Assembly: GCA_951406725.2 (NCBI GenBank)
Contig: OX597823.1
Span: forward strand, 38,336,001 to 38,460,000
Origin: Octopus vulgaris
Taxonomy: Eukaryota
Direction: 5' to 3'
Length of the DNA stretch: 124,000 nucleotides
The notes under the pieces were generated by a model. It saw only the letters and a list, made by a program, of their open reading frames with translations. It ran no database searches and was not told the origin of the DNA. The translations under genes and the position numbers were made by a program. Numbering within the stretch: the first letter of the stretch is position 1; each line of letters begins with the position of its first letter. This document shows positions 1 to 124,000 of this stretch, piece after piece.

Positions 1-20
1 ATAACAGTGTAGCACAAAAC

Positions 21-1238
<1,218 letters not shown>

Positions 1239-1240
1239 TT

Positions 1241-3945
1241 CTTGTTTCAGCTCAGAGCTGTGGCCATGCTGATGCACCGCCGTTTTGTGCTACACTGTTA
1301 TTACGAAGAACCTCCTTTAATATGTGGCACTTGGTGAAGAATGGAGTTTGATATAGCTACTCTCATTTGCACCTCTTGCCGTGAGGTAGGTTCATCTGGG
1401 ATTCTCGACAGGAAGATGTCTAGCTTTGATTTAAAAACCGCTACATCTACTTTGTGCAAGTTCCTCAGACTCTTTGGAAGAATATTAAAAAGCTGTGGGC
1501 CCTTGAAACCCAGGCTGTTGCAGAAGCTGGTCCTGAAGCATGATGGCATTGCTGGGATCTTTGGCACTATGCAGTGTCGTCCTGTTCTAGCATTGGTGTA
1601 GCTTTCAATGCCAAAATTTTTCACAATTCCTACCAGGATCTTCCAGACATATATTACTGCATACCTCTCCCGTTTTCTCTCCAGGGAGTAGAGTCTTAGC
1701 TGTTTCAACATTTCCCAGTAGCTGAGCTGTTGCAAAGAGACGATCTTCTTTGTGAATCTTCTCTGGATTGCTTCAACGACCGCTGTTAATCTCACACTGG
1801 TGGGTGACCATAGCTGTGAGCAGTAATCCAGGCGGCTGAGGACGAATGTCCGCCAGAGGACCATCATGGTTTCCTTTTCTCTGATTCTAAATGTTCTCAG
1901 GATCCATCCAGCCAGTCTCCACTTTTTCACCATCCTGGTAATGTGCACTTGGAAAGAGATATCATCACACATATCGATACCCACTGACTTAGGCTCTGGG
2001 ATTGAAATTCCCTGTGGACCGGTGTACCCTGTAGGTTTAATATTCAGTTTTGGATGCTGGTAGCGCAGGGCCTGGAATTTTTCAGCATTAAGCTGCATAT
2101 TATTATCCTCAGCCCATCTGTAAATTGAGTCCAACTCCTGCTGCAGGTGTGCAACATTGCTGGGGTTCTGTATTTTCTGTGAGACTTTCATATCATCTGC
2201 ATAGCTGACCAGAGTGGCTCTCTGGGCATTTGAGGGCATATCTGAGAGGGCCACTATAAAAAGCAGTGGTCCCAAGACAGGGCCCTGTGGAACACCGCTC
2301 ACTGTTTGTGTGTTCATAGAGGTGGCTCCATTAGCCACTACTGCCTGACTCCTATCTTTCAGGAAGTCATGTAACTGTACTCCAAGTTTTCCATCTATGC
2401 CAAGGTCATGCAGTTTGTGGCATATCATACCATGATCCACCTTGTCAAAAACTTTTGCAAAATCAAGGTATATCACATACACATTTGATTTCTTGAGTAA
2501 CTGCCTCAACACCCAGTCATAATGTTGTAAGAGCTGGGTCAGGCAGTTCTTACCTTGTCGAAAACCATGTTGGGTATCACTTAGCAAGTTATTTTTTTCA
2601 AGGAATGCGATTAGTTTCCCTCTGACTATCCGTTCCATGACTTTGCTGATGTGTGAAGTCAGAGAGATAGGCCTATAGTTTTTGGCATCTGCTCTACTTC
2701 CCCCTTTATGTATTGGGCATATTATTCCTCCTTCAGCTTGCTTGGCAGTTTGACATTTGTAAGAAAGCTCTGGAAGAGAATCTTGAGGGGTTTTGTCAGG
2801 GCATGTTTACACGATTTGAGGAGGATTGCTGGGAAACTGTCTGGACCAGCAGTTGAGTTTGTGTCCACTTCATCTATGGCTAGTAGTACATCTTCTTCGC
2901 TAATGTCAATGTATTCTATTGTAACTGCCTCGCTGGTTATAGGTGAGGCGGCAAAGAAGTCCACTGGTTCGTTCACTTGTCTGTGTTCCAACGGGGTGGT
3001 AAAGACACTTTTGAACTGGTCATTCAATATCTCACTGATCTTAGTTGGACTGTCTGTGAGGGAGCCATCCTTTTGGAGGAGGGGGTCCTATCTTGTAGTG
3101 CACTGAGGCTGTTTCTTTTGCGTAATGTAAGAAGGCCTTTGGGTTTGACTTAATGTTTTTTATAACCCAGGCTTCTTTGTCTGCTTTCTCCCTCACATAG
3201 GATTGTTGCAGCCTTTTTTCGATCTCTATCAGTGTTGTTTTTAGGCGGGACGTTTCGCTGCTTTCGGGATGTTGGTTGAGTTGATTTGCAACCTTCGTCC
3301 GTCATCTCATGAGGATCTTCCTATCTCTTGGAATCTTGCTCCTATTTGTTTTGGCCTTGTGCTCTGGGACATATTTCTGGCATATGGCTTGCACAGAAGA
3401 TATGAAACATTCTAGTTTCATGTCAATGTCTGGTGTGGAGATAAATTTCGGCCAGTCCTCTCTGAGGATCTCTTTTTGGATTGATTTCCAATCTGCTTTG
3501 TGGAAGTTCAGATTGGAGAGATTTTGGGTGCTTCCTTTAGGCTGTATGTCTCTGGTTACTTTCGGCCCAAGCATAGACAGCTCTATTATGTTGTGATCCG
3601 AGACTAATGTCGGTGTCCCTTTCACATTATGAATGATGTCCATATTGTTCGTGAAGCAGAGATCCAGAATGTTATTCGCCCTAGTTGGTTTGAGTACAAC
3701 TTGCTCCATGAATAAGGCATTGGTGAGGTTGAGCAGGGACTCCACCTGTGCTTGCTTGCAATGAGTCATTCCTGAGAGTATGAGACCTTCGGGCCATTTG
3801 ACATTGGGGAAGTTGAAATCACCCATTAGAAATATGGTTACGTGGTGTTCCAGATTCATGAGGATTTCTTTAATTCTTGTGAGGCAATCTTCAAACTTGC
3901 CTATGTGGTTTGGAGCTATCCGGTGGGCAATATGTATTGCATATG
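1241..3945 (-). mobile_element. Older 5'-truncated CR1-group LINE with fragmented APE and RT
   Basis: ORFs 3302-3859 (LMGDFNFP, SDHN), 2722-3027 (GPDSFP) and 1301-2638 (QHGFR, YLDFAKVFDKVDH, GVPQG, YADD). The 3' end resembles that of the 73957 LINE. Confidence 0.92.
1301..2638 (-). pseudogene. Non-LTR reverse transcriptase domain, 445 aa fragment of a broken ORF2
   Basis: RT motifs in the ORF track; upstream ORF2 parts are in other frames or interrupted. Confidence 0.9.
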
Positions 3946-5543
3946 ACTATATTATGTTGTCTTATGTATACAATTAGAGTGTTGCCTTGGCTTCAGTTAA
4001 TTTTGAAAACAATGGAAAATTTAGTAAAATAACTTAGTCATTATTAGCTGGTGTTTGAGGCATAAATTAGTCTGCAATTCTAATGTATTTTAATTTAAAT
4101 AACTTTAGAACAAGAAGTTTATATCATAGAATCAGGGCAGTCTCAGATGGATTAATATCAATTAGGTTAAAGTTGATTATAATAGAGAAATGATAGTGGG
4201 ACATTTTTATCATTAAAGAATTAATTCTGAAATCCAGTATCTGAGAGGTTAAATGATCTCTTCAAATATTCATTTATTATTGAAATTCTTATTGTCCAGC
4301 CTACATCAAAATCAATGGCATTTCTGGATTCTACAAGTAATTGTGGTTCCTGATATATTTTAATATTGCTACATTCATCAGAGAAAAGTTACAACTTGTA
4401 AAATGCAAGACAGCTCTCAACCCCAAAGTTTTTGAACTTTTTGGTCAGAATTAACTGAAAACTTTGGAATTGCACTTTCTGCCACAAATTTATTCTTTGC
4501 TAAGCTTCTACAATATGGAATAGGTGTTGGTGTTGTTTTCCAAGTTTATTAGATCTATCCTCTAAGAATTACTTCGGGAACTGCAGCTGTGATGACAGAT
4601 GCTTCCAGTAATTTTCAAAGAAACTAGAGGTACTACCAAACTTTGAGAGAGAGTTAGAAACAGCAGGAAGAAACAACTGAGGCTCAAGAAGTACCATAAA
4701 ATCCAAAGCAGAATTTCAAAGTAAATTCCTGCTATGTTGTCTTGAACATGCTACAAAAAAATAATTACTTATTTGGCTTCCTGGATATATACTAAGGAAA
4801 ACAATCTACTGAAGATGCATTTAAGGGTTGCAAGGATTGTGAAAAATCCTTGTTCATAAAAGAAACGAAAATATTGATACTAAAGATTTACGCCACAAAG
4901 TTAGCAATAACTTGAAAACTTCCAAACTTTATGCTGCTGCATATGTTTCTCTTCATGCAATAAGAACTATTACCGAATATTTCTGATGTTCCTTTCCAGA
5001 CAACTAGTATCAACGGCAAATGGGGAACAATTTCACATAGCTCAAATTTATAAAAACATGTTGTCAACAGTATTACAAAAGTGACTAATTGGTTTAGTAA
5101 CCATGTCAACTGAACTTCTTATTGTTCAATCTGATTAAATTGGTGACAAATTTATAAAGGGTAAGGCATACTAAGACAAATTTTTATGTTCCTGAAAGTG
5201 AGGTTTTGATAAGATTTAAATTTTAACCAGACAGTTCATAAGATTCTGGTATGTTTGTCTTTAAGTAAGATATTGTTGGTTACACTAAGTAAACATAAAA
5301 GGACATAAAAGATATGTGAAGTAAAAGGTTTCAATGTAGTGTTACTTTATAGAAAATACGGTTTCGACCAAGTGTCTTCAGGATCAAAATTATTCCTATG
5401 TCAAAATATTTTTCATTTGTATTTCAGAAAGTTAATCAAACATTGATGCATTATTTATTCTTGCAATTTAAAATAAATTTAGAAGTTTCAAATTTTATGC
5501 CTTTTACTTTTTGTGCTACAAAATGTCTGCTTTAGAAAATTTA

Positions 5544-5760
5544 TCATCATTGTCTTCATCATCATTTAATGTCCTTGTACCATACTGGCATGGGTTGGAC
5601 AGTTTGACAGGATCTGACTGGTCCAAAGACTGCATTATGCTTCACTATCTACTTTGGCATGGTTTTTATGATTGGGTACCCTTTCTAATGCCAATCACTT
5701 TACAAAATGTGCTAGGTGCTTTTTTCATACCATTAGTACCAGTGAAGGCATCACACAGCT
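5544..5760. mobile_element. Dispersed SINE-like repeat, family B (catcatcatttaatgtcc...ggatgcccttcctaatgccaaccac)
   Basis: Same motif recurs near 10.7-11.0, 17.45-17.7, 28.7-29.07, 43.4-43.7, 54.95-55.14, 61.8, 68.3, 97.3-97.56, 109.3 and 112.3 kb. Confidence 0.8.
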
Positions 5761-8057
5761 TGCAAGAGTTTGAAGTTGATAACTTTTTGGGTGAGTGCAA
5801 AAAAGTTGGTTTATGCTTGGTTGTAAAATAGTCCACACATTGTAAAATAGGCCACACATTGTGATGTCCACACATTGATGTCCACACATTATGATGCAAA
5901 AAAAAAAAAAAAGATGTCAGATGGTTGTAGTCTGCTATAAATGGGTAACTTAACCAAGAAATTGTCATGCTATTGTTAGTTTTCATTGTTTTTGTTTAAT
6001 TGTTCCAAGACTGGATAATCATTGTCAATGTACATAAATCTAATTTAATATACTGCACAGCTGTTATAAATGAACCTCTCTAAATGTGTATAAGATGACT
6101 GTTAATTAAACAAATGCAACTTTCACTAAAGAAGAATGTCTTGATTTAGTTATAATTGGTAATGTTGTTTCAACTTGCATTGTTCATGAAGCTGATATAT
6201 TTTTATGGTATATATATACAAGGTTGAGTAGTTGTGTTTGTAATCTGGTTTGTTTTTGTCATCTGGGATTTTTTTTGACAAATTCATTTTTTTAGAATTG
6301 TTAAACGATTGTATTACATAATCATTGACATCTAGTTTGGGCTATCTGGGTTTTATCTTCAAATTCATTGAACCAAATTTATACATAGTTGTTGTGCAAC
6401 CCCAGAGTATTCTGATCAATTAATTCTAATTTATGCCTAGTATTATACTTTGTATAATATAATTCCTGTGTGTATTTACATTTTGCTTTACCACAAATCC
6501 TTGCTTATTCTCTTCCTGTATGGTGAACAAAGTCATTTCCCTCATACTTTTGGTTCTATTTCCCCATTTTTTTCTCTAAATTTTGAACTGCTGATTTATT
6601 TAACAAATTCTACCTAGAAAAAGGTTGTTGGTATAAAGAATTACTAATATCTAAGAGGGTTAAAACCACACATGAACTTAAATTATGTGGATTAATGAAA
6701 ACAGAATTTGATATATTTCCATTGAAGGAAAGTGTGTTTAATTAATAAGATGTTACAAAGCTGGGAGATATTTTAGCAAGTTTCATGATTGGTTTTGACT
6801 ATTGTATTATAGCTGGTATTTTCTATTTCTGATAAAGTGTTGAATATCTTTTTTCTTTTTATTTATTTCTGCATTTTCTATATTGGAAAGCTAGCTATCT
6901 TCTTTATTGATTACTTAATAGATGGCTTAAGTCTTTAAGAAAAAGAACAGATGCCTGCTCTGAGTTTTAGCCATATTATTAGAATGAATTTCACATGAAA
7001 GTTTCTTTACTTGTTTTGGAAAGAGTAGGTTAAAGAAGTAAGAAAGATAAATTTTCTTGTGCAAAATATTGATTTTACAAAGTACATTTAATGTTTGTAA
7101 TATAAGTGTCAATTAGCTTGTATTTTCTTATTACTTCTATTAACCACTATTCTATGTTGATATAGCCTTGGAAGAAGATTAACTCTTTTTCTATTTCATC
7201 TTTCTTTAGGTTTCTCTACTAGTTTCAGATCATTGAGGTCACTTTTAATTAGGTTTGGCAGTTTTCATTTTAGTTACTTTTATTTTATTTTTACAAAGTC
7301 ATGTCATTTGTTCATTTAATTTGCATCATTCATTTTTATTATATACTCTCTGTATACACATTTAACTTACAACCTGGTATGTTAAAAAGATCAAAAATGG
7401 TTGTTCTTTATACATCTATCCTAACTCTTTTGAAAGCAAATTGGCAGGATTACAGTTGCTCATTAACCTGCAAATAGATACCATCTAGAAAGTTGGTTGG
7501 TTGTAGATCTTGATTGGAACTAACAGCAGTGTTGTGATAATATTGAGGGCTTCTTTGGTTTGGATCTTTCACTCCACTGGATATGAGCAGTGTTGCTGTT
7601 AAGGAATTTGCTGCAAACTTCTATCATGTTCTATGTATATATGTGTCATTCAGAAAAACCAATCTTGTTGACTTAAGATTAGTAAAGCTGTCAACTGTAT
7701 TTGTGCATTGTAGTGTGGGTTGGCGGAGTTATTTTCAACCCAGACCCTATCAACTCTGGTATAGCCCAAAGCTATTACCTACATATTTCCTTTTGTACAT
7801 TAGTGACCTACTTGTTATCACCTCTAAAAGCAAACACTCCTCTGTAAAGGATAACATCATTCACATATACATTCACATATACAAACTAGACTTGGGCAAT
7901 TTGAAAACATCTTCAATAAAATAAATTTCATTAGACAATACCTAGAATTACTATGCATACCAAAAAATGTCGTTATCACACCTGTACACATGGATATATA
8001 AAAATTTCAAATTTGCTACAAATCTTTGGTCTCACTATCTGATCACTTATTGCAACC

Positions 8058-8114
<57 letters not shown>

Positions 8115-8115
<1 letters not shown>

Positions 8116-8241
8116 TTGTGTCTGGGGAGAGTCATTCTCTTTTGGTGCCTTATAATTTAACACACTTATAAGTGGAAATTTTACTGGTGAGTGTGTTAAA
8201 TTATAAGGCACCAAAAGAGAATGACTCTCCCCAGACACAAC
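8115..8241. repeat. Perfect inverted repeat, 52 bp arms, 23 bp spacer, next to (TA)n
   Basis: gttgtgtctggggagagtcattctcttttggtgccttataatttaacacact (8115-8166) and its reverse complement (8190-8241). Confidence 0.95.
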
Positions 8242-8695
8242 AGAATATGCTTCAACACACGAACTCACATAAAGAATCGTGTAAACCAAATCCAAAAGCG
8301 AAATATGTATATTCATATATTAAACAATAGGATTCTTCTTTTGAGTCAAAAAATTCTTTATTTCTGATAAGTTGCTTACCTTCAACAGTGCTCAAGTAAA
8401 AACCTCATTGAGGTACTGCTTACATTTTTGGGACATTGTTGCTTGTTAGAAGCAAACATCAAGGACCACATCTGAAAGAAAGCCTGGTTGGCAAAGATTT
8501 GTACATCAACATTTTTTTGACCACTTCTCACTGTTGCACTGTCTCTTCTTTCCTTTTCTATTGCTGTTACAATGGCTTCCATTTTTCTGAACTTGCTAAC
8601 TGCATTCTCTCTATCCTTTTAGGCCCAGTTGTTTGACCTTTCTCTTTTTCTCTTCCTGTTATCATTATTAGGTGTTATCATCATGTGTCCCACCA

Positions 8696-8912
8696 AGGTG
8701 GTGAGCTGGCAGAATCGTTAGCATGCCAGGTGAAATGTTTAGTGGTATTTCATCTGCTGCTACATTCTGAGTTCAAATTTTGCTGAGGTTGACTTTGCCC
8801 TTCATCCTTTTGGGGTCGATAAATTAAGTACCAGTGAAACACTGGGCTTGATGTTATCGACTAATCCCCACCCTCAAATTTCAGGCCTTGTGTCTATAGT
8901 AAAAAGGATTAT
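8696..8912 (+). mobile_element. tRNA-derived SINE, family A
   Basis: A-box-like gtggtgagctggcagaatcgttagc and B-box-like gagttcaaatt. Further copies near 13.73-13.95 (minus), 36.8, 54.8-54.93 (minus), 60.7, 60.9, 112.73 and 122.47 kb. Confidence 0.8.
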
Positions 8913-9134
8913 TATGTGTCTCATTTCCCCCAGCCTTGCACTAAACACTTCATACAAACCTTCTTTCCAAGATCTTCAATCTAGATACTAATCATATAAA
9001 ACCTTTTATCTTGGAGCTATTCATAACTCACAAGCACTGTTCCTCTGACTGTAAGGGAAAAATTTATTTATATAGATAAAGACAAAAATATACATGTACA
9101 TAAATATATATGTACAAGTATGTATATATATATA

Positions 9135-9790
9135 CAGGGTGTGTAAGATATTTGAGAACAGATTTATATTCATAAAAAAAAACCCAGATATATATAATAA
9201 CAGATAACTTTATTAAAAAATGCTATGAGGATAAAAATAAACCTTCTTTTCTATAATGTTATTCAATAAAGCCACCTTCAGCTTCAACAACTGCTTCTAT
9301 ATGAGATCTAAATTATCTACATGCATGAATCAAGTGGTCCTAGTTCATTTTGGACATTATTCTGACTATGGCAGCTTTCAAAGAATCTTTGGTGTTATGG
9401 GCATATTCATTGACTTCTCTCTCAATAACGCTTACATGTAATAGTCCAATGAATTGAGATCTGGGGAATTAGGAGGCCAAATTTTAGGGGTTATGTGATC
9501 ATGAAAATTTTCAACCATCCATTCCTGTGTTACTAGAGCCATATGCGATAGTGCAGAGACTTACTGAAACACATATGACCTCTCATTGCATACACTGTCT
9601 ATCCAGGGCTTAACAATTATTTTCAGGATCTCAATGTAGGTGGCAAAGTTAACTCTAAGGCCTTGTGGAAAGAAGTAAGGTGGCATCACATGTCCTTCAT
9701 TGCTGACAACCATGATAGTTGCAGGATGTTTTGTATGCAAAACACTTGTAACTTCAGAAGGGTCTGCACATAACTATCTGTCATTTGTTC
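9135..9790 (-). mobile_element. Degenerate Tc1-family transposon remnant
   Basis: TA-cagggtgt terminus; the minus strand at 9440-9480 encodes WPPNSPDLNSLDY. Confidence 0.7.
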
Positions 9791-9869
9791 TGTTAACTTT
9801 TTAATGTTGGTCGAAGTTTTTCTCGTTTGAGAAAAACCAAATCAAATCTTCTTCTGACCGGTGGCATTG

Positions 9870-10610
9870 CATGAAGTTATACTGTCACATGGTGTGTCTT
9901 TGTTTTGCATTACTTCTTCCTTGTTTGTCAATTTTTGCAATGGTGGAAATAAAAGAACAGCATGCTTCCATGAAATTCTGTTTTCTGCTGGAGGAAATGG
10001 TGGCTGAAACAATTGTCATGCTTCAAACAGCTTACAAAGATGCTGCCATGAGCAAAACACAAGTTTATGAGTGATTTCCATGCTTTAGGAATGGTCACTT
10101 GTTGCTTGAAGACCAACCTCGTTCAGGATGACCATCAACCTCTCAAACAAATGAAAACATCATGAAAATTCATGAACTGATCTTGGAGGAACATAACTGA
10201 ACAACTTATTGACATGACTGGTGTGTCCTGGAACTCCTGTCAATGAATTTTGAGTGAGGAATTGTGAATGAAAAGAGTTGCAGCGAAATTTGTATCTTGC
10301 TTGTTCATGGAAGATCAAAAAAGCTGTCATGATTGAATGCATCTCATGGACTGAAAGAACAGTTGAAAGTTGATCCAGACCTTTTTTCAAAGGTCATCAC
10401 TAGTGAAAAAGTTGATGCTATGGAATTTGCAGATGTGGAAGAGGTGAAGAAAAAATCGATGGGAGCATTAAAAGGCATCACTTCATAAGAATTTCAGTAC
10501 TGCTTCAAATAGTGGAAAACATGCCTGGACTGATGCATTGCTTCAAATGGAAAATACTTTGAAGGCAATAAACATGTAAAACTAAGTAAATAAAATAATA
10601 TTGAAAATTT
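9870..10610 (+). mobile_element. Degenerate mariner remnant
   Basis: ORF 9871-10074 (MLQTAYKDAAMSKTQVYE) followed by EDQPRSG-like and C-terminal transposase fragments; related to the 93.7 kb element. Confidence 0.8.
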
Positions 10611-10974
10611 CATCATCTGACACAAGATTGCCTCTTCCAATACCCCCATCCCTCTCAAAATCCTTGTCTCGCTAGTTACTTGATGACCTTGTGAGTGCTG
10701 GTGCCACATAAAAAACATCCAGTCCACACTGCAAAGTGGTTGGCATTTGGAGGGGCATCCAGCTGTAAAAATAATGCCAAAACTGACTTCACCTGTGCTA
10801 GTGCCATGTAAAAAGCACTGAGTCCACTCTGCAGATTAGTTGGTGTTAGGAAGGGCATCCAGCTGTAAAAATCCTGCCAAAACAGACACAATAGTCTGAG
10901 GTAGTCTTCTACTTGGCTAGCTCCTGTCAGCCATCCAACGCATGCATGCATGGAAGATGGATGCTAAATGATGA

Positions 10975-11033
<59 letters not shown>

Positions 11034-11689
11034 TTCTGTATGTGTGTGTGTGTGTGTACATACTGTATGCAGTATGGCCTTTCTGTTAGTAAAAAGAGCT
11101 TAGTAATGTGATGGCATTCTGCTAACAAGTTAGCATAATTTGCATTGTGTAATTTTTAAATTCAGTGAACTTGATTTTCTATGACATTTTAGTCACCTAA
11201 GATTTGTTTGCAATACAATGATTCAGAATTAAAAAAAACATTGATCAGATGTAAACTATTTCTGTCATATTAACATTTCTAGAGATTCATCATTTAACTT
11301 TTGATGTAGTTCATTTTAAGATGTGTGCACATGTTGTCTATAATTGTTGAATATTAGAATATAAAATTGTAAAAAAAAATATTCTGATGTTAAAAAGTGT
11401 TAACTGGCCAGACATGGGATGTAAGCCAGAAAATGGTGCAATGCTAGTTAAAAACATATAGTAAGCATTTTATGAACTAAACATTCTTCTATGAATATTT
11501 TGGTAGATCTCTCTCTCTCTTTTTCTCTCATGTTTACATATATGAATTATCATCATCATCTTAAAAACTACTTTTCCCTGCTTGCTCCCTTCATGAAATT
11601 TTCTATTACTGGATGCCCATCGTGACACCAATACACATGTGTTTCCCAGCAAGGTAATTATCTCCACAATGAATTGAAAGGTGATCAGT

Positions 11690-13040
11690 CTATTTCTGCA
11701 TATGTGGATGATGCCACCATCACTGTATCTGATGAAACTCAGCTACCTTGTGTAGAGGATGCAATCAAAGGATACAAGGTGGTGGCACGGGCAAAAATTA
11801 ACAAGGACGAGTCCATCGGCTCAGCACCTGGAGTGGCAAGATGATACTGTCCAGTGTCCCACGACACTGGATGGAAGGTCCTGTTAAGTTGCTTGGAGTC
11901 TGGTTTGGACCAGATTCCTAGACGGAGAAGAACTGGAGTGAGGTGGCGACCCTAATCCGGACCTAGTCTGGAAGGACACTATCCTTGAAGGGGAGGGCAG
12001 AGGTGGTGCAAGTGTATATTGCATCTGTTATCACCTACCATCTGACTGTTGTCTCTTGCTCTGATTCATGGCTAAACAAGTTGGAACGCTTTCTCCTCTG
12101 CTTTTTGTGGAGGGAAGGAAAACTGCTTGTGAGGCACTCTGCTGCCAAAAACCACTAAAGGGTGGGCTAGGCATGCCATGTCTGATGATGCGCAAACATG
12201 CACTGAGACTGAGGCACCTCTGGCTCTACTTGGAGGGTGACCAGGTGTGGAATACACTGGTGGAGACATTCTTTCTGCGATGGACCTCTTTGGAGGAATT
12301 CAAACCCAATTTCATAAAAAGACAGAACTTGACTGAATGGCAAAAAGAGTGTCAATGGGCACTTGTGCTAATCCACAAGGTGAGCAAAGCCGGTAGCGGG
12401 AGTACCACCTTGATACTCTATAGCAGGCTGGTAGAGTTCAAGAGGAATAACATCCTAGGAGAAGCTCTGGGGCTCGATGAGGCTAGCTAGCCAACCTGTT
12501 TCAAAGAACTTTCAGGTCAGGGTACCTGGATAACTACCAGAAATCCCTGACCTGGCAGTGCTATAGGAGTGCTTTATCTGTTCATGATAAACTGTCTAGG
12601 TATGGGATGTCTGTGCCACCATGCCCAAGGTGCAGGCAGGATGATGAAATTGTTCTGCATGCCCTTGTACAGTGCCCGGAGCTTTTGGGCTTGATAGTTT
12701 ATGCAGAACACATGCTGTCGCATCTAGGAAGAGTACAGCTATTGGCTGAGTGCATGATTAAGATTGCACCTCTACCCAGACTATCAAAGGAAGTTGAGAC
12801 ATGTATTGAAAGAAGTCACAATGGGAACATTCATCTCCAGCCCTGGTTTGCTATATTACTTGAGATATCATCTGAAGAGCAAGATAGGGCTGGAGAAAAG
12901 ACACCTGTCACAAAGTGTATATGGAAAAAGATGGAAGGATGTGGTAAGGAAGTTTGGAGTGAATGGCCCTATGTAATATCATCCATAGTAAAGGAGTATG
13001 GTGCTGCTGGTTTTCTTCATGGCCAAGGTGTAAAATTTTA
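11690..13040 (+). mobile_element. Degenerate Tx1/L1-clade LINE ORF2, C-terminal half
   Basis: YVDDATI-like RT motif near 11.7 kb, KGGLGMP (ORF 12068-12490) and C-terminal zinc finger CPRCRQDDEIVLHALVQC (ORF 12607). Confidence 0.75.
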
Positions 13041-14062
13041 AGTGTATCTAATTTATAATTGTATCTAATATAAATCATCATATTTTTAAAATCTCATTAA
13101 AACGAACTCATAAACACTATTTGTTTGTAATGTCCTGTATTGTCCCCTCTATGTATTGATATTGTATTATCATAATAAAGAATACATCTCTACCAGATGA
13201 GGTGTCCAGTACTGAAGAGAAGTAGAAATAGCCTGAAACCAGACCGGTTCCATCACTAGAAGGTGGTAGGGGTTTGTTCACAGTATATCGGATACAGCTG
13301 TGTATTGTTAACCAGCTAGAGGAGATGTTCTCTTGGGGTTACAAAATCACAGTAAATTCCGCTGGAATGGAACAGCCATGTTGAAGTGGCTATGAACATT
13401 ACTTACTAGTACAACTGCTGTGATCATCTCTTAAAGAGATTTTAGAATTAGATTTTTAGCTTTTATATATTATTTTATTTTTATTTTATCTTTATCTAGT
13501 TTCAGCTCACAAGCTGTGGCCATGTGTATATATATATTTATTATACTTTTACAAGATGAAGGGTGGCAATAACTTTGAAGTTTCAACCTGGTAGTCTTTG
13601 TCAACCTACAATGGACAGTCTGATGAAAGCTGTCAGGATGAAACTTCAAAGTCACTGTCATTGGTCCTCTTGTACAAGTTTGATAAATATGTACTCTACA
13701 AAAAGTATTGAATAATTCATCAGTTTAATATTGGTTTCAAATTTTGACACAAAGCCAGCAATTTCAGGGGAGGGGAGAAGTTGTTTATATCAACCCCCAT
13801 GTTCAACTAGTACTTATTTTATCGACCCTGAAAGGATGAAAGGCAAAGTCGACCTTGGCGGAATTTGAACTCAGTATGTAAAGACAGACAAGATGTCATT
13901 AAGCATTTTGTGTTGCATGCTAATGATTCTGCCAGCTTGCTGCCTTGCCTTCAATTTAATATTAAATTGATTTTATTATAATTTGACATAAAAACAAACA
14001 TTGCATCTTGTCACAGGGTGCTGTCCTTGTCTCTTCCCTCTTTATTGTCATTTTGTTAAATA

Positions 14063-14095
<33 letters not shown>

Positions 14096-16349
14096 GCACA
14101 TACTGGCACTCATGCCACATATACACTCATATATAGACAAATACACACACACACACACATACACACATATATAGGCTGCAGTCAAATGACCGAAACAAGT
14201 AAAAGAATGTGTGTGTGTGTGTATCATTTAACTCCTGTCTGCATGCTAGCTTGGGTTTGAGGATGACATAATACTCCAATGTTTTAGTTTTTGGCATGGT
14301 TTCTATGGCTGAATGTCTTTCATTATGTCAATCACTTTAAAAGTGTACTGAGTGCTATTTTTGTGACACCAGTATTCATGAAATTGCCATTTATAAATAT
14401 ATATATGTTTAAATATATACATATGTCTGTATGTATGTGCATGTATATACATGTGCATATATTTGTAAATATGTGTATATGTATATGCGTATTTGTATAA
14501 GTATGCATATCTATATGTGTATATCGGTATAAATATATGTACACGTATATCATATACATATAAAAAGTAGTCCATAAATAACCATCATTGATGATGGCTT
14601 AAGTGGATAAAATTTTGAAGTCACTGTCAACAACGTTCTTGTATAAGAATAAGAAATTTGTAGTCTACAAAAGTATAGAATATGATTAATGTAAAATTGT
14701 TTTTATTATAACAACATAAAAACAAACATTATGACAGACACACCTGCGCGTGCATGTGCAAACTACATATTTTGAAAGTTATATTAAGCAGAAAATATTG
14801 AAATTTTTTTTTTTATAAAAATAGAAATCAAATATATTTATTGCGTTTTTCATTTAATACTTGTAGAACTGGTTACTGGTAATTCTGTGGCTGCTACAAG
14901 TATCAATGTTTTGCACTAATAATCTGCAATTGTTAGAAATTGTGAACATGTATACTTTTGCAGGGTCTTAATATATATTTTTTTATGTGCTTATATTGAT
15001 AGTACTTCACTTAGCTGAATATATGTGACTGATATAAATGTTTGTGCCTAACATTCTACATTACTCAAATGTTTATGTATTTAGACCTACGACTGCATTT
15101 TTAACACCTGTATTTTCCATTCTCATTCATTACATTAGCATCTATTATAGAAGTCATTGATTTTTTTGCACTTAATCATCCAAGAGCATTTTTGTGTATA
15201 GCTAAAGCAGCCAGTTTATTAAAATGGATCAGTAAATGAGAAGCCTTTCAAAATAGATATATTTAGTAGATACACTGCAATTTAAGTATTCCTTTCTTAG
15301 TTTTATTTCTTTTAAAGTTTGGTTGTAGATTTACTGTTACTTATATATTATTGTGTTGTTTTATTGATCTTAGCATTGTGAAGGTTGAATCCATAATATT
15401 TTGAGTCCACTGACCTCAGTGTTTTTTATAGGTAATATATGTTAATATGTGAAAGGAAGTTTTGAACAGATATTTTTTCTATGAATCATAATTAATGTAT
15501 GTTACTGTTCTGGTATATTGGGAAAATAATTTCAATTGCTGCATAGATTCATTACATTAAGTATTGAAAAGTGCTGTAAATGATTTTAGTGTAATAAAAA
15601 CTAACCCTTTTTTATATATAATATTGTAAATTTCAGACTTGGAAGTCATTTAACAGTAACAATAGTGTTAAGTATTTTCAACATTAGAAAAATAATAATG
15701 TAAGTGGATAGAAACAATTGCACTTTTAATACTATAATTTTAACTTAGAGAAGTTTATTTTATAGTTGTTGGAAGGATTTAAGGTTTCTATAAAACGTTT
15801 GCTGTCATTGCATATAAATTTGTATATATTTACTGTAGAAAGAATGAGGACTCAATTGAGAAGAAGACGTCAGTAAAGAAATAATACGATTTTCTTTATT
15901 ATTGAAACTGCTTAATCACATTGATAAAAAGCTGCTGGATTACTGCAAATCCACAGCTAATTATATTCAATAAAGATAAGTACAAGCAAGTATATAGCAG
16001 GTGAAAAAGAATTAGTCCTAAAAATGTAATTTGCCAATAGAACCACATTTGGAAATAATATACAGGTATTCAGAAAAGCATAAATGTTCATTGCTTGTTC
16101 AATATCTAAAGAATAAATCTGTGTTTAAATAGAATATAGTTCAAATAATGTCTTTAGCAAATACCTACAGGATCAGGTTAACAACTTGTTAACCCACTAC
16201 TGTTAAGAAATATAAGAGGTTGAGACAGTGGAAAGAATTGCTTTTTTGTCTAAAGTGGATCCATCCAAACAGGCAAATTTTGAATTTCTTACAGAAATCT
16301 TTATTTTATACAATTTTTATTTTCTTTATGTTACTCAAAAATATAGAGT

Positions 16350-16430
16350 GATGATTGGCTAAAATTGTGTTTAGTGAGTGACCTTCATTGGGGTTATTTT
16401 GCTTGTGAGGCTGCCAACTCGCGCCAAATT
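16350..16430 (+). promoter_or_regulatory. Candidate cell-cycle-type promoter with two ATTGG boxes and an E2F site
   Basis: ATTGG at 16354 and 16387; CGCGCCAAA (TTTGGCGCG on minus) at 16420-16428; unique, CpG-containing sequence upstream of the first coding exon. Confidence 0.35.
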
Positions 16431-17699
16431 CAATGCTGTGTATGTGACATGTGAGTGTATTAAAATGGCTGGTATGTGCAGCAACAGAAATAGATTGATT
16501 AAATCATGTATGTGTGAGACACATTGATGAGTAAGTCTGAGCTGAAAAACAGCTAATTTTTTTGTATCTGTATGTTGGATCAAACTAGCATCCACTTCAT
16601 ACATCTGTATAATTAAGATGGTAACATATACTCTAATTTTTCTGAAATAGAAAATTGATGCTAAAGAGAATTGAGAACAAGAATATTTAGAAATTTTTCA
16701 TTGATTATGGAAATAGTATTTTTCATTAATTCTATAACAAACTTCAAATTTATGGATCTAAAAATAATAATTCTACAAACACAAATATTTCTTTTGTTTC
16801 ATTTATAAAACTTGTGGCAAATGCAAATTAACTTCATTAATTTTGACAATGTTATTAAGAAAATTTTGCTGTAATTATTTTTCTCCCATCAACCATTTAT
16901 GCAAGGTATATTCTTTTTAATATTCATATTCTCAAAATTATATTTTATTTAAATTAGGTATATCATTTTAAAATTAAGTGTTTTGGTATTTAGATTACAT
17001 TTTTGGTTCAGTGCATTATGGTTCTAATTTATCCCAAATTTACAAATGAAGCTAGAACAGCTAGAGCATTTATTGATAAATAGGAAACAACAGCTTTCAA
17101 TGTTAGCAAATATTCAATGAGCTGTATTTGGTTACTGTGGAAACCAAGTGACAACAAGCATGCTCATTGCAGTCTATTTCTAACCCTGTCCTTTATATAA
17201 TCCATACTCATTCAGTTTTATTGACAGACAGGTCTACTCTTCTAATGAAATGATATTACAATAAAAATACTGATGATTGAAAATTATTTATTAATTACTG
17301 TATGCATATACATCTAAAGAAATAATATATATATGCATGTGTGTGTGCCTTTTTATATATTTGAGTATGTATGTACACACACACACACACACATACATAT
17401 CTATGTATTAATATGGATACATATTCTTGTGTCTGTATACATATTTATATCATCATCATCATTATCATTTAATGTCCATTGTCCATGCTGGCATGGGATG
17501 GATGGTTTGACCAGGGCTGGTAAGCTGAGGGGCTGCACCAGACTCTAGTCTGATTTGGCATGGTTTCTACTGCTGGATGTCCTTCCTAACACCAACCATT
17601 CCAAGTGTGTAATGGATGCTTTACGTACCACCAGCATGGGTGTCAGTTTGCATGAGACCAATATCTGCTACAACTACTTGGCTTGATGGATCTTCTTCT

Positions 17700-18305
17700 C
17701 AAGCACATCATTTGTCATTGCCTCCATGAGGCCCAGTATACGGGAGGTGTTTTTTATGTGTCACAAGCACAGGTGCTTGTTACATAACACCAACATCAAT
17801 CACATTGCTTCTGTGAAGCTCAACGCTCAAAAGGTGCTTTTTACATGCCACAGGCACAAGTGCCAGTTACATGACACCAACAACAACCACAACTATGATT
17901 TCACCTGGCTTGGCACATCTTCTCAAGCACAGCACATCACCAAAGGCCTCGCTCACTAATCATTGCTTCTATGAAGCCTAACATTTGAAGATCATGCTTC
18001 ACCATCTTGTTCCATGTCTTCCTGGGTCTCCCTCTTCCACAGCTTCCTTCCACTTGTAGAGATCGGAACTTCTTCACATAACTGTCCACATCCATACACA
18101 TCATATGACTGTACCAACACAGTTATCACTTTTGTACACCATATCTGATACCTCTTATGCTCAGCTTCTATCTCAAGACGCTTATACTCTGTTGTACATG
18201 CACACTGACATTACATATCCAGCAAAAGCATACTAGCATCATTTCTTTCAAGTCTATGCATGTCCTTGGTAGTCACAGCCCATGTTTCACTGCCATATAA
18301 CATGG
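17700..18305 (-). mobile_element. RTE-clade LINE 3' fragment
   Basis: Homologous to 55530-56000 (LHLYGHVMRM...GRGRPRKT on minus) and 68570-68900. Confidence 0.65.
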
Positions 18306-18307
18306 CT

Positions 18308-18344
<37 letters not shown>

Positions 18345-18349
<5 letters not shown>

Positions 18350-18724
18350 TCGCCCGGCGTTGCTCAGGTTTGTAAGGGAAATAACTATAAAGCATTTTTA
18401 GAGAGTTATAGCCAAAAAATAGCCAAAAAATGGAAAAAAAATAATGGTAAATTTTTTTTTGAGAGTTAAAAAAGGTGGAGTTGCGTCCCCTAGACGGTCT
18501 GTGGTTTGGGTTTCTGATTCTCGACCCCATGTCGAATTTATCGATTTTTTTCAGAACTGGGGGAACTTTTCAAAATTTTCGCTGCGTTAGTTTTGAATTA
18601 TGACATTGGGCTATGTGTGTGTCAAGTTTCATCAGAATCGGTTGAAAGCCGTGGTCAGAGTGAGGGTACGAGAAAACAGACACACAGAAAACGCACAGAC
18701 AAACTGCCGTTTATATATAGAGAT
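18345..18724 (+). mobile_element. Non-autonomous Helitron-like element
   Basis: Starts tagtatcgcccggcgttgct, ends tttatatatagagat; the 3' ~200 bp are near-identical to 25023-25227. Confidence 0.55.
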
Positions 18725-18747
18725 ATATATATATATATATATATATA

Positions 18748-19638
18748 TGAGGTGGTATCAAAATGTTTCTGGACTAGTTCTATAGCATGTCAGCAGGTCA
18801 GCAGATGGCAACATACAACTGCAAGTGCATTGAGAGCTAGAAGTGACTTCATGAGGCAGTGTGGTAAGTGACATCACTGTTTTCACTTCGGAGTTTGTGA
18901 AATTTGTGCTTTTATGATCACGTGTAAGCTGCAGTTTGTGATTTTGTCATGGACAGGAACAAAGAGCCAACAAATTTTCCATTAAACTTGGGAACTTGCA
19001 TTAAACTTGCTACAGAGACTTTGAGCAGTCTTTGGCAAGTCTACAGTGATGAGGCAGTGGATTGTATACAATGTTTTGAGTGCTACAGGTGTTTCAAAAG
19101 CAGAATATTCCTAGAAGACGATGAGCAATCTGGAAGACCTGCCACAAACGTCATCCCTGAAAATGTGATATTGTGCATTGAGAATTCATCCCCCAGGGCC
19201 AGACAGTCAATCAAAAGTTCTACTGCAATGTTTGTTTTAAAGCATTTGAGAGAGGACATTCAGTGAAAGAAACCAGATCTGTGGAGCACAAAGAATTGAA
19301 TTCTCCACTGAGCTCTCCTCACTCCTGAGTTTCTTGCCAGAAACAACATGGTGACCAAATTTAGCACCTGCAGACTTCCATCTCTTCCCCAAAATGAAAA
19401 TGCAGCTCAAAGGTCTCCATTTTAACACTGTTGTTGAGATCCAGAGTGAATTGCAGAAGGCCCTCAACTTGCTTACAGAAAATGACTTCCAGGCTGGATT
19501 CCAAATGTGGCAGGAACTCTGGGACTGGTGTATTGCTGCACAAGGTGACTATTTCAAAGGAGATGATGTTAAAACTTAAGTAAATAAGTTATTTTTTATT
19601 AAACATAACTAGTTCAGGAACTTTTTGATACCACTTCA
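18748..19638 (+). mobile_element. Internally deleted mariner with TIRs and TA duplication
   Basis: TA-tgaggtggtatcaaaa...tttttgataccacttca-TA; internal LEDDEQSGRP. Confidence 0.85.
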
Positions 19639-19779
19639 TATGTGTGTGTGTGTGTGTGTAAAAATTAGAGAAGAAATTCATTCTAAGCATGGACACAAAG
19701 CCTGGACTTGAGTGACTTTAGGAAACTTACCAAAGATTAAGGTGGTAGTAAACAGGAAAAGAGACAGGACCTTAGTATC

Positions 19780-20360
19780 ATCAAGAGAATAAGTTTATTT
19801 AATATGCAGAAAAAGAGTAAGTAGGAATACCATACACTGTAATCGGTGTAAGCTATGGACGCTCAAGAGTTGTAGTGAAATCATACGTATTGGAACAAGT
19901 TTAGGGAGCTATTAATTTTGTTGGGTATGGAAGACTTTTCCCTCAGAGTAGAGGGCAGATTGTATGATGCTTGTGTTATAACAACAATATTGCATGGTAT
20001 TAAGTTGTAAACCTTGAATACACAAGACTTGCAAAGGTTAATAAAATTGCTTCAGTGAGTGTATAATGTTAGTGTGCATGAACACCAGAATACTAATGAT
20101 TTGAGATAAAAACTAGTTAATCATATGTAGTGTGCAAGATAGAAGACTGTTGGTATGGATATGTGATGTGTATGGAGGATTACTGCAGTATAGAGAAGTG
20201 CCAAGAGCTTCAAATTAATGGAATCTTTGAAAGAGGGAGACCAAGACAGACTTGAGATGGTGAAGTGATGAAGGCTGATCTGAAAATGTTGAATCTCATG
20301 GAGGAGATGATAAAAGACTGTACTGATTGGCAATCAGTGCTGCAGAAGACCTGGCCACCA
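19780..20360 (+). mobile_element. Degenerate RTE-clade RT C-terminal fragment
   Basis: Decayed RLLVWICDV/YGHVM-like and GRPRQTW-like segments. Confidence 0.55.
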
Positions 20361-21089
20361 GCTGTGAAATATACCTTAACACGAGGGTATATCAGTACTC
20401 ACCAAAATCTCCTGTTCCTTCAAAATGATGAGTGAGTGGAACAATTTCTCTTGTGCTGAAATTGCAAAATGCATTCAGTGTACAAGTAAGGTGGCTGAGC
20501 AGAGAATGCATAGGGTTCTAAGGTCTCTTTATTCATCCTCTCCCGAGTTGGTACTGCGAAAAAATGTTCCCTGTCCACTCTGTAAAGAAGTTGGTTATAG
20601 ACCTGTCCAATTTATGCCAGCATGGAAAGTGGATGTAAAAACGATGATGATGCATATACGTGTGTGTGTATGCATGTGCGTACTAGTGTGCATGCATCTA
20701 TAATACTGTTCAGCTACAATCTCATCTACTTATTGTAACACTTAACTATGGAACAAAATTGAAGAGTCTATCATGCAATGTTTTATTTGTAAGTCTATTG
20801 ACTGATAAACTATACTTAATGTTGTCAAAAACTTAACATTAGGCTGCACTTTAAAAAAGTTTGCATTTTTCACAACAAGTCTTTATCTTATCAAAATATT
20901 TAAAAATATATTTTATTATACAAATGTAGCCATTCTTGCATTGTGCAACCTCAAAAAGAAACAGTAAAATACACTAAATATCACTGTGGTGACTCCTCTA
21001 TATTGGAGGAACAACTGCATTGCCTAGCCAAGCAATTTAGTCCATGTCATGTTAAATGTCTGAAGATGTAGATTATTCATAACAAGGTT

Positions 21090-21350
21090 GGTTCAGCAAG
21101 TGCTCTGTTTAAGGGAGCTGCTTGCTCCTCTTGTATTGTTGAACATAATCATTTTTGTTTTCTTCTCTTATTAGGTACCAGCGACAGTCTGTCATCATAT
21201 TTGTATTCATCTGTCCCTGCTAGCTTTTTTCTGTATTTTGTTATGGCATTGTGTAAATACTTTCCTTGTTCTTCATTAACAACCCCTAAATTAACAGGGA
21301 AGTAATCTAGATGACTATGGAGGAAATGCACTTTATCTACTTACATTACA
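21090..21350 (-). mobile_element. DNA transposase remnant, probably Chapaev3-like
   Basis: ORF 21149-21331 HFLHSHLDYFPVNLGVVNEEQG matches the HFLHSHLDFFPxNLGAVSDEHGERFH motif as I recall it; family assignment is from memory. Confidence 0.55.
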
Positions 21351-22658
21351 TTCTCTCTTGTGAATAGAGAAAAATAAATTTGTCAATAGATCTATTTGTG
21401 GATTTGTTGTAAAAAAAAAAAAAAAATGAAATAAAATTCCCACAAGTTTTGTGGAAGCTGCTCTGTATTTTTTTTTGATAGGTTTAAAAACCTATAAATA
21501 CTTTATTTTTACATAATTTTTCTTTCTTAGAGCATCAAAGATACTTGCCTTCAATTTTTTTTTTATTTAAAGCAGGATAGATCACAATTTGAACAGGTCT
21601 TTTCCTAATAGATATTGAGTTAGAGTTATCATTTATACTAAACTGACAGTGAGGCCAAAAGCCTTATAAATTCAAACAAATACATGAGAAGAGATTTGGT
21701 GATTGGCCTTAGTTAGTTGTTGAACAACGTTGTCATCAGCATATTGTAATTCACAGATCCTTGCCTTTGTTAATCTTTCCCCTGTCACTCTGTCACATCA
21801 ATAAATCAATTCCTCTCATCATACACCCTCCTTCATGACAACCAATCAGTTCTGCTCAGTGCCATGACTTCACCCATGACTTCTCATGTCATCACTCTCT
21901 TTCCTTTTTTTTCTTTTTTGATGGTTACAAGGCAACCTCACTAGTGCTGGTGACATGAAAAAAGCCCCCAGTAAACTGTAAAATTGTCAGCAAAATGAGT
22001 AGAGACAACAGGGGTTTGAGAGGAGTCTTTGGTCTTGCTAAAGGCAAAAGAATAGTGCTGGTGGCACACACACAAAAAAAAAATTGCACTCTGTACACTC
22101 TGTAAAGTGGTTGGTGTTATGAAGGACATCCAGCCATAGAAATCAAGCCAAAACTAGGACATTGGAACAAGATGTGGCCCTTTGACTTGTCAGATCCTGT
22201 CAAACCACTCCATCCATACCAGTATGTAAAACAAATGTAAAATGATGAAGGTGATAATGATGAGATCATAGTCATAGAGCTAATGCATTTTACTTTCAGC
22301 AGTCAATCTGTACAGAAACAAATGCTTCCAGATCTTAAAAACTCTTCATAAGGAGTTTATTTCCTTTACAAGCTTTCTTAGCTAAAAATTTCCAGTTGAC
22401 ATTTTCCCTTTCTTAAGAACCTGTACTAGATTCTTCCTTTTTAGGGGGTTAATTTCCGAAGTAAGCCTACTACCTTTCATTATTATGTAGCAACTATGTG
22501 GTTGTTGCATGAGGCTTTTGTCATCATCAAGAAGTCTTATAGATTCTGCTTTAATTTTAAATGAATAGAAAAGTTTTTAAATTAATAGAAATGGTTGGAG
22601 AATGACAAAAATGGGCACGTTTGCATTTCTAGTTTATGATAGACAAAAACTGATATTA

Positions 22659-23909
22659 TCAGGTCATTCCATAAGTTCTGTCCAATTTTACCTTTTTTAA
22701 AATTCAATGAAATTTAATAGTATTTTAGAATGTCTAATGGAATTAAAAATTATTTTACAGAATAATAGAATTGAAATTTCTTTGATTAAAACCCTTTCTA
22801 ACATGGAAGTATCCAAAGAGCATTTGAGGCACATAATGCTTTATGAGTACAAAAAAGGAAACTCTGCAGCCAAAGCAACTCGAAACATACACTCAGTTTA
22901 TGGGAAAGAATGCTTGAATGAAAGAACTTACAGAAGATGGTTTGCAAAATTCAGAAGTGGAGATTTCAGCCTTGAAGATGAAGATCGAACAGGACGTCCA
23001 GTTGAATTTGATGATAAGCTCCTTGAGGCATTACTTAAAGAAAATCTTGCATTATCAGTTGAAGAATTGGCAATAAAGCTTAGTTCAAACCATACAACTG
23101 TTCATTGTCATCTTCAGCAACTTAGAAAGGTTCCTAAACTTGGAAAACGGGTGCCTCATGAATTGTCCGAAAGTAACTGCAAATCCTGAGTTGACATCTG
23201 CTCTTCTCTCCATTCTCACAAACTCATTTTACCTTTTTTGGATAGACTTGTGACTGGCGATGAAATATGGATCTTCTATCGAAATGTTAAATGTCATAAA
23301 AAGTGGCTTGGTAAAAGGGAAAAAGCTCAACCACAACCGAGAAGGGAACTTCATGGGAAAAAGGTTCTTCTCTCTATCTAGTGGGATTGCAAAGGAGTAA
23401 TTTGCTTTGAATTGTTACCACCTAATGCAACAATCAATGATCAAGTCTACTGTTAGCAATTAGAGCATTTGAACCAAGCTTTGAAGAAAAAAAGACCTGC
23501 TTTAGTGAATCAAAAAGAAGTGATCTTTCATCAGAAAATGTGCGACCCTGCACCACAAAGATCACATCACAGAAGATCAAAGAGCTTGGTTTGGAAAAAA
23601 CTCCTCATCCACCTTAATCTCCTAACCTTGCTCCTTCAGACTACTTACTATTTGTTTCATAGTTTACAGAATCATTTGGGGGACATAACTTTTGCAAGCC
23701 AGGAGGAGGTCAAAACTGACATTTCAGAGTTCTTTGCTTTGAAAGCAAAAGAGTTTTACGTTGATGGGATTAAAAAGCTTGTAAATAGACAGAAGGAAGT
23801 CATAGATAATCAGGGAAAGTACACTGATGATTAAATTTCAGCTAAATATAACATTTGATCACTTGTTTTCATTATTCAAAATTCGGACAGAACTTATGGG
23901 ATGACCTAA
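22659..23909 (+). mobile_element. Full-length degenerate mariner transposon
   Basis: TIRs tcaggtcattccataagttctgtcc / ggacagaacttatgggatgacctaa flanked by TA; transposase from ATG 22803 (RRWFAKFRSGDFSLEDEDRTGRP, VTGDE) with stops and frameshifts. Confidence 0.92.
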
Positions 23910-24302
23910 TATATTTCAATTCGAAATTCACCTTAAGCTATCTTTACTTTCAAAAGTAGTAAAATTGTTGCTGACCAATGACCAGGAATAATATATATAT
24001 AATTATATATATGTATTATTCCAAAGACAATTGACATGGAAATAAATATTTCAAATTAAGTGCAGTACATATATTATTGATATATGCTTTAGAATCCGCG
24101 GCTCATTTGTGTAATTACTGTACTTTGTTCTCAGGGACTGTGGATTCAAATCTTGCAATATGCACTTTTCTCTCATAGGAAAATACAGTCAGCCTAATAA
24201 AAATTATTAATGTATTAGTGATATAGTTGTATTATAGTAGAGTATTATTGAAGATTATATCTTCAATTTTGTTCTGTGGTTAAGCGTGTTTAAATTATTT
24301 AC

Positions 24303-25227
24303 TACTAGCAGCATAGCCTGGCATTGCCCGGGTATGTAAGAAACTTTGTCGATAAGCAAGCCCTTTACCTTTTTACCCATTTTTGTACTCATTGAACCGT
24401 TATTTTGTAAAATGAAGCCTAAAAGGCATTAAGGCATTCAAGGCACCGTTCCCTTGCATGCATGGAGAAAATCTATGACAGTCAAAGTGCATTTTCTGGT
24501 TTTGTTTAGCACACCCAACCCAGTTCTGCGGGATCAGTGTCACGACAGGAACGCATGGGTTGGGAGTTTGACAGGCAGAGGTGATAAGGTTGCACATGCC
24601 GGCTCTTTTGACACCGCCCCCCCCCCCGAACCCAAATTGGGTTCAGACCACAGCTAAGCCTTACCTAATCCTAACTTAAGTCTAGCGAAAGAGGACTTGG
24701 GAGCCTCTAGTAGGCAACGACTAATCCCGATCTGGTCCTTTCCCTTTAGGGAATGAAGGCGCTCTCGCTGTGAAGTTAAAAAAACATTCCTGCCAATTTG
24801 TTAAAGATATTGTCGAAAATATGTCATCTTGAATTTGAATGCAATTTCTCAAAATGGCATGATTTTATCGATTTTTTCTGATCGTAAGGCATTGCATGGA
24901 AAACTAACGTCAGAATTAAGTTCCTTAGGGTAACATTAAGCTTCACCATGAGTTTGGTGAAAATCGATTGCAAGTTGCGAAAACTACAACGGAAAATGTG
25001 TTGCATATGATAAGCTTAGATTCTTGACCCCATGTCGAATCTATCGATTTTTTTCAGAACTGGGGGCTCTTTTCAAAATTTTTGCTGCGTTAGTTTTGAA
25101 TTATGACATTGGGCTATGTGTGTGTCAAGTTTCATCAGAATCGGTTGAAAGTCGTGGTCAGGGTGAGGGTACAACCTGACAGACAGACACACAGACAGAC
25201 AAACTGCCATTTATATATATAGAGATA
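24303..25227 (+). mobile_element. Non-autonomous Helitron-like element with GC-richer internal segment
   Basis: actag...ggcattgcccggg start, atttatatatatagagat end; shares its 3' part with 18345-18724. Confidence 0.55.
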
Positions 25228-26824
25228 TACAATATTTTTTGACACATTGTTGGTAATTTTGATAACAATCACTATTCACTATGGAAAAACAAAGAGAAGT
25301 GAACCAGCACTTTCTCATGGTCAGTTGTATGTGGCTTGTTCTCGAGTGTGTTCATTTCTTGATGTAAAGATGAAAATAAAAGATAACTTGCTAGGAAGAG
25401 GCAGTCACAGTTGTATAACAATGTAGTTTTCAAAGACATTATTTCCTAAAACAACACCTTCAGTACTACCTATGCAGAATTTACACCAGCTCATGAATCA
25501 AATGCTTCAGACTGAAAATTTAAAAAATAGGTATTCTACGAAATCTTGAAATTTTCATAATAACTGTGAAGTTCTTCCTGTGCAGATTAGCAAAAGTATT
25601 GGAATGGCAGACAAAACGCTATTTATTCTGGTTTGCATTCTAAGTTTAGTTTCCCTTGTGGCCTACAGTGATAGTTTAACACCATCATCTAGTCTCTGGT
25701 ATCTTTAGTGGGGTCCACTATGTTGCAAGTATTTGGGCCAGGTTTGGGATTTGTGGATATATTCTTCCCTACTTACATTACTCTCAGAGGTCCTGGAAAG
25801 CATTATGGACACTACCCTTCCCTTTGACTAAGTGATTAAAAAATGATTGCTGTTTTAGACTAAGAAATTGATTTCATTTACTCATATCTGTTTACTTATT
25901 CCACAATAAATGTTTTCAGTTAAAACAAATGAAAATATTAATGTTGTGTATATTTATAGAAACCATTATTTCTACAAACATCATAAAATGATAAACTGCA
26001 TTACTTAAGTGCATTATGTTATTTCCCATATAAGCTTAAGATAAAGGAAAAAACAACCAAACAAAAAACTTATGAAGTGCGTTACTTAAAACAACATATT
26101 AAGTAGTTGTCTCTTGGTCAATGTTGTTACACAGACACTATACTGAATATGTAGAAATATATTTGTTGTATGTAAGATAAGAACCTGTATTTAGTGGAAT
26201 TGCTTAGATCACAATGAATATGGAAACTTCAATTTCATCCAAAAGACAGTTTAATTAAAGAATTGTAGGTTAGAGTGTTCACTAAATTATACAAAAGGGG
26301 AAAAAATGATAGAATATGTACAATGTTGTTCCTTGAAGACATTTCATTTTTACCTCTGTTGTGAAAAACAGCTACAAAAGAAATTCCCTTTATGTGTATT
26401 ACCTTAGATTTATATAAAAAATCATGTCTCTTCCATAATCCTTATTCAGTGATATGTGAGTGTGTGTGTTTAAACTGGTGTTCTCATATTTTTAAAGAAA
26501 TATTTGACAGGCAACTTAGTTAATAGTTATTAAGTTTCAGTAACTGTGTAGAAATGCAAAAATATAGCAGTTGATCCATTCTTTGAAACCTACAGATTTA
26601 TAATGTTGTTTGCAATTGCAATCATCTTATAATTTCTTTTTTCCACGACTTTAGGGATAAATGTTTTATTAGAGTTAGTTGAATGATTTTTAACGATTAG
26701 AATTGAAATGTTAAGCTTGGAGGAATTAATTTTTATTTTAAATTTTGTAGCTGTAATTATAAAATTGATGGAAATGCTTTGCTTCAAATTTTGAAGTAGG
26801 GTTCTTACATTGTTTAGGAATTAC

Positions 26825-26825
<1 letters not shown>

Positions 26826-26922
<97 letters not shown>
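26826..26922. repeat. (GA)n microsatellite
   Basis: Direct reading; a similar tract lies at about 107085-107165. Confidence 0.95.
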
Positions 26923-26923
<1 letters not shown>

Positions 26924-29315
26924 TAGTTGGCAGTAAAAAAGGTTTTGTGTGTGTGTTTCATGATGATTCTATTGGATTTAGGAATGAATTGTAAAGGTTA
27001 TAAAGAGTTGAAAAATAATGCTAAGTAGGCTTGTGGTTGTCTGCTTTTTTCCTTTTCTCTCCATGAAAAATATTCAAATGTATTAACCTAAGAATCGGTT
27101 TTAAACAGAGATGCATCTACAACTTCCACTAGCTCAATATATGAGCACTATTTCTAGGTCTAAGCTGGAACTTCTGAAATTCATAAAAGTACTTGAGTGC
27201 TAAGGAGGTAATTTGATTATCATTTAAATGATCTTGGTAAAATTTTGTTCCAACCTAAGCCATCTTGAGGAAGAAAAGAAAGAAAAAAAGTTTTTTAAGT
27301 GAAAATATAAACACCTGCAAATAAAACATAAATTGTTCCCCTGCTGGATATCTGTGTTGGCTTTGATTTTCAAATAACTAAAACCTAATGTTTTACTTAT
27401 TAACAAAATAGAATGTTATAGCATTTTATATTTTAACTGGAACATATCAATAAGATACCTGGAGAATATTAATAAGAAGTGGGTAGTTAATAATAAATTA
27501 ACTCTTAAAACTCTTATAAGAGTTGTCACCATCATCGTTTTATTTATCATCCATTTTGCCATAAAAGAACCACATTGTGGAATATCACCACTGCACTCAG
27601 TTCTATGTAATTTGTAACATTCAACATTCTGAGGACCATTATTATAACTTTTTACATATCTTACTATACTTTTTTATATTGTTCTTCTCTTCTTCCATCA
27701 GTTAATACCTTTTTATATCCAGCCGCTCTCTTAGGATGTCAGCATAAATGAAAGTTGGGTGAGCAAAGTGCAACATGTCTCATTCAACTTCAGTCTAGTC
27801 TCTACAGATCCTTAGCATTGAATATTTTTTTTTAAATGATTCATAGTCTATCGTGAATTTGTCTCCAGTAAAATCATATTTTGTCAGTTATGGTAAAAGA
27901 TTAAAATAAGTTTTATATTCCAATGAAAGTGTTTTATTCTAGTAGTCTATCTTAGATTTAATGAAGCAAATCATTACAGTGACAGCTTCATAGTGTTTCT
28001 AATTATACTTGTGACACTTGTTGCTCATATATTATGTTTTCCTCACAGAAATGAGGAAGATTTGTGTGTGTTTGTGTGTGAGATGTAAAAATGATATCAA
28101 ACCAACCAAGTGAAGTAACAAAAATAGTGTATTTGGCACTAATTGTATGCTTTACCCTTGTAATGCTTACCCAGAAAAAAAAGATTCTGTTCTAAATGTT
28201 GAACAAAACATAGTAAAATTTATTGAAGTACAAAATGATGCAACATAGAAACAACAAATTCAGTAAAATTCATTACTATAATTATACTTTAACATCTTCA
28301 TTGATTATTAATTATAATGTCATATGAAAGGAGGTCTCAGATATTTACTTTGCAAATATTTAATGATGAAATGAACTGGAAAATTTGTTTATCAGAGTTG
28401 AACTTGAGCATTTTTAAATAATTGTGATAACTTAGTTTTATACTTTTCTTTGCTGTTCTTCTTCATGACATATATTTGTGATGTCTACAGATACAGGGGT
28501 TTGGGGTGTTGTATGTTGTCTACATCACCTATAATGGATGTCACCTATCTTTTTATAATCATTGGGTACCTATATTACTTATATTTCTTTTTCTTAGTAA
28601 TTGGACTCAGTATAATAAATTTATGTCAAATACCTAATAATTTTCTATCTCTTTTTTTATTACACAAATACAAACTGTTACAAGTTGGCCTCACGTAAAA
28701 AACACCATTCGAGCGTGATCATTACCAGCATTGCCTTACTGGCACTTGTGCTGGAGGCACGTGAAAAAAATATTCGAGCGAGGTCATTGCCAGTGCCGCT
28801 GGACTGGCTCCTGTGCAGGTGGCACATAAAAAGTACCATTTGAGCGTGGCCGTTGCTAGTACCGCCTGACTGGCCCTCGTGCCGGTGGCACGTAAAAGCA
28901 CCCACTACACTCTTGGAGTGGTTGGTGTTAGGAAGGGCATCTAGCTGTAGAAACTCTGCCAGATTAGATTGGAGTCTGGTGCAGCCATCTGGTTCACCAG
29001 ACCTCAGTCAAATCGTCCAACCCATGCTAGCATGGAAGGCGGATGTTAAACGATGTTGATGATGATGATGATGATGATGATTTATGTTCAGAGTTCAAAT
29101 TCTGTTATGGTTAACCTTGCCTTTCATTCTTTTGAGGTTGATATAATAATCACCAGTTGAACACTGGGGTTAATGTAATCAACCACCTCCTACCCCAAAA
29201 TTGCTGGTCTTGTGCCAAAATTTGAAACCAATATACATACATAATATATATTTTTTTCTTTTCTTTATTTTCAGTTATGTGGAAATATTTTTGATTACTA
29301 GCAATAATAGCAACC

Positions 29316-29438
29316 ATGTCTCTAACTGACAGTGTTGAAGACAAACTTTCTGATCAGAAGGCATCTCCTGCTAGGAGTAGAGAAAGGTTATCCACCCCAG
29401 AGAAACGTCTGCATTTCAGACATAGTGAATCTGAAACG
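29316..29438 (+). CDS. First coding exon of unidentified host gene: MSLTDSVEDKLSDQKASPARSRERLSTPEKRLHFRHSESET (exon 29275-29438)
   Basis: Acceptor ttttctttattttcag at 29274, Kozak gcaaccATG, 41 open codons, donor acg|gtaagc in phase 0. Confidence 0.75.
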
Positions 29439-30047
29439 GTAAGCATATTTATTACTTAACAATTAAATTTATGAAAGAAAATGACTTTAATGCTTGTTAA
29501 AAGTTCTAAATTAAGCGGAAATAACTGAAGATGGCTAATGGTATGAATTTAGATAAATCCGTTAAGGAGTAATTTACTGAAACACTGCCTGTTTGTTGAA
29601 TAAAGAAAATGAAACTTATAAGTAGTTGTTTTAATTAGAAATTCAGAATAAATTTCTCAAAAATATTAATTTACATACTTAGGAAAATATCTGATATTCA
29701 TTTTCAGGTAAGGAACATGTTTAAGTCTTATTGGACCTCATCAGTAAAGAATAGTTAAACTTGAGTCTGCTTTTAATAATTTGTATGATCAGAAAATGTG
29801 AGCCAAGGGAAATAACTTAATGAATGATGTAGGTAAAATAACATTTTGGTATGTCATTTCAGTACATCACACCTATGTTAGGTAGCCTTTCAGAGTGTAC
29901 CAATCTGACTCTGTGTGTGTGTGTGTGTGTGAGTCTCGCTATCTTGTGCATGTCTTATGTATCTGAGTGTGTTTCTGAGTATTACCTATCAGTTTGTATG
30001 TAACTGATTATCCAACCAACCAACCAGCCAACCAACCAACCAACCAA

Positions 30048-30078
<31 letters not shown>

Positions 30079-30712
30079 ACCAGCCAGCCAGCCAGCCATC
30101 CATCCATCCATCAATCTGTCTGATTGTTAATGTGTTTGTCTTCTTCTATGAAATTCTCCCTCTGTATCTATATGCTGATGTCTGACTTTCTGTGTGTTAA
30201 TCTCTAAGTTTGTTCTGCTGTCTGTCTGTATGACTACTACTTTGACTTACTTAGTATGTGAGTGACAGAGAGGGGGTGAATTAGATCATGTTTAAACTGT
30301 TGGATTAATATTAATCCAAAGACTTTTAGTTCAATTTCTGCTCGAGGTATTTTTTTAGCAAAGGCAAATAATGATTTTGGTCAACCTTATTTAACAACTG
30401 CATCTGTCTGTTCTTGACAGTTGCATGAAAGAAGGGTGTACTGCTATTTAACAATGAAGATACATATTTCAAATCATTTAAATTAAATAAACACACATAA
30501 AAAATATACTCTAAGCTGTGTGAATGTGTTATTGTTTCATTATGTCTCTATGTTAATGAATTATGAAAATATATTATCTATAACTAAATTTTATCAACCA
30601 GCTTCACAGCCTGATGGAGATGAATGACATGATGCTGTATCTATTTCTATTTGTTAAATTTCTTTCTCTCTTTCACACACATACACACATACACACACAC
30701 ATACACACATAT

Positions 30713-30878
30713 GCACATATATGATCATGTAAACAAAACAGAGTATATAACTGATAGTTTCACATAAGTCCCCTTAAACCTATGGTCATCATGTGTGCCT
30801 GCTTGGATTAGGTTTAAGGGGACTTATGTGAAACTATCAGTTATATACTCTGTTTTGTTTACATGATCATATATGTGC
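30713..30878. repeat. Perfect inverted repeat, 70 bp arms, 26 bp spacer, between CA/TG microsatellites
   Basis: 30713-30782 and 30809-30878 are reverse complements. Confidence 0.95.
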
Positions 30879-33800
30879 GTATGTGTGTGTGTGTGTCTGT
30901 GTGGATGAGGAGTGTTCAATACATGTTGTAGAGGCTATAATTTTGTTTTTATTGTAACTGAAATTGGGATTCTCTCATGATTTGAGTTTCACTATTGCAA
31001 TCACTGTTTTTACCTAAAGATTGCAGTAGTGTGAAACTTGTGAGACAAACTTGCAGTTTCAATAAAAGCAAATACAAACACACACACATTTCACACACAT
31101 ATTTATGTATATCCAAACATGCAAAAACATTCCTCTCTTGAGAAATTATTTTGTTTTGTCTTTTTATATTGTTTGAATTTGGCTGGTAAGATTTGTAGAA
31201 ATAGGCTTGTAGCATTGGAAATTGTAATACCTCCACTTCAACCTATGAACTATAAGAGATAAGAAATACCCGAAATACTGGGAGTAGTACAGAAGTGCAG
31301 GCATAGATGTGTCATTAAAAAGACCACTTTGGAATCATTTGGTTCTGGGTTCATTCCTGTCAAGTAGACACTATCAGTCAGTATCTTTTACTGTAGTCAC
31401 ATGTTGCCCAATGCTTTGTGAGTAAAATTTGGTACACAGAAACTCTAAGAAGCCCATTGTGTGTACATGCACACACCACATATATGTGTTTCTGTCTCCT
31501 TGTCTTGACATGTGCACACTAAGTGTAAATAAAGTAACCCTCATACAAATGTTGCTTGTTATCAAATCTCTATAAAAATATGTCTGTTCAATGAGCTGTT
31601 CGTCTTTCAAAAGTGTACAGGAAACATTTCCTTACTTGGAAACATGTCAGCTATAGAAATATCTGCCTTTGTCTAACCCATATAAGTATAGAAAACTGGC
31701 AGTTAAAACAATGATGAGGACCATGATGATAATGATGATAATGATGATGATGATGATGATGATGCAGGTGTGGATGGTAATAGTAGATTACAAAATTAAA
31801 CATTAGAGTATTTAGGGGGTTCCTCCTTTATCCAAAGTTGAAAGCTTGCTATGATTAATAAAATGTAAGCCAAGCATGTATTGGGTATTAATTTAATTTA
31901 TTTTTATCCTTTCCTGACAAATCTGTACCCTTAAACCAATATAAGAAATTATTCTTGTGAAACACAAAAGGTGACCAAAACCATAGATTCCATAATTAGA
32001 TGTCTTGTAACATGTATTTCTGTACCTTTGTTTCCTTAGTTCAAATTCTACCAAGGTCAACTTCAACTTTCAGTCATCTTCTTGCTGTCAATGCAATCAT
32101 ATGTCTCCTAAAAATTTGTGTTCTTGTCCCAATCTAAGAAGCCATAATTATAAATTTGGTGCAATGGGACATGGTCTAACTTCCCTATTTTTAGTTTTGT
32201 TTCTATATACATTCAGTGAAAATTCTCCTGGGGTCATTTTTGCCTTTCATCTTACTAGGATACCTCTATAAATTTATAGCCTAATACCAAACAAAATTGG
32301 TAGAGTACTCATCAAAATGCCTTGTGATATTTACTTATATTGCTGTAAGTTGCGAGTTCAAATCTCAGTCAGATAAAACTTTGTCTTCTTTGTCTTTGGT
32401 TTTCAAGTCAAACTGTGGGATTTGATTATATTGGTTGGCTATGTTCCTCTCACTAAATTTGTAGCTTTGTATTGAAGTTAATCATCTAATGACATTGAAC
32501 TTCAGAAATAGCAGCTGAATTCCTTTTACATTCTGAGTTCAAATCTAGCTTGTGTCAACTTTGTTAGTGATTTACATGTGGTCAATAAATTAAGTACTAG
32601 TTAAGTACTAGGTCAATATAATTGATTGTATTCTCTTTGAAAATATGTGGCTTTGTTTCTGTGTTAGAAGTAAATTTTTATGATAACTTGTAAATCCATC
32701 TACTTTTTATCTGCAGTGTAGTTAAGATTTTGGTCACATGCACATGTTGGAGTCAGTGAGTAAGCTAGTTTCATTATTTCTTACAAGAACTAGTCTCTAT
32801 CAAATATGAAGTAATTGTATTCATGTGACTTTTTTTAATTCATTCAACAGAACAAGCATTGGCATCTAAGAGACATTGACTCTTGAGGCCAGATTTTCAA
32901 TAGCTTTAATTTGAGCCAAATGCTTAATTTCTGGAAAGTTTATTATATTTTAACTCTGCTACCAATTTATAGAACACAAACCAACATTTCTCTTTTTTGT
33001 TTTTGTCTTTCTTTTTTCTGAAACATCAGACAACTTGAGGCAATATATCAAATACGCCAGTTATTGTACAGTTACACTGAGCAGACCCGTAATATGCAGG
33101 AAGTCAACCCAGTGATTAGGTGTGTCACATAGATCTAGTCTTTTACATATACCTCTCATCCACTTAATCAAGGAACATGCTGCACATTCCAACGTGCAGT
33201 GGTTAACTAATTGCATGGGGTGTAGGGTTGCAGTCCAAACCAGTTATTGTTGTTGAGTTCCAGGATCAGTACTGGATTTGAAAGAAAAGAGGTTCTACAC
33301 TATTCCATTTGTAAGTTTTTTCCTAATTCCCCTTGTTCAAGACTAGAACTATATATATACCTTGATTGGAGGCACTTGAGATTTCGAGGTTCTAGGCTTC
33401 AGCTTGCTCTGCCTATTAGTAAATCCATCACTACCCAGGTCAGCACTGATCCTGCAAACCTGTGTGATTAAAGCCAGTCCAGTAGTGACCATCTTGTCTG
33501 TTCTTTTTCAGATATAGTGCCTTTATCAAATATGTCCTTATTTTTTTTATTTCTTGGAGGTAAAGTGAAGGGCTCTCTCATAACTATATCCTGTTCCCCA
33601 ATGATTGCTTCTTTGTTCCTTGCATTTAATAAAACTTTTAGCATAGATGCTTTATTCAGATTCTCTTTCATAAGATGTGTAGATACATTCAGTTCATTAT
33701 TAACTTGAATACTATAATGACAACAATCTTTCCATCAGACAGCCTTGTATATGATTGTTCTACTGTCTTGTAATATGTATCTACTGATGTTCCTGGACTG

Positions 33801-35349
33801 CAACTGATGATATATAATAAACTGCCTCTGTTTCCACTTATAATGTGTATAGTTGTTTGATAAGCTTATGCATATTGTTGTTTGATTAATCTGGCAATAT
33901 ATATATATATATATGTTTTGAAATGCGAAGATTTGTAGCAGTGATTTGTTCAGAAAAGTCTCATTTATTCTTTGTATATATGTTAGTCTCACCATCTAAC
34001 TTAGAGGCATCTTGTGTTAATATGTGAGGATCTCATTTCTAGAAGTTTGCTTAAGTCGATCTACAAAATATCATCTTTCTCTGAGTACTTATTTAAAGCC
34101 TTTTGTTTCCATATTGCTATTGCTTCAATTAATTTTGGAAATATGAAGAATTTGATAAAACAACTTTGTCGTTATTAAGCTGATGTTTAAGACAAAATTT
34201 TGATGGAAGATTTGAATTTAGATCACTCTAAAGCAGGAAATTTGTATCAAGACTTCAGAGTAGTCTCAGGTGGTTTGTTATCAAAAGAGTTAATGAATTT
34301 AATGTTAATTAGGATGGATTTAATAGCTTCATTTATGAATAAGAGTAGGGTCATTTTGTGTTTAACTTAGGGCTGAATGTTTTTGTGTTCTGTTTTACTA
34401 ATTTCAACATGAAATGACTATTTTCAGTCTGAGGTTTATGAAAATAATGCGTTGCCATATTTAAAGGTTTGTAGTAAGAGTTGAGTTTTAGAGTTGTTCT
34501 GCTTTGAATAAAGACTTCTTCATCTGCAAAGTTTTTCTGTGGTTATTTATGATATATAACATAGGATATATAAACATGATAAGAAAATCTTAAAAGTACA
34601 GTTACTTGTCAAGAGATATAGTTTTGAGTCAAAACTTATTTTAATTAGCATATCACTTCTCAAAGAAGTAGATAACGACTGGCCATGTCTTATCTTGAAT
34701 TTCTATGATGATAATTGTTATAAATGTAAGATGATCTCCTTTATGTCCTCACTTTGTTGATTTTGAAGAGAAGGGCAATATAGTGGCACTTCTTGTTGAG
34801 ACCCTCAAGAAAATTGATTGTGAAGTGACAGCTCAGTATTGATGTCATTTTTTGACAAAATATAAATGTTGTTGGTACTGCAGTAGTAGCTCTTGTAAAG
34901 CTCATGTCACATGAGGGAAATGGGCAAACATTTCTAGCATAACATTTTGAAATGATACTAGTTGAGGCTAAGATGTACAAGTTATTTAACCAGGACAAAG
35001 AGAAATGTATTACTAAACTTTATTTCATAGAATTGACTATAAAAGCCGTACATAGAAGTAGCTGCGGGCTTGACAACACGCAAGATGAAATGAATGAAAA
35101 ATAATTTATGAAATTGGTGAGGGAAGACAGACGACGCCCACTGATTGCTGCTTCCCGAAAACATTGTTCTTTTTACAACAACCAAATTGAGGTTATAAAA
35201 CTCTTAGTTTTATTCCTTTTGGATGCAAGGTCCTTAAAAATGAGGTACTAAGCCTCTTACATTTTTCATAAATGGGCCATATGCCCCCACAATATGAGGC
35301 ACTAAAAGCCTCTTAACTTTTTCTGTTATTTTCCAGTCTGCTGGTACCC

Positions 35350-36655
35350 AACCAGGCTCAATGCCTCACTCAAGCACCTCGATGGTGCTAGATCGAGGTG
35401 CTTCAGCAGGAAGCAAAAATGTGTCTTCGGGGAAGGAGTTCATCACCTTACACAAATCAGTTTCCCACACGACCTCTGCAGCTACCTGTGAAGGCCAATT
35501 AGGGTCCTTAGTGCAGGTTAGAACCCCTCCCCTCCGACCTTCTTTAGCAAACTTTTTAATAAAATCCTGAACTGTCCCTCCCTTGTGGAATAAGACTAAA
35601 AATGGCCTGGTTCCAGGTACAGGTAACACTTGTTGGGGGCGTCCCTCAAGTATCACCAGATACCTGTTACCAGCCTTAGTAAAAAAATCTGGGAAAACTA
35701 GATTTCTTGCAGCTGATTGGGTCCACATGGTCAAAGCAGCTTTTGACCCAACCCAATCAGCTGAGGGCAACATTTTCACATTTAGCAGCTTGGATCTGCT
35801 GCCACTCAGACCCCAGTGGATAGTATCTTCTATCCACTTGGATTCCATTCCAGGTGGCAACCCACAGATCCAAGCTCTTGTCAACTTCTTCCACAATATT
35901 TCCTGCCCCTACAAGGGCTGGCTCACAAACCTGCAAGCCTCCTCAGGGGTGTCAAACAACAGCCACACCATTGCATATTTGGCACACCTGGAAATAAATC
36001 TTATGGTTGGTAGATACTCTGCCAACTCTTTTTCAATTTCTATTTTTTTGAAAACGGCAATGGTGTCGAATGACTTTGAGTATGTCCTCAACACCACCAT
36101 CCTCTCCTCAAAGTCTTTCACCAACTCTTTTGGTGGGACAATTTCCCACTCCAAAACAGTGTCAATTTTCTTTCCATGTTTAGAAGAAAAGTTTTTAATA
36201 ATGTTCAAAAAGTACAAAAAAGACAAAAAAGAAAAGAAGGAAGAAGGAAAGAAGACAGTTCAAAAACACAGCGAACATGATTCCGGCCAACTGGTACTCC
36301 ACTTGTAATCCAGGAGTACAACAACAGGAACACAGCTCCACAAATTTCACCAAAAGTTGGTGAAAAAATTTCACAAATTTTTTTGGAGGCAGGATATGCC
36401 CCCAAATCAACACACTTATCATATCTAAGTGAGACACTTAACACAACTACAGGCAGACAAATGCCTGGAATCCAGTAGGGATTTCTTGTTTGAAAAAATA
36501 AACAACAAGCAACAAACCTCCACTGAATCCCAAAAAACAAATGCCTTACCTTATAGTTGCGCTTCAACAATTCATGATGCTGCACACCAATGTCGTGACA
36601 CCATTTAGTGAAAGAAAAACACTGACACGCGCATGCGAAGCAAGCGAGCTACTTA
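35350..36655 (-). mobile_element. Degenerate ORF1 (RRM-like plus CCHC knuckle) of a Tx1/L1-clade LINE
   Basis: ORFs 35909-36226 and 35366-35896; frameshifted knuckle CYLYLEPGHF near 35600-35640; decayed ORF2-like sequence at about 37.1-38.1 kb. Confidence 0.6.
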
Positions 36656-38818
36656 CCACACCTTCTAAACTTTGATACCAGGTAGGTGTGGTTTCTTTAT
36701 CAAACTGTTATGTGTACAGACGATGTGGAATAATCAGAATGATTTCATAAAAGCTGGACTCAAAACATTTGTTAATTTTACATATGTGGTGGAGGTGGCA
36801 GAATTGTTAGTTGTGCCAGGTGAAATACTTAGTGGCATTTTGCCTGTCTTTATATTCTGAGTTCAAATTTCATTGAGGTTGACTATGCCTTTCATCCTTT
36901 TGGGATTGATAAAATAAGTACCAGTTGAGCCCTGGGGTCAATGTGAACAACTTACCCCTCCCCTGAACTTGCTGCTTTTATGCCAAAATTTGAAACCAAT
37001 TTTACATACATGGTGACAATCCCTTTTCTCAACTGCATCAAAGGAGCAAGGCAGGATTTGTTGGCTGATATCTTTCCCTAGCACTACAGTGACATTGCTG
37101 ATAAAATGACGGACACTATTATCAAATATGAGGTAGAGTAGATTTATGTAGAAATGGAGGACAGTGTTCCACAAAGAGATTTTGATCATCTTCTTTTGGG
37201 AGGGATGTCTCTTCAGGATCTGAAAGCAATAGAATTGCAATACAATTGTGAATATTGAAGCATTGACCTTGTTGCTGCACCAGTAACTCCTCTCCATACA
37301 TTAATTGCAGACTAAATTTAGTGAGGTAATTAAGTAAGAGTTATTTTGCTTCCCAGTCAGTCCATCATTGAAACTGGCTGCTCAAAGCAAAGGAGATGAA
37401 AGATGAACTTTATGCTCACTGATGGGCTTGTTAGTGATGTTGAGCAGCCAACTACTTGCTGTATTCAAACATTTAGATACCATGGAGGTGACATGGAGCA
37501 ACAAATAGAAACAGAAGGTTAGTTGTGGAAAAACCAGGGTAAAAAAAGATAACTGAGGGTCATTTGTTGACCAACTTCTGTTAATTGTAAAAAAAAAAAA
37601 AACCCCAAAACATGCAGGTTTGTTCTATCTGCCAGTGCTTGTCTACAAAACCACTTGAAATAAGAAAGCCAATACCAGTGAATCACATGTCTGCAGGGAC
37701 TTTTACAAATTCAACAAATTGTCTACCTAACAGATCTTTGGGGATGACTACCTAGCAGAAGAGAGTAGTGTTACTGTGTGAGGGTAAAATAATGATAGAA
37801 TTGACAGGATCCAGTACCATTGTTCAAAAGTCATAGGTGATCTCTCATGGAGAACTTGTGTTCCAACCCAACCGTTGCTGTCATCTGGAATGTGAGCAGT
37901 CACAGAGTATGGTATATTGTCTTTTTATGTATTGATATAAAGGGGACAGAGCCTTTCAGGTAGACTGCTTGATGCATACTGGTATTGGTCATAAACTTTA
38001 GCGGCAGCCACCTGGTACTGATGATACCTAAGAAACTTTTGAGTTGCAGATTGTAACTTTTTGTTCTATGTAATGCCACTGATGTCAAAGATGTATTGTG
38101 AAACGGGCTAATTAAAGCAAGTTTTGAATCCATAAGATAATTCATGACTAATAATTATACTTTTCTATGTATAATTTTCTAATTATGTTTATGACCTTAT
38201 AAATAATCCCAGAAAGACTTTTTACTTGATGTCTTTATTCAAAGCAGAACCTATATGAAAATCTCTAAAAATCAACTGTCACTAGAAAAATTAAGGTATG
38301 GCAACACAAAAGGACACTGCACACTTTTACCATGAACCTTGGGTAAAAAATTTTATTTCGTGTTCAGATAGTTAAAATAGACCATTAGTAAAATACTCAG
38401 CCATAAGGGGAAAAAAATTATTGTGACCTCTCTATAGCTTATTCCTGTTGTATTTCTCATGTAGCTACCCCTGATTTACTTCTCAGATGCTTCCTGAACT
38501 CAAAAGTGTAAACATCTGTCATATTGCTTGGTTTTATAGCTTATATATGCTGGTGCATTGTAGAAATTGTGGTTTTTGCTATCTTCCTTCTTATAAGAAA
38601 CAGATTTTCTTGAATGGCAAATTAAGTATTCCAAATGTTTCTACTACATTTACACTATAAATGTACTCAGGATAAAGCAATTGCCATGACTTTTTGAGCT
38701 TTCTCTAGTCTTCCTAGTTTAATTTAAGTTTATTCATCTTACCAATTTATGAGTTATATTAGTTTTGGATAGGTTGCGTTCTAGTGTGAAAATTCTTGAT
38801 CAAGTTGTTTGCAAGGTC

Positions 38819-38917
38819 AGATATTTTGACTCTATGTTGCTGATGTATAATAGATATTTTGACTCCATGTTGCTGATGTATAATAGATATTTTGACTCCA
38901 TGTTGCTGATGTATAAT
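38819..38917. repeat. 33 bp tandem repeat, 3 copies
   Basis: agatattttgactc(t/c)atgttgctgatgtataat x3. Confidence 0.95.
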
Positions 38918-41454
38918 ATGTATGTGGTATGAGGGCACATACATATCCTTTCTTAATGAATTATATCGATTGTACTTTTTTTAGAAATTATTGTACCAGA
39001 CCAAATATCATAGATGTTATTTCATAATATTCCTCTGGAAAGATTTTTGTTGCATGAAGAGATAATTGTTCAATGATTGTAAATTAAAGACAAGATATGT
39101 TTAAAAATAAGTGCTATGTATAAATGCTTGTTTACAAAGAAGTTGTGTAAAAGGCTTATTTATAATGTTGGAACAGACTGAGTGATATGTGAGTGTGATA
39201 CAGTTAACATTGAAACAAAAATAATATATAATTGTTGGCATTTTTCTTATTCGAAATTGCATTTTAAACAAACTTTTAATTGATATTGGTATGTAAACAT
39301 TATATATTATGGAATTTCTGAAAAGAACTCTGTTACAAAGAAAGTTTTTGAAAGAATTTATAATTTATTTATGAAAATAATTTCCAATTTGCTCTTGTTT
39401 CTGTTGATGAATTTTAAAATATTTTTCAATGCAGTCAACTTGAAAATTTACTCTTATTTATTTATTTTGTTTTGAAATTGCTGAAAGATAGTATAATTGG
39501 TTACATGTTTCCAATAAGTCAATCATTTCTGAAGATGAATGATAAGGGAGTGTCCATGTAACTTGTTGCAGAACAAATATCACAAAGGATTTCATGCAGT
39601 TTTTGGTCTTCTCAACGATGTTTGCATACTTTGTTGGCATAAATCAGTGAAAGCTACTAGTTCACATGCACCCCCTCTCTCTTTCACACATACACATGCA
39701 CACATGCATGCACACACACACATACAATGTACATTCATGCAATTTATTTTCTCTACTGAATCCTATTGATGAAGCATTAATTGACCTGAAGACATGATTG
39801 GATACCAACCATAACTGATTTGAATGGTACAATTAACCTATTAAATGATTTTAACAATACAGTTTACTAATTAACTTACTTTAACAATATAGGTTCCTTA
39901 TATTATGTGTTTTGTATCAAAAGTTGTACATAATTTAACTACAACTTATTGATAGTAAAAGGAGCTAAAAAGTGAAAGTAAGATTATATAAATCAAACAA
40001 AAGAAACAAGAAACACAAGGCCTTCTTGACTTTATTTTATATTGACCCACATACAAGAAAAGAATACATCACTTTTCTAGGACATTAATAATAGATTTAC
40101 TTATACATTTAAGATCTTTGTATAAATTTACTTAATCCAAAAATATTTTATCCTAGCAGTTTGCTCTTTTCTCTCCTTCACATGCAGTTTTATTATAAAA
40201 TTTAATGTTGGTTTGCCAAATTGTTTTGTTAGATTAAAATACAAACCAATATTATTTCTTAACATGCTGATTACATTGTATTAACTTTTTTTGCCAAGCA
40301 GCATGATTAAATTTTGTTGGAATGAGAATAATTGAAAAGTCTTTTATCAACCTTAGTATAATGAAATGTGGAAGTTGACTCTTACAAGATTTGAACTAAA
40401 AATTTGGAAGTTTGCAACTAAATGTTTTAGTACAGTGAAACTTTATTTCTGATTTTGGCTATTCATTTTTTGGAGAAAAAAAAGAGCATAATCTACATAA
40501 CTTATTGCAGCATTTTGTAAACTTTTTAGCCTTGAGTAACCCTTGAAATACATTACATGTTTCAGGAAACCCCTGCTTAAAAATTATGCATCTTCGTTCA
40601 TTTTTTTTTTCTATTACATTAAATAAAATTTCATAAGACAGTAAGCAAATCATAAAACTATCATTATGACTTAACTAAGTAGTTAATTAAACCAGTTTCT
40701 TCCACAATTCCATCTTTGGAGTTAATTTTTTTCTCTGTGGAGTCACCCTACTATCTACAGATGCCATTACTTACCTACCTTTAGAAATTTGCTTATATAA
40801 TAAAATTACAAGTATAGAGTTAAAGGGAAAAATTACTTTAAAATATATTTACATAAAATTAACCTGTTATGTAATTAATTATTTCTCACAAGAGCTTTTG
40901 CAATCTCTTGTTGAACTCTAACATTCTGGGGAAACCTTGGTTAAGAAATGCTGATGTATTATATAAGCTATTATCAGCTCAGTTCATCATTGTCACTTTT
41001 ACAACCTATTTGAACTATTAAGGCAACAGCTCTTTACAATCACTTTTGTACAATTTTGTATTTAACATCTTTTGAATATCTTTTTTTATCATTATTCTTT
41101 TAAAAGATTCTCCTATTGAATTTTCATGATATTGCAATATGTAATCTTTGACAAATAAGCTATTATGCTGCTTAGGATTACAGAATACAATATATTTGAA
41201 TATTTTTGATTGTGTGATCATAACTGTTTTATTAGATATACAATACGGTAATTTCAAAATAAATATATTCTTGATGTATAATTTACTCATTTATTTAGTT
41301 TATTTAAAGAAGAATGCTTAATGTTTTTTTTTAGTGATTTAAGATTTTGAAATATAGAATATTTTAATTTAAAGGACGAAACTTTTTTCAGATGTTGCTG
41401 CAATATTATTATAAATTATATTAGTATAACATATATATATATATATATACTATG

Positions 41455-41494
<40 letters not shown>

Positions 41495-44400
41495 TAGTAA
41501 TAATAATATATATGTATATATTATAATAGTACATTTCTTTCCAGCCTAATACTGGTTTTTATTTTATCATAGGTTTTTAAATATCCATTTCCACCATTTC
41601 TATATGTAAGTGTTAAAAATAATTTCATGTTGCTATTTCTAGTCTTTTTTTTTTTATTAGTTTTCTTCCTACTAATAAATAACATGCCTCTAGGACTGTT
41701 TTATTTGAGATTCAGACATATTGATGTGGGTGATAACTTCCATCTATGATCTTTCTGTAGAAATATTTTATTGATATAGTAGTTTCCAAGTATACATTTT
41801 TTTCAATTCAAAAATATTACAACTAAGAAATAAACTTCAGATTGATGCTCTTTAAGCAATATATTCATCATTATGATTTGAAATAAATATAATTTTAGAA
41901 TTTTCTATTTTCTATTTGAAGAACTTATATTTGTTTATGGTAGAATCAACAATTAGTTAAAGTATAAATTTAATTCATTATAATTTTATATGATGCAGAT
42001 GGATTTTATGATCTATATAACCTAATAGTTTATTTTATTAACTACTGAAGCTTAGTATCCTTATTTTGACCATAACTTTTTAAAGAAATGTTCCTTTCCA
42101 TTTACAGCATAAACAGTAAATAAAACTAGCAGTGATTGTTTATTTTGGGGTGAAAAAAAAACAAAAACAAATCAACATAACATATTACAATGTTATATAA
42201 ACTATTAATAACTCTATGTAATTTTTTTTATATTTCCTCATTAATAATTCTTACATTGAAATGATGAGTAAATTTCAGCATACAAAAGATGTGGTATAAA
42301 AAGAAAATACAAGAAATTAATGCTTTAATATTTATTTGCTGTAAGATTTTCGATTTTTGAATTTGTAATACTTCAGAAGCAGAAACAGGGGAGGAAAAAA
42401 AGCCCATTGAGTTTCCATAATCACTTTTATTATATCTTCCACTACTTTTCTAATGTTATCATTATTATCATCATCAATTTTATTATGAAAATGATTATTT
42501 TCCATGTTGGCATGGGTTGACAAGGACTTTATTTATATATTCTACTTACAATCATTAATAATCTTTTAAGATCTAATCAAACTTCTACCTTTCAGATTTC
42601 TTTCACCTAACCATAAAACTATAACAGTACCTGACATGTTCACTTTACAACCATATTTCTAGGTTCAATTCTATTTTGCATCACCTTGGTCAATTGCATA
42701 TTTATCCACTTAATAGAAATCAATAACATAAGTGTGCTGCTAAAATAAGCATTGGGATTGACTAAATACCTTGAAAGAGGTTCCCTGACTGAAACCAATT
42801 ATGAAACATCTGTATTTTATTTACCCTCTATTGCTACTCTACATTATATTATCATCCGGTATTCACCCTCAAATAGTATTATACAACAATAATTTTTCTT
42901 ATCTTCATTATTTCTTGTGCTGTTAACAAGTGTACCTTACTGGAAAAATCTGTCCATCAGTTTTTATTGTCATATTTCATTGAACAATCATACCTCATTT
43001 AATCTGTTCTTTGTAAATGAAGGAAGTTCATTTATAATAACTTTGCTCATGTTTGTTCCTCACCCCATGCACATGCTAATGTTAAGTCATTTCAATGATA
43101 CAATGATTCTACTTTCAATGATCCTTGATTATCTTATTCTTTTAATTGCATGACATATAAATTATATCTCTGTATCTCCTCTCTACCAAGTCACTGAGTT
43201 TATGCTTCCTGTTTCACATACTAAATAGGGAAATTTCTTTTCTTTCTTTCTTTTCATAACTTAGTTGATGTTTGAAAGTACCATCTATAAATACATATCT
43301 TAAAATTTGAAATCCTTGGATTTCAAATTTATTCTGTAGTTCCTGTGTTGACATTTCTTTGCAATGTTTCAAGTATTAGGCCAAATATAGACCCATGCAG
43401 CATCACATAAAAGCACCTGTGCAGTATCACATAAAAGCACCCATGTAGCATCACATAAAGCATCCGTGTAGCGCCATGTAAAAGTACCCATGTGGCATCA
43501 CATACCCATACAGTGCCATGTGAAAGCACCCAGCACACTCTGTAAAGTGGTTGGCATTAGAAAGGGCATCCAGCCATAGAAATAATGTCAAATCAGACTG
43601 GAGTCTGGTGCGCCCCCCCCCCCCCAGCTTGCCAGCTCTGGTCACACTGTTCAACCCATGCCAGCATGAACAATGGACATTAAATGATGATGATGATGAT
43701 GTGGAACCTACTACGTTGATACAAATCTATTAAAACTCTTGTTGTTTTGTACCAAGTCTTTCCTAATGGAGAAAATCTGTGATTAAAGGAATTCTAGCCA
43801 TGACTATCTCATCTTTCTATGTAACAAGGACTTCATTGTCCAATGTATTGTTCTTATTTTAAAACTCTAGGGTGTGATTTGAGAGAGATTTCACTTGTTA
43901 TTTCTAGCTATCCAAGTAACTGTGTAGAGGCTCTCTTGATGGCTCAATTAAGACTTTGATTTACTGTACTATAAACTGCTATAGAATTAAAGAATTGTTT
44001 CATTTAATTTAGTGCAACAAATTATTTTCAACCCATAATGTTATTTTATTTGTTTTCCTTTTTACTGTGGGATATATAACTTTTTGTTATTTATCAAAAT
44101 ACTCTTAAAACAATCATTACTCTATACTAATACAACAGAAAATGTCTTCCATTCTCTGTTGTGAAAACAACATAAAAAAGAATTAGTCACAGCAAATATA
44201 ATGAAATGACAATAAGTATTGTACTACAGTAGTAATATAGTAACAGGATTATAGGAGTTTTCAAACGTTTTAATGGTAAATAGCAGTGTGTTGTGTGACA
44301 TTGCTGGGAGAAAAACTGTTTTTGACCCTGGTTATTTGTTTAAAAGCAGCTGTCAGATCTTCAAGTTGTAGTGAGTGATTTGAACAATATCTTAATATGA

Positions 44401-45540
44401 TTCAGAATTCTTCCTATACACAGTGGATTGGTTAAACTCTTCTATACATGGGAGTATACCATATTTGTGTTAACAGTCACTATAAATTGTAAATCCCTCT
44501 TGCCCAAATATGAACTAGTTACTATCATACACTGCAATGTATCTGAATGCTGACAATTGTGCATTAATAAATGTTGGTAAATCTTGAAGATGACAATTTC
44601 ATTGTCCTAAGAAAATACTGATCTTGTTTGGTTCCCCCCACCCACCTCCTGGTCTAACCTATGATCAAAGATATTCCAGTATTGACCATCTTATCTTTTG
44701 TATATTTAGGATCACCTTGTTCAGTGTGTCCTCCATGTTTTAAGACATAAAGGTATGATAGGATGGAATCTGGTTGTTATTTGTTGCTGGTCAATCTACT
44801 GCATAGATATTCTCTTACTGGTTCATTCATCACTAGGGAACCTTAACAGACTAAATCATTTCTATGATCTGGATGCTAAGAAACTGGAATACACAAACTT
44901 TTCCCCCCTCATTCTTGCTGCTGTTGATGGAAAATATACAACCTGTGGCACACCACTTCTTGAGAAAGGTTGGTCTATGTCTGCACTGTAACCTAAGTCC
45001 TTGATCTTTTAATGCTATTTGTTAGGTTATTATTAGGGCTTAAATTAATAACAACCTGACAAATGATAATGTGAGTAAACATGTCTCCCTCTCTTATTTG
45101 TTATTGTAAATGTTATTTGCAAACATTGATACTCATAGAGGTGTAGATTAGAGAAGAGTATAGTGTAAGGAGTTCAGAACACAGCTTTGTGCTGAAACAC
45201 TCATTTATTTTGCTGCAATAAAGAAAATTAATCTACATCCTTAATCCATACTTTATTGTGTGTGTATGTGTGTTTCTTAAGAGAAAATATGTTTGTTATT
45301 CATTATTCTGTTAATTACTATAATTTCTAAAATAAGTAAATTATTTTGAGTTTTTAGTTGCATGAAGTTAAAGCAGTTTTATTTTTACTTGCTATTATCC
45401 TTGTACTAATGTACACACATTGAATGACATCTATTTTCCTAATTTATTTCTTCTAGTTTAACATTTTGTAGATTAGTTCATCATTTTATTGCATCAACCA
45501 TGATTTTCATAAATAATATTCATTTCACAAATAAACATAG

Positions 45541-45606
45541 GATTTACCTGGAGATGTAGACAGTGTATTTGCGGAAGGTGATAAAGAAAACAGTCTAACT
45601 ACACAA
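45541..45606 (+). CDS. Internal coding exon, phase 0-0: DLPGDVDSVFAEGDKENSLTTQ
   Basis: aaacatag acceptor, 66 nt open frame continuing exon 29316-29438, donor caa|gtaagt. Confidence 0.7.
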
Positions 45607-48600
45607 GTAAGTATTTTTCATTCTGCATGGGTCACTCTCATATTCTGCTCATTGTACAGTTTTATAAATCTTGTCTCAGATTATTTCTTTATCTGTGATC
45701 AATGTTTCCTTTAGCTAAGCAGTTTGATTCCTTGAAAATCATTCAATTATATATTGTTATAGATAATTCCTATGATAAAAATTTCAAAAATTTGAGGCAA
45801 TTATCTAACAGAATTTTACTATAATAAATTCACTTAGAAGAAGAATATATATTCAAAGTAGAAAAGTTATGGAGACAGATACTTTGATATCAACTACTGT
45901 TTGCTATTGTGATGGAATGGAAAATAAACCACATTCTAGTTATTTCATTGTTGCTGTTAGCAATTAATGTGAAAATATTTAAAGCATCAGGGTTTGTTTG
46001 ATCAATCATTTCTTCTTTTGTAATAAACTGATTTCAGAAATCTAGAAATGGGAATTTTAAAACATTAATATGTATTTGTTCTTCACATAGCACCTAGATA
46101 ATGTTTGAAGCTGTAACCAAAAGTTTGGCTTTCATTTCACAATTCACCGACATATATATATATATCAATAAATTGTGAAATGAAGGCTAAACTTTTGTTA
46201 ACTATGGGACAAATTATTTTCCCGATATTGCTGCAGCATTTTTTTTTTTTTTAGTTAGTAATAATTGCAGTTAATAGCAATATAAACTGAAAAACTTTTG
46301 TTTATTTTCCTGTCTGAGAAGATGGTAGTTATAAGGTGTGGTGATAAAGCAACTGCCTCCATATATAAACTCATTTTCTTTTATTGAGAACTGATATATA
46401 GCTTTCTCATAGTCATAATTATGGAAACTTTTCCATTTATTCAAAGATTAGTCTTACCTTCTCATTTTCAATATCTTAAAAATCAACATTATTATCAAAA
46501 ATCTTTCATGGACACTTCATTATAAAATCTGAAAGCAAACATTTCGATAACATATATTGTTGCCATTTAATCATTTTTCTCTTCATATTTTAAACTCAAA
46601 AATTCTCTGAAAAATGTAATTTTGTAAATTCATAAAGAAAATCACAAATTTCTCAGTAAACCTTCAGAAATATAATGAAAAAATATCCAAAGTAAATATT
46701 TGAAGTAAATAATATTCCTCCCTTTCACTAAGCTGTATATCATGTAAATTCTATATATAGTATTTGTTTGTGCTTGTGTATAATCATTGTTTTCACATAA
46801 ATGGCCTTTTTTGGTAGCATTTTAATGATTCACTGAGCTGCAATAGTCTATCTCTGTAATTTGTGTTGTGTTTTCAGTGTTCAAATAAAATTAGTGAAAT
46901 CTCACTCTACAAGCTTTATATTTTATTCAGTGTTTTGTAGTTAGATCAGTTTGAGATAAATATCAGTTGTGAAAAGTTAGAAATAAAAGACAAATTAACA
47001 ATTATATGAAATCCTCATTTAGAAGTTTTGTAACATGAAAACCTGATGACTCATAACAAAAGTATAATCGTTAACATCTATTTTGATAAATGTCTAATAT
47101 ATCAAATGAATATCATGAAGTTTTGGTTATTTTTTTCAACATTATGAAAATAGAAATGAAAAAATTTATATAATTGTTAATTTTCTGCTTAATTTATTAC
47201 ATTTGATGTTTGTCTTTATTTCTCTGTGGTTTTCTAAATAGTTGAGTGTTGTGTATTGATGACTCATTTTCTTTAGTTTGGTACAATGTCAGCAACTTTG
47301 AAGAAACTCTTGTAAACAAGTAACTCTTTCAACAGTATTCGTGATTTGAAGAACTAAAACCATTCTGTCACTCTCTGTGCCGCTCATGCTCTCATTCATT
47401 TACTCTTTCTCCTCTCTCCATCCTCTCTTTCTTTTTTCTCTCACCTCCATACATATCATATATTTAACAAAGTTTTAAAATTAGAGATTCTCTAATCAAA
47501 AAAGCTAAGAAAGAAATATATCTGTGGAACATATTGATGTTTCTTGTAATATTGGTTACTACAAGCCATGTGTTGTAATTAAAACCTAAATGTAATCAGT
47601 ATAAAGTGTTCTACTTTAATCAGGTAGGTAGTTAACGTGCATGTATTAGTTTTTGTTATCCGTAATTCTTTGTGAAATTGAAAAGATTTTCTTCCATAAG
47701 CAGTAAAATTTATCCAATGTTGCACAACTTGCTGTAGCTGACTTAATTAGATTTTAATATTTTCTATGTGTCATAAATTCTCATTATTAATGTAGTGTCT
47801 GTCACAATATTTCAATGAACTATTGTAGTTTTTGCTACTGTTTACTACCAATCATCCAGAAATTATTTTGAGCAGTACTGTAATTATAAATATAAAAAGC
47901 TTCATATATACAATTGTTATTTTGATAATTCATTCAGAAATATCAATATATATATATGCATGCACACAAATACACACACACATTATTGCATTGACAGTAC
48001 TTTTTCTATTGATAAAATAAAATACTGCCAGAATCTGAAATTTTCTTGTTATTGAAAATTAAATTGTTTATTTCACCAATATCATCTTAATATTATTTTT
48101 TCTTTTTTTGTCATTTTGACAGAAATTTTGTATTTCATGATGAAAATATTTGGAGTGCCACTGTCATAATTTTAGTCTGTCTAGAATGTTATATAAATGT
48201 TAAAAAATAAATTGGATAAAATTATGGATAAAATTTTCAGATCCAATTCAGATCCAATTCAGCTTTGTAAATTTTATTTTAAGTTCCTCTTTAACTGTCA
48301 AATAATATAAAATTGAGGTAAAGCAGCAACTCAGTTTGAAGTTCTGTATGAATTTTAAAATTATTGTTAGAGTTTATAACATATTTTTCTCTCTGAACTA
48401 CCTAAAGTATATTATACTTCTGGGTCTAAAGAGATTAAGACATTGTTGAAAACTCCTTCATATCAAAACTTCTGTTTGGAAAAACCTATTTAATATTTAT
48501 AACCTGTCAATATTATTAACTCTAATAACATTCAATATTATTATTTTTGTTGCAACTTTTTTATGTTTTAATTACATTCATCGTATGTTTCAAACATTAA

Positions 48601-51041
48601 ACAGACTTTGACATAGCCACTTTTGTACAAGTATGTTATATGTCATTCTGTGTTATTTAATATCAAATGTTGCTTATTATATTTCTTTATTCCATTCATT
48701 TAGTTATAGTGAAACAAAATGAACATTTTAAAGGAATATGAAACTAAGTCTTTTGTTTTTCAAGACAAATGTCCTCATCAGAGGGAATGTCCTTATTAAC
48801 CATTATTGAGAGAAATGGAAATAGAAAGTACATACCTCACTCCATTTATAAGTTGATCCTTGTTTTTGGAATCAACTTGTTAGCATATCAACTTCTGTTT
48901 CTTAATAAAATGGACTGTACTATTTGCAGCTTCACACCATCTGAATTGTTTACCAAATTCTGCAATGTTTTTTTTGTCCATCTCTCTGTATATGAAGGTT
49001 GCACTTGAATGTGTTGATAAACTATTCACTTTTTCTATCCTAGCTGGCAACTGGTAGAACAGCTTCACAAACTTGCCCAAACTAGTTTGATCAACACCAG
49101 TTAAATTTGAATGTCTATTCAGTGTATACCAGCATCATATTAGCCAAGGCTATACATTCTGTCCTTTACTTCTTGGAAAGATGCCCATATGGTCAACTAA
49201 TGCTCTAGACAGCACATCGTGTTACATTATTAAAAGAATGTGGACAATGACCTAATGCTATTTCCAGAGATAAGATCTGAAAGAAATACACCACTTTCAG
49301 TTATTACTCAGCTTAATCAATTCCACTGCATACTTGAACTGAGGCTGGGTGGTAATATGTAGTCTACTCAAAACAAAGGAAGATATATCTTCCTTTACTC
49401 AGCATTTGTAAACCTTTAGAACCTGAACTCCATGTGTGAACAAATGAAATTGCCCTCCACATCACCATTTCTAATGGGATTTAATATATAATATATCATA
49501 CAGAGAGATTTGGGACTCTTGTCTACAAAAGGCTGTGAGCCAGACTTTGTGACTGTAGATTATCAAATACTGTTATGAACTAGTCTGCTATCAAAGGGAA
49601 AAGGAACAACAATTATTTGACTTCTTTTAATCATTACTACTGTAGAGGAAGCTTGGAGAACTGGTTAAAAGGCAATAATGAACTTCCATCTGACATGGAT
49701 ATTTGTGCTGAAAATGTTTACAAGTTTTTACTGTTAAAAGTATTTGCTTTTACAAGGCCCTTGATACACTGTTATTTAAATGCCCCACACACATACACCT
49801 TACTTTCACATTGTTTCTTGTTCATCACTAACTTTCAACATAACTGTACTGACTTCTTTTCCAGGTCGTGTTAATATGTTTCATGATAAACACCCAACAA
49901 TTATCAGATAATCTTTATTAAAAAAGAAACCCTACTCCTTGGTGAAAGTCTGTCTTTGACAGTGTTATATAATTTTAAAAAATGAGGTGGATGTTATAAA
50001 AAATATTGTTATGCACAGTTGTTTGAAATTGAGCTTTCAGATAGTGAATTAGTGACAGACATCTTATTGATATATTATCTGATTTTGGTTTGACGAATTG
50101 ACTGTATAAGTCACAACAGTGAACAGTTTCTGGCTAGTAAATTTAAAAACAGTTTTTTGCTTGGATGTATTCTAAAGAGCTGTTACAAAATCCAACAAGA
50201 AATCAAAATTCATGGTTAGAAAGGCAATACAATGTCATTACTTTACTCCTAATTTTTTTCCATGCTAGGATGAGTTAGATGAATATTATGGCACCTCACT
50301 GCTTGTTGCAGTATTTCATCATTTGGCACATACAGCAAAATTAATCTTTGCTTTTGTGTATAATGTAGTTTTTCTTTAGAGTAGGTTGGAGCATAGTTTT
50401 TACAGCTAGGTATTCTTCCTTTCACCATCCACTTCACAACCCAGATTGAATGTATTTTATTGAACCACTGATACTAGAAAGATTTTCTACAGCACAGCTA
50501 AACAGTCCTATCTGCATTATATCATTTTTTATTCCAACTTAATATTCTCCAAGACAAGTTGTTGGCACTACAACTTGCAGAGTCATGTCTCCTCTGGCTG
50601 TATTTTTATTTTTATTTTTTTTGAAGTGGTGACAATTTATTTTATTGGCTTCGGTTCACAAAAAGAATTGTTAAAAACAGATTTCTATGTTGACTGTTTT
50701 GATTTTATCTAATAAATAACCTGTTACAAAGTAGTTTCTTACATCATCCCATATTTCATTATTAAAGAATTAATTTTTGTAAATTAATAGAAATTTCTAA
50801 GGATCAATTATGGCTTATTGGGTTGGTTAAAAATTGAAATTTTATTTGGTAAAAGTATTTATTACTGTAGTGTTATTCATTAAAACCATTTTTTCTAGTA
50901 CTTTGCTTTGTTTTTTTATCATTTCAAGTTATTTAAGCATAAATGAGATCAACTGTTGAAATGAACATTTTACAACTCAGCTATGAATTGTAAAGATATT
51001 CTCAACAAAATAGTAAAGATATTCTCAACAAAATAGTAAAG

Positions 51042-51072
<31 letters not shown>

Positions 51073-52951
51073 TAATATAAAAACAAAATTGTAACAAAGT
51101 GAAAAATATAAATATTGTATATATAATTCAAATGTTAAAGAAACCTCTGACTCGCTCTGTTTAATTTAGTTAAATTTGTTTTAAATTAGTTTTTATTTAA
51201 TGAGAAATTGTGGATAGTCTGGGATTTATTCAAACAATGCAGGTCCCTTATATTTTATGATCCCAACTTTATAAAATCCATCTGTGTGAACAAACAAACA
51301 TAGGCATGTGTGTGCTTACAGAGAGAGGGGTGGGGGAGAAAGCAAAAAGAGAAGGTAAAATATTTGTAAATTATTTTTATTCCTGTTATGCTTTTGTTCT
51401 GGCTTGCAACAAACTTCTATTTTAATGTTATGAAATGAAGAAAAGATACAAAACAAAACAAACTGAAAATTGAAAGAAAACACTTGATTACAAATGTAAA
51501 ACTATTCACTTCATCTTTTGTGTGAAACTACTTCAAAAGAAAGTTTACTCCTTTCATGTACACTTAAACATAAACATATTCTGCTATTTATTGAAAATTT
51601 CTCATAGCAATAGCCAGTAATCAATATGTTGAACCCTTCTCAATACCTTAATCTTTTAAATCTGTAAATCTTCCACTTAATACTGTTTGGTAAATTTCTT
51701 TTGACCAATATTGCATCCAACCACCTTAGGGGAAGAGCAGTGATCAATACACTTGTGCCCCATTTCAGTAATGCTTTTAAAAGCATGGTATGTCATGTGA
51801 AGTTGCACAATGAAGTTAGTCCTTTCTAAAAGACAAAACCTATTTTAAAACTGAAAATTTAATGAAATATTAACAAAACTGTGCAAAAGATATTTCACAG
51901 GAAAATTACAGACATTTTGTACATCTGTCTGGTTTATTAAATCATCATAGTAGACATCAACAGTTCAAAGATAGGATCTACATATATAATATTTTAATAT
52001 CTATATACACTTACCTGCAGTTAATTTTACATTCAAATTACTATAAAAAATTCTACATCAGCTATTTTCATGATCATATCTTAGTTTAACCATTCAGTTT
52101 TAATAATAATGTGAACATTTGAAACACTTTTTTCCTTTTTAAGTTTAGTTAGCTTCAAAATCTTATTTTACTATTTGCTAATATATTTTCAGAGCAACTT
52201 TCTCAGCTATTGTTTTGTAGTTTGTTATTCTATTTCTGTATCTGAGATTGAAATTTCATTTATAGTAAGATTAACGTCACTGACTTTACTTTTTGTGTAT
52301 ATATTTACATCATCGTCATTGTCATCCTCGCTGTTGCTGTCACTGTCTTTTAATTCTACTCAAAATAATACTGACTTTTTTCCTCCTTACCACTGACAGC
52401 CATCTGATTCTCTTCATAGTCTGTCCACTGTCCTTCCTTATGTTAATTGTTATCTTTTCCTGTTTGTTTATCTATTTGGTCAGTAACTAAGCATCTCAGA
52501 TCTCAATATAAGTAGACCAAATCACATTTATACACAATGCTGCGGGCAAGATTAAATTTGTGATTTACTGTTGAAAAGACTATTTTGTTGATCGCTTGCA
52601 TACAATATTGATCTTTAGTCTTTAGTTAACTCTTTCTACATCCATCTCAATTATGGAATGGAAACATAGGATTCTTTGAAAACAGTTCGAATAGAACTGT
52701 TTTCAAAGAAAAGCTTTAGTGAAAATATATAAAAATGCATGAATATTATGGGTTAAAACTGTCCTGTAACATCTGAGAAGTTTCCTTGATATATGTTCTG
52801 AAAGCAGGATGTAGGCAGGAAATAAGTGTTGTATAGTATTTACTGATAAACACTAGCTCCTGGTTCAAAAAAAGGATTAGTTAAATCTTAGCAGTATATG
52901 ATGAAAGGCAAATGGACAACAATGCAAGATGAAACTAAAGACTGCTTGCTC

Positions 52952-52990
<39 letters not shown>

Positions 52991-55139
52991 TGCACACATT
53001 TAAACTTGAGTACAAGAAAACATCATTGAAATAGGATATATAATGAAATGGATTAAAAAAAATTATAAGCTATATAAGAAAATTTAAAAAGTAAACAAAT
53101 GTAAGCAGAAAATATATTTAAATTGACAAAATTAAAAGAAAATAATTTCTTCAAAGAAAACAAATATTTACAAAAGATCATGTATCTTGTTTAATGTTTA
53201 TTATCTTATTCCTTTATCTTTCTGCAAATTACCTATCTTTGTTGCGTATTTTAAGCTGAGATTATTAAAATTAGTTTGATTCTCTTTAATGTAAAATAAG
53301 CAAAAATATATTTTGATTGTTATATAATGAAGTCAGATAAATTCTATGTTGTTACTTAACAAATTTACAGACAAGATCAGTCAACTAAAAAATATATATA
53401 ACTTACACTAAAGTTGCTGATGTAATTTAAAATCTTGACATCAAAATCACTTTCATCTCTTCAATTTATAAACATGTTTATAATCGGTATTATGTTATGT
53501 ATTGTCAAGTTTTGATATTAAAAAACATTTTAAATTTACATAATTTTGAACCTCTGATCTGGTATAGAGATGCTGTAATTGTTGTTTAACCCCAGGTCAA
53601 ATCTGATCATATAGACCTATGATCAAAGTGTTGAAGCTATTACCATCCTGTCTCATTTTCTGATAATATATCCAATATCAAATGTGTTCTTTTAGAAGAT
53701 AGAGTATGGTTTGAGTGGAAATTAGCTGCTATTTACATAACAAATTGAGCATGCATTTAGTGATGTTTTTGTAAATGTTTTTACTCATAGAGAACCTTTG
53801 AAATACACATCTCTCAAGGAACTCCTACATAAAAATTACATTTTTAGGAGTTATTTTTAAGTAGATTCATGAAACTTTTCTCCTATTTGTTAGTTCATGT
53901 ATTGTTGTTTAGCCTCCTAGTCAGCCTGGATTGACAAGATAAACCTATTCCAACCATGGCCACCTTGTCTTTTATTCAGACATAATATATTTAGGACTTC
54001 ATTATCATATATGTTTTTCCTCTTTTTAAGACAAGTGTGTAATTTGATTAAGATTTGACTGCTATGTTTTGCAGGTCAAGCAACTATGTAGAAGCTTTGG
54101 TGTTAACTTGTTTAGTTCATATTGTTCATTATGTTGTGCTTCAGAAACCTTTGCTCTTTGGAACTTGCTAGAATTATCATCCAACTCCTTATCTGCTGTA
54201 TTTAGTTTTCCATATCCTACCACCTTTATTGCCCTTCTCTCTGCACCTTTCTGCTTCTCTTTATATTTTACATTAACAAGTCAGCATAGTCTGTCTTGGA
54301 ATTACATTTAGCTACATTTTACCTGCCAGTCATTGATCTTCTCCCCTCCATTACTTCTTTTACAAAATAATTAATACCACTCATCCATTCCTTCCGAGTC
54401 GTCTGCTCCTTTTAGAAACATTTGAAAGGAAATGGAAACTAACAAATAAGACAGATGATAGAAAGAAGAAAGAAAGAACTAACTGAGAAAACAGAAACAA
54501 CTCGGTTGACCAAACAGCAGAATATAGAGAGCTGACTTTGAAACTCAGTTATGTTTGTTTGAGTTTAGAGGAAGATCTTTATATAATAGCAGACATATCT
54601 TTAGGAAAATTATAAGTTTTCAACAGTAGTGTTATGTTGGATGGGCAACAACACCTGTCTTATTTCATAACCAGAAGATATATTTGACAGAAGTTGATAA
54701 ACATAGAAACAAAAGGACACTTTTTTCTGTATATATGTGGTGTAACTATTTGAGTGTATTCCAGTTCACTTCTATTATAGCCAATATCTGAAATTATACT
54801 GTTTGAAATTTTGGCACAATGCCAGCAATTTTAAGGAGAGGGGATTTAGTTTATTACATGAACTCCAGTACATGGCAGGTACTGAAAGGATGAAAAGCAA
54901 AGTGGACATCAGCAGGATTTGAACTCAGAACTCATTGATCACCATCATCATCATCATTATCATCATCATCATCATCTGCTTTCCATGCTGGCATAGGTTG
55001 GACAGTTTGACTGAAAACTGGTAAGTTGGAGTTTGGGGCCTGTACCAGGTTACAATCTGATTTGGCTAGATTTCTATAACTGGATGCCTTTCCAATGCCA
55101 ACCACTCTTAGAGTGTAGTGGGTGCTTTTTATGTGCCAC

Positions 55140-56580
55140 TGGCATAGGTGCCATTGACCTGACACTGGCATCAGCCGCAACTATGGTCTCACTTGGCTGG
55201 ATAGGTTAACACAAGCGCAGTATATTGCCAATGGTCTTGGTCACCTGTCACTGCCTCCATGAGGTTTCACTTGGTCTTCACAAGCACAACATATTTCCCA
55301 ACAATTGAAGAGTGCTTTTAATGGGCCAGTTACATGACACTGGCATTGGCCACGACTATGATCTCACTTGGCTTGATGTCATTGCCTCCGTGAGGCCCAA
55401 TGCATGAACAGTACTTTTTACATGCCACTGGCATGGGTGCCAGTCAGACGGCACTGGCATCGGCCATGACTATAATTTCACTCAGTTCGACAGGTCTTCA
55501 CAAGCACAGCATATTGCCCAATGATTGAAGGGTGCTTTTAGTGGGCCAGTTATGCAACACTCCCATCAGCCACAACTACGATCTCACTTGGTTTGATGGG
55601 TCTTCTCAAACATGGCATATCTCCAAAGGTCTAAGTCTTGTCATTGCCTCTGTGAGGCCTAACATTCGAAGATCATGCTTCACCACCTCATCTGGTGTCT
55701 TCCTGGGTCTACCTCTTCCACAGGTTCCCTCCACCATTAGAGTGCAACACTTCTTCATACAGCTGTCCTCATCCATACGCATCACATGTCCATACAAGTG
55801 CAGTTGTCTCTCTTGTATACCATATTTGATGCTTCTTATGTCCAACTTCTATCTCAGGACACTTACACTCTGTTGTGCATGCATACTGACATTACACATC
55901 CAGTGGGGCATACTAGCTTCATTTCTTACAAGCTTACACATGTCCTCAGCAGTCACAGCCCATGTTTCACTGCTGATGGCATGGCTGTTTGCACACAAGC
56001 ATCATACAGTCTGTTTTTCACTCTTTTGTTACCAGCAGAGGTAGGAGCTCTCTGAACTTTGCCCAACCTATTCTTATTCTACCAGCTATGCTCTCAGAGC
56101 ATCCACCCCTGCTGCTGACTTGGTCACTTAGATAATAGCAGCTATCAACTACTAGTTTTTCCCTTGGCATGTAATGGAATCTATTTGTGCATTTTCAGTG
56201 TTTATTGTACCTGTGCACCTTCCATACAAAAAAAAAACTATTTTTCCTGTTAACCTTCCTCTGATATTGCTGCACCTCTTATGTGTCCATAGCTTACACC
56301 GGGTACATCTTATGGAGTTTCTACCTATACCTTTTCTACAGATCAAGCAGGGATTTGTGATTTGTCTGCTTTCCTACTTACTAAGACTTTGGTTTTTTGC
56401 TAGGTTAAATCTAAGGCCCTTCAATTCTAGATCTTGTTTCCACACCTGAAACTTCTTCTCTTGTTCTGGTAGTGATTCAGCTATAAGAGCAAGGTCATCA
56501 GCATAGAGGAGTTCCCAGGGGTAACCTGTCTTGAATTCCTCTGTTATTGCCTAGAGGCAAGTATTTGTGCACTGATTATA
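55140..56580 (-). mobile_element. RTE-clade LINE 3' portion with repeated 3' UTR units
   Basis: ORFs 56152-56346 (ICRKGIGRNSIRCTRCKLWTHKRCS) and 55606-55845; 3-4 imperfect 100-140 bp repeats at 55140-55620. Confidence 0.75.
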
Positions 56581-57227
56581 GTATTTCTGTTGGTTGGTTT
56601 GGTTAGATACGTTATGGTAGCTAATTTGGTGCATCTAACTTTTGAGGTAAATTTCTAACAAGATAGAATGTGTAAGAAATACATCTGGAGCCAATGAAGG
56701 ACCAGTAGTTGTTATTTAGCTCCAGGTCAACACTTCACTATGAAAATTCCATCTTTTTAGATACATCTGTGACTACACTATCCATTATTATCCTTCCTTG
56801 TTTTAGACAGTGAACTTTGATTTGTTAGAGGTTTGACTGTTATTTCTTGTGACCATGTGCAAACAAACTACCAATAATATCCTTTAGTTACATCACTTGA
56901 TTTCAATCTTTCTCCTTAAGAATGTTAAAGAAAACAACACAAGTGAAATAATCAACATTGTTGTTTTTAGTATTCTTTTTTATCAAACAAAGGCCTGTTT
57001 ATTAACTTTTGTAAGAGAAAGGTAGTATAGACAGTTGAATCAGCCTGAAAAATAAAAATAACAATGTTGATGAATGATAATAGGTCAACTTTCTCTTGGG
57101 GTTGGTTTATACGCAATACATTATATCAAAGAGTGTGAGTAGGCTGATGATGGTTTAGTTGTTAGAATACCTTTAAACCAGTTGAGAGATTTGTAGTTGG
57201 TATCCTCTTATCTTCTACTGTTTATTT

Positions 57228-57520
57228 GTTTCAGTCATTTGACTGTAACCGTGCTGGAACACCATTTTGAAGGGTTTTAGTCAAACAAATCAACCCAAGG
57301 ACTTATTTTTTTAAGCCTAGTATTTATTCTATTGGTCTCTTTTGCTGAAGTGCTAAGTTTCAAGTGCATAAATACACCAACACCAATTGCTAAGCAGTGG
57401 TGACACACACACAGTGGGTTTCTTTCAGCTTTTGTCCACCAAATCCACTCACAAGGCTTTGATCGGTCCTAGGCTATAGTAAAAGACACTTGCCCAAGGT
57501 GCCATGCAATGGTACTGAAT
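57228..57520 (-). mobile_element. SINE whose 3' end resembles the CR1-group LINE 3' end
   Basis: ggtgttccagcacggttacagtcaaatgactgaaac on minus, with stem-loop cagtc-aaat-gactg. Confidence 0.7.
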
Positions 57521-59462
57521 CTAGAATCAAGTGATTAGGAAGCACACTTGTTACTACACAGCCATGCCTATGTTATTCATATTATATCAATAGTCAAGAT
57601 GATTTAGCTCCTAAAGACTATGTTTGCCTATCTTACTTTTGCTGTTGTTTTGCTCTCTGGTTACTCCTGATTCAGAAACCTATGAGCAAAAACATTTCAG
57701 CCTTGATCACGTGGTCTCTTTGTATATCAGGATCTAAATAAGTTCATCTTTTCTTTTTTTGATATATGGTAATGGTTTTTGAGAGACATTTGGTTGTTAC
57801 TTTTAATCTAGCAACAAATCATGTGGAGGCTTTCTTCTAAGCCTATATCATCAGTGGTGTTACAGTATTGTAATTGCCTTTTTTTTAAAACATGAAAATA
57901 TACTTTGAACAAAGTTTACTTGCTACTTTTTATTTTGACGCATTAAAATACTTGCCATCAGCTTGTGATTATTTGAAATTCAATTTAAATATGATTACAG
58001 AATGATTATGAAACATCTGGTCCAGCTTTTACTGCTTCTACCATTTTCACCAATCTTCCTACAAAACAATCCATTTTTTTTACTGTAATATGATTTTAAA
58101 ATATACTTATCTTGCGTTTAGCAAATGTTTATTTAAATACTTAGGGAATTATGTTAATATACATTTACTTGCTAATTTAATTTGTTTTATTTTCTAGTTA
58201 AATTGATTACTGTACTTATGAGATTTTTACTGTATTAATTTGAGCAGGTTTTGCTTTCTATTGTTCCTGAGATTTGTAGTTCTTTAGAAGTTTATCTGTA
58301 TTTTTATTTTCCCAGGGAGAGTATAATCCACTTCAGTTCCATGTGTTGCCCAGCTTGCTTAATAGATCTAAAGAAATTCACTTGTTTTTCTTATTTTTCT
58401 GTTAACTCCCCCCACTCCCACCACTACCACTGTCTGTGATAAATCCATAGAAGTGGTGATAAAGCAAGCACATGTAGGTCTGCTGCTGTAAATCCCTAGA
58501 TGGCCCAAACATAGAATGGACTAAGGGTGCATCACACTCCTACTTGAAATAAGTGTTTGAACAAAGTGAAGATGGAGCAGTAAGCACATTATTTGGTTTG
58601 GCCTGACTTTCTCTTGTAATGTTAAAACCAATATGCACATAATTTTTTATTGTATTCAAATATTCTCTTACTGGTCTCGATAGAAAAGTTTGCTAGTTTT
58701 CAGAAGATAAGGATTACAAACAATACAATATATTTCAATTATTTACAGTATATCTAATTTGTTGAGGTTTGATATCTTATAGTTTGTTTCATTCTAACAA
58801 TTCCCTTTCTAAAATGTTGTGTTATTTAAAATTTCCTTATTGACACTAGACTACTATTCTAAGCTTTATATATATCAATTTTTTTTTATGGAAATATCTT
58901 CTGTTCTTATCAGAATTTTTGAAAAGTTATAAAATTTGAATTAAGAATTTTATAAAAAATCTAACAAGCTTATTGATTTTATTGATCACCTAACAGAAAT
59001 GCTTGCCAGCAAGATAATTTGATTTGAATTTGCATAACACTCTTAAATAACAAATCCTTGTCCTGGAAATTCTCTCACTGGTAATTTATAAAGAAACTCT
59101 TCTTTCCAATGTTGTAGAAATATATAACCAGTTTTGAATTGTGATGAGTTGGTGTAACATGTCAAAAGAAAACTTCTCAACATCAACATGAGATATTTAG
59201 ATAAGTGTAGGAGATAAAACAACAGCAAAAAAGGACTACTAGTACTTTAGTCATTGACATTTCTGCTTTAAAAAGTAGTCATGGTGTAGATTTCAATAAC
59301 TGATTTTTCTGATAACTCTTATGAGGAAATACAATATGTTGATATTCTTTTCTTTAATATTTGTTAGCCTGCATAGGAGGAGCAGTACTTATGAACTGCA
59401 CAGTTCTTAACAGATTAGCAAAGCAAATTTTTAATAGCAACAGGAGGGAGAGAGAGAGAGAA

Positions 59463-59516
59463 ATGACACTGTTCAGTGGAAATTTGGTACTGGAGGAGAA
59501 CAGGCAAGTCTATCAG
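59463..59516 (+). CDS. Weak candidate alternative first coding exon MTLFSGNLVLEENRQVYQ
   Basis: ATG after a GA tract, 18 open codons, cag|gtagtg in phase 0; could be chance. Confidence 0.25.
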
Positions 59517-62500
59517 GTAGTGTGTCTTACTTTTGGAATGTCTGTGTGAGGGGTGGTGGCTGTGTGATGTGTACTTTTAACAATGTATTAGTTGCCTGAA
59601 CTTGTTTAGAAGTCTTTTATAACTCTAAAGACATTTACAACACTTCATTGTGATAGAGAAAAGTTTGTTATGAAAATAATATGGGGTAACTTATGAGCTG
59701 AGAAAAGGGGAGAGAGAGAGAGGGTGGGGAGAGAAAGAGAGAGAGAGGGGGAGAGAAAGAGAGAGAGAGGTTGGGGAGAGAAAGAGAGAGATAAAATTTG
59801 TAGCAATTATAGTTGTTTGGATAATATTTTGAGAGCTGCAAGCTGAAGATTTATTTCCTGAGATATCATCCCCCCTCCTCACCCCCTCCACCACCATCGT
59901 TTGCAGAGAGTAAATAGAGCATATTGTATGTCTGCCCAATGGGGATGTACAGGTATGGAGAAGATGTTAAAGTTATGTGTGGAAACTGATGGAGATATGT
60001 TGAAGAATACCAATGAAATAGGATTAAGAGTAGCTTAAAGTGTCAGCAAGTAGACCATTGGAGAATTTTGGTGCTGTACTTCAGTCTATGAATTCCATCA
60101 ATACAAACTGCAAAAGCTTCTAATTGGTTCTGCTTTTTATACTTGACACGGTCAATGGTTTTCCTAGTGTCACAGATAGCATTGATTTCCCTAAAGTTTA
60201 CAAGTATCAGCGTTCTTTCCTACCTTTGTATTTACAAAATTCTGATTTTACTGACCTTGTACTGGTAGGTTTCTGAAGAGAGACAGAGATTCAAGATAGT
60301 GTGGAGGAGGTGATAATTTTGAATGATTGTTTCTACCATCATCATTTAGCATATATGTTCTATGCTAGCATAGGTTGGATGCTTTGACAGGATCTGATGG
60401 GCCCATTGAACTCCACTGTCTGCTTTGACATGGTTTCCATAGTTTAATGCCCTTCCTAATGCCAACCACTTTACGGCATGTACTGGATATTTTTTGCATG
60501 TCACCAGCTGTAATAAAGTCACTAAACAGCTTGCAAGACTACTAGTGGTGGGTCGTTTTATGGTAGGAATAAGGAGTAAAAGTATGCGAGAAGACGCCTA
60601 ATTTTCTAATTTCTTTATTTCTTACCACATTACCAAAAGTATTAAATTAAATTTTATTGGTGTACATTTTCAAATTGAATTATATTCGATGTCATTATAT
60701 TTTATAAAGGCAGTGAACTGATAGAATTGTTAGCACATTGAGCAAAATACTTAGTGGAATTTCATCTGCCTTTATGTTCTGAGTTCAAATTTTGCTACGG
60801 TCGACTTACAGGGCTGATAAAGTAAGTACCAGTCAAGTACTGGAGTTGATATAATCGAATTACTCCACTTCCCCGAAATTATTGGTCTTGTGCCAAAATT
60901 TGAAACCAATATTCTGATTAAGATGGTGAGCTAGCAGAATCATTAGCACGCTGGGAAAAATGTTTAGCAACATTTTGTCTGTCTTTACATTCTGAATTCA
61001 AATTCTGCAGAGTTCTATTTTATCTTCCATCCTTTCGGGATTGATAAAATAAGTACCAGTTGAACACTGTGATCAATGTAATCATCTTACCCCCTGCCCC
61101 AAAATTGCTGGCCTTGTCTCAAAATTTGAAATCAATATTCTGCTTCTATGTTCTGAGTTTGTGACATTGATGTGTCCTAAATTTGTGACTTTGATGTGTC
61201 TGTATTAGAAATGATTATCTATATTTTATGATATTTATATATCATATATTTTATACGTCTATTATTTTATTTAAGGCAGTTGGACTGGCAGTGGTATTTA
61301 GTTAATGCCTTATGATATTTAGTTTAAAACCCTTTACATTCTGAGTTTAAATCCTGCTGAAGTTGATGTTACCTTTCATCCTCCCAGTTAAATAATGATG
61401 TTGAGATAATCAATTCTTCCTTGCCTCCCACCACCTACATTTCTGGCTGTGTGCTTGTGTAACAAATTATATTCTATGATATTTTTAATTCTGGGTTTTT
61501 AATCCCTCACATCCACATCTTAGATATTGATTTATTCTAGCAGATTAGAATCATTTTCCTTCACAAGTGAATTTTTTGCTATAAAAAAATCTGTGCTTTA
61601 TTGAACAGAGAACAACTTTAGTTGAATTTCATGTTGTGTTAATATAACAAAGAGTAGAGTATTACTTTCTTTTTTTACATATGTGGAAGAATGGTACAGC
61701 TGAGTAATTTGTATGGGTTTATTAGCTTTGCATTGATGTGGATTGTTGAATAAGCTTTATGAAGATATTTGTTTCGAATCATCATTTAGCACCTGCATGG
61801 GTTGGATAGTTTGACCAGATCTGACAAGCCAGAGGACTGTGCTGAGCTCTTATGTCTGCTTTGGCTTGATTTCTATGGTTGGATGCCCTTCTTAATGCCA
61901 ACCACTGCACAGTGTACTGGGTGCTTTTTGTAGTCACGAAGTAACTTGTAATATAAGACCTCCTCAACTGAGTGTGGATGTAGTATTGCGATAGATAATT
62001 TTATGTCAAGTGTTGAGGGGTTAAAGTATGATTGGGAAACAGGAACAGGTGTCTAGCTGAAGAGAAGATAAATGACTTCCCCAACATGAAAGAAAAGAGG
62101 TGGTGAGGGCAGACTCCCGTGTACAAATTGAATATAAGAGAGAAAATAGAGAAAGAGGATTAGAAAGGGTGGGTGGATATGTATGTTTGTGATAGAGTGA
62201 CAGATGGTTAGCGATGGGGATTAGAGGTGGGTACAGTGAATGGGGCAGTTTATTCTTTTAAAAGAATACAAGGACAGAATAAGAGTCTGCTGTAGCTTTA
62301 CAGAAGAAAGGTAATACATTTTGTTTAAAGGGGAGCCCATCAGAGTGGTTTTAAAAAAAAAAAAAAAATACAGCTAAAATAATGTCAGTAAAAGATTTTT
62401 TTTCTTTTTGATACACATTTTAAATACGGGTCATATAAATGAAACATCTTTCAAGGTGATTCAATTGACTGCTTATAAAGTAATACAAATTTGAATGTTT

Positions 62501-62544
62501 TCCAATTAAATGAAAGTTTAGCTTATTAAGCTTAATGTGTGAGG

Positions 62545-62561
62545 GTTATTCTATTATATTA

Positions 62562-62604
<43 letters not shown>

Positions 62605-62640
62605 CATCATTATTATTATTATTATTATTATTATCATCAT
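62545..62640. repeat. (TAT)n trinucleotide repeat with CAT interruptions
   Basis: Direct reading. Confidence 0.95.
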
Positions 62641-65240
62641 ACAGAAGATCTGAAGTTATTTTTACTATCTAGGCAAAGATATTATTTACTAGAAAAACTA
62701 GAATTGTCTGGTAAGGAAAGTAAATGAGTGGAAATAGTAGAGTATTGTTTATACCAATAGCTACTGCTTTATCAGTGCTGAACATTGCCAAGATCGCTTT
62801 CATTTTAAAGTCATCAAATGTTATGATTGGCATTGGAACAAATTTTGGAGATAAGAGAGAGAGAGAGTGACTAATACACTGGACATGGAGTTTGTTGGTT
62901 CAAATAAGTGGATACAGAAAAAGTGTTAGTTTTAGAAAGATAATAGTTTGCCATACCAGTAACGGTTTGTCAACATTAATAGTTGAGAAAAATTTGAGCT
63001 TAAATGAATATGTAGCCAAAGGAAGAGAAAGAGAGAGAAAGAGTGGCAGGAGGGGCAGATAAATATGTTTTAAATATGGCTATGTTTTCTTTTCTATTAT
63101 TTTGGACAATGTTTTGGTTGTATTTCTTGAGAAAAAAATTGCACATATATAATGTGAATTGATTGATCTAGTTCTCAGAAAGCAATTCTATTTCGATGGA
63201 AACACAGAACTAAGTGAAACTATTAATGGAATTTAGGGGAAATATTCATATCTCCATTATAATATAGAACAGTCTTTGTTTTGTTTTTGTGGGTGCAGCA
63301 GATTTTGTTTTGTTTTGATTGTCAGCATTTTTATTAATAGAGCTTCGAAAAAAAATTTTATATTTGGTTTTCTTCCCATTCTTTTTCTATCTTCCTTTGT
63401 CCATTTGTTTCTTTTTTTTTCTGCTTCTTTATCTTTATACCTCACTCTTCATCAAAACTGACCATTCAAGACAGTTGCCATTTCTGTGCTAACTATTCAG
63501 GATCATATATATGTGTGTGTGTGGAATTCCATTGGTTACAATAATGATAGTACCAGTTTATCTGAGCAACGGAACAGCTTGCTCATGAAATTAACATGTA
63601 AGTGGATGAGTGCTCCACAGACATGCATTTCCTTAATGTAGTACTCAGAGAGATTCAGTATGACACAATGTGCAAAGGCTGGTCCCTTTGAATTACAGGT
63701 GCAACTCATTTTTGCTAGCTGGGTAGACTGGAGCGACATGAAATAAAGTGTCTTGCTTAAGGACAGATGCACTGCCAGAAATCAAACTCGCACCCTTGCA
63801 ATCTCCAGCCCAATACCCTAACCACTAAACCAGCTGTCCTCCTTGATTACCACATTAACTCTTTCATGACTAAATTTCTGTGATTTTTGGTTGAATTCTT
63901 GATTATATTTTAGATTAATACAAAATAATGAAGAATTTGGTTGTCATTAGTGAAATAGCTAATTTTCAGATTTATTTCTATCTTAAGCTAGTTTTGGAAC
64001 AATTTCATAAAAACTTTTTGCATAGAATTGTCAAGGTAGATTATGATTTAAGTATGAATTCTTTAAAACAATTGGTTTATAAGGCCAGTTAATATCAAAA
64101 AGTTTAAACACTTTGAGCAAGCTCCTCTTCTCTAGAGGTGTACCTCCTGGAAGTTCTTTTGCACCCATATTGTCCATCCCACATATAAACTTCAATAATT
64201 CAAATAAAAAAATGAATTACTCTAATCACTGTCTACATAAATAAATTATATGTGTGTGTGTGTGTGTGTTTCTGTCTATCAAACCCATTCATACGATCTC
64301 AGTTGGGCAAGTCTCTCCTGAGACTTGCCCAAGGTATCACATTGTGGGACTGAATCCAAGACCACATGGTTGGGAAGCAAACATAGACATGCCTGTGTAA
64401 ATAATTGATTGCTTTAATCAGTTTTGATCATTATTGCTAAGTGGACTAGAAACATTCATGATACTGTTACTTAAGATAGTATTTTACTAGGTTTAAATTT
64501 CTTCTACTATCTAGTTTATTGGTTCCATTTCAATTTAATCACTTTGCTAAATGGAAGTGTAATCCTATTTGTACTAATTGCATTAGAGAATAGTGCAATT
64601 CCTAGAGATAGTCAAAAGAAACCTCCTAAACCAAATTAAAGATGATTTTTGAAAGAAAATAAATTTAGAATACGTAAAGTGTACTAGCCATCTGAATGTG
64701 GCTAGCCACTGGGGGTGGGGTGTTACTGACGCTTTTAGCCCCAGGAGATCGACGTCTCCAGCTGGCCTTAGACACAATTTCAGAGAATAACTATCGGTCT
64801 AATAGTAAATGACTATTAAAATCTTACATTTATTTAAATGCTTCCTTTAGTGTCATTGGTTATAATGTTCTGATGAGTCAGTTATGAATTCACTATATAT
64901 CCCATGGTTAGAGTGGCATAGGAGTGTTTTTTCAACTCAGGAACAATAAATACTGCAAGGTAATTTTGTTTGACATGTTGCAGATTGGCAGTTTTTGCAC
65001 TGATGTGTGTATTCCCTGTTCCTACACACAATGGGCTTCTGCAAATTTCACTTACAAACCATTAATCAGCCCAAAGTCATGGGCTTAAGTTTACTGCACC
65101 GTAATGATGCTTGCTTCCCAACCACATGGTTCCAGGTTCAGTCCCACTGGGTGGTATCTTGGGTAAGTGCTTTCCATTATAGCCTCAGGCTGACCAAAGC
65201 CTTGTGAGTAGATTTGTTAGACAGAAATTGTAAGAAGCCT

Positions 65241-65277
<37 letters not shown>

Positions 65278-65280
<3 letters not shown>

Positions 65281-65490
65281 GTTAATCCAAACAAGAAAAC
65301 AAAAAAAACACAACAACGCAAGGACGTGGAACAAATAAAGTATTATTGGACGCTCAGGAAAGAAGGGAAGAAGGAGGGTTTAACGTTTCGAGCGGAGCTC
65401 TTCATCGGAAACATAGGAGAAGGAAAGATCCCGAGAAGGGAAGACAGAGGAAAAAAAATCGCCGGTGGTACTCATGAGGTCACATACTGA
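65278..65490 (-). mobile_element. Short Penelope-like fragment between two (TA)n tracts, with a near-canonical minimal hammerhead
   Basis: Minus 65412-65378: gttt-CCGATGA-a-gagc-tcc-gctc-GAAACGTTA-aac. Confidence 0.55.
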
Positions 65491-65523
<33 letters not shown>

Positions 65524-67534
65524 AAAGGTGTCAATACATTATTTCTAAAGCCTACATTTTCTCACTGCTACTTAGTAAAATGTCAGATCTTACAGTATGT
65601 TGTTTATTTTTGGCCATCAGTTTAATATATTGCCTAACAAAATCTCTAAGTATTGATTAATAGCATAACTTGATAATCCTCTTAGCTTTCACTGTCCAAT
65701 GACATTTTCTAGTACTATAGTGGGATTTACATAATCACTAGAAGTATTGTTCTTAGAAACTTTAGTCATTGATGAACATAGCTACACTGGTTTGATTATT
65801 TAATCTGTTACAATTGAGAACAAATCATTCTATTTGGACTTTCTGTATATACTTAAAGGTAAGAACAGATTGCTTCAACTACAGAGTTGGTTTTCCAGTT
65901 CAATTTGTTGTTTTTAAAAATATAGCTTTAAAATAATACAAACTAATGATGCATTTTTGTAAAAAATATTATTTCTTTTCGATAAAGTGTTTATTTAAAA
66001 AACAAAACAATTGAAATTGACTATTTCACATTTATGTCATCTCGCTTTATGTAAACACTGCTGTTGCTGCTCACACAATTCTGCACTTTAAGCACATTCG
66101 AGAATTCCTTTGTTTAAATTATTAAATGTTTAGTTCTTTATTACTAACAATAAGGAGGAGAAATAGAAGAGATAATTTGCTGCTATTATAGAAAATTGCT
66201 ACTTGTAAAGTGCAACACAACTCAAACAATTCTATTGCTCTTGTGCTCATATTATATCTAATGGCTATTTTGAATAAGAAAGCTGATTATTATTATTTAC
66301 ATAATTTAAAAATTAAATTAAGATTATTTATCTGATTAAAATATTCTCCTTAACCAGGGCAGTAATTTCATAAACAACTTTTCAGCATAACACAATTTTT
66401 TAAAAATTAGTTTAGAATATGATGTCATTAGTTTAACTATATATTTTGTGAGGAAACTGTTACCAATAGTTGAGAAATTTTAATATATAATAAAGTATTT
66501 ACATAATAGACCATTTCTGTCACAGTCTGTTCAAAATATTTACCTTGAGCAGAAAACACCTTTGCTAGTTTTACTCCTCTCAAATTCAAAATTTTGTAGA
66601 AAGTTATCTTATTTAATGTTTTCTGTTTTATACTTGTTAATACCATTTGATATTAATATGCTATGTATTTAATAATCGTTGATATTATAGTTCTTAACAT
66701 TTCTGCTTTACTTTTTCATTCTCAGTATTCTTTTTATGAATTTACTTAGTATTATTTTCAATGATTCTTCTATGTTTAAATTAAGATTTCAAAATTAACT
66801 TTCTTAATCAGTTTAGTATTGTTAATATTTTGATTTTCAATTTAATCAAATCACTGCTGTTTTGATATATTGATTGAAAGGAATTTATTTTTAATCTTTA
66901 GATTCATCAGGAAATTTTACTAGTTTCACACTAAAATTTAATGGTGAAATTTAGTCATATTTAAATACTTCAATTCTATTTTGGTTCTGTTTTATTTAAC
67001 TTCTTAGAATTCTACTTTAAAATGAATGAAACGACTTATTTACTTCAAAAATTGTTTATTCTAACAATTTATAGCCTTCTAAAAATACATCATCTTACAG
67101 AAGCAATATTTGTGAGAGTTTTTGTAGTTTTTTTTTAAAATGTTCCCATCTGTTTAATTATCAGATGTATCTATAACAGAATTGACAACCCTTCAAAATT
67201 ACAAGACAGAAATTATAGATCCTTACATATAATAGAAAAAACATTTTAAAATTCTATTTTTTAATCAATTATGTGAAATTTAATTGGATTAATGAATCAA
67301 CAATAAATTTCTATTTGAAGATATCTTTTGAAAGGTGAGATAGAAGAATGTTTAAAAATGGGTTCATTACTTTTTAAGATAAAAGTTTAAATTCAATAAG
67401 ATTCTGTAGTTGTACATTGTATAGATTTTACTGTTCAGTTATTGTACTGTTAAATATGAAGCTATCAATCTTTTTTTGTTATCTACATTATGTAGATTTG
67501 TGACGTGAACTGTTGAGATGCTCAGCTCAGTATC

Positions 67535-67621
67535 ATGGACTTTTTGGAGTACAGCAGTCCTCTGACCTTGGAGTCTTTAACAGGGAATACTGCAGTCTTT
67601 CTGTCATCAGTATTCCAGGCT
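67535..67621 (+). CDS. Candidate alternative first coding exon MDFLEYSSPLTLESLTGNTAVFLSSVFQA (exon from 67496)
   Basis: Acceptor atgtag at 67495, strong Kozak atcATGg, 29 open codons, donor gct|gtatgt in phase 0; unique GC-richer island. Confidence 0.5.
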
Positions 67622-70600
67622 GTATGTATTATATGCACACTAGCAATAGATTATATCTGTATTAAATATGATATGTAGGCACAGAAAATGAGAGAGCAGT
67701 ATAGAAAAAAAAGATTTTATCTTCTTTCCTGTTGTCCTTTTCAACTATCAACTTCATTATCTATCTAAACCTTGTTTCCAATTTGTTTTTGTAAGTCATC
67801 AATCTCGAACTGAAAAGTGAAATTGCTTAAAGACTAGTACAGATAACTTTTCACTTGTATGTAGAACAGTTTCTACTACCTAAATTAAAAATCCAATGCT
67901 AATCCCATTAAACTGATTTAGTATGCTGATTGAAAGTGCTTAAAAAAACTAGGGCAACATGTCTAGTGTCAAAGGAACTGTAAATATGATAACTGGATTA
68001 CATCGAAATTTAATATTATTAGATTTGTCCTCATTGAATCCACTTTATATATACCAATATCTTTATTTTAGTCTTCTAAAATTTAATCTAGTAGTTCTGT
68101 GAAATCACGCCTAGTTACCTTTATCTTCAGTGTTTACTGTTAATTTATTAAAATGCATATAAATGTTAGAGTTTTTCATAGATTCCCATGGGTGTCTCTC
68201 TTTAATCTTTCAAAACTAATCAATATAAAATTGAACACACATTTGTGTTGTGCTATGGATAGCTTGGTTTTTAATATTAATTTTTAGTGTTTTAATGCAA
68301 AATAAATTACCATCATATCTATTCTTCATGCAGACATGGGTTGGATGGCTCAACAGGAGCTGGCCAGCTGGAGAGCTGCCTGGGCTCCATTTGTCTGTTT
68401 TGTCATATTTTCTATGGCTGGATGCCTTTGTTAATGCCAATCACTTTACAGAGTGTACTGGATGCTTTTAATGTGGCACCAGCATGGGTGCTTTGATGTG
68501 GCCTCAGCACCTGCGAACCTTCAAGTGCAAGATCTATCAGTTGAGAGAGGAATGTACCTGTATGTATGGAAGGCTATGATTTTACATAGCTTGATGTGTC
68601 TTCTCAAGCACTAAAAGCCACCAGAAGTCTTGATCCTTTGTGATCTCCCCTGTGAAGCCCAATGTCTGAAGATTCTTTTTCATCATCTCATTCCATTTCT
68701 TCCTGGGTTTTCCAAACATTTCCTCCACAATTAGAGATTAGCACTTCTTGATGCAGTTGTCCTCATCCATATGCATCACATGACAATACCAGTGCAGTCT
68801 TCTCTCTTACACACTATATCTGATACTCATGTACCCAATTTTTCTCTCAGATCATTTATACTCTGTTGTACATGCATACTGACATTACCCATCCAGCAGA
68901 GATGATGAAAATATTTCAAATAGTGCTTATATAAAGTAATGATAGCTTAATTTTTAATTACATACAAATGAATGGACAGGTACTTATCCATCTGTAAGCA
69001 AAGCAATGTTGTTTCACTCTCAAGTAACATTTATTTCATCATAGAATAGTTGGTGCTAGAAAGCATATACACTTGAATAAGAAAATATTTGCCTTGAACA
69101 GAAGATAAGAAAAATAGACACAAATATTAATTATTTGAAATTATTTTCTTATAGTGCAGTTATTATTTTAATTCATTGATGGATTCTATTGATATGTATT
69201 GATTTTCCAGTATCCATTATCGTTGCTAAAATTACCATGATAATACAAGCAAAGTATTAGTGGAAAACCAATATAAAATAGGTTTATTTTGAATCCTTAC
69301 TATTGAATTCTGAACTTATAAATACTATACAATCTTAGATATAATTTTATCTATTTTTATTACATATTTTGCATCTATATTTGAATTTAGTTATTTCAAA
69401 TATTTAAAAAATTAAAAAATTTTTCTATCTTCTTTCTCTCCCTCCCTTTTAAAAATTGTGAAATTATCTGATAAATATGATTAATTTAATTTCTGTAATT
69501 TCAGAATTACCATAGTAACCAACCCAGACATTGTTTTTAGATATCACATAAGATAGGGCACACAAACTGCTGCTCATAAGAATGAAATGTTTATCACTCT
69601 GTCCTTTAGTATGTTATTCTAGCAAAAGATTTAAAAGATGTTCTTGGTTAACTGGGTGTTACTATCTATGTAATTTTATAAATTAACATGTTTTTATTTA
69701 TGATTTTATAAAACCTTGTATTTTACACTGATATATTCAAACTAGTGTCTCCATCTTAATATTAAAATTACAGTATTATAGTTGTTGTATGGCAGCAAGA
69801 CATGGACATTAAACATCACTATAATGAATGCATTGACACAGTGCATGGTGGATGCATCATACTTGAGATCACTGTGCGATTAGAAGAGAAACATTTGGAT
69901 CCAACAGCAGACAGGAATTGATGACATCATCACTACTCTCAAGAAGAGCACAGTCAGGCCAATCACATTGCTGGATTTAAGGACAACAGGTGGATGATAT
70001 GAGTGACAAAGTGAACTCTGAAAGAATGGACTAAATCATGAAACAAACCAAAGGTGAAATAGCACAATGATATTACCTACCACCTGGGACTTGTACAAAC
70101 AAGATTGGTCAGAGATAGATGTTGGTGGAAACAGTCTTAGGAGAAGTTCCTCAATCTAAAGTGATATTAGCCCTAGAATGCATGAATAAATGACTTCTTT
70201 GGTCTTCTTTAGTTACAATGGTTGAAATAAAATGAAACTATAGTAGTCAAAACAAGGTGACTATTGGTCCAACAATACCAATGTATAATAATGATACTTC
70301 CTTGTTTTGGAAATTCAGACCAAAATTTTATAAATCCAGTTCAGGATTTATTTAAGATGGTGTGAAATATCATTGTAGCTGGCATGTCTTAGTTTAGCAT
70401 TCAGATTAATTCTGTCAAATGTAATCCTTATTTATTCATATTGTTTTGAATTAATCATAGATTATCATGTAGCTTTGAGATTTCAATGATGCAATTGATT
70501 ACATTTAGAATGACATTTTAAGTGAGATGCAAGAGGCTGGATCTGGCTGGTTTTAACATAAAACAGGCAGAATATTTGTGCCAGATATGGCCAGTTTAAA

Positions 70601-71055
70601 TGCTAAAAAATTAACACATTTTCTTTATAACGATTACATTTTTGCTGTTATATGATATGTATACATTTAAAATGTATCATACATCTTAAAGTATGAAAAA
70701 AATCTGTTGATAGTAAATATTTTGGTTAAAATCTAAACTGTTTCTGTATGTTCCAGGTTGACTTGTGTAGTTGGTGACTGAAGTGAATTTTAAAAATTAA
70801 ATATTATTATTTCATCTTGAAATAGTGTACTTAGATTAGAGAAGGTTGTACAACTAGGAGAGCTGTGAAGCTGTATATTGATATATAGTAAAATGTTACA
70901 GGTTGTAATGAAGTTTTGAAAAACATAAATGAATATTTTAAATGTATTTCTAAATTATAAACCCTGAAGAGGAAGCAAAAGGGAAGCATTTGGTTTGCAT
71001 TTGGATTCTGCACTAATGTCTTCACTAGTGATGGATTATCACTAAGTTTTCTAAT

Positions 71056-71774
71056 GAATCAGAAAACTACTGCTTTCAAAAAGTGTTTAGAGTGGAGTAA
71101 AAACCTACAGAATTGGTTTCTAGACCAGTGGAAGAATGTTATTTTCTCAGACAAGTCATCCTTTACCTTATTTCCAACCACTGGCTGAGTATACATGTGG
71201 AGACAGCCAAAAGAAGCATTTGACCCAGACTGCCTTCTTTCAACTGTTAAACATGGAGGAAATCTGGCTTTGTGCAGCTCCCAGCAAACAGTTTTTGTGG
71301 AAACTAGGTTCTCGAGGTGGTCATTAAGCTCTGCAGTAGTTTGGGAGCTGTACGTTTGGGATCATTTCTAACAATTCACGTAAGAATCCGACGGTCCCTA
71401 CCTGAAAGTTTTGGTTTTCTTCTGGAGTTTTGTTTTGACAAGGAGGTTTTTCCCTCTTTCTCAAAGGCTATCATTACTTTCGAGATAGTACTTCTTGATA
71501 CACTAAACATTTTGGCTGTTTTCGTTATGCTAGCACCTGCCATACGAGTACCAACAATTTGACCTCTTTGAAACTCCAATAGATCTGTCATTTTAATAAA
71601 TTTTAATTACCTTTTTCTGATGATATCAGAAAAGAAACAGCAGTTTTAGCAAAACATTTTAAGCAACACTAATAATAAACCAAAAAACATAAAAATAAGC
71701 AAGCTTTTGATGGTTTTATAGATATTTCAAAATTATGATGCTAGGTGTTTCCATTATTTTGTCCAACCCCTGTA
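71056..71774 (-). mobile_element. Tc1-like transposon 5' half with an internally inverted segment
   Basis: TIR tacaggggttggacaaaataatggaaacacc; HTH ORF 71376-71591 on minus; the continuation (WKNVIFSDKSSF...TVKHGG) is on plus at 71056-71260. Confidence 0.8.
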
Positions 71775-71783
71775 TATAAACTA

Positions 71784-72337
71784 TAAAAAATACAAAAATG
71801 GGATAAGAACGTAAAACATCTAGACAGTGTTAGGTGATACAAAAAATGGACAACAAAACATCCAGACAGACAATACAAAGAAAACAAGGACAGGTCATGC
71901 GGAGTTTTCTATCCTCAGTTGAGTTCCAGATTATCTTTGCAATTTCAGCTGGTTATACTCGAGATTGCTCCAATCTGGCCAGCACCAAGGAAAAACTAAG
72001 CTAAGAGCATTAGATTCCTTGGAAGAAAGCAGTGAATATATACGAAAGCAAGGACAGAAAAAACAGAGAAATGTTACACAAATACAAATGCACTGTTTTT
72101 TCCATCCTTGTTTACATATATATTCACTGCTTTCTTGCAAGGAATCTAATGCTCTTAGCTTAGTTTTTCCTTGGGGCTGGCCAGATTGAAGCAATCTCGA
72201 GTATAACCAGCTGAAATTGCAAAGATAATCTGGAACTCAACTGAGGATAGAAAACTCTAAATGACCCATCTTTGTATTCTTTGTATCGTCTGTCTGGATG
72301 TTTTTGCATTCTTGTCCCATTTTTGTATTTTTTTTAT
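71784..72337. repeat. Imperfect fold-back of a Penelope-like terminal repeat family, arms about 245-280 bp, 26 bp spacer
   Basis: 71784-72066 and 72093-72337 are reverse complements; same family at 100140-100560; CTGAGGA at 72241 without a complete core. Confidence 0.8.
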
Positions 72338-72398
72338 ATATAAAATATAGTGACGTACTTACACTTTGGTCTCTTATATGTAAGTATAGATATATATA

Positions 72399-73956
<1,558 letters not shown>

Positions 73957-74046
73957 TTGATTGATTGATTGATTGATTCTAGTTTCAGCTTATGAGCTGT
74001 GGCCATGCTGGGGCACCGCCATTTGGTGTTGCTACTTGGTTTCACT

Positions 74047-77043
74047 TCATGGAGGCTTTCTAGCAACTGCTATTTGGTGCATGAGAGAGTTCGATGCAGC
74101 TGCCCTCATCTGCCCCTCCTGCCGTGAAGTTGGTTCATCTGGGACACCTGACAGGAAGAGATCCAGCTTCATTTTAAAGACATCTGTATCCACCCCATGC
74201 AGGTCTCTCAGGTTCTTCGGGAGGATATTGAAGAGCTGTGGGCCTCGGAAGCCCAGGCTATCACAGAATCTTGTCCTACATCTTGATGGCAGGTTTGGAG
74301 TCCTAGGCACCACGCAGTGGCGCCCAGTTCTGGCATTTGCGTAACTCTCGATGCCAAAGTTCAGGACACTTCCCTCCAGGATCTTCCAGATGTATATTAT
74401 GGCATATCTTTCCCGCCTACGCTCCAGGGAATATAATTTTAATCTCTTGAGTCTTTCCCAGTAGCTTACATTCTGCATAGAGGCTATCTTCTTTGTGTAG
74501 CTTCGTTGGATCGCCTCAAGTTCTGTGATCAACTTGACACTGGATGGTGACCATAGCTGAGAGCAATAGTCAAAGTGGCTTAGGACAAGTGTCTTCCAGA
74601 GGACCATCATGGTTTCTTGTTCTCTTGTTCTAAAGGTTCTAAGAATCCATCCAGCCAGCCGTCTACATTTCATTGTCAGTTTAGCAACATGTACATGAAA
74701 GGTCGCGTCATCACTCATGTGAATACCCAGGTCACGCACTGATTGTGCCTCTGGGATTGCAATCCCTCCGGGTCCAGTGTATTCATTGGGTATTGCATTC
74801 AGTTTTGCATGCTGATAGTATAAAGCTTGAAACTTTCCAGCATTGAACTGCATGCTATTCTTTTCAGCCCACTTGTATATTTCGTCCAGCTCACATTGCA
74901 GGTGTTTAGTGTCCTCAGGGTTCTGTATTGCCTGTGAAACTTTTGTATCATCTGCATAACTTGTGATCGTGGCTCTCTGCGTGGCTGAGGGCATGTCTGA
75001 GAGGGCCATTATGAACAGTAGTGGTCCCAGAACAGTGCCCTGCGGAACACCGCTCACTATTTGTGTGTTAATGGAGGTGGCCCCATTGGCTACTACCACC
75101 TGACTTCTATCCTTCAGAAAGTCATGAAGCCATTCTCCCAGTTTTCCAACTATGTTGAGATCACGCAGTTTGTGACATATCATTCCATGATCGACTTTAT
75201 CAAAGGCCTTTGCAAAGTCGAGATATATCACTTCCACATTTGAGTGGTTGAGCAGCCGTTTCAGCACCCAGTCATAGTGTTGTAGGAGCTGAGTTAAACA
75301 GCTTCTCCCTGGTCGGAAACCATGTTGGGTGTCGGGCAGCAAGTCATTCTCTTCAAGGAAGGTGATCAGCTTCCTTCTGACTATTCGTTCCATGACCTTG
75401 CTGATGTGTGAGGTCAGAGAGATAGGTCTATAGTTCTTGGCTTCCGCTCTGCTACCTCCTTTATGAATGGGGCATATTTTACCTTCCTTCAGTTTTCCTG
75501 GAAGTTTGCCAGCTGCAAGGAAGCTCTGAAAGAGGAACTGCAGTGGTCTTGCTAGGACTCTCTTACATGCTTTTAGGAGGATTGCCGGGAATCCATCGGG
75601 GCCAGTAGCTGAGTCTGTTTTCATTTCATCTATAGCCTTGGTTACATCGTCTTCCTTTATATCGATGTAATCTATCGTCGCCGCCTCTGATTTTATATCT
75701 GCAGTGGTAAAAAAGTCAGTTGGATTGGTGATTTGGAGATGCCCAAGGGGTGGAGTGAAAACACTCTTGAATTGCTCATTCAGTATTTCACTTACCCTCA
75801 TTGGTTTTCCTGTAAGTGTGCCATCCTTTTCGAGGAGTGGCCCTATTCTACAGTGCACTGTAGCTGTTTCTTTGGCATACCTGTAGAAAGCTCTGGGGTT
75901 AGATTTTATGTTTTCTATAGCCCAGGCTTCTTTGTCTGCTCTTTCTTTTTCATGGGAGAGTTGCAGACATTTTTCGATTTCCAACAGTTTTATTTTTAGG
76001 CGGGACTTTTCACTGCTTTCAATCTGTTTGTTTAGGCGATTTGAAAATTTCGTACGCCGTCTCATTAAAATTTTCCTCTCTCTGGGGATTTTGTTCTTGT
76101 GTACAGTGGCCTTTCTCTCTGGGACACATTTGTAGCATATGGCTTGCATTACAGACATGAATTGTTGAAGTTTCACGTCGATGTCTGGCGAGGAGAGACA
76201 TTTAGGCCAGTTTTGTTTGAGGATCTCTTTCTCAATTTGTTTCCAGTTTGCCTTATGGTAGTTCAAGCTGGAAAGATTTTGAGGGTTTCTTGTAGGCTGC
76301 ATGTCCGTGCTCTCTTTTGGCCCGTACATGGTCAGCTCTATCATGTTGTGATCCGAGAGTAGTGTCGGTGTCACTTTCACATTATGGATGAGATCCATGT
76401 CATTTGTGAAGCAGAGATCCAGTGTGTTACCTGCCCTGGTTGGTTGGAGTATTACCTGCTCCATGTACAGGGTGTTGATGAGGTTCAGGAGGGACCTCGC
76501 CTGTCCTCGTTCACATCTTGTCATTCCTGGGAGAGAAAGGCCCTCGGGCCATCTGACATTGGGCAGATTGAAGTCTCCCATAAGAAGCACACCTATGTGT
76601 TGTTCTAATGTGGTTAGAATTTCTTCTATTTTTATAAGGCAGTCTTCAAACTTGCCCACATGGCTTGGGGCATCTGGAGGGCGATATGTAGCACACACAA
76701 CTACATCAAGTTGCCTAATATGTACAATTAGTGTGTCACACACCGAGTTTGAGTATGACAAGAGGACCTGGGGTGTGAGGTCCTCACGGATGTACATAGC
76801 AACACCTCCATGACTCCTTTCTTTCCTGTCGGTCCGTAGTACAGCATACTGTGGTATGTGTAACTCCGCATCTGCTATGTCCGGTTTCAGGTGCGTTTCT
76901 GTAAGTGCTATGCATAAGGCTTGATTGCATGCAACAAAGTCTCTCAGGAACGGGATCTTTGTCCTGTTACTGAGTGTTTGCAGTCCTCTGATGTTCAGTA
77001 GGAGTATCGAGGTGAGGTGTACGTTGTTGCCGGCGGTGTCCAT
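74047..77043 (-). CDS. LINE ORF2: APE endonuclease plus reverse transcriptase (frame open from GTG 77151, first ATG 77043)
   Basis: LNIRGL, LTETHL, GGVAMY, YRPP, MGDFN, SDHN; [27 protein letters not shown]. Confidence 0.95.
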
Positions 77044-77906
77044 CCTGTGTCTGTTTGCTGTGGTGGTCTGGTATATAGTGGGTAGTCCCACCTGCGGGCT
77101 TGGGTTTGATGAAGCCAGGTCAGCTGCTGTACAATCTTTTGTGCCATGCACAAAAAAGATTGTTGCTCAGCAGCTGCTCTTTCGACAACATCATGTTGGC
77201 TGTTTGTGGCGCGCACAACATCTGCGTACCTCCGCTTTGGGGCAGGTGGTGCGTGGTCCATCCCTTTTCTTTGTGTTGATGGTTTGTCCATCTGCCTCGT
77301 GTCTCTGTGGCAGGGTCCCCGATGTGCAAAGCGGCAGCCTGCACCTTCCTTTCCATGCCAGCAGGAACCTCTCAGGTAGAACATACACACCCGTGTGCGC
77401 TGTTTGGTTCCATCCTTTGCGGTTCCACTTCTATTTCTGGTTGTTTCACTCTTTGGTCCTGCTTGAGCTTTTTCTTTTCCTTTAGCTCTTCCAGTCCTTC
77501 TTTTAGTTCTTCTTCCTCCCTCTACCTCTTCACCGGGTTCTCCGTCTCCATGGCCCTTGCTGCCGGTTGGAGAACTTGCACCTGGGTTCACTTCCCGGGC
77601 AGGTTTCTCATTCAAAACCTCCTCCCGGGCGTCCACCAGGTGGGGGTGACTTCTTTCATCGTCTCCATTCTTGCCATCTTTGCCCCGCTCGTTCTCAAAG
77701 ATGGCATCAAGTGCGCCAATGTGCGACCGTACAAGCGCATATGAGCGCACGAATTCCTGTCTCTTTCGCTCCATCTGAGCCGCTGTCCTCTTGTAGCCTC
77801 TGCTCTTCAGCGCAGCCGCAATCACCTCGCTAGGGCTATCTCCGCCGGCGCACTCCCATGCTCGTACGAATAAATCCAGCTCGTCACGTCTCCATGCTCT
77901 GGACAT
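76995..77906 (-). CDS. LINE ORF1, 303 aa: Myb/SANT-like N-terminus, charged linker, CCCH zinc finger
   Basis: WRRDELDLFVRAW...IAAALKSRGYKRTAAQMERK; CMFYLRGSCWHGKEGAGCRFAH. Confidence 0.85.
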   Translation of the reverse strand: MSRAWRRDELDLFVRAWECAGGDSPSEVIAAALKSRGYKRTAAQMERKRQEFVRSYALVRSHIGALDAIFENERGKDGKNGDDERSHPHLVDAREEVLNEKPAREVNPGASSPTGSKGHGDGEPGEEVEGGRRTKRRTGRAKGKEKAQAGPKSETTRNRSGTAKDGTKQRTRVCMFYLRGSCWHGKEGAGCRFAHRGPCHRDTRQMDKPSTQRKGMDHAPPAPKRRYADVVRATNSQHDVVERAAAEQQSFLCMAQKIVQQLTWLHQTQARRWDYPLYTRPPQQTDTGWTPPATTYTSPRYSY

Positions 77907-77959
77907 GCTGGATAATCCGTCTATCCGTTTATCTATCTAATTATGTTCGAGAGAAGACA

Positions 77960-79260
77960 GGAAGATATTAAGGCTAATTAGAAGATAGAGTACTTGAAAA
78001 AGAAATATTAACAATATTAAAGTTTGTGTAAAAACGTTATTTGGGTAAAAACGTTATTTAATCTTAAGGCTAATTAGGGGATAGAGTATCTGAAAATGTA
78101 TTAGCAATATTAATATTATATTAGAGTGTGGATAAAAACGTTGTTTAATCTTAAGGCTAATTAGGAGATAGAGTATCTGAAAATATATTAGCAATATTAA
78201 TATTATATTAGAGTGTGGGTAAAAAAAACGTTATTTAATCTTAAGGCTAATTTGGAGATAGAGTATCTGAAAATATATTAGCAATATTAATATTATATTA
78301 GAGTGTGGGTAATATTAAACGTTATTTAATTTAATCTTAAGGCTAATTAGAAGACAGAGTATCTGAAAAATTATATATACAATATTAAGCAATATTAACC
78401 GTTATTTAATTTAATCTTAAGGCTAATTAGACGTTATTAATATTAAACGTTATTTAATTTAATCTTAAGGCTAATTAGAAGATAGAGTATCTGAAAATAT
78501 ATTAGCAATATTAATATTATATTAGAGTGTGGATAAAAACGTTATTTAATCTTAAGGCTAATCAGGAGATAGAGTATCTGAAAATATATTAGCAATGTTA
78601 ATATTATATTAGAGTGTGGGTAATATTAAACGTTATTTAATTTAATCTTAAGGCTAATTAGAAGATAGAGTATCTGAAGAATTATTAACAATATTAAAAC
78701 AATATTAAACGTTATTTAATTTAATCTTAAGGCTAATTAACAATAATTATTAACAATATTAAACAATATTAAACGTTATTTAATTTAATCCTAAGGCTAA
78801 TTAACAATAATTATTAACAATATTAAACAATATTAAACGTTATTTAATTTAATCTTAAGGCTAATTAACAGTAATTATTAACAATATTAAACAATATTAA
78901 ACGTTATTTAATTTAATCCTAAGGCTAATTAACAATAATTATTAACAATATTAAACGTTATTTAATTTAATCCTAAGGCTAATTAGACGTTATTAATATT
79001 AAACGTTATTTAATTTAATCTTAGGGCTAATTAGAAGATAGAGTATCTGAAAAATTATTAACAATATTAAAACAATATTAAACGTTATTTAATTTAATCT
79101 TAAGGCTAATTAACAATAATTATTAACAATATTAAACAATATTAAACGTTATTTAATTTAATCCTAAGGCTAATTTGACGGTATCAATATTAAACGTTAT
79201 TTAATTTAATCTTAAGGCTAATTAGAAGATAGAGTATCTGGAAAATTATTATATCGAGAA
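77960..79260. repeat. AT-rich tandem array of variable 40-90 bp units upstream of LINE ORF1
   Basis: Core aatcttaaggctaatt recurs about 18 times (counted by eye). Confidence 0.9.
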
Positions 79261-79696
79261 CAGATATTGAAAATGTAAACAAACAAAATGACGATCGCAA
79301 CTTTAACTAAGATGTGGGCCTAAGTGAAAGATAAAATAGAATAATAAATAAAATATGAAATAGATGAAATTGATACTTAATCCAACAATGTGGTCTGGAT
79401 TATTTTTTTTTTTGGTTTACGGGATTTTTTTCAGGAGAGATGCTTCTTTTTCTTTCTTGCAGGAGATAACTTGATTCAGTTATTTTTGCACCATGTGCGT
79501 TTCGGCGAAAATGAAAATTACTGTGTATATGTATATATTTATATATATATTTTTAAAAATATTTTTAACCAAAGTGTTGTAGTGATCTCTATGACTTAGA
79601 GTTTTACGTTTTGCAACTACAGTGGGTTATTTCGCCGTTCTATGCAAACTTTTTCACAGAGCAAAGGCAATCACGTCTTTCTCTGCTGAAAACGGA

Positions 79697-80301
<605 letters not shown>

Positions 80302-80396
80302 TAAAATATTATTAGAGACAAAACCACTATTTTGCAAAACAAACAAGGAAAGACTTAATCAATACATAAAATTTTAATAAATAGTCAAAAAAACCG

Positions 80397-80439
80397 CCAC
80401 TACAATCGTTTCTTGTCTTGATCGACAATCTTCAGGTGG
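80397..80439 (-). ncRNA. Minimal type I hammerhead ribozyme, intact core
   Basis: ccac-CUGAAGA-uuguc-gaucaa-gacaa-GAAAC-gauu-GUA-gugg. Confidence 0.85.
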
Positions 80440-83400
80440 ACTTCAATCTAAAATATCAATATTTTAAAATATACAAATAATAATTTTAAAATAATTAAAG
80501 TATGAATGAAAAAATATAAATATATAATCCATATATAACCTATATATAATCCATATATAATCAATATATAAACAATATATAAACTAAAATAAACCTATCA
80601 ACAATTAAATATAAAATATAAAATATATAATATAAAACAAAACAAAAAAATAATAATAATAATATAATAATAAACTATATATACACCCATACACATATAC
80701 CTAATTATATATAACCATATCTAACTACATACACTAAACCACACACCTATATATATATCCCTATACATACACATAAAAACGTCTAGGCAACTATAAATAA
80801 ATAAAATAGCTAAATACTTCAACACAATACTTATTCATACTCCCACACACACACACATACAACCCACATTCACGCTCTAGAAAACGGACATCACTCAAAA
80901 TTATGAACGGAGAAATAGAATAAATGGAATTAAAAATTATATTCACTTGGTAAAACGAACACTACTTAAAAATTATGAATGAAACAATGCAATAAAACAA
81001 CAGACATCGCAAATATACACAAATTACTACGAATTCCTTAACAAACCTACCATGATAAACCAAAACTCACAAAAACATATAATGATAAAATCTCCCTTTA
81101 CTAATCTATAACATACCTATATAGCAATCCCCCTAACCTAAACATTCACACACAAATACACACACGTAAACCACACACCCACGACATATACAAATACCCA
81201 CACCACTTACACATACCAATACATACATATAAACCTCAACATATACTCCAAAAACCCACTCAACCCCACACAGACAAATAAACACAAAAATTATGAATGG
81301 ATTCTTTTATAAAACTACCATGATAAGCTAAAACTCACAAAACAGAAATGATAAAACCTCCCTTTACTAAACACTATAACATACTTATATAGCAATCCCT
81401 TTAACCTATACATTCACACACAAAAACACACAAGTAAACCACACACCCATAACAAATACAAACACCCACCCCACTCACACACACCCACAAGTACATATAA
81501 ACCTCAACATATACACGAACAAAATTACTTTACCAAGGAACTTAACATATGTATAAAAAGTATAACCGCTCCGGAAACGAACATCTCTAAATTAATGAAT
81601 GGAGAAATGGAATAAATGGAATTAAAAATAATATTCACGTGGCAAAACGAACACCACTCAAAAATTATGAATGAAACAATGCAATAAAACAACCAACATC
81701 GAAAATAGACAAATTACCACGAATTCCCTAAAAAAACCATGATAAACCAAAACTCTTAAAAACATATAACGATAAAATCTCCCTTTGCTAAACTCTATAA
81801 CAAACCTATATAGCAATCCCCCTAACCTAAACATTCACACACAAATACACACACGTAAACCACAGACCCACGACATATACACATACCTATACTAACTTAT
81901 AAACCTCAATATACACCAAAATCCACTCCCTCCACACACAGACAAATTAACACATACATCCCAAAACCTAAATAACAAACCCATATACACATTCACACAC
82001 AAACACACACACAGGCAAAACACACACACACAACAGATACATATACTCCCTCACATATACGCATATACATACTCACTAAACTCGATATATACAACAATAT
82101 TTACACACCCACACTCATACAGATAAATAAATTATACAACTAAAAACTCACATACAATCTCATATACATAAACACTCCTATGAAAACAACATTAAATACA
82201 TCGTAATTAACCAGAATATCAAAAATAACAATATGACATAAGGATAAATAAAATACATACTTACAAGTCAGTTTCAAATTATAAAGTGAAATTAAATTCT
82301 TAGCCGTTAAAAAAATCAAACCAAAATTACGTTACCATAGAAATAACTTATGTAAAAAAAGAATACGCGTCATGGAAAGTAAACGTCATTTAAAATTATG
82401 AATGGAGAAAAAGAATAAATGGAACTAAAAACTATATCCACGTGGCAAACCAACACTACTTAAAAAAATTTATTATGAATGGATTCTTTAAAAAACTACC
82501 ATGAAAAATCATTATATACATTTATGAGCTTTAGCTCACCTTAGCAGCTCTAACAAACAACTTGCAGCAACCCAAACCTATTCTCGATGCCTACCTCACT
82601 ACTACACTATTCCACTCACAATTCCAAGCAACGCTAGTCCACCACCCGGTTACAATTCCCAACTCCACCCATTCATTCACAATTTCAACGACGTTCGCCT
82701 CCACAGCGCTACATATAAGCCTCAACATATACACCGGAGATTCACATCCGTGCGAATGGGTGAGATTAATTCCTTAACAAACCTACCAAGATAAACCAAA
82801 ACTCACAAAACATATAATGATAAAATCTCCCTTTACTAAACTCTATAACATACCTATATAGCAATCCCCCTAACCTAAACATTCACACACAAATACACAC
82901 ACGTAAACCACACACCCACGACATATAGATACCCACACCACTTACACATACCAATACATACATATAAACCTCAACATATACTCCAAAACCCACTCAACCC
83001 CACACATACAAATAAACACAAAAATTATGAATGGATTCTTTTATAAAACTACCATGATAAGCTAAAACTCACAAAACAGAAATAATAAAACCTCCCTTTA
83101 CTAAACACTATAACATACTTATATAGCAATCCCTTTAACCTATACATTCACACACAAAAAAACACACGTAAACCACACACCCATAACAAATACAAACACC
83201 CACCCCACTCACACACACCCACAAGTACAAATAAGCCTCAACATATACACCAAACAAAATTACTTTACCAAGGAACTTAACATATGTATAAAAAATATAA
83301 CCGCTCTGGAAACGAACATCTCTAAATTAATGAATGGAGAAATGGAATAAATGGAATTAAAAATAATATTCACGTGGCAAAACGAACACCACTCAAAAAT

Positions 83401-84815
83401 TATGAATGAAACAATGTAATAAAACAACCAACATCGAAAATAGACAAATTACCACGAATTCCCTAAAAAAACCATGATAAACCAAATCTCTTAAAACCTA
83501 CAACGATAAATCTCCCTTTGCTAAACTCTATAACAAACCTATATAGCAATCCCCCTAACCTAAACATTCACACACAAATACACACACTTAAACCACAGAC
83601 CCACGACATATACACATACCTATACTAACTTATAAACCTCAATATACACCAAAACCCACTCCCTCCACACACAGACAAATTAACACATACATCCCAAAAC
83701 CTAAATAACAAACCCATATACACATTCACACACAAACACACACACACGCAAAACACACACACACAACAGATACATATACTCCCTCACATATACGCATATA
83801 CATACTCACTAAACTCGATATATACAACAATATTTACACACCCACACTCATACAGATAAATAAATTATACAACTAAAAACTCACACACAATCTCATATAC
83901 ATAAACACTCCTATGAAAACAACATTAAATACATCGTAATTAACCGGAATATCAAAAATAACAATATGACATAAGGATAAATAAAAAACATACTTACAAG
84001 TCAGTTTCAAATTATGAAGTGAAATTAAATTCTTAGCCGTTAAAAGAATCAAACCAAAATTACGTTACCATAGAAATAACTTATGTAAAAAAAGAATACG
84101 CGCCATGGAAAGTAAACGTCATTTAAAATTATGAATGGAGAAAAGGAATAAATGGAACTAAAAACTATATCCACGTGGCAAACCAACACTACTTAAAAAA
84201 ATTTATTATGAATGGATTCTTTAAAAAAACTACCATGAAAAATCATTATATACATTTATGAGCTTTAGCTCACCTTAGCAGCTCTAACAAACAACTTGCA
84301 GCAACCCAACCCATTCTCGATGCCTACCTCACTACTACACTATTCCACTCACAATTTTGAGTGATGTCCGTTTTCTAGAGCGTGAATGTGGGTTGTATGT
84401 GTGTGTGTGTGGGAGTATGAATAAGTATTGTGTTGAAGTATTTAGCTATTTTATTTATTTATAGTTGCCTAGACGTTTTTATGTGTATGTATAGGGATAT
84501 ATATATAGGTGTGTGGTTTAGTGTATGTAGTTAGATATGGTTATATATAATTAGGTATATGTGTATGGGTGTATATATAGTTTATTATTATATTATTATT
84601 ATTATTTTTTTGTTTTGTTTTATATTTTATATTTTATATTTTATATTTAATTGTTGATAGGTTTATTTTAGTTTATATATTGTTTATATATTGATTATAT
84701 ATGGATTATATATAGGTTATATATGGATTATATATTTATATTTTTTCATTCATACTTTAATTATTTTAAAATTATTATTTGTATATTTTAAAATATTGAT
84801 ATTTTAGATTGAAGT

Positions 84816-84858
84816 CCACCTGAAGATTGTCGATCAAGACAAGAAACGATTGTAGTGG
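84816..84858 (+). ncRNA. Minimal type I hammerhead ribozyme, identical to 80397-80439; predicted cleavage after 84854
   Basis: Stem I ccac/gtgg, core CTGAAGA at 84820-84826, stem II ttgtc/gacaa, GAAAC at 84843-84847, GTA at 84852-84854. Confidence 0.85.
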
Positions 84859-85033
84859 CGGTTTTTTTGACTATTTATTAAAATTTTATGTATTGATTAA
84901 GTCTTTCCTTGTTTGTTTTGCAAAATAGTGGTTTTGTCTCTAATAATATTTTATAATATTTTACTATAAAATTGGATTTAATCCTAAATCTGATTTTTTT
85001 CCCTGTAAATTTGGATTTATTCCCTAATATTTA

Positions 85034-85626
<593 letters not shown>

Positions 85627-85888
85627 CTTTGATACTTTGATAGGTTTCGGCCATTATTGGCCCAGGCCATGTCTAACTTAATAGCACCACCTGGTGAAGT
85701 CTTTCAAATCAGAATTTGGGCACTATGGCCCACTCAAGTAGAGAGTTATTGTTTACAGAGACATATCCGGGTGTAGGGGGTTTATCCGGGATTTCTTGAA
85801 GGAATCTGTCCAAAGACTTCTTGAACCCTATAGGGTCAGTTTCTGTTTTAATGTGTTTTGGTGTAATGTTAAAGAGAGCGGGGGATAT
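85627..85888 (-). mobile_element. 3'-terminal fragment of a different CR1-group LINE between microsatellites
   Basis: [35 protein letters not shown] resembles the ORF2 C-terminus [10 protein letters not shown]...[12 protein letters not shown]. Confidence 0.8.
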
Positions 85889-86656
<768 letters not shown>

Positions 86657-89600
86657 GTATATAAACTTGTTCCTTCAATCAAAGTATTTAAAATGTTCAA
86701 GACGTGAGATTTTGAAATATATAAGTTTGCAATATCCTATTGTAAAGTATCTTAACCACGGTTATAGCTAACCTCTAATACTTTGTCTTCTTGATTAGTT
86801 AGCTGCAACAAAATATTTTCTTTGAAATTTCTAAATTTAAGTCTTGTCAAGGTCTAGTTAAATGTATACTATAATTTATATGACAGTCATCTGTATCTTT
86901 GCTGCAGATGAACACATTCTCAAACTACACCTACTTTCTTAAAAAGAATATCTTAATGTAATTTATGCTGGTCTTTTCCTGAACAAAAAATGGGATGGCC
87001 ATGACTTGGTTTCTTTTCATCCTTGGCCTCTTTAACCAGGATTGGCTTGGAGCTAAGCAACAACAAACAAATCCTTCTGTTGTAGAAAATTTTTTTTATT
87101 TATTGAAGAACAAAAAAAATTTTTTTAATTCATCTGTTAGTGCTTAGCAAATTAATAAATCTAAAGAAATTCTGAATAATTCCTATATTTTAATTTTTGA
87201 TTTAATCAATTTTTTTTTTACATAGAGATTACATTTTAAAAATTGATATATAATTTCATATTGATGTTTCAGTTTTTCATACATTATTTTTGCATCTTAT
87301 ATCTATTAGTTTAAAAATCAAACGAATCTATGGATATATTCTATAGAAGATTATAACAACAAAATGAAACAAATACTGGTAACACATCAATAACTTAATG
87401 TCCAATCTTGGTGCCATAAGAATGTTAACTATGCTAATTGGTCTATCCAGTTTACTTTAACCTCTAATATTAGTGAACTTATAAACAATGTGTTAGTGAA
87501 TATATAAAGTTGGTACGCAACTGTTCACTCCAGAGAGAGTGGAAAGGTCCATTTCTCTCTTTTTGTGTCTGCACACACATACTGTATAGATGAATTGTTA
87601 TAACACAGTGTTGGCTAACAAAATATCTATAAATATGATCTATATTACACTATAGCAATGTAATAAAACATTGTTTATGCATCTGTAATTATCTTTTTTG
87701 CAAAAGACTATTATTGTCTGTCTGCCTGTCTCTCCTTCTCTCTTTCTCTCTCTCTTTCACACACAAACACATGCATACATATGAACACACTTAGCCTTTC
87801 TGTGAAGGACTTTGCATTTTAATTGTGGTCAGAAACTAATCTCTCAGCTTCAAATTTTCTTTAACTCTCTTTAAAGCTACTAATGTAATAAAAGAACATT
87901 ATATATGATTAAAATCCAAATTCATCACAGAATTTGATTGATATCACTATATTTTATATGCAACAAAATGTTACAAAAATGTCTCACTTCACCTAAATTA
88001 GAAAATTTGATACTTTGGTACATTGAGCTTAATTTGAGTTTAAGATGACTCAGAGTCATGCTAGCCTAGTTCTTGTTATGGATAGCTTATTGCAGGCTAA
88101 CATGTAATTAATACACACCTCTATTTGAGATTTTGCAGTGGCAATGATATAACTTTTTCACTTCATCTAGTCAAGTAATCCTAAAATATAATCTTTCATT
88201 CAAACACACCACCATACATGCAAAAACATTCACATACTCTCATGCACTTGGAATGCGGATAAATATTGAATGTACTTGTAATGAATACATTATTGTATTT
88301 TTTTGCAATGTTCTCAATAATTGTCAGTGTTTGAATTGTTCCATATTTATAGCTATGATAAAATATTTATGCACTTAACACTATCTTGTAATCCTTTACT
88401 AGATTAATATCTGTACACACCAATGCTCTTCATTAATATTAGCAAAGTTGCCAAGAAAACATTTAGTCATACATGATTTCATAGTTTTTATGAATTTATA
88501 TAATATGGTATATTGTATGATGAACAAAGCGTGATATCTATGGCTAATATAATATTGTTGAAACCAATGTTATTAGAATGAAGTGATATAAATAAAATTA
88601 TAATAACAATAGTTTTGACCTTTATAAGACCTTCAGATGTAGAGTATGACTTTATTCTTTTATTTTTTTTACTAGAATTGTATGTAGGAATTCAGTGCTG
88701 CATAAACAATCTAATGTGGGTATATATGTCTTAAAGCTAGTAATAATGTATTGTGTAAACTGAAAACTAGATTGTTTCATATACATGAACCAAAATCTGT
88801 TGACAAAACAGTTGGGAAGACCCTAAGCTTTACCAATGATGAAAATATAATTAAAAGTTGTGATTTGTTTATTTTATTATATTCTTTTTGAAAGATTAGA
88901 AACCTTTATCTCTGTTTTGCATTGCTTTAAATACACAATGTATTCTGAATAAAGCTTGCATTATGAAAAACAAAATGATATAACTTACTTAGTTTTTACA
89001 TCATTACAGGTAAGATAGGTTGTTTATTCAGTAGACCATCAGACATTGCTCTCCCAGTGCTAGTAAACCCATTCTCCTTTTCTCTATATAATTTTCAGCA
89101 TTGGGTGCCTGCCTGGTTAGCATTAGAAAGGGCATCTGACTATAAAACAATGTCACACCATATTTGTTCAAGCATGGAGAAATGGAGATAAAATAAAGGC
89201 ATGAATCTCTGAACTATCCACTTCATCCCTCCATCTTCTTCATTGTCATTCTTTGTTTCTTTTGTGTTGCATCGGAATGAAGTGTGTCATCTTTATCATG
89301 AACCTGTTGTAATGCATCCTCTGGATGCATCCAGTTTTATGAACTTAATCCTGATATGTAGTTTTGTTTTGTTTTTGGATCTATTTCATTGTTTTATGAT
89401 TCTTCTGCACTATTCCACACTTAATTTATTTGTGACTATATTGAGTTGTTTATAGCCTGTTTGTTTGGTTCCAACTAAAAACGATACAAACAGAGAAAGA
89501 AAAATAAATAATACAGCAAAATACTTCAGATTGGCAAGCCTTCAGGGGAGTAATTACTATTTTTAGAAGCATAATGCGACCAAGAGTTGTTTAGATGAAG

Positions 89601-92600
89601 TGAATATTGTATATTGTCCATAAACACTGAAGGAAATTTAAGAGTATGCCTGTTGTTTAAAAAATGTGTGTTATTATTTAGCCTTGTGTTTTCATTGGTT
89701 GAGCGGACCTTATGGTCAAAGGTTTTCTAGTAGCGACCATCTAGTCTTTTCAGGCATAGTCTTTAGTTATCCACTATATTCTCCCTTTTCTTAATGACAG
89801 TAGATTATGGCTTAAGATATTTCTAGTAAGTCAAACAGAGGCTTTCTCATTGGCTGTTAGACTGTCTTTAATTTTACAAGTTAGTGAGATAAGAGTAATA
89901 TAAGTAAAGTATCTGATGTAGCATGAATGAATACAGTATAAAACTTTAAAATTTAAAGCGCTTAAAAATTTTTTAAATTGGTGTTGTAAGTGAATTTATC
90001 AAAAGTTTTTCTTTTTGGATATTGAATAATGAAATTTATAGACAACAATTGTACTAGCTATGTATTCTGAACTATTCTATAGTGATTTTTATTTATTTAG
90101 CCTACTGAGATTTGGACATGTAAATCTGAGCACATAAACATGTATAAGAACCAACATAAATAAAATTAAACTTGAATAAATGTTTTATTTTCACTTTACA
90201 TCTAATACAGAAGGTAATTGAAAAGATGCAGTCAGGTTTTGATGTGATAAGAATCTTCCCCTTTCAGCTATTATCAGTTTCTTTTGGAAATAAACAAATA
90301 TTATTATTGCAGACCTTATACTATTAAAGGTCATTGTTTCAAGTTGCGGCTATTTTACTATTACCAAAACTATCCATATGGCCATTTAGATAAAAGAAAC
90401 AAATCTGCTTTTTATCATGAGTGCTTATAAGCTCTTTCATTCTTGTTGCAGCAGTAAAGCATCACAGCCAAACTTCTGTCATATGTCAATCATTGAATGG
90501 AAGCATGCCTTTATTAAGAGATAATACTATTTTTGTGTTTACAAGTATTTATCCAAATACCATTGTAATCATATACAATTGGAGTAGATTGTATGATGAT
90601 ATTTTTGCATAATTAATTAGCATTAACAGTCTCTTAAAACTTAAATCTTTGTCCCAAACACAATTAGAAATATATTTAATGGAAGACGGCAATGGATTAA
90701 CCATTAGTTTTAATAATGAGTGTTTAAGTGTTAGATTAACCGAACTCCTGCTGAGATAATTACATGTAAGTAGCTGAATATTCCACAGCCATATGGAATG
90801 TGTTCCTTTAATGTAAATGTCAGGGTCAGTCAGTATGACAAAACATGGTGAAGCTGGACCTTTGAATTAGAGAAACAATACATCTGAAAGAAAGAGAGAG
90901 GGAATTTAATCCCAGCAGTGGACTAGTAGTTTATTGACCTTAAAAAGATGAAAGACAGTATTGAATTTGGCAAGATTTTAACTCAGAGTACAGAGAGCCG
91001 GAAAGAATGCTACAAGGTATTCTATTTGATTGTTATCATTCTGCTAATATGACACTTTTTCAATGAAAGTTATTTGTTTGATAAGAATACTTTTTAATTA
91101 ATCAGTATTATATTTTTATTGACATCCCCCCAAAAAACAACATGAACTATCTCAATGGATCATTTCAGGTAAAAGCTCTTGGCAAACACATAGATAAAAG
91201 TAATATTTAATCAAACACTTTTTCACGCCTGGTTGCGTCAGGTCCAATTCATTGAGGCAGATTTCCTACAGTCAGACACACTTCCTGTCACCAACCCTCA
91301 CCTGTTTCCAAGAAAGGTAATATTTCCTCATGGTCAGACATGTTTTTCATGAAAGATTAGAAATGTACAACCTCACTAGCATGATGATGATAATCATTCA
91401 GAACCATTGCATGATGTCAAGATAAGGGTACACATAAAAACACACACATACATATGATGGGCTTCTTTCAGTTTCCATCTACCAGATCTATTCATAAAGC
91501 TTTGGTCAGCTTATGGCTATAATAGAAGACATTTGCCTAAGGTGCCTCACTATGGGATTAAGCCCAAAGCCACATGGTTGGGAATCAAGCTTCTTTATTC
91601 CCAACACACAGATATACATTATCATGTCCAGTAAGTTCACCATCATCAATTCACTGCAGGGAAAGTTCACTGGTTTTTTTCAATAAAATAGTTTTTAACT
91701 ATTAATGGTGAGATACAATGGATATATTTTCTTGGTAAACTTTCCTCATGGTGAATTCTCTTCATGGTGAATTGACAGTGGTGAACTTTTCCTGTGGTGA
91801 ATTTATGGTGATGAACTTTCTTTGCAGTGAACTTACCTGTAACCATACATTATACACACATTCACTCATAAATTTATTTTATAGAAAACAATGTGTAAAG
91901 AATTAACCTGACATGACAATTAAAAACTGGAGAGTAAACCATAACTCATTTTTGAAATATTAAATTATGATTGTTGTTATTGTTGTTACTGAACTGTACA
92001 TTATTTCCGACTGAGTTTCTCTAACCATGGCCATCCTATCCAGTTTTTTCAGACAACCTATCTCAGATTACATTATCCAATATGTCTTTCCTCCCACCTT
92101 TTTATATATATTTTTAAATGATGTAGTAGGCTTTGAGGGAAATTTGGTTGCTATTTCTAGCTGGTCACCCAACCTCAAAGAGGCTCCCTCAATAGCTCAT
92201 TAATGTATGATTATTTGATGTGGTTAAATTTTACATCAGTTGCCACAGTCATTTTAGACACTGATCAACTCATTGACCTGGAAGTCTATGGTGCTTTTAG
92301 TACTCAGGATCAATTATTTATGGTTTATTATTAAAATGCATTTGTAAAGTAAGCCTGTCCATTAAAAGAGTTTACTAGACAGAATGATCTAAAAGAAATT
92401 TTGAATATGTTTCTATTAACTCTGCATTGATAATTATAGCTTTAGGTACATGCCTGATAGCATCATGCTTCACTGTAGCTTATTATTATTTTACAAACTG
92501 TGTTTCTCCATTTGATTATTTATCAAATTAAAGCATCTTGGTACAATAATAAGATAATGTAAATTATGAAATACTTTGTCTCCTTATAGAAAAAAATGAA

Positions 92601-92786
92601 GTGGGAACGTTCCAGTGGATATGTGTATGAATAACATTGTATAATTAAGCTAAGAGGAAAACTAGGTGTCAAAAGGAATCAAATGTAGTTTGTCTAAGAA
92701 AAGACTGCACTGGTATGGACATGTGATGTGTCTGAAGTTTGACATAAGGAAGTTTTAAAGCACACAAAGTGAATTAAATCTGTGGA

Positions 92787-92985
92787 ATAGTGAAAACTGT
92801 TCCCAAAGTAGTGAAAACCCAAAGTAGTGAAAACCGTTCCCAAAGTAGTGAAAACTGTTCCCAAAGTAGTGAAAACTGTTCCCAAAGAAGTGAAAACTGT
92901 TCCCATAGTAGTGAAAACCATTCCCAAAGTAGTGAAAACCGTTCCCAAAGTAGTGAAAACTGCTCCCAAATTAGTAAAAATTGTT
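92787..92985. repeat. 21 bp minisatellite, about 9 copies
   Basis: gtagtgaaaactgttcccaaa units, one shortened. Confidence 0.95.
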
Positions 92986-93713
92986 CTTTCATCCCCAAGT
93001 TGCTTCTTTGTCTATCCATTATACCCTCACTCTCTTTCTACTTTAAAAACCACTGACCATTTCTATGACTGTCCATTATTTTTTCCAACTCTCTCTCCCC
93101 ACCAATATTCTCTATCTCTCTTATTACACCTGCCATCACTATCTCTTTAATATTACTGTTCCTCTTCCCTCCTTCTAGCACTGTCTTTTTCATTTCTCTC
93201 TCTAGTCACTCTGTCTCCTTGCCATACTCTTACTTCTTTTCCCCTTCCCACTCTGGTTTATCTTTCACAGTCACTCTCTGTCCTGCTACCCACTCTGTTG
93301 ATCATGTTGTCCTGAATGGAGACCTCATGCAATTGCTGTGATCCCTTTTGCCTTGCAGGGTAAAAGGCAACCTAAAAAGTGCTAGTGCTGTAATGAAATG
93401 TTTCCATTACACTCTGTAAAATAATTAGTGAATGAGATAAGACAAAATAGTGTTGAAAAGTCCCTTTCATCTTGTCTTTCTGTGGAAAATTGACTCCAGG
93501 ACTTATTTTCTAAGTACTTATTTCATCAGTTCCTGTTGCTGAACTACTAAGGACATAAAGACACCAACATCAGTTGTCAAGCAGTGGTGGAGGACAAACA
93601 CAGACACAAAGACACACACTCTGGTTGTGTGTGTGTGTATCAACATCATTATTACTCATTAAGATGGGTTTGAACCATGTCTGTCTCATGTTCTATATGT
93701 GTGCATGCACATA

Positions 93714-95027
93714 CAAGGAGGTACCCAAAAGAAACCGAAATTTTGCAATATTATTTTACCCACTTAGTTTTACATGTTTACACTTTTACTGCCTTCAAAG
93801 TATTCTCAATTAGAAGCAATGCATCAGTCCAGATATATTTTCCACTGTTTAAAGTAGTCTTGGAACTCTTGCAAAGTGATGCCTTTTGATGCCTCTGTTG
93901 TTTTTTTCTTCACCTCTTCCACATCTGCAAAACGTTTTCCTTTAAGGACTTTTTTCATTCAGGGGAACAAAAAAATGTCACCGGGAGCAAGATTGGGTGA
94001 ATAGGGAGGGTGGTTAGGCAGGGCCATGTCATATTTGGTCAAAACCTGTCTCACACTTAATGCAGTGTGTGCAGGCACATTGTCATGGTGAAACCACCCT
94101 CTCCACTTTGTCACAAGTCAGAGTGTTTTCATCTCATCACTTCTCACAAATGCTTCAGAATTGTCAAGTAAAATGTCTGGTTAACAGTTTGACCAGGAAG
94201 AAAAAATTCTGTGTGGACAATTCACTTCACATCGATGAAACAAATCAGCATCATCTTGATATTGGACATCACTTGATGTGCTTTTGGGGGGCATGCTGAT
94301 ATTGAATGCTTCCATTGACTTGATTGCTACTTCGCTTCCAGGTCATAGCTATAGCATCAGCTTTTGTCACCAGTGATGATCTTCGAAAAATGGTCTGTAT
94401 CAACTTCCAACTGTTCTTTCAGTTCACAACATGCCTTCAGCTGTAACTGCTTCTGATCTTCTGTGAGCAAGTGAGGCACAAATTTTGCTGCAACTCTTTT
94501 CATTCACAATTCCTCGCCCTAAATTCATTGGCAGGGGCTGCAGGACATGCCAGTCATATCAATAAGTTCGTCAATTGTTTTTGGCAACTCCAAGATCAGT
94601 TCATGAATTTTTATGTTTTCATCCATTTGAGAGGTTGATGGTCTTCCTGAATGAGGTGAGTCTTCAAGTGACAAGTGATCATTCCTAAAGCCTGAAAACC
94701 ACTCATGAACTTGTGTTTTGCTCAAGCAGTGAATTTGTAAGATGTTTGAGGCATGATGACTATTTCTGCTGCTGTTTTCCCTGGCAGAAAGCAGTATTTC
94801 ATGGAAGAATGCTGTTCCTTTGTTTCAGCCATTGCAAAAATCATTGAACAAGGGAGAAGCACTGCAATACAGAGATGCACCATGTGGCAGTACTACTTCA
94901 CTTGCCAATACTGGTTAGCAGACTGATGCCTGAGGGTCACATCACGTGGCTTCTAGCTTCAGAAGCCTGAACTACAACAGACTTGTCCCATAGAGAATAT
95001 TTCTGGTTACTTTTGGGTACCCCTTCG
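93714..95027 (-). mobile_element. Full-length degenerate mariner
   Basis: TIRs caaggaggtacccaaaa / ttttgggtaccccttcg; minus ORF 94525-94725 MSKTQVHEWFSGFRN...LEDSPHSGRP. Confidence 0.85.
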
Positions 95028-95328
95028 TGTGTGTGTGTGTGTGTGTGTGTGTGCATGAAGTTTGAGTATAAAAGGTATTCACTAACCAGCTCATTAACTG
95101 TAGTGTCAAATCCATTCTAGGTACATTTTGGCATCTCTGAACAGGCACTGCTTCAGTATAAAAGTCTAAATGTTTTATTGTAGCTAGGGGAAATATAATT
95201 TCAATGATCTTGAGAGAGTTAATGTCTTAGACAAACATTTTACATAGGAGTTTTGTCTCTCATTGGCTTAAAGTTTAGGAAAGTTGTTCTATAGGTTTAC
95301 AAAAAAAAGACTTTATTTAGATACATAT

Positions 95329-95712
95329 GTGGAAGCACTCCGTTAGTTACGGCGATGAGGGTTCCGGTTGATCCGATCAATGGAACAGCCTGCTCGTGAA
95401 ATTAACGTGTAAGTGGCTGAGCACTCCACAGACACGTGTACCCTTAACGTAGTTCTCGGGGATATTCAGCGTGACACAGAGAGTGACAAGGCCGGCCCTT
95501 TGAAATACAGATATAACAGAAACAGGAAGTAAGAGTGAGAGAAAGTTGTGGTGAAAGAGTACAGCAGGGATTACCACCATCCCTGCCGGAGCCTCATGCA
95601 GCTTTAGGTGTTTTCGATCAATAAACACTCACAACACCCGGTCTGGGAATCGAAACCGCAATCCTACGACCGCGAGTCCGCCGCCCTAATCACTGGGCCA
95701 TTGCGCCTCCAC
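95329..95712 (-). mobile_element. Young tRNA-derived SINE with 12 bp target site duplication
   Basis: A-box tggcccagtgattagg, B-box ggtttcgattccc, CpG-rich; ttagatacatat at 95317-95328 and 95713-95724; older relative at about 63525-63830. Confidence 0.9.
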
Positions 95713-96616
95713 TTAGATACATATATTATATTTGGATACATATATCACCATCATCATCCTTCTTCACATCAACATTTTAACATTTGTGTTTCTATGTTGA
95801 CATTAGATATTCATTGGATGATATTTAACTCACTTTCTTCGACCTTTGGAGATTTTCTAACTCAGTGCTTGTGTTTTTCTACTCTGTAGCAGTATACTCT
95901 TCATACGAACTTCTATAATCTACCTTTTGCACAAGCGAAACCCTTGTTGCTACACTAAAGAGATCCTTTATTTCATAATCTCATTACTCAAGAAATGCTA
96001 GCCTTAAGAACTATAAGAATCAATGCTGATTCTTGCCTGTAACTCCTGTTCTTCACTGAACTCACATCTTGTCCCAAATTTGTTTACTTACACTCTCAAC
96101 AACTATTCACATACATCTATTTCCTGCAGTGTCAGTGGGAGGTCTTGTCAAAATTTCTGCAATGGCAAATATAGACTAGTTTGTTCTGCACTAAAAACTT
96201 CTATTACATCTTATCTGAACAAACTCTGTTTTGTATTAACATTATCAAAGACAGTTCCTATATAATATTGTATACCGGTTTTTATATTACATAATAAATG
96301 AGAACACTTCTTGGGAGGCTTAGTGTTCAATCTAGCAAATGTATTTAGACTTTCAGCAAGAATTATGAATTAAAAACCTTGGAGCAGTGTTAAGAAGTAC
96401 TGAAGATTATATGTTAGTATGGTCATGCAGAATATTATATTGTGTGTGTATGCATGTGTCTGTGTGATTAGGAATCAGTTAATGATTTACTTTGTAACAA
96501 ATATATATGTGCTTGTACACATAGAGAACATGAGACAGACATGGTTCAAACCCATCCTGGAAGGCAGTAACTTTTAATTAGTAATAATGATGTTGACACT
96601 CACGCACACACATACG

Positions 96617-96651
<35 letters not shown>

Positions 96652-98598
96652 AGACAGACAGAGTGTGTGTGGTCAGTGTGCAGTGGCTAGGCCAGTTTTA
96701 ATTGCTGGAAGCAAGTCAGGTGATTGAACATGTAGCAGGCCAGGAATATTGTTGTTACTAGCTAAAGTACTTTGGTGTAAAGCTAAACCCTCAGTCCAAA
96801 TGTAAAGCCATCAAGAGCCAGCTGCTCTGCACCACTTATTCCATAACACTTGTCAAATTGATAGACCATGTCAGGTGTATGGAAGCTTTGCAGGAGTGAT
96901 TTTCTCCTATGATAACAATTAGATAATATCTCTGATTTCCAGCTAAGTGTTAATTAATATTGCTGTTTCAAGATCTGCAGTTTTTCAGTAAGGTTTAGTC
97001 TATAGTTTTGGGATCTGTAGCTTCGCCAATGATGTTCTATGACATGGAGATATGCTTTTTAATCTGTGGCCCCTGAGTTTCCAAACAAATTTAGACAAGA
97101 AAATAGTGTTTATCTTGTTGCTAACTTGAATGGGTTTAGAGGTTGGTAATATTGGCTTTTGACTGCATTCACAATGGGTCCTGTATGATTTCTTTCAGTG
97201 CCATTCTGGAGTGTTATAGATACTCTCTCTCTCTTTCTGTTTCTCTATCATTCACACACACACTCAAAGCATTGGCATTTGGTATCCTAAAACCAAAGTG
97301 CCATGTAAAAAGCATTGGTATTTGTGCCATGTAAAAAAGGGCTGATGATAGTGCCATGTAAAAGAACAGGTGATGGTACCATGTAAAAAGCATCCAGTAC
97401 ACTCAATAAAGTGGTTGGTACTAGGAAGGGCATCTAACTGTAGAAACCAAGCCAAAACAGGCTATAGAACCTGGTGTGACCCCTGGCTTTGCCAGCACCT
97501 GTCAAGCTATCCAACCCATGTCAGCATGGAAAACAGATGTTAAATGATAATGATAATGATACATCACCACTTTAGTGAAGTTAGATCCTCTAACTGGTCA
97601 GCTTGATGTCTGCAACTACAAGCTAGCTGTTGAGGCTCGAATCTGCCTAGGTGTGTGTTACAGGTTGTATTGTGTATAGCTGGGGTATATTGTCTTATAT
97701 GTGATAGTAAGTTTTATACATGAAAAAGTATCTTAAAGTAGAAGCTATTTTTAAAATATTCATCAGCTGAACACTTTAAAAATGAACAAGAGTAAATATA
97801 TACTATATTGAAATAGTTTTAAGAATATCCAGTTTTAATTTACTATACAAAGTATGCAAAATGCTACATTGGTGCTATTGAAAATATATTTTTTTACAGT
97901 TTACCATTCCAGTATTATATTATATTAGAGCTATTTACAGTTTGTGTTATTTTATTTCATTTACTAAATTTATTTAGGATAAAATAAAAAGAATCTCAAT
98001 AAATTATATTATGCTAACTTAAAATTATATTGCAATAATTTCCTTTGTAACAAATAAAGGTATGTTAATGGTATTATTTAATTTATGGCTTAAAATAACA
98101 AAGGATAAAGAAAGTTTTAAATAGTGTATGAAGTATATTGTTGCTCTCACCAATCATCAATAATGTAGTTCTTGATTGTTTGGCCTACAAAAGACAGTAG
98201 CGCTATGCTGATTGGTGAGCTGTGCAGTCACCAAAAGCATTGCTTACTGGCTATGCCATCTTTAGCTTAGGGATTTATAGCCAGATAAAATAATGTTGAT
98301 TGCTGAACTGTCAGTCAAGTAGGTTGAAAGCTTTATTTAGGAACTAATTCTGCTTGTATTCCAAACATTTTTATTTGTAGCCATATGTGGCACTGTAAGC
98401 TGTGATGCAGGACATGGCAGTGCAACTTGTATTCATCAGATCACTGCCAATTAACTACATCATTGGTTGCTTTCAACATCTATATTTTCTAATTATGCTG
98501 AATGGAAACAAACTGAAATGTGTACCTGGATTAATATTTTCCCATACATACCTGTATGTATTTTTTCTTCCTTATATCTGTCAGATATTGTTTGGTAA

Positions 98599-98652
98599 AT
98601 GGCCATAGTTTGCCTCAATTCTTTAGGAATTAGATGCAACATAGCTCGACAG
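98599..98652 (+). CDS. Candidate alternative first coding exon MAIVCLNSLGIRCNIARQ (exon from 98585)
   Basis: Acceptor ttttttcttccttatatctgtcag, donor cag|gtaggt in phase 0; CCAAT at 98150 and ATTGG at 98211 upstream. Confidence 0.4.
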
Positions 98653-99292
98653 GTAGGTTATTTTCATTACAAATTAAAAACATTACAAATGAAAAATATC
98701 TCTCATTATACTAAACTTCTTTCTAATTATATTTTCTCAATCATTAATAAGATCTGCTCTTTTCATTTGTCAATTAAAAATAAAATTCGAAATACTTATG
98801 TAAAATTTGTTATTTTTGTGACAATATTTCAATATTCACTCATCATATGAAAGCCATCTGTTTTTGTATTTTTTAATCAGCCAGACAGGTTAGAATATAC
98901 ATACATGCATAAATATGTATATATATATATATATGATTGTCCAAGGGCATTTTTACAGCTATATCTGATAACGGTTATTTTCAATACTTTTCTCGCTGGA
99001 TTATGTGTTTGTTTCTCTTTTGGTCATCAGCAATTTTATTTTTGATCTTTTATATAAATGAAGATATTTCCTCCGTCTGGCTGTTTTTCTCTCTACAAAA
99101 CGGAAAGTTACATTATAGAACAGTTATTTTTACGAGTTGTATTTATTTATTTTTTCATCACCCGATGAGATACATCTGAACCAGTTATTGAGTGTCCCAC
99201 ACAAAAGGAATTGATGCTAGATGTGTTGAAACAATTGTCGTGATTAATAATAAATTCTCATATATTCCATCTTCTGTCTTTCATTTGTTATG

Positions 99293-99323
<31 letters not shown>

Positions 99324-99554
99324 GTATTTATATGTATGTATTTATATTTATATTTATATGTATGTATTTATATTTATATGTATGTATTTATGTGTATATG
99401 TAGGTATATATATGTATTTATATGTATATGCATGTATATTTATATGTATATGCATGTATATATGTATATATATGTATATATATATATATATGTATGTATG
99501 TATGTATGTATATATGTATATGTATGTATGTATATATGTATATATGTATATGTA

Positions 99555-99690
99555 AAGGTCTTAGTTGCCAATTTTGTACAAGACATTGTAGATCTTTAGC
99601 TGGGCTAAAAAGTCACATTCGATCACAGCACCAGTGACAGTTAAGCTTCGTGCAATGGCCATACTCGATAACGAGGGGGCAGCCATAAAA
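99555..99690 (+). mobile_element. RTE-clade LINE extreme 3' fragment inside a TATG/TA microsatellite complex
   Basis: [23 protein letters not shown]-terminal zinc finger-like motif. Confidence 0.6.
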
Positions 99691-99720
99691 AAAAAATATA
99701 TATATGTATGTATATATATA

Positions 99721-99755
<35 letters not shown>

Positions 99756-100079
99756 GACTGGCCAGACTGGAGCAATCTCAAGAATAATATATATGTATAT
99801 ATATGTATGTATATATATATATATATGCATATATATGTATGTATATATATATGCATATATGTATATATATATATGTATATATATGTATGTATGTATACAT
99901 ATCTATATATATATATATGTTTATATATATATATGTGTATATGTATGTATATATATGTATGTATGTATATATATATATATATTTGTATATGTATGTATAT
100001 ATATATATATTTGTATATGTATGTATATATATATTTGTATGTATATATATGTATATGTATATGTATATATATGTACATA

Positions 100080-100139
<60 letters not shown>

Positions 100140-100141
<2 letters not shown>

Positions 100142-100560
100142 TATTGTTCTGGCTGTTGCCCATGCAACATCGATATTCTTCCCTGAGTTTGTGAAATTTT
100201 TGTAAGGCTTCACTTCCATGCGCGCCAGCTTAATTCAATTCATACTTGGTTGAAAGACACCTGTTGTTATGTCCTGTTAGTATTTTTATTGTATTTATAT
100301 TTGTGTGATATTGTCTGTTTTTTTCTGTCCTTGTTTTTGTATATATTCGCTGCTTTCTTCCAAGGAATCTAATGCTCTTGGCTTAGTTTTTCCTTGGGGC
100401 TGGCAAGACTGGAGCAATCTCAAGAATAATCAGCTGAAATTGCGAGGATAATCTGGTGCTTGACTGAGGAGTGACCCGTCCTTGTTTTCTTTGTATCGTC
100501 TATCTGGATGTTTTGTTGTCATTTTTTGTATCACCTAGCTGTCCGGATGTTTTGCGTTAT
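100140..100560 (+). mobile_element. Penelope-like terminal repeat fragment, same family as 71784-72337
   Basis: Shared ccaaggaatctaatgctctt...ggagcaatctc...cagctgaaattgc; flanked by TA-rich microsatellites. Confidence 0.6.
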
Positions 100561-100736
100561 ATACATATATATTTATACGTATATATATTTATATATATAT
100601 ATTTACATATATATGTATATATATGTATATATATGTATATGTATATATATGTATGTGTATATGTAATATGTGCATGTATGTCTATATGTATATATGTGTA
100701 TATATGTATATATATGAATGCATATATATATGTATG

Positions 100737-100770
<34 letters not shown>

Positions 100771-103094
100771 GCTCCAAAGCATATGAACAAAGTAATTATT
100801 ACATCAAACCTATAAAGTGCTTTTATTGTAGATGAAACTCTAGTCCACTGCATTATAAAAATTTATTATACAGAAAATGTTATATATACATTTAATGACT
100901 AATTTCTATTCCCTCTCAATTGATGTATTGAACTGAATTACTGTTAAAAAAAAAACTTTGATGGGGATACATTACATTTTATATTTGATCTGTTAAATTT
101001 ATGATATTGACTGTTATAAAATGACATTTTACACCTAATAACCTAACAAGTTTTCTTTTTAAAAATAAAGCTAATAATAGTTATTGTTAGCTGCTATGTA
101101 AAAGTAATGAAAGTGTTTTTAAATGTAGCATGGCAAAATAAAATTGTTAATAAAAATATCATGAATTTTATTTCTCCTAAATGTTTATGAATCTTTGAGA
101201 TCCGAAAGTAAATGTCTAAATTTCCATTTTTATCACCATCAACATTTTATACTGGCATTCATTTACTTCTTGGAACTTATATTGTCTTAAGTTCATTTCT
101301 ATTACAGAAATCTTTATAGATTTTATGAAGTTATTTTACATCAAGCATTTTTTTTTTATTTTACTATACCATTTGTACAGTGTTTTCTTACCTAGTTTCT
101401 ATTATTAGCAAATGTCTTATCATATCCATTTCTATACATTTGAATTAAATTTGAAACACTAATTAAAAATGATTTCATCTTAAAATTAGTGAAAAATCTT
101501 TTTTCCAATTTTTGTGGGGTGGAGTGCATGGAGTAGGAGTGGATTCGTCAAAGTATAATCAATCCCTATGTTGTTCTTGGGATGTTGTTCTTGTTACTGT
101601 ATTTTAATTGCATATTTTTTGGGCTATATAATCTCCTTTTATTTTATCTTTCAATACTTCTTTGAGGGTCTGCAAAGACTGGGAGCAGAACCACTTCTTC
101701 CAGGCTAACTCTTTAAAAATAAATAAATAAAAACCAGAAATGACTGTTCACTGTCTTGCTGCCTCTGAAGTTATAATTCTCATCTAAAGATCTTAGAAAT
101801 TACATTATTAATTTCCCCTGTATCTATAATTCAGGGATCCCTTTGATAAAATCTTGTCACAGAAGCTATTGTTGCTATAATACAATATTGTTGTTTGTAA
101901 ATCAACTTATTTCATATGTTTAATTCTCCTATATTGTAGATATAAACAAAAAATGTATACACTCTGTGAATGTCTGTTATGTTATTTGTATTGCATAAAA
102001 TTTATATTCTATCTCTCACAGGTAACAAATTAGCAGAGTTGTTAGAGCAGGGTTGTTAGAACTTTGTGGAATTTGTTCTAACTCACTGTGGTCTGAGTTC
102101 AAATCCCACCAAGGTCAACGTTGCCTCTTATTAATAAAAAAAAAATGAAACCAGGATGAGATAGACTGGTGGATCTGTGAAAATGCTTGACCAGATGACT
102201 TGTGGTTTTTGTTCCACGAGACATGTATGTGTTCTTGCAGTATTGGACTATGTGGATAGTAGGTTTACTCCATTAGTCAGTTTAACACACCACTACCTGC
102301 TACCCTTCATACCTTTAGTAGACATCTGTTTCTTTCAAGCATTTGAGTCAAGTCTCTTCCCAGCAGTCTTGGAGGCTCTGTTATAGGTCAAGGGTTCCAC
102401 CATCCTCCCTCACTATAAAATACCAACCATTATTTAGTGCTTTAACCATTTTTGTGTATTTATTTTCTTCTAATTGATTTTTCAAGAATCTTAATTTTTG
102501 TTTTTTTTTAATTTCATATTAAAATTTGCTATAACTTTAGATTTTAGGGCCAAGAAAAGAAACTTTGAAACAGCATACAGTCCTTACATAAGTTGAAAAT
102601 TTCTTACAAAATATTTTAATTTCTCTTTTGATGAGAAATTTAATATTCTTTGGGAGTTAGTTTCCTTTTCATAGATGAAATAACTATTGCTTGAAAATGA
102701 AAATGTAAGAGTTATTTTTAATTAATTCTTATATTTTAACAGTTTAAATATATTTCTCAGATGAACTGTTATTAAAATAACAAGTCAATAAAGTCAGGAG
102801 TGATAATATATATTTAGAATGAAGACATGGGTTCTGTGGTAGTGCAATGACTTAGGAAAAATCAAAGTGTTTGTTTGAAAAATCTGCTTAGAAGGATAGT
102901 ATAACTGTTAAATAATTTATAAAGCATATAAAATTGACATGATCTTGTTTCTTGTGGCCAGAAGTAGAGGTGAAATACAACTCATTGCATTATTATTTTA
103001 ATACTAACACAAAAGATTAAATTAATCATCTGATCATTTGTTACTGATCTAAAAGTAATGTAAATTATTTAAGCTGTTATGTTGTGCATGTGTG

Positions 103095-103129
<35 letters not shown>

Positions 103130-103199
103130 AACACAGTGAACTACTTGTATTTTATTTTTATTGACTTATCAAATCACTTGACATGATCACTCTGTAGTA

Positions 103200-106100
103200 G
103201 AAGATGATGGCTTAGCTTGTTGGTTCAAACAATCTTTCATTGTTTTATGAGTGAAATAATGACTTAGGTTTTCATCATCATCATTGTTATTCAGTTGAGC
103301 TTATTCAAATTTGCCCAACTCAATCATGCCACTTAATATCATGTTCCTGTAGAACATTGGGGAGATCAGCATAGCAAGAGCTCGTGTCCAAACAGAACTG
103401 GTCAATGAATGGTTTTGTTGGATACCCAACCAATGCTTATATGTCTACAAGAATAATAAATTCCTACTGAGTTCTTCAGCAATGTCATGCAAAATGTCTT
103501 TACTTTCTACAATGATATTAGTGATTTCAAGAAGACTGTCATATACAGTCTTTGCTTGGTCAGATGATTTTTCCTGGAAATATTCAGAATAATCAATACC
103601 ATGCAAATCCAGGTAAGACAAATCATGAAGCAATTTTTTGCATCCTTTTCTGTGGATGTGATATTACTGCCTAAGATAACTGTCTACCAGATTTAACTTA
103701 TGTGAACCCAACCTGTAATGCAGGAACACATGTCAGGTTGAGGCCAAACATTTGGTGTCTCACATAAGAAAAGGTACATTGCTGGTTGTTAATTAGCTGC
103801 TTTGTACACTCATGTTTATCATTGAGACATTCAGTTTGTGGTGAATCAATGTATTAGTCTCCATTATAGATGATTCAATTTTATTTGTGGTTCTCATTCA
103901 TAAGCATTGATGCTACAAAGTTTCAAATTTCCTTCAACTGTTTCCTTTGCCTTTTTCATCTGTACTTTCTTTCGTGTAGATGTGAGTAAAACAGCTATTT
104001 GAGCAACTGATAGTTCAGTATAACTTGACCAGCTCATCAAAGTTGATGTTGTGTAATCATGATTATATTGTTTGAGATATTGTGTGTTATGCCATTGAAT
104101 CTGGTATGATTTTTCTTGGCTACCTCTGGTGTTATATTTCCAGCTTGCAGATGTATTGCTTATAATTTGTTTCAGAGCTAATTAAGACATTGGGTACAAT
104201 TGCCTTAGACACCCTAAGTGTGCTTGTTTGTTTCAGATCAATGATTTTCATATACTCCTCTTCTCAGACAACCAAAGAATGCACAGGCACATTTTATCCA
104301 GTGGCATGAGTAAAACTGTTAGCAGAGGTTCATAATTTACAGAATTAACTGACTTAGTGAAAGAAAGCACTTCTCAAATGATCATGCTAATATGAAGGTT
104401 GATAGTGGAATGATTCAGCTGAGCAGTATCCTTGTTAGAATTTTTCCAGCAGTTGGAAAAAGTGAAACTCTTCTGTAGTTATAATCTCATTTGTCTTTGT
104501 CTTCCTCCTTGAAGATGGTAATAATCGTCATATCTCTGAAATCAAAAGGTATCTCTTCTTGCATTTAGATTAGCAGAAACAGTGCATGTTTTTTTTTTTT
104601 AGTGTTTCATACTCAAGTTTATATATTTCACCCAGAACCCTGTCAGACATGGGCTTCCTGTTTTTTTAATCTCTTTTTATTTCTATGGAATATGGATGGT
104701 GTTGATTTTTTGCTGTGATGTTATGGGTGCAGAAAAGCTGTTTATCATCAGTCTTTATAGCAGACCAGAGACATTTTCCTGACTGAACAGTCACAATTAA
104801 CCAAGTTGAAAATTATTTCCGTCAATTGCTGAGAGATGCTTTTACCTTTATAAGTTTTTTAAGTCTTTAAATGTGTGGATTGTCGGCCCTACTGATATGC
104901 AAGTATCATAGAGTGTTTTAATAATACTGAAGAAATCTCCCAGAAACTTTCTGGATTTTGAGATCTCTGACCTGCCACGAGTTGAGCTTCATTGCATAAG
105001 TTTGTTTCTGGACTGAAATCTTAGCTGGTAGGTTTTCCTTTTGCAGTATTCTTATAATTTTGGTAGGTATAAAAATCACTCTCTTTTTCTCCTTGATCAG
105101 TTATTTGATTTGGATATTATTTTCATGAAAACATTTTTTCTATTTTTGCTGTGAAGTCTATGGAGATACTTATCTTCAGGGTGCCTCATGTACTTTCAAC
105201 ATTATTACAATGTTCCAAGCTGATAGACAACAGTTTATCATGTAGGTGCTTCTGAAATTGCACTACTTTTGCTGTGTGAGAAAGATTTAAGTCTTGATTT
105301 TCTGATGGCATAATTTCTGCTACTTATGTCACTCTGGAGTGAGTTAAATTGCCATGTTAGATTGTATTAGGTGGTGATCTGTCCAGAATTGTCAATGCCT
105401 GTCATGACAAATGTTAGATGCACATCCTTGTAATCATAGGTCCATGCAATGACATAGTTAATCATATGCTAAGTACTTTGATCTTGGATACTGTTAGAAA
105501 CACTTGTGTATATTTGTTGAAAAAAGTGTGTAATAACTAAGTTGTACTCCTCACATCTACTTAGAAGCAGTATATTTGATAGCTTTCCTGTGGCTTCCTT
105601 TCCACTTATGTCATTCTAGAGGTTTAAATCTTTGTTGCTGAAGTCATTCACTATGATAATTTAGATTGTATCATGATATTCTGTACAGAATACTCTGTGT
105701 TACTATAAAATTCTTCTTTATCTTCTGTGTTTGCATCAAGTGTGAAGCACATTTCTACTGGTGACTGTTGCATTTGTGTTAGAGCCACCAAGCTTTAGGC
105801 AGAGAATCAGCAGTCTTTCACTGATGCCAATAGGTTGTTCATATAACCTTCCAGTCAGATCATTGTGGATTGCACAGTCTGTTCCACATGAAGTGAACAG
105901 CTATTTGAAGAGAGAACTTAAGAAGGAACAAACAGCTGTCAACCAAGAACTGATGCCATGGCCATTTCAAAGACTTGGTTAATTATAATTAAGCAACCAA
106001 AGAAAGATCTTTGGACAACATTGCATAATGACCAATGACCAATGATGTACTACCTGGCATTGTAGAAATCTCCACCCCAAAATACAATCCATTCCATAAA

Positions 106101-106830
106101 AGAATAAGGCACTCAAGTCTGTCTGGATTTTGGCTGAAATATATAAACTTATGCATCATCAGCTAACCTTGTCTTAGTAAGGAGCATAGTGTCAATGTTG
106201 AAGCATGCCAATTCTCTTGAAATAAGTATTACCCATCATTCTGGTTGAAAGCTGTTTGGCTTCTCAATAAAGATTTAAATGTTCTTAGATCCAACTCATA
106301 TTATCTATCATTTCTTTTATCTACATAAAGATGACTCTTCTGGATGTAGAAGTCCTTTTGGACAACTAGGACAGGCTGTGCTTCAGAAATTTTTTGTAAC
106401 CTCTTCCCAGTGCAAGATTAGTGGGGCAGATCACAGGAAGAAGTGTTAAGACAGTTTCAGCTGCCAAATGATAATTCTATCTTTATTTAAATGTCTGATA
106501 AACATCATTTGATTGCTACTTCCCTATTTTTTATGTTTAGGGTCTTCCACATGGTGTAATCTGTGAGCTAGTGGTTGTCATTAACAAATGACAGCTCACA
106601 GGTACACTATAGCTTCTCACTATGTTTTCTATTATATAATAGCTTCTACAGTTCTGTATACCACTACCATTGTCACCCAACTCACCTCTCTTCTTTTTGC
106701 CATCCCTCACTGTTTCAACTAGAATCCTTTGATCAATTATCTGTTTGACTGGGGCAACCCTGGGTCTAAACAACTACTTTACAATGAGTTCTGTCTGGAA
106801 AGCAAAAAGGAAACTACTTTAAGACTTGCA
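103200..106830 (-). mobile_element. Heavily decayed RTE (BovB-like) LINE
   Basis: FNIDTMLLTKTRLADD (compare NIDIAALSETRLADEG) near 106.2 kb; decayed RT C-terminus near 103.3-103.5 kb. Confidence 0.6.
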
Positions 106831-107108
106831 ATAAAATAGTTCTTAAAAGTCTGAACATTGATATTTTTTATAGAAGTGGGAGACAGTAGTTGAAAACCAT
106901 ACTCTTTATTATTTTTGACTGAAGCCAAAGCTACTTAACAAATAGAGTTATATGAAAATGTAACTGCAGCAAGCTGCTTTTAAGGAGGATCACCAATACC
107001 GCCATACTTGACTTGGGAAGAAGTAGTTTCATTGCAATCATTGTCTAGACATGTTTTTGTTATTTACATCAGAATTATTGAGAGAGAGATTGAGAGAGAG
107101 AGAGAGAG

Positions 107109-107173
<65 letters not shown>

Positions 107174-110100
107174 ATCACACAGTTATTCAATTTCAAATTT
107201 TTATTTATTTATTTTTCTTGTAACGTATAATTTTCAGACCTGAAACATTTCCACAGTTGAGTAAGTAGATAAAAAATGTACAAAAACAAAGCAAGAAATA
107301 ATAGCCCTTTTTTATGATTATAGCTACATGTTGTATCAACAGGGCTGAAAAGAAATGAGGTTAAATTTCATAAACTAAAAATGTACTGTAAATATAAACC
107401 CGCCATCTGATTTTAAAATTTTTTCAAATATTTAGTTGTAATTTATAGATTATTATATATATGTGAGCATGTGTGTGTGTGTATGATTAACATCCACTTT
107501 CCAAGTTAGTATGGCTTTAACTTATATGTGGCAGGATGTTATGGTTGAATACTCTTCCTTTACATGTTTTTCAAGTAAGGGATTTTTTCCTTTATTCCAT
107601 AAGCATTGAGTGGCCAGTCATAATGTCAAGAAGGAATGTAGATATCACAGTTTCACTCAGTCAGTGACTAATAAACCATGGAATATTAACATTCATGTAT
107701 GTGCTTGCACACACACACACAACACAACACATGCCATATGACTTATTTCTTATGATTTCCCATTGACTTGGGGCATTCTTGTAGTTTCCATTAGTTGCTT
107801 TGGGGTAATATTAGATGTCATTTGATCAAAGTGCTACACAGTGCAACAGAGCCTAAAACAATGTTGTCATGAAGTGAATTTGTTAACCCCCCCCTCCCAC
107901 ACACACACACATACTGAGAGAGAGGGGGAGATTGCTAAAAATATCATCTTTATTGTCTTTAGTTTCAGTGACTTTGATTTTATGCTATTTCATTGCATGA
108001 AATCACTAAATAATGTATTTTAATGTAAAATATTTATGTAGAATATTGGTTGCCATTTACGGAAAGTAAGAAAACTGCAAAAGAATGAAACAGTAGATTT
108101 TAGAAACTTCTTACTAATTAAATCATTATTACTATTCTGTGCTGTTTCTATTTTTAAATTTGAACCATTGCAAGTGACTTTATGACCCAATCAACTAGTT
108201 TTTCATTAAATTAAAAAAGGCATGTTATTATATTTTGCATGTAAAGCTGGTACTCCATGTAAAATTGGTGGAAATAAGATATTTTTTATAAGAATATGTG
108301 ACAGGATTTAATGAAAGAGGTATCAAGAGTTGATTATTGATAATAATTGATAGAGAAGATGAAAAAAGACTGAGAAATGTTCAGTTATATGTGGTTTAAA
108401 AGATTTCAGTATTTCTTTAAAACTGAGAACAAATAGTAACCTGTCTAAAATCACGAGGTAGTGAGTTTAATTCTTGGAGCAGGCTGTGTGTTGTGTTCTT
108501 GAGCAAGACACTTTATTTTATGTTGCTCCAGTTCACTCAGCTGTAGAAATGAGTTGTGACATCACTAGTGCCAAGCTGTATTGGCCTTTGCCTTTCCCTT
108601 AGATAACATCAGTAGCATGGAAAGAGGAGACTGGTATGCATGAGCGACTGCTGGTCTTCCATAAACAACCTTACCCAGACGTGTACCTTTGTAGTAGCTT
108701 TTTAGGTGCAGTCCCATGGTCATTCATGACTGAAAGATGTCTACCCTTTATCCATGCCACCATAGAGAAATAGGCATAAAAACCATTCGTGTATTGATCT
108801 TATTTAAGAGCAATTGATTTGGGTATTGAAAAATACCAAACTCTTTGTCAGTTGGATCTCCTACTTGTGTGCTACTCTCTTTTCTGGATAAGTTAAGAGA
108901 TATAAACTTACAACTGTTTACCTATTTTTTTGTCATGACATATCAAACTTTTGATATTAATAAATATTTAGTGTCTCTGCAACATCTTTGTTAAATATTT
109001 CCCCAACCCTAATATTGTTGTTATCCTCAAATATCATTTATTTGCACAAGCCAATCAAAATTGTACATTGTAAGTTTACGGAGAAATGTGTAGATTAAAC
109101 ATATATTGTATTGTTTTATAAGTACTCACTGAAATGTGTCATTTTATTCCACATCTTCACCAATTTCTCTGACTCCACCTGAGCTAGCCACATTACTCCT
109201 ATTCTGCCAGACACCTTTTTCTGTCTCTCAGTACAACTCCCCCATTAATTGAGGCATCATGTCTTGCAAGTTACTTGGTGACGTCACTGCTATTGGTACA
109301 ACATAAAAAGCACCCAGTACACTTTTTTAAGATGTTGGCATTAGGAAGGGCATTTAGCCATAGAAATCATGCTAAAGCAAACAGCAGCGCTTGGTGCTGT
109401 CTTTTGACTTGCCAGTTCTGTCAAACTGTCCAACCCATGTCAGCATGGAATGCAAACATTAAATGATGATGATATGAAGTTGCTTGTCTTTCATTAATTG
109501 TTCAGTGTTTCCTGCTGTAGTTGAACAATTCAATAAATTCTTGTTTGGTTGAATGTCAACCCAGCAGAATCTTGGAAAATAAATTGTATAGAGTAGTTAG
109601 AATTTAACATTCTGCCCTAAGTAATGTATGAATAGTGATATTTTATACAGTTGAGTAACAAAATATAAACTCCTCAAGTCAGTGTTGTCAAGGTGTTGTT
109701 CTTAGTCAACACCACTGAAGAGCAGTGACATAGATGTTAAGCCTCTAGTTCAGTAGATCACAACCATTTTTTATCTATGGACTCCTTTGATTCCTATTTT
109801 ATTCTGGTGTATCTCCATAGCCATTTAATGTTTAAAAACTAGTTTTACAGATACTTCTTTCAAAATTCCTATTTTGCTGTCCACTCATTAACTTGTGTAG
109901 GTTGAACTATGTAAAATGTTTGAGAAAGAAATTTAGCTATTTATTGCAATAAATACATCTAAATCAAAATGTTTTCATGGTCTCTTAATATACTACTGTG
110001 GGTCCCCAATTTTGCCTGTGAGGACCCCCAAAAGTCTTATATGGACCCCTAGGGTCATATGGACTGTGGTTAAGAACCACTGCTTTAGTTGGCTTTACTG

Positions 110101-113082
110101 GTACTAACCAGCTCATCTTTTGTGTACATACTAACTTTAGATTTGGGATTTTAAATGGATGAAAAATAACTGAGTTTGAGGTGGAAGATTAGGTTACTAA
110201 ATCAAATTACATAGAATTCCTCCTTGCTTGTTTGTGATTATGTAGATTATATTGGTGGTGACTTTACAGTTTTTTTGAGGTTTTGTGTTTGTTGTGTGTT
110301 TGATTTTATTATTTTGCATAATGAAATTTTTGTTAGTCATTTTAAAATTGTTTTCCAATATCTTATATTTGATTTATTTCGATGTCTTTAATAGCAGCCC
110401 AAAGATTATGATGTAACCTTTAATAGTAACCACCAGGTCATGATGTATCTTTTAGTGGCAACCATATCAGATCTACACTTATTTAAATAAAAGTAACTTA
110501 TCTTATCTATCAACTTCATTTGCAAATAAGGTGTTTACCTTTATTTCTTAATAAAATTCCATTTTTTTAGAATTTGACAAAATATGGGAAGTTTGCTTAG
110601 AAAATTTTTCTTTAATCCAAATTAGACTAATACCTTTATTTTTATCACTTTAATTGCAATTTTATTTTAGCATTTAATTCATTGAATAATATAAAGAAAA
110701 TTGTTTAGTATTAAACCACATTTTGTGACAATGGAATAAAAATATAGAAAATTGAAAGTAATTACTGATTGTTTTACTTCAGTTAAAAATACTAAAACTC
110801 ATTGACTTCTCACTATTTCTCTCTCTCTTTCTCTCTCTCTCTACATCCTGTAACTAATCAATAAAATTGTAATCAGTAATTTTGAACAGCAAATATGAAA
110901 TTGTAAACATCAAGGAGAAAAACAAAACAAAACAGCCATCTACAAAATTGCTGCTTTTTTCATTTCATAAATGTAATATACACATTGTCTTATAGCTTTC
111001 CAAAAAGTTTTTATCATTATATTAGCAAATAATACAATATTTGTAAAACATTTCAAGATATCCGAGTATCAGTTTCTATTACCATTAATAATTAATACAT
111101 GGATGTTTTAGCTTGAATAAATTTGATAGATCTGTTTGGAAATATTTGATTTTTTTTATCAACATATACTCACAACTGCTCTATTGTTAAAATATGTACT
111201 AATCTAGATAACAGTGACAGGTCAATTAAATTCAAAATATTATTCAGTGAAAATTATGCCATTTATGAAACTTTTCGATGTACCAGTGAATGTTTTATAA
111301 TACTATAGAAATGTAGATAAAAAATATGGCTGCTTATGTTAAAGAAATATTTTGTATATTATTTTGAAAATAACTCTTCTTTTTTGTTTTATTAATTAAA
111401 TTATTTAAATATATTATTTGTCAATTAGCATTAAATTATAAACAAATAAACTGGTCATTTTTATAAAATAAAGCAATATCATATATTAATTTTATAAATG
111501 TTTATCTTAATATTTAAAAATTAATCTTAATCATTTAGTCTCACTGAATATAAATAAGGTTTTAAGAATTTTTTTCTAAAAAAATAATCACAAATAGAAT
111601 AGCAATACTTTTGTGAGATTAGTACAGTTGATGGTTGTTACTAAACTTCTGGAGGTTAATGTCCGAGAGAAACTCATGTCCAGAGAAAGAATTTCAGAGA
111701 TTTGCCAGTCTGGGAAGGAATAATTATAAAATTGTTCAGTAGATGGTTTGAGCAATGAGACAGTATAGAGGTGGGAGTCTTGGGTGAGACTTAATGGAGT
111801 TATTTGTACACTATACTACTTTAGAGGAATTAATAAAAAAAAGAAAAACTAGATTTTAATTGAAGATAATTTCCTATTGTAATGATTATTTATGTGTTTT
111901 TCTTAAATCATAAAAGAACCACTGATAAATTACCAGTTAACTCAATATTGATATGTATGTTTACTTTCTCTTCTCACTATAAATTTAATAGTTGTTTCTT
112001 ATAAGGTGTTTGTATATTTAAAAACTAACTATAAACTTAAAGAGGGCACAGTGTGAAAGAAAAAATGCAGGTCAAATGTCTTGATAAAAAGTCTTTTATA
112101 AAATCTAGAATTTTGCTTCAGTTTCCAGTTAGGACTGCTTAATTTTGGCTTGGTAAGCTCGGAGGAGAGTATCAAAACTGTAACTTCACAAATATTTCAT
112201 ACCTCTTTAAAATGAATTATTTATTTACATTGTTGTTGTTTGTTCCTTCTTGAGCCATGCCTGGCTCATAAGGGTCAGTTTCTCGGTTTCATTGGTGTAT
112301 AGGTTCCCCAACTGGACAGGATACTGATCTATCACAGGTGAGCTGGTAGATGCAGGAGGAAAGATTCTATGGCTGGATGCCCTTCCTAACACCAAGCACT
112401 CTGAGAGTGTAATGGGTGCTCTTACGTGCTGCCAGCATGGGTGCCAGCTGTGTGACACTAGTATCTGCCATGGCTACAATTTCACGTGGCTTGATGGATC
112501 TTCCTTCTCAAGTACAGCATATTGCCAAAGGTCTCAGTCATTTGTCATTGCCTCTGTTTTTAATTTCTTTAGGTCATCAGTCCAAATTAAAAATTAATTT
112601 TTGTAGGATTTAATCAGTGTATTACCATTCATAAATCATTGACAACGACATAAAAATGCCAAATTGCAGAAATGCGATGGGTTGATATACTAAAAATCAC
112701 TATCATTGTGGTCTCTTAAGGTGGTGATTTGACAGAGTCATTAGCACACCAGACAAAATGCTTAGTGGAATTTTATCCATCCTTACATTCTGAGTTCAAA
112801 TTCTATTGAGGTCAGCTTTGCCTTTCATCTTTTCAATTTTGATAAAATAAGTACCATTTGAGCACTGGGGTTGATGTAGTCAACTTATCCCCTCCCTCAA
112901 AATTGTTGGCCTTGTGCCAAAATTTGAAACCAGTATTATTGTGGTCTGTACCTAATTCCATAAATTTTAAAGTAAATGTGCAGAATTAATAGAAAAGTCA
113001 TAATTTTAATCACGAAAGCAACTGAAGGTATCAAATTGGTCGATAATATTGTTTTAGGGAAAGTTATTAAGGATGAATATTA

Positions 113083-116000
113083 TGATTGATTGATTGATTG
113101 ATTGATTCTAGTTTCAGCTTATGAGCTGTGGCCATGCTGGGGCACCGCCATTTGGTGTTGCTACTTGGTTTCACTTCATGGAGGCTTTCTAGCAACTGCT
113201 ATTTGGTGCATGAGAGAGTTCGATGCAGCTGCCCTCATCTGCCCCTCCTGCCGTGAAGTTGGTTCATCTGGGACACCTGACAGGAAGAGATCCAGCTCCA
113301 TTTTAAAGACATTTGTATCCACCCCATGCAGGTCTCTCAGGTTCTTCGGGAGGATATTGAAGAGCTGTGGGCCTCGGAAGCCCAGGCTATCACAGAATCT
113401 TGTCCTACATCTTGATGGCAGGTTTGGAGTCCTAGGCACCACGCAGTGGCGCCCAGTTCTGGCATTTGCGTAACTCTCGATGCCAAAGTTCAGGACACTT
113501 CCCTCCAGGATCTTCCAGATGTATATTATGGCATATCTTTCCCGCCTACGCTCCAGGGAATATAATTTTAATCTCTGAGTCTTTCCCAGTAGCTTACATT
113601 CTGCATAGAGGCTATCTTCTTTGTGTAGCTTCGTTGGATCGCCTCAAGTTCTGTGATCAACTTGACACTGGATGGTGACCATAGCTGAGAGCAATAGTCA
113701 AAGTGGCTTAGGACAAGTGTCTTCCAGAGGACCATCATGGTTTCTTGTTCTCTTGTTCTAAAGGTTCTAAGAATCCATCCAGCCAGCCGTCTACATTTCA
113801 TTGTCAGTTTAGCAACATGTACATGAAAGGTCGCGTCATCACTCATGTGAATACCAAGGTCACGCACTGATTGTGCCTCTGGGATTGCAATCCCTCCGGG
113901 TCCAGTGTATTCATTGGGTATTGCATTCAGTTTTGCATGCTGATAGTATAAAGCTTGAAACTTTCCAGCATTGAACTGCATGCTATTCTTTTCAGCCCAC
114001 TTGTATATTTCGTCCAGCTCACATTGCAGGTGTTTAGTGTCCTCAGGGTTCTGTATTGCCTGTGAGACTTTTGTATCATCTGCATAACTTGTGATCGTGG
114101 CTCTCTGCGTGGCTGAGGGCATGTCTGAGAGGGCCATTATGAACAGTAGTGGTCCCAGAACAGTGCCCTGCGGAACACCGCTCACTATTTGTGTGTTAAT
114201 GGAGGTGGCCCCATTGGCTACTACCACCTGACTTCTATCCTTCAGAAAGTCATGAAGCCATTCTCCCAGTTTTCCAACTATGTTGAGATCACGCAGTTTG
114301 TGACATATCATTCCATGATCGACTTTATCAAAGGCCTTTGCAAAGTCGAGATATATCACTTCCACATTTGAGTGGTTGAGCAGCCGTTTCAGCACCCAGT
114401 CATAGTGTTGTAGGAGCTGAGTTAAACAGCTTCTCCCTGGTCGGAAACCATGTTGGGTGTCGGGCAGCAGGTCATTCTCTTCAAGGAAGGTGATCAGCTT
114501 CCTTCTGACTATTCGTTCCATGACCTTGCTGATGTGTGAGGTCAGAGAGATAGGTCTATAGTTCTTGGCTTCCGCTCTGCTACCTCCTTTATGAATGGGG
114601 CATATTTTACCTTCCTTCAGTTTTCCTGGAAGTTTGCCAGCTGCAAGGAAGCTCTGAAAGAGGAACTGCAGTGGTCTTGCTAGGACTCTCTTACATGCTT
114701 TTAGGAGGATTGCCGGGAATCCATCGGGGCCAGAAGCTGAGTCTGTTTTCATTTCATCTATAGCCTTGGTTACATCGTCTTCCTTTATATCGATGTAATC
114801 TATCGTCGCCGCCTCTGATTTTATATCTGCAGTGGTAAAAAAGTCAGTTGGATTGGTGATTTGGAGATGCCCAAGGGGTGGAGTGAAAACACTCTTGAAT
114901 TGCTCATTCAGTATTTCACTTACCCTCATTGGTTTTCCTGTAAGTGTGCCATCCTTTTCAAGGAGTGGCCCTATTCTACAGTGCACTGTAGCTGTTTCTT
115001 TGGCATACCTGTAGAAAGCTCTGGGGTTAGATTTTATGTTTTCTATAGCCCAGGCTTCTTTGTCTGCTCTTTCTTTTTCATGGGAGAGTTGCAGACATTT
115101 TTCGATTTCCAACAGTTTTATTTTTAGGCGGGACTTTTCACTACTTTCAATCTGTTTGTTTAGGCGATTTGAAAATTTCGTACACCGTCTCATTAAAATT
115201 TTCCTCTCTCTGGGGATTTTGTTGTTGTGTACAGTGGCCTTTCTCTCTGGGACACATTTGTAGCATATGGCTTGCATTACAGACATGAATTGTTGAAGTT
115301 TCACATCGATGTCTGGCGAGGAGAGACATTCAGGCCAGTTTTGTTTGAGGATCTCTTTTCAATTTGTTTCCAGTTTGCCTTATGGTAGTTCAAGCTGGAA
115401 AGATTTTGAGGGTTTCTTGTAGGCTGCATGTCCGTGCTCTCTTTTGGCCCGTACATGGTCAGCTCTATCATGTTGTGATCCGAGAGTAGTGTCGGTGTCA
115501 CTTTCACATTATGGATGAGATCCATGTCATTTGTGAAGCAGAGATCCAGTGTGTTACCTGCCCTGGTTGGTTGGAGTATTACCTGCTCCATGTACAGGGT
115601 GTTGATGAGGTTCAGGAGGGACCTCGCCTGTCCTCGTTCACATCTTGTCATTCCTGGGAGAGAAAGGCCCTCGGGCCATCTGACATTGGGCAGATTGAAG
115701 TCTCCCATAAGAAGCACACCTATGTGTTGTTCTAATGTGGTTAGAATTTCTTCTATTTTTATAAGGCAGTCTTCGAACTTGCCCACATGGCTTGGGGCAT
115801 CTGGAGGGCGATATGTAGCACACACAACTACATCAAGTTGCCTAATATGTACAATTAGTGTGTCACACACCGAGTTTGAGTATGACAAGAGGACCTGGGG
115901 TGTGAGGTCCTCACGGATGTACATAGCAACACCTCCATGACTCCTTTCTTTCCTGTCGGTCCGTAGTACAGCATACTGTGGTATGTGTAACTCCGCATCT

Positions 116001-116170
116001 GCTATGTCCGGTTTCAGGTGCGTTTCTGTAAGTGCTATGCATAAGGCTTGATTGCATGCAACAAAGTCTCTCAGGAACGGGATCTTTGTCCTGTTACTGA
116101 GTGTTTGCAGTCCTCTGATGTTCAGTAGGAGTATCGAGGTGAGGTGTACGTTGTTGCCGGCGGTGTCCAT
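113083..116170 (-). mobile_element. Near-identical 5'-truncated copy of the 73957 LINE, ORF2 only, with two 1-nt deletions
   Basis: Colinear with 73957-77043; frameshifts at about 113576 and 115358; (AATC)n tail. Confidence 0.95.
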
Positions 116171-116972
116171 GAGTTGCATAAGAATCAGCAACCTTAAATG
116201 TTAAACTGACACAAGAAAATGCTCATGAGACTCAGTAACCAGACTACTAGTAGTGAATCCTGAGACTCAGTAACTATGTTAAACTGACTGACTACTAACA
116301 AATGAGTCCATAACTTGTTATATCTGTATGTTATTGAGTAACATCAGGCTCAAATTACTTCAACAATCATAAGGGAAAGTCATAACTCTACCTAGCCATG
116401 TCAGCATTAAAAAACAAATCAGTGTGTCTGTTTATGCACACAAATAATATTTGATATAATTTTATAGATTGAATTATAAGACAAGTCCTGCCTTAGGGTT
116501 AACTTATCATATGAACTATGTTTAAATGTCGAGAAGATTATAGAATATTGATATTTCATTATTTAATCCAACTTTTATCTATTAAGCCATCCTTAATTCT
116601 CTTTCTTAATCAGTTTTCATTGATTATTATTTTTGTTGTTGTTATTATTTGGATTGTTAGAATTATTAGAACATTTGACAAAATATCTTGCAATATTGCT
116701 TCCTGAGTTTACATCTCATTGAGACCAACTTCCATGATTGATAAAATTTTGTACCAGTCAAATACTAATCCATTAACTCAGCCAACTCCATTTCCACAAA
116801 ATTTCAGGCCTTGAATCTATGTTTGAAAAAATTGTTATTGTTGTTGGTAAGGTAGTAAGCTAGCAGAATTGTTAATGTGCTTCACAAAATGTTTAGTGGG
116901 ATTTCTTCCAGTTCTAGCAGAAGTACCAACCTTCAAGCAGTTTCTTGCTACTCATTATGTATTAAGGAGGTA

Positions 116973-118252
116973 TTGGGTCTTCCCATAAATAATGTGTTTT
117001 TTTTTCAATTGCACGAACTAAAATTCGGAAGCTGATAGGATAAACTACCTGCATCAACTTGCTATAAAAGCAGATAGTAATTTTACTTTGTCCTTATTCT
117101 TAGTGTAAGTTTTGAAGAGTGCAGTTCAATTTTAACAGTTATTTTTTCAAAGCTATAATGGAAGTGACAAAGAATATATTCAGCATATTTTGCTTTATGA
117201 GTTCAGTAAAAACGACAACACAATGGAAAGTGCGAGGAATATTAATGCAGTATATTGGGATTGAACAATAAGTGTTAAGCCATTGTCAATGATGGTTCCA
117301 GAAATTCTGAGCTGGAAACTACAGCCTAGAAGACGAACCCCACCCTGGTAGATCTATAGAGCTTGATGAGGACGTTCTCCAAACCCTGGTGGAGCAAAAT
117401 CCCATTGTAACTGTTGAGGAACTAGCAGAGAAGCTTGGATGGATTTGGTTATTCAACCATTCACCAACACCTGCGTGCCATCAGAAAAGTTAGCAAATTG
117501 GGTCAATGAGTTCCTCACAATTTTTCCGAGTCTAATCACATGCAGAGAGTGAATGTGTGCTTTTCTTTGTCATGTCTCATAGTTGAACCTTTCTTGGACT
117601 GAATAGTGACTGGTGATGAGAAATGGGTTCTCTATAAAAATGTCAAGTGCCAAAGACTGGGTAAGGAAAGGAGAAACACCGGCACTCCAGGCTAAAGAAG
117701 GTCTTCACCCACATAAGAGGTGTTGTTATCTGTTTGGTGGGATATGAAAGGTTTAGTTCACTTTGAACTTTTAAACCCAAACCAAATTATAACAAAGGAG
117801 ATCTACTGTAAGTAGCTTGAATGACTTAAGTCAGCACTACAAGAAAAATGACCATCTTTAGTTTCAAGACAAAAAGTGTTTTTCCATCAGGATAATGCTC
117901 ATTCACATACAGTGAGGACGACATTCCAAAAGCTGGAGCACTTTGAGTGGGAAACAATGCCTCACCCACCATATTCACTGGACATTGCCCAATCGGATTA
118001 TCATTTATTCTGCAGTCTTTAAAATCATTTGGATGGAAAATATATGAATTCTGTAGATGAGATCACAACAGTACTGAAGGAGCATTTTTCGTCATGGAGA
118101 AGTGAATTTTGGAAGAGAGGCCTTGCAAGCCTACCACATAGATGTAAGAGCATTGTAGAAAATGGAGAGGATATTTTAGATTAAAAAGAACTTTATCTTA
118201 ATTTTGAAAAATAAAAGTATAAAAAAACTGCATTATTTATGGGATGACCCAA
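116973..118252 (+). mobile_element. Full-length degenerate mariner related to 22659-23909
   Basis: TIRs ttgggtcttcccataaataatg / cattatttatgggatgacccaa; IVTGDEKW, HQDNA and HPPYSLDIAQSDY motifs. Confidence 0.9.
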
Positions 118253-118268
118253 TTCATTATATACACGT

Positions 118269-118316
<48 letters not shown>

Positions 118317-118402
118317 TCATATATATACATGTACATAAATACATACTGTCATATATATAAATAAAGCCATATATATAATATATACACACACACATTATAC
118401 AC

Positions 118403-118443
<41 letters not shown>

Positions 118444-120046
118444 GTCCCAGGATGGGACGAATGTTACTCTATATATATATATATATATATATATAAATAT
118501 ATATATATATAAGACTCATTTTAGAAGTTGCTCTTGGTGTGCTCTCCATAGTATGTAAGAGTGGCAGATACCACACACATACACATAACAATAGAAACTT
118601 GGACATGATTATGAATCAATTCCTTTTGGGGTTGATAAAATAAGTGCCAGTACTGGGGTTGATGTAATCGCTGGCCTTTTTTTTTTTTTTTTTAAGTTTG
118701 TTCCTTATTGACTCTTTGGTACCTCAGAACCTTAATTCTTGACAGATGGCTGTTTAGCTAAAAAATAGAAAGCTATGTTCATAATAAGTTAATGGTACAA
118801 ACATGTAATGATATATATGATTTTATCAACATTTATTCCTGACTATATTATTGTCATTTCAATGACAGTAAAGCAAATTTTAAGGTCATTTGTTGGTAGT
118901 AGAAACACTGAAGATCCAAAGATCTCTGGTCCAATTCCAAGTTTTGTCATATTAGCGAGGTTGAAATTATTACTATCATAATTATTCATATATACTATGT
119001 ACCACTATTTTGGGGCAAAGAAAGCTTGTAAAATATACTTTGTGTATAATATACACAAGACTTTATCTTTGAGGAAATCAGCAATAGTGGGGAATGTTAA
119101 AAAATAACTTGGCCTTTTAGAATTACCATAATGAATCTATACTTCAAAATAGGTGAACCATGCTCCATCCTCTAATTTTTTTTGTGTTTGATTTTTTTTC
119201 TATATTTTTTTTCTAAACAATCTCTGGATTTTTGAGTTTTGAATGTTGGACATTCTGTGTTTATGTTAAAATTGCATCATTTAATATATATTTGATCTTT
119301 TTTGTGTGTGTGTGTGTGTGTTTTGATCATGTTTGATTCTTATTGTAAGACAGACGGTTAGATTTCTCCATTCATAAATTTCTTTCCCAATGACTTTCAT
119401 ATAAAAAAAACCCTCATTTTGTTTATTTTCATGAGGATTAAATTTTTTTTAATTAGGAAGGTTTCATTTTCAAAATTGCTTACTTTGTCGTCATCATCAT
119501 TTTTACATCCAAAGGTTGGACAAAACCTTTTCAACATAGCATTCTGCCATTTGTTGCATTTCTTCTCATCTCTTTTGTGAGGTTTGGCTTCTTGATATTA
119601 GCCTTCATTTCCGCTCATGTCTCTTTTAGTCTTCCTTTTCTTACCAGCTGTCATCATCCACATATATTACATGCCCATACCAGTGCAGCCATTGCTGGTA
119701 TGGACATGTAATGTTTCATAAGTTAACTAAGAGTCTTTGAGAAATGAAAATGGTACTATATAATTTCTTTCAAATAATTTGTTTCAGTTAATCTATTGTT
119801 ACAGGAAAATAAATACTTTTTTTCTTGAAATATGCTTTAGATTTCTAAATTTTGAATTCTCACATCACATGTCATTACATCAAGTAATATTATATATATA
119901 TATATTAGTATACTAATACAGCGTTATAGTAATACATCTGTTCGTTGTCTACACCACTTGTCTTCGTCTTTTGTTTTTTTGTGAATTCTCCCTGTATATA
120001 AATATTATATTATATATATATATATATACATACACACATATATATA

Positions 120047-120117
<71 letters not shown>

Positions 120118-122153
120118 AGTTATTTTGATTGCGTTTAGCTTGAGTCATGGAACAGATCGATCTTTTACAAATTTCTTTTTTCCTTGAAATCTGTCAAATA
120201 AGTATTTGCATTTTGGTTATATTTCATAAAAAAGTACCCTTTGATCTTTACTAGTGTTGGCTGTAAAACTGCATCTATTATCTACAGACAGTTATAATTT
120301 GTTTGTTGTTTTCCTAGAGACTCAATTTACTTTTAATAATGATATACTCAGTTTTAATACATGTTGCTACAGCTGAACAAACATTTCTGTAAAGATTTTA
120401 AAGATTTTAAATCTCCTCAGAACTTTCTTTTATGCAGTTTTCTTTTTCTAAATGTTCTTTGGATTTAGTTGTATTGAACATTAGACATTTAGGATCTGGT
120501 AATTTTTTTTAAATAAAAAAAAAATTTTGCAATATATATAATTTAATATAATGTTAAAATCATTGAATAAAATAGAAAATATTTTTATATATATTATGTA
120601 TATACTAAATGATTTAAACATCTCAACAATATATATTGATGGGATGGTCATGACTGGAACACATTTGAATTGATACTACGGAAGGTTATTGGAATAAAAT
120701 TTTTGGGAGTGTAGAAGTAAATAAACAGAGATTAAAGTGAATAAACAGAAACTAAGTACCTTCTATCCTTTTGTACTGTTTCTATTTTGGTTTTACATTT
120801 TATTTCTGAATTGTTTCAATGTGTGAATGAGATATTAGTAAGATAGTTAACAACCTTGAGTAATAATGGTCTGAAGGAGATATTTATGAAATATAAGGAA
120901 CATTTAATATATTTTCACTGTCATGATAAAATGTATTATAGTAATTCATAATCTGACACACCAGGTAATAGATATGTTAGGCCATTCCAAATATGGCTAC
121001 AGAGAATGAGTGACATTTAGCTTTACCTTTTATATAATGGGTAAAATACACATCCATAAATTTTAGATTTAGAAATTTGTGGAAAAAAATGTTTATTATT
121101 ATATGGTAATCAAAATTTGTGTAGTTTGACTTAGTGAGAGTATTAGAAGGGAGAGCTTTTGGGGTTATATATATACATATTGATGTTTAATCATTGTTAT
121201 AATAAGACTAACCAAAATATGATAGAAGAATTGTTCCAAATTTCTTTCAGCCAGCTTATATATGCTATAGGATACAGATTGGAAAAGTTTAAGAAATGTA
121301 AAAAAAAATGTATAAAACAAGAAAATCAAGAAATGTTTCTAACATTTTTCTATTTTTTTTTTTTAAGATATCATTATGAAAACTTTACCCTATGTTGGAA
121401 AAAATCCATTATAATTGCTAAATTTTGTTTATTTTGAAAAACTGTGTGCAATTTTCTGTGATAATCTTTGATGCTAAGGAATTATTAGGGAAACTCTGGA
121501 AGTTTATTTTGTCTTATCTAATGAAAGTTGGAATATTTGAAAATAATTTTTAGTTTTGGAGAATAATTTTTGTGAATTGTCCTTAATTGTTCTTTGTCTC
121601 TGTACAAATTTCTGTTGAATTGGTTAAGCTAGTGGACCAAATGAAAGAAGTTAATTAAGATAACAAATGTTTAATAAATATGATCACATTGAACAATTCA
121701 AATATAATTATTCAAGAATTTGATTGTATTTGTATGTTAAAATGTATTTCGATCAGCACAATGTTTTTCCCAATCTTTGATCCTGTTCTTAGAATTAGCA
121801 TTAGTCTTTAATTGCTTATTTCAACTGCTTTGTACTCATCTTGCTGTCAATTGACATTGACAAACTTAGTTGTGATGATTTTAGTTTCTTTATTGCTAAT
121901 GAGGATTTAGTTAGATATTTGCTTACAGCACTCAGATGTTTGCATACTGCCTTGCCACATGCATACTCCTATCACCAGCACTACATCCTATCACAAGCAA
122001 TGGCACCACTGTTAAAAATGGTATTTAAGTACTCCTTTTGCTCCAAATTCAGGCCCACTCTACTCTTATCGAGGCTGTTGGATTTTAACCTACCTCAGAA
122101 TCATCATCCATGACTAGGCAAGCAGAACTTAGTGCCAACAGATATCCAGGGAC

Positions 122154-122258
122154 ATGATGTCCATTTCTCATTCGTTTTCTTCACCTTCTGCATTTCGGTC
122201 TTCATACCGGAATCTTATGCGAACTTTGGGATCTCCTATTCGATCTAATTCTGTTGAG
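122154..122258 (+). CDS. Candidate coding exon MMSISHSFSSPSAFRSSYRNLMRTLGSPIRSNSVE (alternative first exon, or internal exon from 122142)
   Basis: CpG-retaining unique island, 35 open codons, donor gag|gtcagt in phase 0; in-frame stop at 122130. Confidence 0.6.
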
Positions 122259-123628
122259 GTCAGTTTTTGCCATCTAGTCTTTTCTTTAAATTGCCTTTGT
122301 TTTTTAATTTATGAATTTGTGATTTATATGTTAATATGTTAGTAGAAAAAGAAATTATCTTTGATAGATGTAACAGTGTTGTTGGATGCTAAGAGAATTT
122401 GCTGTTGATTTTGTTATCAATGTTGATGTTCTTTTGCAGATTATTTTACACTATAATCAAAGTGGTAAGCTGGAAGAATTTTTACATTGTCGGACAAAAT
122501 GCTTAGCAGAATTTCATTTGGCTCTTTACATTCTGAGTCCAAATTCCACTGAGGTCGTCTTTACCTTTCATCCTTTTGGGGGTCGATAAAAAAAGTACCA
122601 GTTGACCACTGGAGTTGATGTAATCAACTTAGCTCACTCACCTCAAATTGTTGGCCATGTCCCAAAATTTGAAACCATTATTTTTATACTGAAATAGCAT
122701 TCTGATTTCTAACAACTTAAAAATATTTAATATTTACTGACTTCTTTTTCTTTATTTTGCTGGTTTTTTTTATTTATAATTACAGAAGTAATGTTCAGCT
122801 CACTCATGGATTTGGGTGGTTGAGGATTGTTTCATCAAAATTGTTTTCAATAAAATACAGAGAATGATGAGAAGAAAATTCAATAGTTGATATTTCTTAT
122901 TTTGAAAGTGAGAAAATGGAATATTATTTAAGATTGATAATGGCTAATGAGTTTCCAGTTATTTTAAATCTTAAAAAGAACATTTTTATCAATTTTGTTA
123001 CAGGATGGAATTAGAAATAATTTGTAAAATGTATTTATTGAAATGCTTTCTATATTCTGAAATTAGTTACATTTTTATTTAAGTAGATAGTGACATTGAT
123101 GAATTACTTGCATAAAGTTAAATACCAATTGTCTTTGGAATTATGTTACATTGTTTTGCTAAGGAGGCAGATGTAGCTGAGTTGATAAGGGGATAGTTGC
123201 AACTGAGTTTTTAAGGAGACAGGGTTTTAATCAAAGCCTTGACTATTTATCTCTGCTGCATTTGCACCTAACAAAATGACACAGTTTACTTATCAGCTAC
123301 TAGGTATTGACTTAAGGTATAGTTCACTACTATAAACAGAACTGTATGACTGACAATGTTTGTAAATTAAAAGTGGTGAGTTGAAATTCTCCTGAGAACT
123401 AAAACAACATAGGAAGCCACTCCAGTATTTTACTTTGATGTTAACAATGCCAACATGTATTTTACAGACAAGAAAATAAATTTTGAATACAATAAAGCTG
123501 TACTGCATTCCAAATTTACTTGTCTGTAAAATACCAATCACATTCGATGCTTCCAAAGTTTGTTTGAAAAATGTCGTCACATTTCAAAAGCTATAATTTA
123601 GCTTTAAAATTGACGGTAAGTATCAGTA

Positions 123629-123700
123629 GGCCATTTAGCATAATGATAGAGTACTTAGCCAGTATCTGAGGGGTACAGGTTCAACTCCCATAGCTGTCTG
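123629..123700 (+). pseudogene. tRNA-like sequence (SINE head or tRNA pseudogene) between two ~90 bp imperfect direct repeats
   Basis: A-box-like tagcataatgatag, B-box-like ggttcaactccc; cloverleaf not intact. Confidence 0.4.
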
Positions 123701-124000
123701 CCGGCAACTTTTTTCCATCTTATAAGAATAAAATACCGTCTTTCTGCTGTTTTCACCGCTATACTGCATTCGAAATTTACTTTCTAGTCTGTAAAATCCA
123801 AAAACACATACAATGCTTACAAAGTTTGTTTATAAAATGTTATCGAATACTAATATGCATTTTTCCATCGGTGTCTCTGCTACCAAATTCATTACAGGTT
123901 GTTAGTTTTACTTTATGAAAGTGAAGTTATTGATTGAAAATTGACCTTTGTTAAATTGGAGGGAAAAATACTTCCTTTTCCTGATAAGTGATATTAATGT

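What the first reader, a model, noticed from the sequence alone, without database searches (positions are those of the whole stretch)
80302..84954. 4.65 kb non-coding fold-back element carrying two intact hammerhead ribozymes
Seen in sequence: about 600 bp near-identical terminal inverted repeats, each holding the same ccac-CUGAAGA-stem II-GAAAC-gauu-GUA-gugg motif. The interior is A/C-skewed with only one short ORF (71 aa), and (TA)n tracts lie on both sides. Established: minimal type I hammerheads with a self-complementary stem III occur in Penelope-like element pLTRs and animal retrozymes and act as dimers. Here ACGAUUGU can self-pair using two G-U pairs. Inference: this is a young, non-autonomous, ribozyme-bearing retroelement much larger than the few-hundred-nt retrozyme monomers, possibly an undescribed family.
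Basis: partly seen in the sequence, partly recalled or inferred. Interest (0 to 1): 0.85.

Follow-up and report, generated by a model that had tools for sequence, protein, structure and literature searches.

The report
Penelope-type hammerhead retroelement insertion, head-to-head
A young 4.7-kb non-coding insert in a (TA)n microsatellite of an animal (probably octopod) genome has the layout of a Penelope-like retroelement insertion, two copies joined head to head with a minimal hammerhead motif near each outward 3' end, so it is an ordinary if tidy example of a known kind, not a new ribozyme element.

Summary
Arms 80300-80902 and 84353-84955 are inverted copies with 1 mismatch in 603 nt. Each carries the same 43-nt hammerhead-like motif, on opposite strands, and (TA)n lies on both sides. 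The motif has the full catalytic core and fits a minimal-hammerhead descriptor that hit none of 300 shuffled windows (about 1e-3 expected per window). However, no Rfam hammerhead model detects it, its helix II closes with U-A rather than the conserved G10.1-C11.1, and in its native flanks the hammerhead helices are rarely predicted.

The fold-back is asymmetric. The left arm runs on into the body's repeat units. The right arm cuts a unit at a microhomology junction. The locus is therefore a 4.05-kb minus-strand copy plus an inverted 0.6-kb 5'-truncated copy, with both 3' ends outward and an extra 77 bp at one end only. That is the published Penelope-like (PLE) insertion architecture.

Because the two motifs are on opposite strands, no transcript carries two of them. 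Retrozyme-style excision or circular RNA from this locus is excluded.

There is no RT/GIY-YIG ORF in the element and none was found in the window. No eukaryotic genome was searchable, so copy number, an autonomous partner and cleavage remain untested. Best reading: a non-autonomous PLE-mobilised element, a new member of a known kind, of low to moderate interest.

The parts
79701..80299 (.). Left flank: (AT)n microsatellite, about 300 units; presumed target tract
   Evidence: TRF, period 2, 98% matches; sequence read
80300..80902 (-). Left arm: the 3'-terminal 603 nt of the main (minus-strand) copy. It is contiguous with the body. The 3' end of the element is at about 80300.
   Evidence: Inverted repeat I1. 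One mismatch to the right arm. The inner edge lies inside a repeat unit that continues past 80902 and aligns with four interior units at 84% mean column identity.
80397..80439 (-). Minimal type I hammerhead-like motif. Helix I CCAC/GUGG; core CUGAAGA; helix II UUGUC-GAUCAA-GACAA; GAAA; helix III A-U and C-G with loop GAUU; H17 = A. Predicted cleavage between 80401 and 80400.
   Evidence: Exact match. Descriptor hit versus shuffles. Two isolated 43-mers cofold into the double hammerhead at -21.4 kcal/mol. No Rfam hit.
80903..84352 (-). Non-coding body, G/T-rich in the hammerhead-sense (minus) strand. It is an array of about 0.7-0.9-kb units marked by an 87-nt anchor at 80868, 81560, 82363, 83295 and 84096. 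It has no hammerhead core and no ORF above 71 aa.
   Evidence: the repeat finder family D13 and others; self-BLAST; ORF list; composition
81032..82767 (-). First copy of a 1736-bp internal tandem duplication
   Evidence: 81032-82623 aligns to 82768-84356 at 97.7%: 26 mismatches and 11 gap columns
82768..84356 (-). Second copy of the internal duplication, cut short at the junction with the right arm (the 5' end of the main copy)
84349..84356 (.). Head-to-head junction. The body sequence (matching 82616-82623) switches to the reverse complement of the left arm across a shared TCAYAATT microhomology.
   Evidence: Three-way alignment; mismatches at 80903, 80907 and 80908
84353..84955 (+). Right arm: an inverted, 5'-truncated second copy of the 3'-terminal 603 nt, with its 3' end pointing outward (right)
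84816..84858 (+). Second copy of the hammerhead-like motif. Predicted cleavage between 84854 and 84855, 101 nt before the end of the arm.
84956..85026 (+). About 70-77 bp of unique sequence between the right arm and (TA)n, present at this end only. It is either a PLE 'tail' extension or a piece of target DNA.
   Evidence: Unique in the window. It shares only a 12-mer (ATTTAATCCTAA) with the nearby minisatellite. Tails at one end of PLE insertions are described in PMC8557442 and PMC11167929.
85027..86663 (.). Right flank: (AT)n/(AC)n microsatellite
   Evidence: TRF

Best explanation
The locus is one insertion made by Penelope-like-element (PLE) machinery from a non-coding, non-autonomous RNA. 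That RNA has a satellite-like body of about 0.7-0.9-kb units followed by a roughly 600-nt 3' module. The module carries a minimal type I hammerhead motif about 100 nt before the 3' end.

Shown here: the locus consists of a 4.05-kb copy on the minus strand (84352 to 80300) and an inverted 0.6-kb copy of the same 3' end (84353 to 84955). They are joined head to head at a microhomology. Both 3' ends and both hammerhead sense strands point outward. The insert sits in a (TA)n tract and has an extra 77 bp at one end.

Inferred: the PLE endonuclease cut both strands of the AT-rich target. Each 3'-OH then primed reverse transcription from the 3' region of the RNA. One cDNA reached 4 kb and the other 0.6 kb, and repair joined them.

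The hammerhead motif is the pLTR-type ribozyme that such elements inherit. At this locus a transcript of either strand contains one sense motif and one antisense copy. The motif could therefore only trim about 100 nt (or about 180 nt with the tail) off the 3' end, or act in trans as a dimer. It cannot release a unit-length or circular RNA. The arms would instead pair into a 603-bp dsRNA hairpin.
For: 1. Motif: full core (C3-A9, G12-A14, A15.1-U16.1, H17=A), a 4-bp helix I, a 5-bp helix II and a palindromic helix III. These are the traits listed for PLE minimal hammerheads in PMC4209133. It is the only descriptor hit in the window, with 0 hits in 300 shuffles and 1 in 235 Mb of random sequence. 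Two isolated 43-mers fold into the double hammerhead.
2. Asymmetry: the left arm continues into the body units, whereas the right arm truncates a unit at a microhomology.
3. The duplicated part is the 3' end in the hammerhead-sense orientation, and both sense strands face outward. [quoted passage not shown]
4. Both arms end at the same nucleotide, so the element has a defined terminus.
5. (TA)n lies on both sides. Microsatellite and (TA)n insertion bias of PLEs is reported, as is cleavage of AT-rich DNA.
6. Extra unique sequence occurs at one end only, like the PLE tail.
7. In the Anolis PLE, both DNA strands are cleaved and extended. Reverse transcription starts about 85-92 nt downstream of the hammerhead cut site. 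Here the arm ends 101 nt after it.
8. Youth: the arms differ by 1 in 603 nt, and CpG o/e is 0.95 against 0.25 for the window. The internal duplicates differ by 1.6%, so they predate the arm duplication, as expected if they were already in the template.
9. The host is probably an octopod. Active Penelope families are annotated in Octopus vulgaris.
Against: - There is no RT or GIY-YIG ORF in the element. None was found in the 28 longest stop-free segments of the window, where only APE-type LINEs, a zf-RVT fragment and a mariner HTH appear.
- No second copy lies in the 124 kb, and none was found in any reachable collection. Mobility and family membership are therefore inferred from anatomy alone.
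- The motif is not found by any Rfam hammerhead model, even at E<=10 on 96 nt.
- U10.1-A11.1 replaces the G-C pair that PMC4209133 calls highly conserved, and the usual unpaired base after A9 is absent.
- With native flanks, the helix I and II pair probabilities are at most 0.17, and the 76-nt fold is no better than shuffles (z = -0.34).
- The 'tail' is twice the published 30-40 bp. It shares a 12-mer with the neighbouring minisatellite, so it may be target DNA.
- There is no upstream direct pLTR.
Confidence: 0.52

Rival explanations
1. A one-off local rearrangement. A satellite-like sequence lying in a fragile, cruciform-prone (TA)n region underwent an inverted duplication of 0.6 kb through fold-back or template-switch repair. 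The element is not mobile, and the hammerhead-like motif is a chance match or a relic of an old PLE fragment.
For: - There is only one copy in 124 kb and none elsewhere that I could reach.
- The junction has microhomology, which is typical of replication or repair template switching.
- Long palindromic (TA)n tracts flank it.
- About 20 chance descriptor hits are expected per 2.5-Gb genome.
- No Rfam hit.
Against: - The right arm ends at exactly the nucleotide where the left arm meets (TA)n. That would be a coincidence for an arbitrary duplication breakpoint.
- The motif's strand agrees with the 3'-end-outward layout.
- A per-window chance of about 1e-3 for the motif combines with four other PLE-like traits.
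- CpG is not depleted in a CpG-poor genome, which argues for a recent arrival.
Confidence: 0.2
2. A non-autonomous DNA transposon of the long-TIR or foldback kind, moved by a transposase encoded elsewhere. The hammerhead-like motif is incidental.
For: - 603-bp near-perfect terminal inverted repeats.
- TA dinucleotides at both ends could be a TA target duplication.
- The arms contain short tandem sub-repeats of 11 bp.
- Mariner-type sequence is present in the window.
Against: - The inner edges of the arms are not equivalent. One is continuous with the body units and the other is a breakpoint with microhomology.
- No target duplication longer than the palindromic TA can be seen. The 9-bp flanks match at only 6 of 9 positions (sequence).
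- The extra 77 bp occurs at one end only.
- The termini do not resemble Tc1/mariner ends (sequence).
- The motif orientation and its roughly 100-nt distance to the end match the PLE layout.
Confidence: 0.1
3. One reading: a new family of giant retrozyme-like elements whose two hammerheads process the transcript, possibly into circular RNA.
For: The hammerhead core is intact and helix III is self-complementary. The element is non-coding.
Against: - The two motifs are on opposite strands, so any transcript has one ribozyme and its antisense. Excision of a unit between two cleavage sites is impossible.
- The interior units carry no hammerhead core.
- Animal retrozymes are direct tandem repeats of 170-400 nt (PMC7229834).
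- The arms would sequester the motif in a 603-bp duplex.
Confidence: 0.05
4. An assembly artefact: a chimeric or fold-back read, or a collapsed repeat, created the inverted 0.6-kb copy.
For: The arms are almost identical (1/603). The locus lies between unassemblable microsatellites. PMC8557442 notes that such PLE structures often cause assembly problems.
Against: Fold-back read artefacts give full palindromes around a central point, not 0.6-kb arms around 3.4 kb of unique body. The junction has a specific microhomology, and one genuine mismatch distinguishes the arms.
Confidence: 0.08

Closest known systems
Penelope-like element (PLE) insertions with inverted 5'-truncated copies and pLTR hammerheads (Cervera & de la Pena 2014, PMC4209133; Craig et al. 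2021, PMC8557442; Frangieh et al. 2024, PMC11167929)
   Same: - Inverted repeats formed by a 5'-truncated inverted copy abutting the main copy.
- 3' ends pointing outward.
- A minimal type I hammerhead in the repeated terminal region, with a short helix I and a palindromic helix III.
- Insertion into a (TA)n / AT-rich target.
- An extra stretch at one end only.
- The element terminus about 100 nt downstream of the hammerhead cut site (85-92 nt in the Anolis element).
   Different: - No RT/GIY-YIG ORF and no upstream direct pLTR.
- The body is a non-coding array of 0.7-0.9-kb units.
- The helix II closing pair is U-A instead of G-C, and there is no bulged base after A9.
- The end extension is about 77 bp rather than 30-40 bp.
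Non-autonomous PLE derivatives (non-autonomous Chlamys such as MRC1, PMC8557442; animal non-LTR retrozymes as pLTR derivatives, bioRxiv 10.64898/2026.07.22.740005)
   Same: Non-coding, and presumed to share only a 3' module with an autonomous partner. Satellite-like internal repeats and a close link between PLE termini and satellite DNA.
   Different: Retrozymes are direct tandem arrays of 170-400-nt units, each with a hammerhead, and give circular RNAs. Here there is one hammerhead per copy, the units are larger and lack the core, and the two motifs are inverted.
Dual minimal hammerheads on opposite strands in Schistosoma mansoni (PMC4209133)
   Same: Two identical PLE-type minimal hammerhead motifs facing each other on opposite strands, interpreted there as truncated PLE copies.
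   Different: Those pairs lie about 100-700 bp apart. Here they are 4.4 kb apart with a repeat-array body between them.
L1 twin-priming inversions (established knowledge, not tested here)
   Same: Head-to-head retroelement segments joined at a microhomology, produced by priming from both target strands.
   Different: Twin priming inverts a different, adjacent part of the same RNA. Here the same 3' end is present twice. The LINE family in this window ends in (TCAA)n, which this element lacks.
Foldback / long-TIR DNA transposons
   Same: Long, near-perfect inverted termini containing short tandem sub-repeats; non-coding.
   Different: Asymmetric inner junctions, no demonstrable target duplication, an extension at one end only, and a hammerhead motif placed as in PLEs.

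Membership tests
Hammerhead ribozyme (type I, PLE minimal variant) | Conserved catalytic core: C3 U4 G5 A6 N7 G8 A9, G12 A13 A14, A15.1-U16.1, H17 | tested here: met
   CUGAAGA ... GAAA ... U-A, read directly; passes the descriptor
Hammerhead ribozyme (type I, PLE minimal variant) | Three helices around the core: a short open helix I, a helix II hairpin, and a minimal palindromic helix III able to dimerise | tested here: met
   Helix I is 4 bp, helix II is 5 bp with a 6-nt loop, and ACGAUUGU self-pairs at -5.8 kcal/mol. The dimer MFE of two 43-mers is the double hammerhead at -21.4 kcal/mol. In native flanks the helices have probability <=0.17.
Hammerhead ribozyme (type I, PLE minimal variant) | G10.1-C11.1 closing pair and an unpaired base between A9 and 10.1 (reported as highly conserved or consistently present in PLE minimal hammerheads, PMC4209133) | tested here: not met
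   The pair is U10.1-A11.1 and there is no bulged base (sequence; criteria)
Hammerhead ribozyme (type I, PLE minimal variant) | Match to a curated covariance model (Rfam hammerhead families) | tested here: not met
   No hammerhead hit at gathering score, at E<=10 on 4.8 kb or at E<=10 on 96 nt. Minimal PLE variants are known to need relaxed descriptors.
Hammerhead ribozyme (type I, PLE minimal variant) | Conservation with compensatory changes across copies; self-cleavage | not testable with these tools
   The only two copies are identical. No homologous loci were retrievable. Cleavage needs a bench assay.
Penelope-like element (autonomous) | ORF with a telomerase-like RT and a GIY-YIG endonuclease | tested here: not met
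   The longest ORF is 71 aa. Pfam on 28 long stop-free segments of the window gives only APE-LINE RT, zf-RVT and mariner HTH.
PLE-type insertion architecture (autonomous or non-autonomous) | Terminal repeat made of a 5'-truncated copy (direct or inverted) sharing the 3' end, with 3' ends outward when inverted | tested here: met
   definition
PLE-type insertion architecture (autonomous or non-autonomous) | Hammerhead motif inside the repeated terminal region | tested here: met
   The motif lies 101 nt from each outer end, in sense orientation relative to the copy
PLE-type insertion architecture (autonomous or non-autonomous) | Microsatellite / AT-rich target and an optional 30-40-bp tail at one end | tested here: inconclusive
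   (TA)n on both sides is met. The extension at one end is 70-77 bp and may be target DNA.
PLE-type insertion architecture (autonomous or non-autonomous) | Multiple genomic copies with variable 5' truncation and a 3' module shared with an autonomous PLE | not testable with these tools
   No eukaryotic genome collection was available. Indirect protein-level fishing found nothing.
Animal non-LTR retrozymes | Direct tandem repeats of about 170-400 nt, each with a type I hammerhead, giving unit-length linear or circular RNA | tested here: not met
   The two motifs are inverted and 4.4 kb apart. The interior units (692-932 bp) have no hammerhead core. Definition.
TIR / foldback DNA transposon | Equivalent terminal inverted repeats flanked by a target-site duplication | tested here: inconclusive
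   Inverted repeats are present but their inner junctions are not equivalent. Only a palindromic TA could be a duplication. Longer flanks do not match.

The most novel reading that the evidence does not exclude
The locus represents a so far undescribed family of large (over 4 kb) non-coding PLE parasites in cephalopods. A satellite-like array of 0.7-0.9-kb units would ride on a 600-nt hammerhead-bearing 3' module, rather as SVA rides on L1. Its head-to-head insertions would create perfect 0.6-kb hairpin RNAs that feed small-RNA silencing or ADAR hyper-editing in an animal lineage known for heavy RNA editing.
Probability: 0.12. Interest if true: 0.55.

Novelty: new member of a known kind. Interest (0 to 1): 0.3.

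Why it matters
If the reading is right, this is a very young insertion: the arms differ at 1 of 603 nt, and CpG is not yet decayed in a CpG-poor genome. It would come from a hammerhead-carrying, non-autonomous Penelope-dependent element in a probable octopod.

That would indicate recent PLE activity in this genome. It would also give a clean natural example of the two-strand priming that was proposed from in vitro work on an Anolis element, including a junction with microhomology and an extension at one end.

It adds no new kind of ribozyme or element. It also shows why a pair of inverted hammerhead motifs should not be read as a retrozyme, since they never share a transcript.

Tried and rejected
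1. Rfam, three ways: no hammerhead hit. The motif rests on a descriptor, not a curated model.
2. Other copies in the window: BLAST of the element against the 124 kb gave only (CA)n and (TA)n low-complexity hits.
3. Other copies elsewhere, by DNA pattern. Degenerate hammerhead patterns found 0 hits in JGI metagenome contigs, IMG/VR and prokaryote genomes. These collections are not expected to hold cephalopod DNA, so the result is weak.
4. Other copies elsewhere, by protein. I tried fishing through spurious ORFs in the protein collection:
   - ten exact ORFs were not on record;
   - the 71-aa ORF had no candidate;
   - the (TA)n-arm junction ORF gave only (YI)n low-complexity hits.
5. Linked PLE genes: Pfam on 28 stop-free segments of at least 100 aa gave no GIY-YIG and no PLE-type RT.
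6. Source genome: the LINE ORF2 is not on record exactly. Its homologues point to octopods, with Argonauta hians at 58% and an unnamed Logan protein at 87%. The species is not identified.
7. LINE-mobilised element with a (TA)n tail: rejected, because the LINE family here ends in (TCAA)n and shares nothing with the arms.
8. Editing-type mutation bias between the internal duplicates: 16 transitions and 10 transversions, no clear bias. The skew is more simply explained by (CA)n-like content.
9. Supplementary files of the key papers, searched for octopus or PLE hammerhead sequences: none are held as text.


Full report
**What is there**

The region 80300-84955 is bounded by inverted copies of one sequence. 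The repeat finder reports 612-nt arms at 99% complementarity. A base-by-base comparison shows the real arms are 80300-80902 and 84353-84955. They are 603 nt long and differ at one position (80628). The innermost 9 nt of the reported arms are only partial matches.

Each arm holds the identical 43-mer CCACCTGAAGATTGTCGATCAAGACAAGAAACGATTGTAGTGG, at 80397-80439 on the minus strand and at 84816-84858 on the plus strand.

The plus strand of the interior is A 46%, C 26%, G 7%, T 22%. The longest ORF is 71 aa. (AT)300 abuts the left end. An (AT/AC)n tract of 1.6 kb starts about 72 bp beyond the right end.

**Is the hammerhead motif more than chance, and is it 'intact'?**

The motif reads as follows:
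- helix I CCAC/GUGG;
- core CUGAAGA;
- helix II UUGUC-GAUCAA-GACAA;
- GAAA;
- helix III A-U and C-G closing the loop GAUU;
- cleavage after A17 (84854 on the plus strand, 80401 on the minus strand).

All core positions are present. I wrote a descriptor after the minimal-hammerhead definition of Cervera & de la Pena (PMC4209133). It requires helix I of at least 4 bp, CUGANGA, an optional bulge, helix II of 4-8 bp, GAAA, a self-complementary 0-8-nt insert, UH, and the closing strand of helix I. Only the two arm copies match in the window, and none matched in 300 dinucleotide shuffles. There was 1 match in 235 Mb of random sequence with the window's composition. That corresponds to about 1e-3 per window, but about 20 per 2.5-Gb genome. 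Since the two copies are one duplication, they count as one event.

Two isolated 43-mers cofold into the textbook double hammerhead: trans helix I, two helices II and an 8-bp helix III, at -21.4 kcal/mol against -6.5 for each monomer.

Against 'intact':
- No Rfam hammerhead family matches at gathering score, at E<=10 over 4.8 kb, or at E<=10 over 96 nt.
- Helix II closes with U10.1-A11.1 rather than the G10.1-C11.1 pair that PMC4209133 lists as highly conserved. The usual unpaired base after A9 is absent.
- With 10-80 nt of native flank, the helix I and II pairs have probabilities of at most 0.17. The 76-nt segment folds no better than shuffles (z = -0.34).

Published PLE minimal hammerheads cleave poorly in vitro even as dimers. 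In the one reconstituted PLE, cleavage was not needed for insertion. 'Hammerhead-like motif of the PLE minimal type, activity unknown' is what the evidence supports.

**The fold-back is asymmetric**

The interior is an array of units marked by an 87-nt anchor at 80868, 81560, 82363, 83295 and 84096, with spacings of 692, 803, 932 and 801 nt. The stretch 82768-84356 is a 97.7% copy of 81032-82623.

The inner edge of the left arm (80902) lies inside the first anchor. The sequence runs on across it exactly as in the four interior units, at 84% mean column identity. At the right junction the sequence follows the first duplicate copy up to position 84356 (equivalent to 82623). It then switches to the reverse complement of the left arm across a shared TCAYAATT.

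So the left arm and the body form one continuous 4.05-kb unit. The right arm is a separate, inverted 0.6-kb copy of that unit's end. The hammerhead in the left arm is in sense on the minus strand. The long unit is therefore a minus-strand copy whose 3' end is at 80300, and the right arm is a 5'-truncated second copy whose 3' end is at 84955. Both 3' ends and both ribozyme sense strands point outward, and both arms stop at the same nucleotide.

**What this matches**

Craig et al. (PMC8557442) describe PLE insertions as highly 5'-truncated. [quoted passage not shown] They also describe a 30-40-bp tail at one end and a strong bias for microsatellites, (TA)n in Naiads. Hammerheads lie in the repeated termini of the canonical clades.

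Cervera & de la Pena already saw pairs of minimal hammerheads on opposite strands in Schistosoma.

Frangieh et al. (PMC11167929) showed that a purified PLE protein cleaves and extends both strands of an AT-rich target. It starts reverse transcription internally, about 85-92 nt downstream of the hammerhead cut site (the cut site is at +26 of the ORF and the start sites at +111-118). Two start sites explain the tail.

Here the arm ends 101 nt after the predicted cut site. The target is (TA)n, and one end carries an extra 70-77 bp that is unique in the window. The anatomy thus fits a PLE-type insertion made by priming from both target strands, with the two cDNAs joined at a microhomology. This mechanism is inferred, not shown.

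**What it is not**

It is not autonomous. There is no ORF above 71 aa. Pfam scans of the 28 longest stop-free segments of the window found only APE-type LINE RT, a zf-RVT fragment and a mariner HTH, with no GIY-YIG.

It is not a retrozyme. Animal retrozymes are direct tandem repeats of 170-400 nt, each with a hammerhead, and they yield unit-length and circular RNAs (PMC7229834). Here the motifs are inverted, so any transcript contains one ribozyme and its antisense. No segment can be excised between two cuts, and the interior units have no hammerhead core. The arms would form a 603-bp duplex that sequesters the motif.

The LINE family next door ends in (TCAA)n and shares nothing with the arms, so LINE mobilisation is not indicated.

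**Age and origin**

The arms differ at 1 of 603 positions. The internal 1.6-kb duplicates differ at 26 positions plus 11 gap columns, about 1.6%. The internal duplication therefore predates the arm duplication, as expected if it was already present in the template RNA. An earlier in-situ duplication is not excluded.

CpG o/e is 0.95 in the element against 0.25 in the window, which is consistent with a recent arrival in a methylated, CpG-depleted genome.

The window is animal DNA. Its intact LINE ORF2 has its best named relative in Argonauta hians (58%), and an 87% match in an unnamed sequencing-run assembly. The host is probably an octopod. Octopus vulgaris is reported to hold 31 young Penelope-like families (PMC13282606).

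**What could not be tested**

None of the collections I could search holds eukaryotic genomes. The hammerhead pattern found nothing in metagenome, viral or prokaryote contigs. Attempts to find other copies through spurious ORFs in the large protein collection failed.

Copy number, shared boundaries, an autonomous partner, covariation and cleavage all remain open. For that reason the best explanation stands at about 0.5. The remaining weight goes to:
- a one-off inverted duplication at a fragile (TA)n tract (0.2);
- a long-TIR DNA transposon (0.1);
- an assembly artefact (0.08);
- the giant-retrozyme reading (0.05).

**Verdict**

The fold-back is the known head-to-head PLE insertion form, the retrozyme analogy fails on strand geometry, and 'intact ribozyme' and 'undescribed family' are unproven. 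This is a new member of a known kind, with interest of about 0.3.

Noticed in passing
window 72408-77906: An apparently intact APE+RT LINE on the minus strand. ORF2 is 74047-77151 (1034 aa). An ORF1-like 303-aa ORF at 76995-77906 has a weak Torus/zf-CCCH match. The element ends in (TCAA)n and is followed by (AT)146 and (AC)630. The best named relative is in Argonauta hians (58%), which suggests an octopod host.
   Followed up: partly
window 113100-116191 and 1301-3859: A second copy of the same LINE, split into two ORFs (113568-115304 and 115301-116191), has an identical 3' UTR and (TCAA)n tail but no (TA)n after it. A third RT/endonuclease remnant lies at 1301-3859.
   Followed up: partly
window 13614-13659 (+): A second hammerhead-like core: GACAGT-CTGATGA-13 nt-GAAA-C-TTCAAA-G-TC|ACTGTC. 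It has a perfect 6-bp helix I and a plausible helix III but no workable helix II. It lies 0.6 kb downstream of a zf-RVT ORF (12487-13038). It is probably chance or a decayed motif.
   Followed up: no
window 78047-79226 and 84956-85032: A 64-90-bp minisatellite lies just left of the (TA)n tract. Its unit shares ATTTAATCCTAA (about 20 of 25 nt around it) with the 77-bp unique stretch right of the element. That stretch may therefore be old target DNA rather than a PLE tail.
   Followed up: partly
window 80912-84343 versus the whole window: CpG observed/expected is 0.95 inside the element but 0.25 for the window. The element has escaped the CpG depletion of its surroundings, either because it is young or because it is unmethylated.
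   Followed up: no
window 22707-23189 (+): An ORF with a Mos1-type HTH_48 domain, a remnant of a mariner-family transposase.
   Followed up: no
window 72408-73957, 79701-80303, 85027-86663, about 99200-100200: Unusually long dinucleotide microsatellites, (AC)n and (AT)n of 0.3-1.6 kb, make up about 3% of the window. Two retroelement insertions (the LINE and this element) abut them.
   Followed up: no
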